Virus record (IMG/VR): IMGVR_UViG_3300030095_005052
Source of the DNA: an uncultured virus (IMG/VR IMGVR_UViG_3300030095_005052)
Lineage: Duplodnaviria > Heunggongvirae > Uroviricota > Caudoviricetes
Length of the DNA stretch: 20,000 nt
Direction: 5' to 3' (one strand)
Shown here: piece by piece, positions 1-20,000 of the stretch
How positions within the stretch are numbered: position 1 is the first letter of the stretch
Layout of the letters: each line of letters opens with the position of its first letter
The notes under the pieces: generated by a model
Told to the model about the DNA's origin: nothing
Database searches by the model: none
What the model saw: the letters and a program-made list of their open reading frames with translations, nothing else
Program-made: the position numbers and the translations under genes

Positions 1-951
1 ATCACCTGCGCTAGAATATTCACCACCACCCACATTTATTGGTGTATTTGGATCCATTGCGGCAAGGCTATTTATATTACTTTTCTCGCCATCTTGATAA
101 ACGTAGCCGCCAGGTGCATCAGTTGGAGCAGACATTAAACCATTTTGATAACTAATTTCTCCACCAGCACTATTGATATTAGGATCATTACCAAAATCGT
201 GGTAGGCTCCCGCGTTATTTAAAGCACCGCCAATTGTACCTAAAATACCTGCGCCTGGAATAACCATCGGAGCCATTGCTAAAGCCGCCGCCGCTGGCAA
301 TGCTTCCCTTGGAAACGCGTCATTTGTCGCCATAGTATACGCTGTACCCATTGGCCCACCTTTTATTGCATTCAATGCAAAGTCACCGACATTAGTTGCC
401 AAATCTCCAGCTTTACCTAATGAGAAACTATTATTATCTGGATTTTGTGTTGCGTCTGACATTTCTTTGCCGGTCAACACATTTAAATCTTCGTTAAGGC
501 CATAAAAATCTTTGTTAAAATTTGCTTCATTTCGGTTAAACCGATCCATAAACTCTGCTTTTCCATTATGTCTGGCGTCAAAGTTTGCCTCGTTTTTATC
601 GAAATCTGCTTTAAAATTAGGGTTTTGATAAAAATCCGTTGGACGATCATAATCTTCACCGCGCACCCCTGCGCCAGTTTGGGCTAGAGCTTGGAATACA
701 TCGTTATCAACAAAACTTGTATTGTTGTCGTCAAAATCTCCACCACGACCGCCATTGTCTATTATTCTTCTTGTAATAGGTGCGGGTTGCTCGACAATGT
801 TACCAGTAGAATCTGACGCGACAACTGGATTGTTTGTATTGCCGCGATAAACCCCCGCCGAATAATCTTGAGCAGGAAAAATGCGGCTGTAGGTAGGCTT
901 AGAATCAATAATATTTTGACGTGTTGTTCTCCACGCGTCTAGCAATCCCAT
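1..951 (-). CDS. Partial (runs off window) Gly/Asn/Asp-rich protein starting MGLLDAWR; putative virion/ejected protein downstream of portal
   Basis: Not in ORF track. ATG at 951 overlaps the portal stop (TAATG). Frame is open for 317 codons to position 1 (MGLLDAWRTTRQNIIDSKPTYSRIF...ALPAAAALAMAPMVIPGAGILGTIGGAL...). Function inferred only from position and composition. Confidence 0.8.
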   Translation of the reverse strand, partial: MGLLDAWRTTRQNIIDSKPTYSRIFPAQDYSAGVYRGNTNNPVVASDSTGNIVEQPAPITRRIIDNGGRGGDFDDNNTSFVDNDVFQALAQTGAGVRGEDYDRPTDFYQNPNFKADFDKNEANFDARHNGKAEFMDRFNRNEANFNKDFYGLNEDLNVLTGKEMSDATQNPDNNSFSLGKAGDLATNVGDFALNAIKGGPMGTAYTMATNDAFPREALPAAAALAMAPMVIPGAGILGTIGGALNNAGAYHDFGNDPNINSAGGEISYQNGLMSAPTDAPGGYVYQDGEKSNINSLAAMDPNTPINVGGGEYSSAGD

Positions 952-3122
952 TACTCTACCCTCTTATCATTTTCAATTGATTGATGTTCCAGTCTCTCTC
1001 TCGCCAAGCTCGCTTCAACTTCAAGTTTTGCACTACCGCTTTCAGCATCAGCGGCGATTTGTGCGGCTGTTTGTTCCATATCCGCAGAAATCTTCTCTCT
1101 TTCAATCGCAAGTTTTTGCTCCAGTTCCATAACTTTTAATTGCATTTCTTGCTGTTTAATTTCCATCTCAGCCTGTAACTCTTGCATCTTTTCACTATGG
1201 TCAATCTGCATTTCTTCACGTTTTATAATTAGCTTATCGTTTTCGATTTTCATCTGCGACTGCATAAACATTTCGTTTGCGTCTGGTTTTGGTGGCGGTA
1301 TGTCAGACCCGTCTGGGGCTGGTTGTGTAAAATATTTCTCTGCTTCAACCCCGCCTTCTTTAACTAAGTCAACGAGTGCAGAATAAACATTTTGACGCGA
1401 TACAATTGACCCACTGTCAAAACCCATATTTGCCGCAAGTTCTTTTTGAGCATTGAGGACATTTGTTAAAGCCGACACGCGCATTTCGTCGTTGCCATGA
1501 CCAAGACCAACCATAACCGTGACGTCGTATTCCGTATTCCAATTCCGTGGATCCATTGGCACCCATTGATTATTTAATCGGATTACGCGCTCTTGGTTTT
1601 GATGCATTGAAACGCATTTCAATATCTTTTTAAATAAATCTTTTACGCCACCATCAGCAAATAACCTCCCAATCATTTCGATACGCTGTTGCGACATATT
1701 GAGCATTAATTTTACGCCCGTCGCAGTTTGGTTTGGATTTAAAGAATCCTGATCAAGTCCCTGAGAATGTTTTGTAACGCCAGTGCGAACTTCTTTTATT
1801 TGATCTGCATATTCTAACGCCGATAATACATCTCCGCCTACCGGAGCGGCTGTCATTTCTCTGACCATGCCTGGCTGTTTGACGCGTACAATTCCTCCAG
1901 GGCGACTATTCAATAAGTCGTCCATATTACACATACCTTCCACCACTTCAGTCCGGTGGTTATTCTGTAAGTATATGTTGTCGAGTAAATTACGTAGTAA
2001 ACTTGTTTTTACATCTTGGATCATAAAAGTTTGATCTGCTATCGACATACCAAAAAATCGGTGTGGCATTGGTATGGGAACAATTGTTGAAAATGGCGGC
2101 TCTTCAACTTCTTCTTCATCTAAGATTAGATAACTGCCGGAACCACCAGCTAAGACGCGTATCCACTCCGCGATGCCGTCGCCGTTGCGGTCAGCTTTTA
2201 AATAACAATCATAAAGCCAAATCTCACGACGTGTTGGGTCATACGAATCTTCGCCTGTATGACTGCCACCAAAATCAGCGTCGTCAATTTGCTCTCGCAA
2301 TAATTTTTCAGTTGTAAAATCTTCTTCATCGAGTGTCGGTATTTGATCGACTAAACTTTGCTTATATCCGAGGGCAATTAAATCTGAGGCGGTGTAACGA
2401 GTTCGACTGGCGACAAAATTAGCTTCATCGAGAGTGCGCGCTTTCCGCTCTATGTAAAAATCTTCCGGTGCAACTGTCTCGACGACGCAACGTCCTTTTG
2501 TTTTTGTACGACGAATTTTTACTGAGTGTCCACTCGAATAAAGAGGTGTTGAAGCGGGAGCCACATCGCCGTCGAATAACCCCAGTTCGGCGGACATTTG
2601 CTCCTCATAGGAATGCTCAACCGCCTCAACCTCTGGATCAGCTAAAAGAAGTGTTACTTCTTCCATGCTCAAATTTTCATACGTCTCAGAAGTGACGTCT
2701 TTTTTATTTTCGTAATAAGTTTTAAAAATGCCAATGCCTGAGAGCAAAGCATCTTTAAAACCTTCGTGCAATAATTGCACTCCAGGGTTATCTTTTAAAA
2801 ATATATGATTTACATATTTGGTTGCTTGCTCGGCACTTGCCTCGTCTTCAGGGCCGACAGGCGCAAACTTTACAACTTCGCCGGAACCCGTGAAGGGTTT
2901 TAACAAACTTGGAAGCATTGATTCAACCGTATCCATAACATCAGACGATATTACAGCCGAGCGACCCTCAACTTCATTACCCATTGGATACGACAAATAA
3001 TATTCCAGAGCCTTTTCACGTCGACGCTGTAACTCACCGCCGTGATACCCCGCACTTGTGCGAATACCCTCGGCAATAAGTGACTTCAGTGTTTCTTTGG
3101 TAACCTTTTTACGTTTAGCCAT
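951..3122 (-). CDS. Phage portal protein (P22-like/podovirus type)
   Basis: 723 aa; motifs ALEYY...GRSAVISSDVMDTVESMLPSLL, PHRFFGMSIAD...Q..K..LLRNLLDN, EVRTGV, long C-terminal coiled-coil barrel; located downstream of terminase. Confidence 0.92.
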   Translation of the reverse strand: MAKRKKVTKETLKSLIAEGIRTSAGYHGGELQRRREKALEYYLSYPMGNEVEGRSAVISSDVMDTVESMLPSLLKPFTGSGEVVKFAPVGPEDEASAEQATKYVNHIFLKDNPGVQLLHEGFKDALLSGIGIFKTYYENKKDVTSETYENLSMEEVTLLLADPEVEAVEHSYEEQMSAELGLFDGDVAPASTPLYSSGHSVKIRRTKTKGRCVVETVAPEDFYIERKARTLDEANFVASRTRYTASDLIALGYKQSLVDQIPTLDEEDFTTEKLLREQIDDADFGGSHTGEDSYDPTRREIWLYDCYLKADRNGDGIAEWIRVLAGGSGSYLILDEEEVEEPPFSTIVPIPMPHRFFGMSIADQTFMIQDVKTSLLRNLLDNIYLQNNHRTEVVEGMCNMDDLLNSRPGGIVRVKQPGMVREMTAAPVGGDVLSALEYADQIKEVRTGVTKHSQGLDQDSLNPNQTATGVKLMLNMSQQRIEMIGRLFADGGVKDLFKKILKCVSMHQNQERVIRLNNQWVPMDPRNWNTEYDVTVMVGLGHGNDEMRVSALTNVLNAQKELAANMGFDSGSIVSRQNVYSALVDLVKEGGVEAEKYFTQPAPDGSDIPPPKPDANEMFMQSQMKIENDKLIIKREEMQIDHSEKMQELQAEMEIKQQEMQLKVMELEQKLAIEREKISADMEQTAAQIAADAESGSAKLEVEASLARERLEHQSIENDKRVE

Positions 3123-3347
3123 TTAACCTACTAACTGAGCCGCCGCTTTTGCCGCTTCTTTTGAGTAAGGGCCGTGATCGACAATATTTCCGTCATTGTC
3201 AGCCAACGCCCACTTTCCGAAATGTAAATGTTTAGGGGTTAATACTCCTACCACGCTTGAAGCATCTTTTTTTTCATCTAGACGCCGTTCAAGCGCGTCT
3301 ACTCTTTTCAACAATTCTTGGTATGCAACTTCTAATCTAATTGACAT
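3123..3347 (-). CDS. Hypothetical protein (74 aa), N-terminal coiled coil
   Basis: Abuts the portal start; AAGGA RBS upstream. Confidence 0.75.
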   Translation of the reverse strand: MSIRLEVAYQELLKRVDALERRLDEKKDASSVVGVLTPKHLHFGKWALADNDGNIVDHGPYSKEAAKAAAQLVG

Positions 3348-3374
3348 TTGGGGGTTCCTTTTTAGTTAAATTTT

Positions 3375-3383
3375 TGGTATAAT
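3375..3383 (+). promoter_or_regulatory. Extended -10 promoter (TGgTATAAT) for the 64-aa acidic ORF
   Basis: Perfect TGnTATAAT 25 bp upstream of ATG 3409; AGAGG RBS. Confidence 0.6.
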
Positions 3384-3408
3384 TTGGGTTCAAAAAAAGA
3401 GGTTTAAA

Positions 3409-3603
3409 ATGATTAAAACAACAGACGAATTAGACGCTTTTATTCAAGATGTGATAGTGCGTGTTTGGGACATCCACGAAATGGAAGCCTACGGTGGAGA
3501 GCCTGATTTTCCTATTCCATCCCATAAACCGGAAAGTCAAATTATGTTAGGTCAACTTACTGATTTAATTGAAGAGGCAATTGGTGTTACCGACGACGAT
3601 TAA
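3409..3603 (+). CDS. Small acidic hypothetical protein, candidate immunity/antitoxin
   Basis: 64 aa, D/E-rich, own RBS and promoter, convergent with and overlapping the 3' end of 3587..5173 by 17 bp. Confidence 0.65.
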   Translation: MIKTTDELDAFIQDVIVRVWDIHEMEAYGGEPDFPIPSHKPESQIMLGQLTDLIEEAIGVTDDD

Positions 3604-5173
3604 AACTATCAAGCAACCCTGATCTTAATATATTTTCCCGCTCTAACATTAAATTATCAACTTGCTCTGGCCCAAAAAACTGAGCCGCTCCTGGTTTGCC
3701 AGAGGCATCAAATAGTCCAGGTGATTTCCTCAATTCATAAACATCTTGTTTTATTGGTACACCCGCTTTTCGTCGTGCCTTTGACCAATCAGAAAACACA
3801 CTCGACATTGGTAACGGAACGTCAAAACCACCCATGTAATTTTGCGCCCCTACTGCACTTGGGTCACCCCCAAAAACAATGTCGTAGTCGTAAGTATTGT
3901 TAGGCGTTGGCAGTGAGCTTGTCGGCCTAATTGTAGCACCACCAGACATATCAATTACACTTTGACCCACCGATGGATCAGTGCTTCCCCTAATTAAATT
4001 CTTTAGATCAGGATCAGTAATTGCGTGTCTCAATTGTAAAACATCGGGGGCTGTATTTAATTTTCTGAAATCACTATTATCCATGACTTCCATTAACATT
4101 TTTCTAGTTGCTGGGTATCTACCAAAAAATTCATGGGCGTCGGGATGATTAATACCTGGAAACTTTTCAATTTTTGCGTCAGCTTGTTTTGTTACGTCGT
4201 TTACATTTTTTATACGCGACCGAATTTCTTTATTTAATCGCTGTTCAACTGTACTTGTAAAAGGTTTACTTACCTCTTTTACCCTAAAAAATAAGTCAAC
4301 TGTTTGCATGGAATAGTCGCCACCAGTGCCAGCGTATGGGGCAAAAACACCTACTGGTTTACCGCCAGCTTCTTCAATCTTTTTTACGTGACCCTTCATA
4401 GTTTGTAATGCGCTTAAAGCGGAACCCCAATCTCCAGTTCCTCCATGACGAGAATAATTTTTTCCAGCGTGCGCTGTAAGTGGTGTTAATAGACCTTGGC
4501 CCCCGACTGCATCAATAATTTGGTTGCCAGACCGATCTCCCGTTATAGGGAATACCGTTGTACCTTCTAAATCTTCGGGTGTAATAAATTTTCTTGGTGC
4601 AAGATTTGGGTTTGGTCTTATAATTAAACCTTCATCAAGACTTTTCAAATAATCTTCGTCAACTTTTAAATTTTTAGAATAAGGAGACGGTACACCGAGC
4701 TTTTGTCCTCTTTTACCCGTCGGAGCAACATTGCTTTCTAATGCGCCACGCGTTTCTAATTCTTTTTTTACATCCGGTAATAATTCACCCTTTTTATCTA
4801 CTCCAGCCCCAGCCGGAGAATATATAGTCGGGCCACCGTTGTGACCAATAGGTGGCGTATTTCTTAATCCCCTTTTTACACCTTCTCTTATACCAGCGAC
4901 TGTTCCTGGCACTGGTATCATTGCGATACCCGCACCCGCCATGCCTAACTTTGCAAGCGCATCTAAATAATCACCGCGACCAAATGCCTCACCGGATGCG
5001 CGGCTGTCGTTGACTATTCCTTTTATGTCAGCCTGTGGGCCGACTATATCTGCGCCACCTAATAAGCCAGTTTTCATTTGTTGATATGTCGGCACATTTA
5101 ACCCAAGGCGTCGACCAACATCAATAGGATCAGGGATACGATAACCGTATAATTTATCTAATAAACCCGCCAT
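3587..5173 (-). CDS. MAGLLD-leader protein (528 aa), putative virion-delivered effector with unknown C-terminal domain
   Basis: GAGG RBS; N-terminal MAGLLD; GRGDYLDALAKLGMAGAGIAMIPVPG segment reminiscent of pre-toxin hydrophobic linkers; C-terminal domain not recognised. Confidence 0.7.
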   Translation of the reverse strand: MAGLLDKLYGYRIPDPIDVGRRLGLNVPTYQQMKTGLLGGADIVGPQADIKGIVNDSRASGEAFGRGDYLDALAKLGMAGAGIAMIPVPGTVAGIREGVKRGLRNTPPIGHNGGPTIYSPAGAGVDKKGELLPDVKKELETRGALESNVAPTGKRGQKLGVPSPYSKNLKVDEDYLKSLDEGLIIRPNPNLAPRKFITPEDLEGTTVFPITGDRSGNQIIDAVGGQGLLTPLTAHAGKNYSRHGGTGDWGSALSALQTMKGHVKKIEEAGGKPVGVFAPYAGTGGDYSMQTVDLFFRVKEVSKPFTSTVEQRLNKEIRSRIKNVNDVTKQADAKIEKFPGINHPDAHEFFGRYPATRKMLMEVMDNSDFRKLNTAPDVLQLRHAITDPDLKNLIRGSTDPSVGQSVIDMSGGATIRPTSSLPTPNNTYDYDIVFGGDPSAVGAQNYMGGFDVPLPMSSVFSDWSKARRKAGVPIKQDVYELRKSPGLFDASGKPGAAQFFGPEQVDNLMLERENILRSGLLDSFNRRR

Positions 5174-5183
5174 GTAATCCTCA

Positions 5184-6626
5184 TTATATAAATGGTACGC
5201 CAGAGTTTATTTCTTGCTGGTACTTATTTTTATTTCTTTGTAATACTTTCACACGATCCAACACGTCTTGATCCCAAGTGACGTAGTTTCGGGTTCTACC
5301 GTCTACAATATCTATTGCACCCGGCTCATCTGCCCAATTTTGCAAGAGTTTTTTTGCTGATGTCTGATCGGATGTATCTAATTTTTGCAGTTCTTTTTTT
5401 GCAATATCTTTTGTAAGTTCATTGATTGCTTTTTTAAAATTGCCATCACTTAAAATTAAAAAATTTGATGCAATATTTTCATTTGCATACTTACCAATGT
5501 CTTCTCCCATAACAGTAACTTTTTTATCTCTACCTCTGCTTAGACCGTCAGAGTATCTATTGCCGGGAATGCCAGCCTTACGAAAAACCTCTGCCGCAAA
5601 ATCGCCACCCATAATAGAATCTATTGTACCCATTAACTGTTCGCCAGTGACATTTGGGCCAAACATTGCATCCCAATTACCGCCAAGGTCATCAAAAGCG
5701 TTTTCTGGCAATTGGTCTTTTATTTTTTCTAATGCGTTTTTTATATGTTGTGATTGCTCACTTAATGGCGCATCTAGGTCAATATATTTTGCAATATCTT
5801 CGTCTGGAATCTCTATTTTGTATAATTGTCCTTCTGGAACCTTATCATCTGGCCCCGCTTTTCTCATCAATTTTGGGTCAATTGATTGCAACAACCCAAT
5901 GTGATTATCAAGGTTTTGCACTTCAACGATATGCTGACTTCGACCTTCTCTTCCTTCCGCTTTAGCGAGTTCAACTAAATTATTTTTTCTTCTTAAAGTA
6001 CTGTTGATTTTATTTTGTATAACAACAGTAGGGTCTAAACTTTCGCTTATGGCTTCATTATATATATTATTTGCCATACCCTCTTGCGGTGTGAAATCTG
6101 TCCCCCTTCGAGTTGTTTCATTTATAGTCACGCCTCTAGGTATTGGCCTCCCACCATACGTCATTGTCGGTGCAATTGGACTTAACATTTCTTTATAAGA
6201 GTTTGCAACGACAGGCTCTTGCGCGGCATAAAAACCTTGCCCCTTTGCCGCATTACCCTCACCTGCTCCTATCTTATCCAAGCGAGGCCGTCCTTGTGGA
6301 AACCCTGGCTCGGCTTCCCATTTGTTAGGGCCACCGTGATAAAGATTCATTCCCACAGTCGATGAAGGTCGGGCTGGAGATAATAAGCTCGGCAAACTAA
6401 TCGTACCAGCCGCATCAAAGACACTTTTATAAGCTGGGTGAGTTACAGGTGCATTAGCTGGCAGTCTCATTGCCGTGCCTAAATTATCAAAACTTTTTGC
6501 CGCATCGATCAGCAGACCTGGGTAGGTCATTTGACCCCGTCCCGTTTTATCATAGCCGTAGGGATAAAAACTTCCCCTACTCACTATATTTGGGTCAGGT
6601 GCCATTAAATCTAATAAACCCGCCAT
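5184..6626 (-). CDS. MAGLLD-leader protein (480 aa) with ADP-ribosyltransferase-like (ART-PolyVal-type) domain
   Basis: LYHGGP...LDKIGAGEGNAAKGQGFYAAQEPVVANSY, GQLYKIEIPD, AGIPGNRYSDGLSRG and TRNYVTWD match the pattern of ART domains in phage polyvalent proteins, interrupted by insertions. Confidence 0.7.
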   Translation of the reverse strand: MAGLLDLMAPDPNIVSRGSFYPYGYDKTGRGQMTYPGLLIDAAKSFDNLGTAMRLPANAPVTHPAYKSVFDAAGTISLPSLLSPARPSSTVGMNLYHGGPNKWEAEPGFPQGRPRLDKIGAGEGNAAKGQGFYAAQEPVVANSYKEMLSPIAPTMTYGGRPIPRGVTINETTRRGTDFTPQEGMANNIYNEAISESLDPTVVIQNKINSTLRRKNNLVELAKAEGREGRSQHIVEVQNLDNHIGLLQSIDPKLMRKAGPDDKVPEGQLYKIEIPDEDIAKYIDLDAPLSEQSQHIKNALEKIKDQLPENAFDDLGGNWDAMFGPNVTGEQLMGTIDSIMGGDFAAEVFRKAGIPGNRYSDGLSRGRDKKVTVMGEDIGKYANENIASNFLILSDGNFKKAINELTKDIAKKELQKLDTSDQTSAKKLLQNWADEPGAIDIVDGRTRNYVTWDQDVLDRVKVLQRNKNKYQQEINSGVPFI

Positions 6627-6643
6627 AAAAACACCCTAAAAAT

Positions 6644-6700
6644 AATATCAATAAATATGATATTCGCTATTGACTAATTGTGACAAGTCACTATTATACT
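6644..6700. promoter_or_regulatory. Divergent promoter region with operator palindrome
   Basis: AATATCA-N7-TGATATT (6644-6664); leftward TTGTCA(6686-6681)-N18-TATCAT(6662-6657); rightward TTGACT(6670)-N16-TATTAT(6692). Confidence 0.6.
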
Positions 6701-6731
6701 CCTATAAACGAAACACTTAGGAGAGCGAATA

Positions 6732-7181
6732 ATGTTAGATCAAATAAATAAAGCCTTCGCAGAATTAGATGCTCAAATGCTTGAGCGTCAAACTGCTTGG
6801 GCATTGGAGCGTTGTGATGCTGTTAGGGCATTAGATCGCAAAACTTTTGATGGTGATCATTTAAGTTGGCGTCGAAAACAAATTGACTTGGCTGGTGGTG
6901 TTAAATGGCACAAACAAATTATGTATACCAGCCGCGCCATGCTTACAGAATATGTTGCAAAAAATGTTGCCGCTACAATCGACAGTCGTAACAGCAGAAT
7001 TATAACTGCCCTAAATAAAAAAGGTGTTACTGAAATTCCAGAATTTATTTTAAGCCACCACAGCGACGGTTATGAAGGCAGTTTTAAAGTAGCCGGACAC
7101 CTTGTAACAATCCTCACCGTTTTAGCTGGTGGTTACAACATTCAATGTCTTCACCAGCGCACAATTGTAAAAGTAAATTAA
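6732..7181 (+). CDS. Phage hypothetical protein (moron-like), C-terminal AGGYNIQCLHQR motif
   Basis: 149 aa, AGGAG RBS, own promoter, antisense to the late operon. Confidence 0.8.
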   Translation: MLDQINKAFAELDAQMLERQTAWALERCDAVRALDRKTFDGDHLSWRRKQIDLAGGVKWHKQIMYTSRAMLTEYVAKNVAATIDSRNSRIITALNKKGVTEIPEFILSHHSDGYEGSFKVAGHLVTILTVLAGGYNIQCLHQRTIVKVN

Positions 7182-7235
7182 TAAATGGGGGTTAACACCC
7201 CCGCCACCCCTTTAAACAAATAGGAGATCGACAAA

Positions 7236-7589
7236 ATGACTTCACCAACAGAACTCAAAATGACCTTACCAACAGAAATGATGGACGCTTGCCCTTTTGA
7301 TAATATTTTTGTTTGTTCTGATATTGATGAACAAACAAATGAAAAAATCTGGTTAATTAAAATTCCATTGATGAGGGGGTCAGATTGCCTCACTGTAAAT
7401 AAAAAATTTACATCACGTTTTAGCGCAGAAATTTGGGGTGCCAAAAATTTAACTGTTCAAGCACTTGTAACTTTTGTTCTTGAATCAAATGATTTTCAAG
7501 AACGAATTTTTAACTGTTGGCCCCCTTTTGAAGACGATCGTGGGATTGATTTAGACGTTTTGCTTTGTTCCTCCAGAATAGACACTTAA
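7236..7589 (+). CDS. Hypothetical protein (117 aa), second gene of moron
   Basis: AGGAG RBS upstream; same strand as 6732..7181. Confidence 0.7.
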   Translation: MTSPTELKMTLPTEMMDACPFDNIFVCSDIDEQTNEKIWLIKIPLMRGSDCLTVNKKFTSRFSAEIWGAKNLTVQALVTFVLESNDFQERIFNCWPPFEDDRGIDLDVLLCSSRIDT

Positions 7590-7605
7590 TAATAATCAAC
7601 CAAAA

Positions 7606-7633
7606 TAACCCCCCTCACTCAATTGGGGGGTTA
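7606..7633. terminator. Hairpin, probable bidirectional terminator
   Basis: TAACCCCCC-N10-GGGGGGTTA between convergent genes, AT-rich flanks. Confidence 0.55.
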
Positions 7634-7740
7634 ATAATTTTAACCTTACATCTTTTACAAACTAAGACCCTGTCCTCAGTGCCAACGTCAATTTTATGCC
7701 ACATAAAATAACAATAAATACTGCAACAAAAATTAGACAA
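7615..7740 (-). CDS. Possible small Cys/His (Zn-binding) peptide, 41 aa
   Basis: TTG start overlapping the terL end; SIYCYFMWHK...CKRCK pattern; weak RBS. Confidence 0.35.
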   Translation of the reverse strand: MSNFCCSIYCYFMWHKIDVGTEDRVLVCKRCKVKIINPPIE

Positions 7741-9052
7741 ATTGGTTACTGTTTGGGTAATCCAATTTAGACTTCCACGGCTTACGGTATGCACCAAACG
7801 ACGCCATGCCTTCACGGTATCCGACACAAAGATAACGCATTGCATCGGCAAAATGCGAGTTATCGTCATGTAGAGGTAAACCAGACGTCTCTTTAACGCG
7901 ATAATTTTTTAATGCCTTCAACAAGTCATGGCAATGAGTAGAGCTAATCCAAACACGAGGTAGTAAAGCGCGTACTGCTTCAATCCCTTCGGCAACTTTT
8001 CGCATAGGGACAATGGTAGGATTGATACCAAGTTGACGGAGTATGTCAGAGCGGCGTTGTGCAGTTGCCCCAAGTATTCTGGTATCCGTGTCGTGAGGAA
8101 ATAAATGATCACCATAACTATACCCTTTATCAAATGCTCGTTGTTGCAATACCTGGACGTAGTGTGCGAGACCCTCACCGGATGCCTGATAATCGTCAAC
8201 GATCCTTATTTGTGATCCAGACGTCTCTTGCCAAAATATAACCGTTGTCTTGTCTCGGACACCTAAATCCCAGCTTGTGTTTACAAGTAAATTTTCGTCG
8301 TGTGGTACGTTTCCGATGCGCTCTTCATGCTCGGCTTTAGCGAGTTGCTCGGCGTAGTACGCGCCCGTGATTGAGGCCGTCCAGTCGCACTCCATTTCCT
8401 GACGATATATATTATCGGATAACTGCTCTTTCAGTTCGTCGAGTTCTTCCTGCGGCAGTACATTCGTCTTACTCGCTGGGAATAAACAGGCAAACCACTT
8501 TGAGTTTCCGGCGTCCATTTCGGCCTTTGCTTGATCGTAGATGGCCTTAAATGCGTCGTCGCCCTTTGGCGTCCCTATCCATAAAACTTTGCCCTGGCGG
8601 TCTGCAATAGCTGGCCTAACGATGGACGGAAACACCTTTGCGCTGATGTCTGCATACTCATCAAAAATTACGGCGTCTAAAAATAAGCCTCGGATTTGTT
8701 CCGACGAATCATTAGAGCCTGATAGTAGATGTATTGTAATCCGCCCAGTCGGGTGGGGTATTTCGACCCTGAGTTTAGCGGCGTTATATTTAACCCCTGG
8801 GAACATCTCTGTAGCGTCTTTTACGTACTGAAATGCGACCTTCTCAGCCTGACTAAAGGTTGGTGCTATATAAGCCCCCTGCGGGTTCTTGTGGGGGCAT
8901 TCAAACAGCGATCTAACGAGCCAGTGTATCGCCATATACGTCTTGCCAAAACGACGATGCATGACGCAAACATTATAGCGCGTGGCGTTGTCGTGGAATT
9001 TCTTTTGTAGCGGCCTCGGTGTATAGGGGACGATTATTTTTTTAGGGGGCAT
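7733..9052 (-). CDS. terL: Terminase large subunit
   Basis: PYTPRPLQ, Walker A HRRFGKT, Walker B VIFDEY, IGTPKG, nuclease motifs SWDLG and SHFADAMRY. Confidence 0.95.
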   Translation of the reverse strand: MPPKKIIVPYTPRPLQKKFHDNATRYNVCVMHRRFGKTYMAIHWLVRSLFECPHKNPQGAYIAPTFSQAEKVAFQYVKDATEMFPGVKYNAAKLRVEIPHPTGRITIHLLSGSNDSSEQIRGLFLDAVIFDEYADISAKVFPSIVRPAIADRQGKVLWIGTPKGDDAFKAIYDQAKAEMDAGNSKWFACLFPASKTNVLPQEELDELKEQLSDNIYRQEMECDWTASITGAYYAEQLAKAEHEERIGNVPHDENLLVNTSWDLGVRDKTTVIFWQETSGSQIRIVDDYQASGEGLAHYVQVLQQRAFDKGYSYGDHLFPHDTDTRILGATAQRRSDILRQLGINPTIVPMRKVAEGIEAVRALLPRVWISSTHCHDLLKALKNYRVKETSGLPLHDDNSHFADAMRYLCVGYREGMASFGAYRKPWKSKLDYPNSNQFV

Positions 9053-9063
9053 ATGGCACCAAT

Positions 9064-9165
9064 TTACTTACCCTTTTTTTTACCCATAATTTTTTTTACA
9101 CCCTTTTTATTTTTTTTGGGTGGGCGTCCTACATTTTTTCCGTATGTTCCTTTTCCTTGTGGCAT
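9064..9165 (-). CDS. 33-aa highly basic peptide with AT-hook-like GRPPK motif
   Basis: Not in ORF track: MPQGKGTYGKNVGRPPKKNKKGVKKIMGKKKGK; GAAAGGA RBS; ends 11 bp before terL. Confidence 0.75.
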   Translation of the reverse strand: MPQGKGTYGKNVGRPPKKNKKGVKKIMGKKKGK

Positions 9166-9224
9166 TTATTTTCCTTTCCGAAAATTTGTGTGTTCTGCCT
9201 GTTTGTATCCTACCATCATCATCG

Positions 9225-9386
9225 CCGAGCCGTGGCCCCAGGGCGGTGCGGCCTCGGATAAAGGGGGGTGCCTTTTTGTCGCATAATGTACAGTATGGTA
9301 TATAGGTTTTTGTTTGTTATCAATGACTTAACATTTATTGGAGTATTATTGACGTTATTTTATGCTAAAAACACAAGATGTTGTGT
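9225..9386. other. Non-coding terS-terL spacer, candidate packaging/terminus region
   Basis: GC-rich hairpin 9225-9257, G6 run, IHF-consensus TATCAATGACTTA (9318-9330), palindrome ACACAA-GATG-TTGTGT (9371-9386). Confidence 0.4.
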
Positions 9387-9409
9387 CTAACATCTGCCCG
9401 ATCCAACGC

Positions 9410-9883
9410 TCAGTTAAGGCTAGATTTCCCTGATTTCGCGCGCGAAACTTGCGTTTGACGTCCGTCAAATGCGGGTTCATTTGCCACGCTCTCACTATCA
9501 TCAGCCCAAGCAATTGTGTAGCTTCCTATCGTACCTTTGACTTCGACTGATTGTTTACTTTCAGCTTTTAATACTGGTATTAACTTCTCAGCTTTCCATC
9601 GATAATGATTTAACATCTTGTCAGCTTTGATTACTTCGTCTCTCGTCGTTGCTACTCGGATCAACGTCTCGCTCTCTTGCAGTAACGTCTCAACATTCTG
9701 TATCAATGCTTGTTTGTAATCTTCAGCTAGTTCTTTATCAGCTTGACGCCATCGCCAGAAATTACTTTGATCTGGGAAACCATCGCGACCATTACAAATA
9801 TCCTTTAGAAATTCTCCGTCACCAAACCTCAAAAGGATTTGCTTGCAGATTTCCGCATTTTTCTTAGCCAACGTAATCTCCAT
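9410..9883 (-). CDS. terS: Terminase small subunit (Sf6 gp1-like)
   Basis: ICKQILLRFGDGEFLKDICN...PDQSNFWRW....ELAEDYKQA HTH pattern, RWKAEKL.P motif; upstream of terL. Confidence 0.85.
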   Translation of the reverse strand: MEITLAKKNAEICKQILLRFGDGEFLKDICNGRDGFPDQSNFWRWRQADKELAEDYKQALIQNVETLLQESETLIRVATTRDEVIKADKMLNHYRWKAEKLIPVLKAESKQSVEVKGTIGSYTIAWADDSESVANEPAFDGRQTQVSRAKSGKSSLN

Positions 9884-9917
9884 AAAAAAATCCTCGGTCT
9901 AATTTTAGACACAAGGA
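9884..9917 (-). terminator. Terminator-like hairpin + U7 containing the terS RBS
   Basis: Minus strand TCCTTG-T-GTCTA-AAAT-TAGAC-CGAGGA-TTTTTTT-ATG. Confidence 0.55.
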
Positions 9918-9999
9918 TACACGCAATATTTTAAAGGAATACCGGACTATGTCTACTTATCATTCAACAAATATTAGTTCGCAAAATAACATATTGTTT

Positions 10000-10408
10000 T
10001 TATTCATATAATTTTATTATGTCCTCGAATTTAGTGTAGTCCATGTGGTCACCATCAACGATGCAGTTGATTACATGGTTTAAATCACGATACCCAAACC
10101 GCCTCATTATTNNNNNNNNNNAAATACTTCCGCACATAAGCTGGCTCATCAACCTCATCAACAAAGTTAGATCGACCATTTGGAACGTCGATAGATTTGT
10201 AATCCAATATCTTTACCGATACATCACTTCTCAAATACGAGACAGCTTTTCGTATCTCCATGACCGCATCTTCTAAAACATTGTTTAAAAGATTATCTTC
10301 AACCCATTTTTGTATTATATCCTGACGTACTTTTGCCAGCGTCTGCTGAGTTGCAAACTGCCAGTCTTTTGACTGCTCACTAACATCAATATAATCTTCG
10401 TCACTCAC
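10000..10408 (-). CDS. Hypothetical protein spanning an assembly gap; positional candidate for late-gene regulator
   Basis: ORF from 10408 meets the N run (10112-10121); past the gap another frame continues IMRRFGYRDLNHVINCIVDGDHMDYTKFEDIIKLYE* to 10000. Confidence 0.55.
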
Positions 10409-10992
10409 TTAAATTGCCTCAAAAAATTATGCGAGTTTACTTGCTCAACAGGCTCGACTTCGTAAGGGCAATTTTTAAGGTTACAGGGCATTGTCTGAAT
10501 GTTTGGACGTCCATGTCCCTTACGACCATAAGTGCTAATACTGCACGTCTCACAACGTCCAGTGACGTGTAAATTACGAGACATTCGCCTTATTGTTTCC
10601 CAATCCTCCTCATACATTGCTATCGACATATTTCTTAAATATGTTTTGACTAAATCAAACTTATCTAGCGTCGATAATTTCTTTGTTAGCAATCCAATCT
10701 GACTTCTGAACCTCGTCAAAAGTGTCACTGCATTTCGTTCTCGTTCCTGCATAACAGTAATGTTTGTGTTGCTCTCACTGAAATGTAAATGGTCGATAAA
10801 CTCAGCTAACTTATTTTCGTCTCCGCAGATTTTATTCAGCAACCTTTTATTTTTTCTCAATAGCTTTTTAGTCGTCGACAACTCTTTTGATAGCCTTTGA
10901 TTATTTAATGTTTGATCGAGCAACTTACCTTCAAGATCACGTATCTCCTTTTCGTATTCCTGCCGCACATTATACATATAATTTTCACTCAA
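10405..10992 (-). CDS. Hypothetical protein, N-terminal coiled coil, C-terminal CxxC...CxxxxC
   Basis: 195 aa, 4-bp overlaps with both neighbours. Confidence 0.75.
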   Translation of the reverse strand: MSENYMYNVRQEYEKEIRDLEGKLLDQTLNNQRLSKELSTTKKLLRKNKRLLNKICGDENKLAEFIDHLHFSESNTNITVMQERERNAVTLLTRFRSQIGLLTKKLSTLDKFDLVKTYLRNMSIAMYEEDWETIRRMSRNLHVTGRCETCSISTYGRKGHGRPNIQTMPCNLKNCPYEVEPVEQVNSHNFLRQFK

Positions 10993-11561
10993 AACGGAAT
11001 CTCCTGATCTTTTAATTTTCCTTTAACCTCGGATAACTTACTGCCAGGCATTTCATCTTTGCAGTACGCCAGAACTCGAAACTTATTTTCAAATGCCTCG
11101 ACACATCGTGCCGCCTCATCCAAACAATACGTCTTAATTCCTTCACCCTCTGGACTCGTTGCAAACTGATAGGCATCTTCCCACGTCTCAAACAAACAAT
11201 ACGCAATACCGTCCGTCCTCCAGCTTGCCAGTGGATTAGGGTCGAGTGGCTTGTGACCTTGCCTCTCTGCTTCCCGATCCAAAGCCGCCCAAGCCTTGAC
11301 CATACTCGCTGAGTGCTTTTCAACCGCAAATTCATCATCATTATCAATAGCACGATCTAATTTTGCCGCTGTAATACCAAACTTCTGAGCCATCGCAGTA
11401 CCGACTAGTTTTGGTAGACGATCTATCCCCCACTTCATCTCCATCTTCCGAGCAATTTCATCTGCTGGACGAAGTGAATAATACTTCGCCATCTTTTCGA
11501 TGACACTGACATCTTGCGGGTTCGTTAATCGATCAGGTTTTATCATTTTACGATATTTCAT
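10989..11561 (-). CDS. Conserved-looking phage hypothetical (KWGIDRLPKLV motif)
   Basis: 190 aa, GGAG RBS, coupled to the downstream gene, ends DQEIPF. Confidence 0.8.
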   Translation of the reverse strand: MKYRKMIKPDRLTNPQDVSVIEKMAKYYSLRPADEIARKMEMKWGIDRLPKLVGTAMAQKFGITAAKLDRAIDNDDEFAVEKHSASMVKAWAALDREAERQGHKPLDPNPLASWRTDGIAYCLFETWEDAYQFATSPEGEGIKTYCLDEAARCVEAFENKFRVLAYCKDEMPGSKLSEVKGKLKDQEIPF

Positions 11562-11587
11562 CTCACCATCTCCCTACTTAAAAAATC

Positions 11588-11751
11588 GTTCTCCCGTGTT
11601 CTCCCGTGGCTAAAAACATAAGCACATTTGCGCCAGTTGTGCGCCAGTCTGAATCTGGCGCGCCAGTGTATGTTTTTACTTAGGGAGAAAAGTAGACTGG
11701 CGCAGACATTTTGCGCCATTCGTGCGCCAGTTGAAAAACGAGACTGGCGCA
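11588..11751. repeat. Cluster of TGCGCCAG(T) direct/inverted repeats; candidate replication origin
   Basis: TGCGCCAGT at 11629, 11640, 11723; inverse ACTGGCGCA at 11696, 11743; palindrome CTGGCGCGCCAG 11655-11666; variant at 11712; GTTCTCCCGT x2 at 11588-11607; directly downstream of the primase-helicase. Confidence 0.7.
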
Positions 11752-11763
11752 ACTTATTTCTGC

Positions 11764-13938
11764 CTAATTTGGCAGTAATTTTAAGTCGACTTCGACGCAT
11801 TTTCTTGTCTTCCTTTGCTTCTCATCTAAATATGTATCCTCAAAAAGTACACCCGTATCGAGCCACGTTTTTACGATCTGTTTTGCTTCATTTTCACTCT
11901 TATCGACCATCTCGGTGATAAGATTTCCAACCCATCTTTTGCCTGATTGTTTTTGAGCAGACCACTTCCCGCCCTCATATAAATGCTTGTCAATCGCCAA
12001 CAAAATATCTCGTGCTTTATCCGGTGTAATGTCGTCAAAAGCATCTGGAGGCGACCAGGGTGCCACGACGCCAACACTGTCACCGTCTCCAATTGCCGCA
12101 TTGCCAATATTAATAGAATGCCGTTGAAGCCAATAAGCTCCTGCGCTGGGTGGTGACATGTTAGCCTTGGCGTCATCGAGCCGGATAAACCAGTGTCTGC
12201 GCTCCATTTTAATGCCAAATAAGTCGGCTTCCTTTTCATTCATTACAGTAATCGTTCGTGCGCTTCTAACGGCTCCTGAGAGGCTTGAGGCACCTCTTGC
12301 TTGGTTTATGTCCCCCGCCATTTGATTGTTTGCTTGCGGTGGCTTTCTGACGTGATGCACGAGGTCAATGGCACAACCGGTATCGTGTGCAATTTGAGCA
12401 AATGTCGTCAAAACATCGTCGATTTGTTTGTTATTATTTTCATCCGCATAATGCGCTTTTACAAACGGATCAATAGACAAGACTTTTATGTTATTCTTGA
12501 GGATTGCCTCGGTGAGTTGCTCCGCGTGTGGCGTCGCAATAACCGCGTCATTAATTTTATCTGCAATAATAAGTTTTTGATCCCGCCCACTATTTAAAAA
12601 TAAAGTACCAATTAGTTTTTCTTGAGGTATTTGGAAGTGCTTTTGTATGGCGATAACACGCCGTAATAGCTCGTCCTGCGGGTCTTCTAAGTTGTAGTGC
12701 CAGACGTTGCATTGCTTGTGAACAGTGTCGTGTGTAAGCTGTCTGCCCGTAGCAATGGCTATCGCATCAGTTAATGCAACAGTGGTTTTGCCGACGCCCC
12801 CAGGGGAGATTGTTGTCGCAACATAATTCTCAATTAAATGTCTACCGTATATAAATTGCCTCGTTGGTAAATTCGCAACATTTAAAGCATTAGCATCGAT
12901 TTTAAACGCCGTAATATCGCCCGTATGTTTTTCCTCAAGGTGCGTCTTGATCCCTTCCTCAGTTGGCTCTGGGTAGTCGTACTTGCGACGTGCGCCCGCA
13001 ATAGCAACGCCGACCTCTCTATCTGTGTCATATTGATTGTATCCTTCTTGAGTAAAATTTCTTGCCATGACCAAGATTTCAGCATTGGTCTTACCAGTGG
13101 CGACCCAATGAGCGACAACTTTAATCATCTTATTATGCCACTCATCGCCGCCGGACATAATGTCCCTGGCTATTTGATCTATTTCTAAATTTTGGTACAC
13201 GGGGAGATTCAGTCCGGCAGGAGGGGAACCGTCCTCAATCGCCCCGTGATCAGCTTTCGGTTGGCACTCAAATGCCGCTGGAAAGCTGTTATACAATTTG
13301 ACCGCGTCGACAGGCTCACGGTGTTGACGTGGCGGCACAAACTTTACCAATTCTTGAGTGTACCCTTTTTTAATCTTACCCTGACTTGGGTAGCTGACAG
13401 TCCCTGCAAGTCGCATAATGCGCCTCGGATCAATCACCTTATCGCTGTCAAACTTATTGACCATTCCGGTCTGTATATCGGCCCACGCTTTAAAATTTTC
13501 TAACGGGTGTTCCCGCTCCCAGTACGCGTGTAATCTAGGCTCCGGCGTGCGGCCTGTTAATACGACAAAATTTTGCTTGATCGGGGCTTCCGTCTTTAAT
13601 TTATCTGTAGAGTATTTTGTGTCGTGATCTGAAAAATTGAAATACGCACATAAGACGTCTTGATCTGTCGCGGCAGTGCCGGAGAAAATATCACCACGTC
13701 TTGGGTTCACTCCAACGTAAACATTCTTTCCGTCGATATTTTGCTTTTTTGCATACTCAACTGCGTCGTCACGGTTAGTAACTTTAAAGTATTGCCATTG
13801 CCACCGACCACCATCAACGCCACTGTCAATTTGAATTAAGGCGTCTGGATAATCTGCTTCACATCTCGAAAATAATTTATCGAGGTGGAGACGAATATCT
13901 GATTCGTTAGGTGTTAAGTTTTGGGGCATGGCATCCAT
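11764..13938 (-). CDS. Primase-helicase: RepB'-like (AEP) primase + AAA_25/RepA-type SF4 helicase
   Basis: N-term NVYVGVNPR, SDHD, RLHAYW, DPRRIMRLAGT; C-term SPGGVGKT, LSIDPF, VHHVRK, ARGASSLSGAVR. Confidence 0.88.
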   Translation of the reverse strand: MDAMPQNLTPNESDIRLHLDKLFSRCEADYPDALIQIDSGVDGGRWQWQYFKVTNRDDAVEYAKKQNIDGKNVYVGVNPRRGDIFSGTAATDQDVLCAYFNFSDHDTKYSTDKLKTEAPIKQNFVVLTGRTPEPRLHAYWEREHPLENFKAWADIQTGMVNKFDSDKVIDPRRIMRLAGTVSYPSQGKIKKGYTQELVKFVPPRQHREPVDAVKLYNSFPAAFECQPKADHGAIEDGSPPAGLNLPVYQNLEIDQIARDIMSGGDEWHNKMIKVVAHWVATGKTNAEILVMARNFTQEGYNQYDTDREVGVAIAGARRKYDYPEPTEEGIKTHLEEKHTGDITAFKIDANALNVANLPTRQFIYGRHLIENYVATTISPGGVGKTTVALTDAIAIATGRQLTHDTVHKQCNVWHYNLEDPQDELLRRVIAIQKHFQIPQEKLIGTLFLNSGRDQKLIIADKINDAVIATPHAEQLTEAILKNNIKVLSIDPFVKAHYADENNNKQIDDVLTTFAQIAHDTGCAIDLVHHVRKPPQANNQMAGDINQARGASSLSGAVRSARTITVMNEKEADLFGIKMERRHWFIRLDDAKANMSPPSAGAYWLQRHSINIGNAAIGDGDSVGVVAPWSPPDAFDDITPDKARDILLAIDKHLYEGGKWSAQKQSGKRWVGNLITEMVDKSENEAKQIVKTWLDTGVLFEDTYLDEKQRKTRKCVEVDLKLLPN

Positions 13939-13942
13939 AATT

Positions 13943-13968
13943 AAAAGGGAGAGGTGTTACCCCCTCCC
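13943..13968 (-). terminator. Intrinsic terminator between SSB-like gene and primase
   Basis: Minus strand GGGAGGGG-GTAACA-CCTCTCCC-TTTT. Confidence 0.6.
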
Positions 13969-13975
13969 GACTTAG

Positions 13976-14551
13976 TTAATCCCAGTCTTCGACTGCATCG
14001 TCGCTTGATGCTTTCGCAGGGGCTGGTGCAGGGGCTGGTGTAGCGGTAAGTTCATCGAACTCCTTTGGACGGTCACCCCACTTGGTAATCTTTAACTCCG
14101 GCGCATAATTCGTGCCGTGTTTGGAATCAACGGGGTTAACTTTCACGCACTCAACCAAAGGTAACTTCCCAGCTTTTCCTTCGTCACTTTTTAGATACTC
14201 ATCATAAAGAGTATTCATCTCATTATTGACGGCTCCGGCAGTTGACGAAAATTCTCTCAACCCGCCAATTTTTGGGCTGAAGACATTGAGTAAAAATCCG
14301 CGCTTAAAGTTACCTTCACCGACGGCGTCACCCGCACCGACTTCAGTATCAAATATTTTCTCTGGAGCTTGCCCAGCTTCAAACTTAAAAATACCAGTTT
14401 GAATGTTTTTAAAATCAAAATACGCCTTAAACTTTTCGATCTCATACTCGTCGCCACTATCGTCTTTTGTATACCAGCGACCAGCTTTTGCATTGTACTT
14501 ACAATAAGTGACAAAATCTCCGCCGCCACCAGTTGGTAATCCTAATCCCAT
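13976..14551 (-). CDS. Putative single-stranded DNA-binding/annealing protein
   Basis: 191 aa between exonuclease and primase; aromatic-rich beta-type core, Pro/Ala linker, acidic C-terminal tail (DDAVEDWD); GAGG RBS. Confidence 0.6.
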   Translation of the reverse strand: MGLGLPTGGGGDFVTYCKYNAKAGRWYTKDDSGDEYEIEKFKAYFDFKNIQTGIFKFEAGQAPEKIFDTEVGAGDAVGEGNFKRGFLLNVFSPKIGGLREFSSTAGAVNNEMNTLYDEYLKSDEGKAGKLPLVECVKVNPVDSKHGTNYAPELKITKWGDRPKEFDELTATPAPAPAPAKASSDDAVEDWD

Positions 14552-14611
14552 TTCTATTTCCTCTTCACTACTTACAAATTAGTCCGCACTTAACCCAGCG
14601 AACCTTTGGGG

Positions 14612-15361
14612 TTAATAACCAAAAATTTCTTTTGCTTTGGCTCTGAAAGCCGCACCACTAAAATAAAACATGTCGTAATCAGGAATGACCGCGTCTGCGG
14701 CTTCCTCTTTTGTTTCAAACTTGTCTAAAAATCTTTCTAACCGCATGGCAATTTGGCGAATTTCTTCTAAACTTTTTTTCGCCTCATCGGGTTCCAAAGT
14801 ATAAATCGCGTGTTTTTTGGGTGAGGCATATAAAATGTCAATCGAGTGATTTGACTTTGCGTGCTGATAAACAGCCATTTGCCTTTTGTGCGGCGCAGAC
14901 ATTTTGCCAGGGATAGCCTTAGTTGTTTTCAAATCAACGACTTTGCCATCATCATCAAAAGTAAAATCGGTAAAACCCAGGATCGGCACTGGTACACCGT
15001 CTAAATTAATGACAACCTTTTCTTGATAGCCAGTTGGCTCGGCATAATTTTTTAGCCCTTCAAGTGTCTGCTCAATAAAACCTGGGAACTCATCGAGATG
15101 TTTTTTTCTTTGGTCTTGAGGAAAGCCCATCGCCGTCGTGCTGTTGAATTTTTTGGTTGCTTCTTCTAAAGCATCTAAAAACTCATCTTCTAAACAACTT
15201 TGAACACCATGCTCGACACAAATCCCCCGCGCCGCATTTAATCCGGCAATTTCATAAATTTTAAAAAGGTAGCTTAAAATCCAAGCACCAAGACAGCCCT
15301 GCGCTTTATTTAAACTTGAGGGGCTAAGATGTTTTATTCCAAATCGTTCAAAACTATTCAT
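14612..15361 (-). CDS. PD-(D/E)XK nuclease (RecB/Cas4-like phage exonuclease)
   Basis: HLSPSS, ARG...EHG, LGFTDF...VVDLKT, RQMAVY; likely start MNSF at 15361 overlapping the resolvase end. Confidence 0.85.
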   Translation of the reverse strand: MNSFERFGIKHLSPSSLNKAQGCLGAWILSYLFKIYEIAGLNAARGICVEHGVQSCLEDEFLDALEEATKKFNSTTAMGFPQDQRKKHLDEFPGFIEQTLEGLKNYAEPTGYQEKVVINLDGVPVPILGFTDFTFDDDGKVVDLKTTKAIPGKMSAPHKRQMAVYQHAKSNHSIDILYASPKKHAIYTLEPDEAKKSLEEIRQIAMRLERFLDKFETKEEAADAVIPDYDMFYFSGAAFRAKAKEIFGY

Positions 15362-15806
15362 TATCTCGCCCCCATTGTGCAATTAGAACGGCCTCGGCCC
15401 TACCGTCATCTTTGGCGCGTTTAAAGTCATCTGCATTTTTTGGAAATAATCTCGTTGCGAGTTGGCGGCTTGCTGACTTATCCCGACCTAATGAAAAATG
15501 TCTTTTCCATTTTGATGGTGTCACTAAGCTGTACGGAATTTCTAAAGTTGCTAATACACCTTTAATAACCCCGTAGCCCTGCCCAAAATTAAAGGCCGAC
15601 TGCTTACCCATGCCAAAAGAATTTATCGACTCTATATATGTGTGCTTTGGGGTAAACTCTTTGAACAAATTTGCTAACGCAACGGCGTTTAATTCTTTAT
15701 CAAATACGGGCATATCGTGAACTTCGACAAACGTATATTTTTCTTTCACTCCGCTATAATAAAAACAGAGCGCGCCAGTCTTGCCTGGATCGATGCCGCA
15801 GATCAA
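15354..15806 (-). CDS. RuvC-like Holliday junction resolvase
   Basis: ICGIDPG, YIE, SAFNFG.GYG, VTPSKWK, DDGRAEAVLIA. Confidence 0.88.
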   Translation of the reverse strand: MICGIDPGKTGALCFYYSGVKEKYTFVEVHDMPVFDKELNAVALANLFKEFTPKHTYIESINSFGMGKQSAFNFGQGYGVIKGVLATLEIPYSLVTPSKWKRHFSLGRDKSASRQLATRLFPKNADDFKRAKDDGRAEAVLIAQWGRDNE

Positions 15807-16003
15807 AGTTTTAGTCCGGCTAAAAAATCATCAGGCAAAGATACATTTTTCTCATTTGCTAATTGAGCAATCTTAGCTCTAATTTTAATATCATTTGGTA
15901 TCCCGTTTTTTAACCAGTTGCTTACTCTATTTTGAGGGAAGTTCATTTCACTGGCGACAAATGTACTGCCACCAATTTGACTTATTATTTCAAATGTGTT
16001 CAT
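15803..16003 (-). CDS. Cro-like HTH protein
   Basis: 66 aa; IISQIGGSTFVASEM...RVSNWLKNGIP; first gene of the leftward early operon. Confidence 0.8.
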   Translation of the reverse strand: MNTFEIISQIGGSTFVASEMNFPQNRVSNWLKNGIPNDIKIRAKIAQLANEKNVSLPDDFLAGLKL

Positions 16004-16006
16004 ATT

Positions 16007-16068
16007 ATATCAAATTTCCTGATAAAAGTTTCCATAGGAGATAATATCAGGTAACATGATATTGTCAA
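16007..16068 (-). promoter_or_regulatory. Leftward early promoter with two operators
   Basis: TTGACA(16068-16063)-N16-TATTAT(16046-16041); operators ATATCA-N7-TGATAA (16007-16025) and ATATCA-N7-TGATAT (16044-16062). Confidence 0.7.
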
Positions 16069-16093
16069 ATTTTATTTAAAGGAACAAAAGATA

Positions 16094-16783
16094 ATGAAAA
16101 AAGAAAATAAAGTTCTGTACGAAATATTTCCTACTGAGGAAATTAAACATGATGTAAATGGAAAAAAAGTTGGGAAAGAAAATTCTCAATATTATCAAAT
16201 GAATCAAAAAATGTGTGAATATTTCATGGCACGTTCAAAAATAGGGCTTTGGTCAGAGTGGCATGAAATTTCAACTAGGTACAAACTTTTAGAATTACGA
16301 CAATACGAAAATCATTTTGTATATAAATTTATAAATAAGAATATTATTATGCAAAAATTTTGTTCTCTCCTTATGTCACACTGGTGGCGAGGAATGAAAA
16401 AAACTTGCCACGTTGGAGTAACCCTAAAAAATCTTGAAGATGAGGTCGGATTGTCCACGATGCCTCAAAAAAATACTTTGAACAGTTGGATTGAACGCGG
16501 TATTGAAAAAAAAATATTAGGCGTTAAAGAAAGTAAATTTGATAAAAGAGTAAATCTTTATTACCCCGAAGAAAATTTGCTTGAATTTTGGATGATGGCA
16601 AGCCGCAACGAATTTTTGTTTTATCAAAAAAACGGCATTCGCGAATTATCGGCAAAAATAAATAAGAGAATTGATGAAGATGAAAATTCAGGATTATTTG
16701 AGCTTGAAGGGTTGAAAGTTTGGGACAGATTGGAACCGAATGATGTTACAACGAGCGTCTCAGGAAAAAAATACACAGAATAA
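16094..16783 (+). CDS. Hypothetical protein with probable winged-HTH (MarR-like) region
   Basis: 229 aa; VTLKNLEDEVG...KNTLNSWIERGIEKKIL...SKFDKRVNLYYP; AAGGA RBS; AT-rich. Confidence 0.65.
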   Translation: MKKENKVLYEIFPTEEIKHDVNGKKVGKENSQYYQMNQKMCEYFMARSKIGLWSEWHEISTRYKLLELRQYENHFVYKFINKNIIMQKFCSLLMSHWWRGMKKTCHVGVTLKNLEDEVGLSTMPQKNTLNSWIERGIEKKILGVKESKFDKRVNLYYPEENLLEFWMMASRNEFLFYQKNGIRELSAKINKRIDEDENSGLFELEGLKVWDRLEPNDVTTSVSGKKYTE

Positions 16784-16838
16784 TTGCACTCAATAATTGC
16801 ACTCAATAATTGCACTCAATAATTGCACTCAATAATTG
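16779..16838 (+). repeat. Tandem repeat AATAATTGCACTC x4 + 8-bp partial
   Basis: Perfect 13-bp units at 16779, 16792, 16805, 16818, partial at 16831. Confidence 0.95.
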
Positions 16839-16896
16839 ATATAGAATAATCAAGTAATTTGTATTAACTTTTTGTTCATAACTAAGAGGGCCATTT

Positions 16897-17265
16897 ATGA
16901 ACAATCAAAATTTAAATATCAATTTACTTGATACTACACACAAAGACGAGTATAACCCATTTGAGTTTTTTTACTACGAAACACACGAGGAAGAAATTTT
17001 GGCTGAAGCGAGACGACCGGTAGAGTTTGTTCAAGCAAGTGGTGAGCGGCTAAAAAAAGTGAGACAGGCGTTAGGTCTTACTCAAGTCGAGTTATGTGAA
17101 AAACTTGACGTAAAACAGAATGCCTATAGTGCTTGGGAAAATGGTAAACTTTTAATAGACCCATTTGTCGCCAGTATTTTATCTACAAAATTTGGCGTTA
17201 CCCTGGACTATATCTATAACGGTGTGGAAAAAGATTTGCCGGAAGAAATACGCAAAAAGATATAG
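16897..17265 (+). CDS. XRE-family HTH repressor (CI-like, no peptidase domain)
   Basis: GERLKKVRQALGLTQVELCEKLDVKQNAYSAWENGK...FGVTLDYIYNG. Confidence 0.85.
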   Translation: MNNQNLNINLLDTTHKDEYNPFEFFYYETHEEEILAEARRPVEFVQASGERLKKVRQALGLTQVELCEKLDVKQNAYSAWENGKLLIDPFVASILSTKFGVTLDYIYNGVEKDLPEEIRKKI

Positions 17266-17320
17266 TATCACGCAATGTGATATTATTTAGTTGACATATC
17301 AGGTAAGCTGATATTATGAT
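17265..17320 (+). promoter_or_regulatory. Rightward early promoter with two operators
   Basis: GTATCA-N7-TGATAT (17265-17283), ATATCA-N7-TGATAT (17296-17314); TTGACA(17291)-N18-TATGAT(17315). Confidence 0.7.
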
Positions 17321-17352
17321 CTCCTTAATTTTTTCATTTAAGGAGATTTTTT

Positions 17353-17574
17353 ATGAATAGACAACATTCAGAAATAGCGATTGAAAAATTAAATCGCATC
17401 AAACGTGAATTACGAACTGCAATGGTTCACGCCGAGGCAACCGATACCTTTATTTGCTGTGCAGATTTAATTCGCACACTCGAAGATTCGCTTTCAGCCG
17501 TCGACGCATCAATCAGCGATCAGACAACTAATCATTTGGAAACTTTCAAAAGTCAGCCGGAGTTAGCGATATGA
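17353..17574 (+). CDS. Hypothetical protein (73 aa)
   Basis: AAGGAG RBS; first gene after the promoter. Confidence 0.8.
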   Translation: MNRQHSEIAIEKLNRIKRELRTAMVHAEATDTFICCADLIRTLEDSLSAVDASISDQTTNHLETFKSQPELAI

Positions 17575-17693
17575 TTAGAGAGATTTTTGAGACGTTAAGT
17601 TTGAAAACTTTTATCACAGAATTTTTAGGACTTTTTTGTTTGCTGGCTTCGGTTTTTATTTTCTTTTTTTGTGTCGAGCCGTTGTTTACATGA
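17571..17693 (+). CDS. 40-aa single-TM membrane peptide
   Basis: Not in ORF track: MIREIFETLSLKTFITEFLGLFCLLASVFIFFFCVEPLFT; ATGA overlaps at both ends; GGAG RBS. Confidence 0.7.
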   Translation: MIREIFETLSLKTFITEFLGLFCLLASVFIFFFCVEPLFT

Positions 17694-17857
17694 TTGATTT
17701 TCCAACGTGTCAAATGACAGATGTTCTTTTGCGAAAAAAACAATCTAAGTATTTAGAACTTATTTTGCTCGAAAAAGAACCCCGCCTAAAAACGGAAATA
17801 AGTAGCGCAATAAAAAGCATTACTTCAGAAAAAATTAAGGTAGACACTTTTGCTTGA
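17690..17857 (+). CDS. Hypothetical protein (55 aa)
   Basis: ATG at 17690 overlaps the previous stop (ATGA); preferred over the track start at 17636. Confidence 0.6.
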   Translation: MIDFPTCQMTDVLLRKKQSKYLELILLEKEPRLKTEISSAIKSITSEKIKVDTFA

Positions 17858-18002
17858 ACCACAAATTTGCGACTGGTGCGGCTCTTGGACACGTCCAGAG
17901 TTTCACCAGTCCAAATATATTTGCGGAAGATGTCGACGGCCCCTAGCTGATTGTTGCGACGGTGAGCAAGCCCAACCGGATTTGAAAGATAATAAAAATT
18001 GA
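17850..18002 (+). CDS. Small Zn-finger protein (50 aa)
   Basis: Not in track; TTG start, AAGG RBS; CDWC...CGRC...DCCDGE. Confidence 0.7.
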   Translation: MLEPQICDWCGSWTRPEFHQSKYICGRCRRPLADCCDGEQAQPDLKDNKN

Positions 18003-18145
18003 ACTGTTATTTTTGCGAGACGCCTTTGACCTGGGGTGGCGATCACGATGTTGAAGATAGTGAGGATTACGACATGGAAACAAATTTAAGTTGCCAAGAG
18101 TGTGGCGCATTCGTCCTCGTTTATAAGGCAATGGAAAATGATTAA
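17999..18145 (+). CDS. Small Zn-ribbon protein (48 aa)
   Basis: Not in track; TTGA overlap; MNCYFCETPLTWGGDHDVEDSEDYDMETNLSCQECGAFVLVY. Confidence 0.7.
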   Translation: MNCYFCETPLTWGGDHDVEDSEDYDMETNLSCQECGAFVLVYKAMEND

Positions 18146-18164
18146 AAAATAAATAGGATTTAAT

Positions 18165-18425
18165 ATGACTGACAATGTAAATCACCCCCCTCATTATAAT
18201 CAGGGTAATATCGAATGCCTCGATGCTATCGAATCAGCATTAACTGAAAGTGAATATATAGGGCATTTAAAAGCAAATATTTTAAAATATATTTGGCGGC
18301 TTAATCTAAAGGGTGAGCCAATTGAAAATGCTGAAAAGGCCAATTTTTATTTATCTCGCTTAATTTACAAACTTGGTGACGAGAATTTAATTGCTTACGT
18401 CAAAAGACGTGACGCAAATGGGTAA
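18165..18425 (+). CDS. DUF3310-family phage protein
   Basis: DNVNHPPHY...IECLDAI...NILKYIWR...KG...EKANFYL. Confidence 0.88.
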   Translation: MTDNVNHPPHYNQGNIECLDAIESALTESEYIGHLKANILKYIWRLNLKGEPIENAEKANFYLSRLIYKLGDENLIAYVKRRDANG

Positions 18426-18957
18426 GCACTCAGACTTCCCCAGGCGACCGCGTGATTTTTATCCGACGCCATTTGAGGCTGTCGTTCCGCTATTAACTCA
18501 TTTGGATGACCATACGCAATTTGATGAGCCGTGCGCGGGGAATGGAACGCTGATTAGCCATTTAGAGAGCCGTCAGCACACTTGCATCAGGGCTTCGGAC
18601 ATAGAACCCAAAAGTGATGCTATATCGACTGAGAACGCCTTAAAATTGATCGATTGTAAGGGTGACTGCTTCATAACCAACCCCCCGTGGCCTATGCCAG
18701 GTCAAAATGGCGATCCAACCGTGAAGCTGGCGCAACATCTCAGCGACATCGCGCCGTGTTGGTTATTGCTAAATGCCGACGTCATGCACAATAGATACTT
18801 TGGCAAACTATCGGATCGATGCATAAAGATCGTCTCGGTGGGAAGGGTAAGCTGGGAACAAAACCGCATTAAGGGAAAAGAGAACTCGGCGTGGTTTTAC
18901 TTTAACAAAAATTGTTTAAACAAATTTGCACCAATATTTTACGGGAGAGCGGCGTGA
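18418..18957 (+). CDS. Orphan DNA N6-adenine methyltransferase
   Basis: DFYPTP, motif I EPCAGNG, motif IV TNPPW; likely ATG at 18418. Confidence 0.85.
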   Translation: MGKHSDFPRRPRDFYPTPFEAVVPLLTHLDDHTQFDEPCAGNGTLISHLESRQHTCIRASDIEPKSDAISTENALKLIDCKGDCFITNPPWPMPGQNGDPTVKLAQHLSDIAPCWLLLNADVMHNRYFGKLSDRCIKIVSVGRVSWEQNRIKGKENSAWFYFNKNCLNKFAPIFYGRAA

Positions 18958-19142
18958 CAGAATTATATACAATTATTGAAATGGCGGAAAAACTAAAAAC
19001 GACGAAAGTAGCAATTTATAATCATATCAGAAAAGGTAATACTGGAATCGCGATTCCCCCTTTTACAAAAGTGGGCGCAAAAATAATGTTTAAATCTAGC
19101 ACCTATGAGGATTGGGTTAATAATTTACACGATTACAATTAG
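18954..19142 (+). CDS. xis: Excisionase-like HTH protein
   Basis: GTG start overlapping the MTase stop; LYTIIEMAEKL.TTKVAIYNHIRKG...IPPFTKVGAKIMF.....EDWV; adjacent to attP. Confidence 0.75.
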   Translation: MTELYTIIEMAEKLKTTKVAIYNHIRKGNTGIAIPPFTKVGAKIMFKSSTYEDWVNNLHDYN

Positions 19143-19150
19143 CTCAAACC

Positions 19151-19468
19151 ATATCCAATATATATCCAATATATATCCAAAACAGGGATTATTTTAGATT
19201 TTTAAATATCATAAAAGATGATAAAAGATTAATTACCAATTTCTTTATAAACCATTGTGATATTGAGTTTTATCTATTTTTTGGCTGTCACATTGAGTAT
19301 CAGGAAATGTGATGCAATTTTTTCAATTCGGAACCTAAAACCAGCGCGTCTACCAATTCCGCCACACCCGCACAATGTCTGTATGTCTTATCACAAGCCA
19401 ATTATTGACTTTACAATTTAAAAATACTCGGCTAGATTTTTTTTTCATATCCAATATATATCCATTTT
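19151..19468. mobile_element. attP site with arm-type repeats
   Basis: 11-bp ATATCCAATAT units x3 (19151-19183) and x2 (19447-19468), the last copy on each side degenerate, flanking a tRNA-derived core between xis and int. Confidence 0.8.
19333..19371 (-). other. 5' half of tRNA-Leu(TAG) = att core (not a complete tRNA)
   Basis: Minus strand GCGGGTGTGGCGGAATTGGTAGACGCGCTGGTTTTAGGT: acceptor 5' strand, D arm, 5' anticodon stem and loop; similarity stops after the loop. Confidence 0.85.
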
Positions 19469-19493
19469 TAAAAAACTTTTGGAGAATTGACAG

Positions 19494-20000
19494 ATGGCAA
19501 TCGGGTTTAGAGTTCAAAAATACCAAACTAAAAACGGGACAATGTATCAATGCAAAGTTTCCTTTAAACGCGTTGAGGTTTCTGAAAGTTTTAAAAAACG
19601 ATCTTTCGCCGACAACTGGGGCCGCAAAATTGTTAATCAAATTGACGCTGGTGAATACACCGGAAAATTAAATATTGCAAGTGAGAGAATAACTTTTTTA
19701 AATCGTTTAGATACTTTTATTAAGTCGATTTATACAGGCAAGGATAAAGAAAATAGTCGTCAATCTGATTATGTTACTTTTAAAAGTGTAATTAGTCGGC
19801 ATCAATTAAGTAAAAAAACTTTAGACGAAATTGGCGTCGACGAATTAAAGACATTTATTAAGGAGCGGCGGGAACAAGAAATTTCGGAAGGCACCATTGC
19901 AAATAATTTAAGTTGCATATCACGTATTTTTACTTACGCAAGTGGTCAGCCAAGCTGGGGGTTTAAAAAACCTAATCCCTACTCTCTTTTAGATAAAGAT
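19494..20000 (+). CDS. int: Tyrosine recombinase/integrase, N-terminal part (runs off window)
   Basis: Not in track; GGAG RBS; MAIGFRVQKYQTKNGTMYQCKV...SESFKKRSFADNW (arm-binding-like), KTLDEIGVDELKTFIKERR..ISEGTIANNLSCISRIFTYA...NP (SAM-like core-binding); candidate promoter TTTACA(19410)-N17-TAGATT(19433). Confidence 0.88.
   Translation, partial: MAIGFRVQKYQTKNGTMYQCKVSFKRVEVSESFKKRSFADNWGRKIVNQIDAGEYTGKLNIASERITFLNRLDTFIKSIYTGKDKENSRQSDYVTFKSVISRHQLSKKTLDEIGVDELKTFIKERREQEISEGTIANNLSCISRIFTYASGQPSWGFKKPNPYSLLDKD

What the first reader, a model, noticed from the sequence alone, without database searches (positions are those of the whole stretch)
1..6626. Three large head-module proteins share an N-terminal M(A)GLLD leader: candidate capsid-loading tag for a variable effector system
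Seen: 5184..6626 starts MAGLLDLM, 3587..5173 starts MAGLLDKL, and the unlisted ORF after the portal (951->1) starts MGLLDAW. Beyond this they show no obvious similarity. GLL-x also recurs inside the 528-aa protein (TGLLGG, QGLLTP, SGLLDS at its C-terminus). Known: T4 internal proteins use a short N-terminal capsid-targeting sequence, and MuF proteins encoded near portal genes carry variable toxin domains. No MuF domain is recognisable here. Inference: GLLD is a short sorting signal that loads interchangeable cargo proteins (ART, unknown enzyme) into the head for injection, i.e. a MuF-independent phage polymorphic-effector system.
Basis: partly seen in the sequence, partly recalled or inferred. 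Interest (0 to 1): 0.85.

Follow-up and report, generated by a model that had tools for sequence, protein, structure and literature searches.

The report
Shared leader on swappable phage proteins
Three unrelated proteins encoded beside a phage's portal gene start with the same few amino acids, the front end of reusable N-terminal modules that carry interchangeable enzyme domains; they are probably packed into the head and injected, but packing has not been shown.

Summary
In a temperate SU10-type podophage head module (terS, terL, P0005, P0004, a 74-aa protein, portal, P0001), three proteins with no detectable similarity to one another start with M(A)GLLD. Such starts occur in 15 of 1301 called genes, against 0.42 expected.

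"Interchangeable cargo" holds. A phage with a 98% identical backbone keeps the first ~100-140 residues of both upstream proteins and swaps the rest. The P0004 N-module (about 100 aa) heads 80 protein clusters carrying ART-PolyVal, LPD23, GNAT or unknown C-termini. The P0005 core also occurs inside giant polyvalent proteins, and its fold matches proteins annotated ART-PolyVal-like. No MuF domain is present.

"GLLD is the sorting signal" is not shown. GLLD is the lineage-specific tip of larger modules. Other lineages use other shared leaders, such as M[AV]DYFT or a ~20-aa MAGLLDRVxPSKAY leader on three neighbouring proteins. GLL[DG] also ends many of these proteins and lies in the scaffold's conserved N-terminal motif. 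Leaders within one genome are near-identical in DNA, and no virion data exist.

Best reading: a MuF-like but MuF-free polymorphic effector set whose N-terminal element mediates head incorporation (about 45%).

The parts
5184..6626 (-). P0005, 480 aa. N-module A (residues 1 to about 88, starting MAGLLD) plus a polyvalent-type ART-like core (89-480).
   Evidence: Translation. 353 homologues. The N-terminal alignment shows a conserved xGLL[DS]..DPN[IV]xxRGxxLPxGR..FAxPGLLVDA pattern. The AF2 model has pLDDT 78. BFVD Foldseek top hits are annotated 'ART-PolyVal-like domain-containing protein', E 6e-15.
6609..6626 (-). Leader codons for MAGLLD of P0005.
   Evidence: Identical 18 nt to the start of P0004. 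An AGGG ribosome-binding-like motif lies upstream.
3587..5173 (-). P0004, 528 aa. N-module B (residues 1 to about 110) plus a core of unknown function.
   Evidence: Translation. 8 homologues. No Pfam or PHROG match. The AF2 model is unusable, pLDDT 35.
4844..5173 (-). N-module B of P0004 (MAGLLD .. GPQADIKGIV .. GDYLDALAKLGMAGAGIAMIPVPGTVAG), the unit kept when the cargo is swapped.
   Evidence: phmmer against 1.84e9 representatives finds 80 clusters. In 79 of the 80 the best stretch lies within about the first 150 residues; P0193 matches at 453-497. 97% identity to L013 up to codon ~102, then no similarity.
3608..3619 (-). C-terminal GLLD of P0004 (residues 519-522).
   Evidence: It is conserved as GLL[DGN] or GVLE in homologues P0127, P0129 and P0130.
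3123..3347 (-). P0003, a 74-aa protein directly upstream of the portal gene.
   Evidence: Homologues sit in the same place in L007, L008 and L179. It lies inside the 98% identical backbone block whatever the cargo. It is absent from HTVC106P, where terL abuts the portal gene.
951..3122 (-). Portal protein, 723 aa.
   Evidence: Pfam PF23899 SU10_portal, E 1e-203; PHROG 1216.
1..951 (-). P0001, the post-portal protein (cut by the window edge; 442-471 aa in full copies). It starts MGLLD and has a hydrophobic Gly/Ala-rich segment.
   Evidence: The full length is seen in L004:2303-3631. Its start overlaps the portal stop. The best 19-residue hydropathy window scores 1.74. L007 and L008 orthologues start MGLLDPW.
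937..951 (-). Leader codons for MGLLD of P0001 (ATG GGA TTG CTA GAC).
   Evidence: The codons differ from those of P0004 and P0005.
7733..9052 (-). Terminase large subunit, the upstream border of the cargo slot.
   Evidence: Pfam Terminase_6N, E 2e-11.
9410..9883 (-). Terminase small subunit.
   Evidence: Pfam Sf6_terminase, E 3e-11.
6732..7181 (+). Opposite-strand ORF of 149 aa between terL and P0005. The slot is variable.
   Evidence: No Pfam match. In L013 it is replaced by an unrelated 160-aa ORF, alongside a different P0005 variant.

Best explanation
The window holds the head module of a temperate SU10-type podophage. Into it are inserted three accessory genes, two between terL and the portal gene and one right after the portal gene. 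Each encodes an N-terminal module followed by a variable body. P0005 carries a polyvalent-type, ART-like enzyme core. P0004 carries a core of unknown function. P0001 is a low-complexity, partly hydrophobic protein.

The shared M(A)GLLD is the first turn of a short N-terminal helix that caps these modules. I propose that this leader, together with the module behind it, is the element by which the proteins are co-assembled into the procapsid. Binding could be to the scaffold, the portal or the inner shell, possibly at the site used by the scaffold's own conserved N-terminal G-L-[LM]-[DG]-acidic motif. The proteins would then be ejected with the DNA as early-acting effectors, as T4 Alt and MuF-fused toxins are.

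Shown here: the leader is non-random and conserved at protein level; non-homologous neighbours share it in several lineages; the N-modules are kept while C-termini are swapped; the C-termini come from the polyvalent effector repertoire; and the genes sit in the late structural operon.

Inferred: presence in virions, the binding partner, injection, and which part of the module is the signal.
For: The module is SU10-type: portal PF23899, MCP PF17236 and adaptor PF24175.

The accessory genes are dispensable. Pelagibacter phage HTVC106P, with the same type of portal (38% identity), has terL directly before the portal gene and no post-portal gene.

Leader statistics: 15 of 1301 genes against 0.42 expected. 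13 of 18 distinct N-terminus-sharing gene pairs are these cargo genes. Codons vary between lineages.

Independent lineages have at least two non-homologous neighbours sharing a leader:
- L014: MGGLLD and MPGLLD.
- L017: MSGLLD and MAGLLD.
- L008: MPRGLLD (from an internal Met of the called ORF) and MGLLD.
- L021: the ART-core protein MHGLLGDG (internal Met) and its neighbour MGLLES.
- L178/L179: three consecutive proteins between terL and the portal gene share about 20 aa, MAGLL[DN].V.PSKAY. In one of them this leader is placed in front of the usual MADFF.. start.
- Cultured Microcystis phage MJing1: MSGLLDD and ..AVAGLLDD.

Module kept, cargo swapped. The P0004 N-module heads 80 clusters. Of 29 scanned, 8 match ART-PolyVal (4 above Pfam's cutoff), 2 match LPD23, 3 match GNAT, 1 matches DUF7178, 1 matches L5 gp82 and 14 match nothing.

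The P0005 core occurs in 57 small and 22 giant (at least 1000 aa) proteins. In all 26 small-form loci that also hold an SU10-type portal, the core gene is on the portal's strand, and the portal is the next called gene downstream in 14.

N-module-B genes always lie in structural modules, at a fixed syntenic position, with lengths from 216 to 533 aa.

Fold: BFVD gives 18 hits with E up to 0.001, the top two annotated ART-PolyVal-like. The best solved-structure match is an ejection protein of the cyanophage A4 pre-ejectosome (9k3a_B, Z 8.6, 155 aligned), followed by the diphtheria toxin catalytic domain (Z 7.8).

Scaffold motif: 28 of 76 unique scaffolds have G[LIM][LIM][DGNSE] in the first 60 aa, against 72 of 1180 other proteins. 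The window lineage reads ..ALEGLLDFGDEPEQ.

Published precedent that phages of the portal-terminase class package such effector domains is a prediction of Iyer et al. 2017 (PMC5512222, passages read).
Against: There is no virion proteomics or structure for any protein with this leader; searches of cultured phages found few relatives and no paper with such data.

The leader is not universal. The same N-modules start with other sequences in other lineages. In 79 loci chosen by portal alone, 0 of 99 genes at -1/-2 and 2 of 51 at +1 carry it. Most of the 13 hits there belong to a family of ~160-aa proteins encoded upstream of terS (8 members).

GLL[DG] is not confined to N-termini. 9 of 61 proteins with the ART-like core end in GLL within their last 6 residues, against 5 of 1218 others. 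Several cargo proteins end in ..GLLG plus an acidic tail. So a free N-terminus is not what is recognised, or more than one thing is going on.

Within a genome the leader DNA is identical or 85-90% identical. Gene conversion or recent duplication alone would also produce this.

Exact identity between the cargo leader and the scaffold motif (GLLD) is limited to the window clade; elsewhere only an LL core is shared.

The usual podophage ejection proteins are encoded in the tail end of the module in the related Pa223 (bioRxiv 10.1101/2025.06.11.659172, passages read), so these proteins are extras, not the core ejectosome.
Confidence: 0.45

Rival explanations
1. The N-terminal modules act after ejection, not in packaging. 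They would be membrane-active or oligomerising elements that place or translocate the attached domain at the host envelope, like the hydrophobic segments of podophage ejection proteins. On this view GLLD is merely the conserved first helix of that element, and incorporation into heads is determined elsewhere or is passive.
For: Hydrophobic Gly/Ala-rich segments lie in or after the modules. P0001 has AALAMAPMVIPGAGILGTI (hydropathy 1.74) and P0004 has LDALAKLGMAGAGIAMIPV (1.43). This segment (GDYxxALxNxGMAAAAxPMMALPGTV) is among the best conserved parts of N-module B. It aligns weakly to the post-portal protein (E 0.025). Many family members end in hydrophobic G/A-rich tails followed by acidic residues. 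The best solved-structure match of the P0005 core is a pre-ejectosome protein.
Against: P0005's own N-module has no strongly hydrophobic stretch (best window 0.72), yet it carries the same leader. This view does not explain why the extreme N-terminus, rather than the hydrophobic segment, is what unrelated neighbours share, nor why it is prepended to an already complete module in L178.
Confidence: 0.25
2. The shared start is kept mainly at DNA level. A short identical junction (stop/start TAATG plus 18-70 nt) at the 5' ends of neighbouring cassette genes would be homogenised by gene conversion and would serve as a recombination site for shuffling, duplicating or deleting cargo cassettes. The encoded peptide would have no specific function.
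For: P0004 and P0005 share 18 identical nucleotides, including all synonymous positions. The three L179 leaders are about 85-90% identical over 45-70 nt, and similarity starts exactly at TAATG. Mosaic breakpoints flank the N-modules.
Against: P0001 encodes GLLD with entirely different codons in the same genome. Across lineages all four Gly codons and five to six Leu codons are used while the peptide is kept. The motif also recurs at C-termini and in the scaffold, where no cassette junction exists. The swap breakpoints lie after the ~100-140-aa modules, not after the leader.
Confidence: 0.15
3. The proteins are late-expressed host-takeover or anti-defence enzymes that act inside the producing cell and are never packaged. 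The shared N-terminus would then serve another common need, such as stability, localisation at the assembly site, or co-translational control.
For: Nothing here shows presence in virions. Position in a late operon only shows timing.
Against: The domain repertoire (ART-PolyVal, LPD23, and a core embedded in giant polyvalent proteins) is the one predicted to be delivered with the DNA (PMC5512222). The genes keep tight linkage and translational coupling to portal and terminase genes across lineages. An enzyme acting late in the producer has no evident need for the position next to the portal gene.
Confidence: 0.1

Closest known systems
MuF polymorphic toxins of temperate phages (Jamet et al. 2017, PMC5576092; search listing and abstract start seen)
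   Same: A conserved N-terminal module is fused to variable C-terminal effector domains. The genes lie next to the portal gene of temperate phages, and delivery through the virion is presumed.
   Different: No MuF domain is present (Pfam). The two N-modules here (A about 88 aa, B about 110 aa) match no Pfam family. Several such proteins occur per phage, all sharing one extreme N-terminal leader. No cognate immunity gene follows: the downstream 74-aa gene is constant whatever the cargo.
Polyvalent proteins of phages and conjugative elements (Iyer et al. 2017, PMC5512222; passages read)
   Same: The domain repertoire is the same: ART-PolyVal, LPD23, GNAT and DUF7178 sit behind N-module B. The P0005 core itself sits inside 22 giant proteins of 1000-4600 aa. 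BFVD neighbours are annotated ART-PolyVal-like or 'large polyvalent protein associated domain'.
   Different: Here the domains are dealt out one per protein, each behind its own small N-terminal module, instead of being strung in one giant polypeptide with peptidase domains.
T4 capsid-targeting sequence on internal proteins and Alt (recalled knowledge; Alt packaging is also stated in PMC5512222)
   Same: A short N-terminal element is shared by otherwise unrelated head-internal proteins, one of them an ADP-ribosyltransferase.
   Different: T4's signal is removed by the prohead protease. No protease domain was found among the 10 ORFs downstream of the portal gene, and no cleavage motif is evident. 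There is no sequence relationship, and packaging is untested here.
Encapsulin cargo-loading peptides (recalled knowledge, not tested here)
   Same: Short Gly/Leu-rich peptides at either terminus of unrelated cargo proteins dock on the inside of an HK97-fold shell. Here GLL[DG] sits at N-termini, at extreme C-termini and in the scaffold.
   Different: No binding evidence exists here. The phage motif is embedded in larger modules.
Podophage ejection proteins (T7 gp14-16; Pa223 gp53/54/56, bioRxiv 10.1101/2025.06.11.659172; cyanophage A4 gp26-29, PMC12002296)
   Same: They are internal virion proteins that associate with the portal through N-terminal parts: in A4 the N-terminal helices of gp29 intercalate into the portal barrel. 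The P0005 core gives its best solved-structure match to an A4 pre-ejectosome chain.
   Different: Those are core, conserved proteins encoded at the tail end of the module. The proteins here are dispensable, swappable extras flanking the portal gene, and Z 8.6 is only marginally above background.

Membership tests
MuF / SPP1 gp7 minor head protein family (Pfam Phage_Mu_F) | Presence of the MuF domain | tested here: not met
   hmmscan of P0001, P0004 and P0005 against Pfam-A at E up to 0.1 returned no family. PHROGs also returned none.
ART-PolyVal (Pfam PF18760) | Match to the family profile above the gathering score | tested here: not met
   P0005 has no Pfam hit at E up to 0.1. Some homologues carry a separate PF18760 domain C-terminal to the shared core.
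ART-PolyVal (Pfam PF18760) | ADP-ribosyltransferase fold and H-Y-[ED]-type motifs in the P0005 core | tested here: inconclusive
   The BFVD Foldseek top hits are annotated ART-PolyVal-like (E 6e-15 and 6e-13), and a 'PolyVal ADP-ribosyltransferase' scores E 0.012 with TMt 0.62. VIA-align gives the diphtheria toxin catalytic domain Z 7.8, rmsd 3.5, 124 aligned. hhalign against three PF18760 domains aligns the HGG..GxGFY..Y motifs with probability 1%, E 0.04. Foldseek against PDB finds nothing at E up to 0.001.
Polyvalent proteins (Iyer et al. 2017) | Domains of the polyvalent repertoire, encoded with a portal-terminase packaging module | tested here: met
   The core is embedded in 22 giant multi-domain proteins. 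ART-PolyVal, LPD23 and GNAT lie behind N-module B. Position between terL and the portal gene.
Polyvalent proteins (Iyer et al. 2017) | Two to fifteen effector domains in one polypeptide | tested here: not met
   P0005 and P0004 each show one N-module plus one core. Some relatives add a second domain.
Polymorphic toxin systems | Conserved N-terminal part and variable C-terminal part among close relatives | tested here: met
   Mosaic with L013. P0131 and P0132 against P0004. 80 clusters with diverse C-termini.
Polymorphic toxin systems | A cognate immunity gene that co-varies with the toxin domain | tested here: inconclusive
   The downstream 74-aa gene does not co-vary. An opposite-strand ORF upstream of P0005 does differ between the two variants compared (149 aa against an unrelated 160 aa), but n = 2 and neither has a family match.
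T4-type capsid-targeting sequence | N-terminal signal removed by a prohead protease | tested here: not met
   No protease family was found among the 10 ORFs following the portal gene in L004 or among the window proteins scanned. Cleavage itself is not testable with these tools.
T4-type capsid-targeting sequence | The signal is necessary and sufficient for encapsidation | not testable with these tools
   This needs virion proteomics and reporter fusions.
SU10-type podophage head module | SU10-family portal, major capsid protein and adaptor | tested here: met
   PF23899, E 1e-203. PF17236, E 7e-100, and PF24175, E 4e-29, in the full-length sister contig L004.

The most novel reading that the evidence does not exclude
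SU10-type podophages load cargo by short terminal peptides of the type small-hydrophobic-hydrophobic-acidic (GLLD here; DYFT/DFFT, VFDK elsewhere). These peptides would copy the scaffold protein's own conserved N-terminal G-L-[LM]-[DG]-acidic motif and so dock at the scaffold's binding site in the procapsid. That would be an encapsulin-like, programmable cargo-loading code in a true phage. It can sit at either end of a protein, evolves in concert within each genome, and lets any enzyme domain be turned into an injected effector.
Probability: 0.2. Interest if true: 0.85.

Novelty: new variant of a known kind. Interest (0 to 1): 0.62.

Why it matters
How tailed phages without a T4-like core or a MuF adaptor get accessory proteins into the head is poorly understood. 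For P22-like and T7-like podophages, even the incorporation route of the ejection proteins is unclear.

This system offers a concrete, testable handle. It has a short leader and two small N-terminal modules, neither matched by any Pfam or PHROG family. Unrelated proteins of one phage share them. They are retained while enzyme domains (ART-like, GNAT, LPD23, unknown) are exchanged between phages with near-identical backbones. They recur from marine proteobacterial phages to a cultured Microcystis phage.

If the leader or module is a packaging signal, three things follow. It would define a third route of effector delivery besides MuF fusions and giant polyvalent proteins. It would flag dozens of uncharacterised C-terminal domains as candidate injected effectors. 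It could also be used to load foreign proteins into phage heads.

If it is not a packaging signal, the concerted evolution of the leaders and the precise domain swaps remain a clear example of cassette exchange inside a structural operon.

Tried and rejected
- **Chance.** Rejected.
- **A purely DNA-level signal.** Rejected as the sole cause of the cross-lineage conservation, because the codons differ. It is kept as a within-genome contributor.
- **Co-folding.** One complex-prediction job was run with the portal (alignment A3) and P0005 residues 1-60 (alignment A2). The verdict was 'no answer', score 0.00, with the partner's own fold uncertain. This counts neither for nor against binding. A portal monomer may also be the wrong target.
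- **P0004 function.** The AF2 model on a 6-row alignment has pLDDT 35 and is unusable. The ESM Atlas gave no hit above 0.79 by features or TM 0.30 by structure. Pfam and PHROGs gave nothing.
- **P0005 against solved structures.** Foldseek against PDB found nothing at E up to 0.001. A profile search of PDB sequences found only a spurious E 0.11.
- **Whole genome.** None is held for this window.
- **Genome contigs.** The single-protein scan found no relative. The family-alignment scan found 3 short MAG contigs, so the host was not identified.
- **Cultured phages.** P0005 matched only Methanosarcina virus MetMV. P0004 matched C72C1 and one metagenomic record. The L008-type cargo matched CRP-901 and MJing1. 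N-module-B proteins P0147 and P0151 matched nothing. Searches for MJing1, CRP-901 and C72C1 listed a genomics paper on CRP-901 (not read) and otherwise only unrelated papers, so no virion-proteomics evidence was seen.
- **Earlier findings of this scan.** Nothing on record.
- **A 43-sequence N-module alignment (A5).** It was too diverse for a locus scan. An 11-sequence alignment (A6) worked.
- **T4-like processing.** No prohead protease was found.
- **Core ejection proteins.** Reading the three proteins as the phage's core ejection proteins is set aside. Relatives lack them entirely, and in Pa223 the ejection genes lie elsewhere.


Full report
**What is in the window**

The minus strand of bases 1-9883 is the front of a phage late operon. 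In order it holds:
- terS (9410-9883, Sf6-type) and terL (7733-9052);
- P0005 (5184-6626, 480 aa);
- P0004 (3587-5173, 528 aa);
- a 74-aa protein, P0003 (3123-3347);
- the portal (951-3122, Pfam SU10_portal, E 1e-203);
- P0001, cut by the window edge.

Two short ORFs on the opposite strand lie between terL and P0005. A sister contig with a 100% identical portal (L004) continues the module: the full post-portal protein (442 aa), an 87-aa protein, an acidic scaffold (363 aa), an SU10-type major capsid protein and an SU10-type adaptor. No protease domain appears. From the translations alone, the rest of the window looks like a replication and lysogeny region ending in an integrase-like ORF. I did not annotate that part with tools.

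The three proteins begin MAGLLDLM, MAGLLDKL and MGLLDAW. BLASTP finds nothing significant between them.

Across 169 loci, 15 of 1301 unique 5'-complete called genes start M.{0,1}GLLD, against 0.42 expected. GLL[DSNEG] lies within the first ten residues in 33, against 5.6 expected. Several of these are copies of the window's own lineage.

A motif-blind comparison of all 8869 within-locus gene pairs finds 35 pairs that share at least 4 of the 5 residues after Met. Of the 18 distinct pairs, 13 are these cargo genes. One further pair (L033) is an ART-core protein and its neighbour sharing a different leader, M[AV]DYFT.

P0004 and P0005 share an identical 18-nt start. P0001 uses other codons. Between lineages every Gly codon and five or six Leu codons are used. 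Ribosome-binding-like AGG/GAGG motifs precede many of the leader ATGs.

**What the proteins are**

*P0005.* It has 353 homologues. They share a conserved N-terminal region of about 88 aa, which I call N-module A. Its pattern is xGLL[DS], DPN[IV]xxRGxxLPxGR, FAxPGLLVDAxKS, then GLLG. Behind it lies a strongly conserved core with invariant H97, G98, Y133, Y144 and other residues.

Pfam does not match P0005. Some relatives add ART-PolyVal or GNAT domains at the C-terminus.

The AF2 model (pLDDT 78) shows a helix at residues 2-8, three short strands, two helices, a disordered linker at 72-90, and then the core. Fold searches give mixed results:
- Foldseek against PDB finds nothing.
- Against viral predicted structures there are 18 hits at E up to 0.001. 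The top two are annotated ART-PolyVal-like, and several are 'large polyvalent protein associated domain' proteins.
- VIA-align's best solved match is a chain of the cyanophage A4 pre-ejectosome (Z 8.6, rmsd 4.2, 155 aligned). The diphtheria toxin catalytic domain scores Z 7.8. These scores are close to the tool's background.
- hhalign to three PF18760 domains lines up the HGG / GxGFY / Y motifs, but with probability 1%.

So 'ART-like, polyvalent-type core' is a fair label and 'ART' is unproven.

In 79 loci with this core, 57 hold small forms and 22 hold giant proteins of 1000-4600 aa. In all 26 small-form loci that also hold an SU10-type portal, the core gene is on the portal's strand. The portal is the next called gene downstream in 14, two or three steps downstream in 8, and upstream in 4.

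*P0004.* It has only 8 homologues of similar length, and no fold could be obtained. Its first ~110 residues are a second unit, N-module B. Its landmarks are GPQADIxGMV, then GDYxxALxNxGMAAAAxPMMALPGTV.

phmmer with these residues against 1.84 billion representatives finds 80 clusters of 49-1067 aa (most 200-720). The match lies within about the first 150 residues in all but P0193, where it is internal. Of 29 scanned with Pfam:
- 8 match ART-PolyVal (4 above the curated cutoff);
- 2 match LPD23 (both above the cutoff);
- 3 match GNAT families (1 above a cutoff);
- 1 matches DUF7178 and 1 matches L5 gp82-like (both below the cutoff);
- 14 match nothing.

None has a Pfam match over the module itself.

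In 30 further viral loci the module-B gene always lies on the structural-gene strand. In one lineage it sits at a fixed position behind the MCP and a 497-aa protein, with lengths from 216 to 533 aa.

*P0001.* Its orthologues (L004, L007, L008) keep the MGLLD start and are otherwise low-complexity. They carry a hydrophobic Gly/Ala-rich segment (hydropathy 1.74). In L004 and L008 the C-terminal ~100 aa form a conserved region, which in L004 also matches proteins of phage HMO-2011 and a Synechococcus phage.

**Cargo swapping**

Compared with L013 (portal block 98% identical in DNA), the window is a mosaic:

| Window region | Identity to L013 |
|---|---|
| terS/terL | 96.8% |
| Upstream region plus first ~141 codons of P0005 | 92.7% |
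| Rest of P0005 | Unrelated except for a 68-nt patch |
| Last 37 codons of P0005, the gap, and first ~102 codons of P0004 | 97.4% |
| Rest of P0004 | No similarity |
| P0003, portal and start of P0001 | 98.2% |

The replacement behind the P0004 module is the cargo type also found in L008, L007, Roseobacter phage CRP-901 gp68 and Microcystis phage MJing1. This is the conserved-N, variable-C pattern of polymorphic toxin families, but without MuF.

**The leader is larger and more varied than GLLD**

Within a phage, unrelated neighbours share the same extreme N-terminus. Between phages it differs.
- L014 has MGGLLD and MPGLLD.
- L017 has MSGLLD and MAGLLD.
- L021 has MHGLLGDG (the ART-core protein, from an internal Met) and its neighbour MGLLES.
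- L178/L179 has three consecutive proteins between terL and the portal gene that share about 20 aa, MAGLL[DN].V.PSKAY... In the first, this leader is set in front of an otherwise complete MADFF... module B. The three coding stretches are about 85-90% identical from the TAATG junction onward.
- In another lineage both cargo families start MP[NI]R[MT]SDNL instead.
- MJing1 has two adjacent post-portal proteins with GLLD at residues 3 and 13.
- C72C1's P0004 homologue starts MANGLLE and matches the module-A profile (E 5e-5). Its post-portal protein has RRGLLDEPVPGLLDF near the C-terminus.

GLL[DG] also marks C-termini. 9 of 61 proteins with the ART-like core end in GLL within the last six residues, against 5 of 1218 others. 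The L008-type cargo ends in ..GLLG plus an acidic tail.

In 79 loci chosen by portal similarity alone, only 13 of 549 genes carried the leader. None of the 99 genes at -1/-2 had it, and 2 of 51 at +1 did. Most of the 13 belong to a family of ~160-aa proteins (MSGLLEPS...) encoded upstream of terS; the same search over all loci puts 8 proteins in that family. The feature therefore belongs to a subset of lineages that carry these accessory genes. HTVC106P has none of them.

**A lead on the partner**

The scaffold proteins of this whole phage group have a conserved N-terminal motif, roughly AAxA[FIL]xG[LM][LM][GD] followed by an acidic tract. The window clade reads ALEGLLDFGDEPEQ. Pa223 gp66 reads AAEAFGDLLGDD. 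HTVC106P reads KSIEGLMDTKG.

28 of 76 unique scaffolds have G[LIM][LIM][DGNSE] in their first 60 residues, against 72 of 1180 other proteins. Because the scaffolds are homologous, this is one conserved element, not many independent events. Exact identity with the cargo leader is limited to the window clade.

It suggests, but does not show, that cargo leaders use the site that the scaffold's N-terminus uses.

**Mechanism and rivals**

I consider it most likely (about 0.45) that the leader plus module mediates incorporation of swappable effector proteins into the procapsid, followed by ejection.

The rivals are:
- a post-ejection membrane or oligomerisation role of the modules (0.25);
- maintenance of the leader mainly as a DNA junction for cassette exchange (0.15);
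- late enzymes that are never packaged (0.1).

Chance is excluded.

**Comparison with what is known**

The system works like MuF polymorphic toxins (PMC5576092, abstract seen) and draws on the polyvalent-protein domain set (PMC5512222, passages read). The shared short leader recalls T4's capsid-targeting sequence, and its placement at either terminus recalls encapsulin loading peptides; both comparisons are from recalled knowledge.

It is not a member of the MuF family, and no protease for T4-type processing was found. I found no Pfam or PHROG family for either N-module. My literature searches did not target this leader or these modules, and none of the listed papers I read describes them. I did not search for the motif string itself.

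**Verdict**

This is a real and recurrent feature. 'GLLD as the sorting tag' remains a hypothesis, and the functional unit is probably larger.

Noticed in passing
window 6732-7181 (+) and 7236-7589 (+); L013:7413-7895 (-): Two opposite-strand ORFs (149 and 117 aa) sit between terL and P0005. In L013 the 149-aa ORF is replaced by an unrelated 160-aa ORF, and the P0005 variant differs too, while the 117-aa ORF is kept. This is a possible moron or immunity slot. None has a family match.
   Followed up: partly
L004:3838-4929 and 76 other scaffold genes (e.g. L140:7386-8366, L010:5670-6668, L171:14972-15964): The scaffolding proteins of SU10-portal podophages share a conserved N-terminal motif, AAxA[FIL]xG[LM][LM][GD], followed by an acidic tract. 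In the window clade it contains the same GLLD as the cargo leaders.
   Followed up: partly
L017:468-1754, L032:8001-9167, L048:827-2095, L034:5619-7220, L046:4184-6316 and others: Many proteins with the ART-like core end exactly in ..GLLGN, ..GLLD or ..GLLE. Another cargo type ends in a hydrophobic Gly/Ala stretch, then GLLG, then an acidic tail (L008:6132-7631, MJing1 L170:5476-6990).
   Followed up: partly
L065, L072, L076, L053, L079/L081, L055/L056 (giant ORFs listed): The giant polyvalent proteins that contain the P0005 core begin with other short repeated hydrophobic-hydrophobic-acidic motifs (FFDPF/FYDPF, NPYD[DA]I, FDF[ED]AFSG, NHNPFE). These may be analogous N-terminal signals.
   Followed up: no
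L136:4105-4575, L162:447-917, L138:2200-2700 and relatives: A family of ~157-aa proteins starting MSGLLEPSVKIEIEIQ, with a good ribosome-binding motif, is encoded upstream of terS in another clade. It lies next to 546-778-aa proteins that end ..GLLDEEKRKEI.SLLE. No Pfam or PHROG match.
   Followed up: partly
window 3123-3347 (-); L179:5907-6149; L007:2539-2817; L008:7555-8001: A small protein of about 74-81 aa (MSIRLEV..., ending ..GPYSKEAA.KAA) lies directly upstream of the portal gene wherever the cargo genes are present, and is constant when the cargo changes. It could be an assembly adaptor or chaperone. No family match.
   Followed up: partly
L033:1066-2313 and L033:2631-3803: An ART-core protein and its 391-aa neighbour share a different leader (MADYFT / MVDYFT). 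This resembles the MADFFTR/MADYFTK start of many N-module-B proteins.
   Followed up: no
window about 10090-10120: Translations across this stretch show XXXX, so the window holds a short run of N inside ORFs of the early or replication region.
   Followed up: no
window 9900-20000: From the translations alone, the rest of the window looks like a replication and lysogeny region: a 724-aa primase/helicase-like ORF (11764-13938), a RuvC-like ORF and a nuclease-like ORF, an HTH repressor-like ORF (16897-17265), a methyltransferase-like ORF (18391-18957) and an integrase-like ORF running off the end (19494-20000). GC content drops to 30-33% at 16-17 kb and 19-20 kb. Not checked with family searches.
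   Followed up: no
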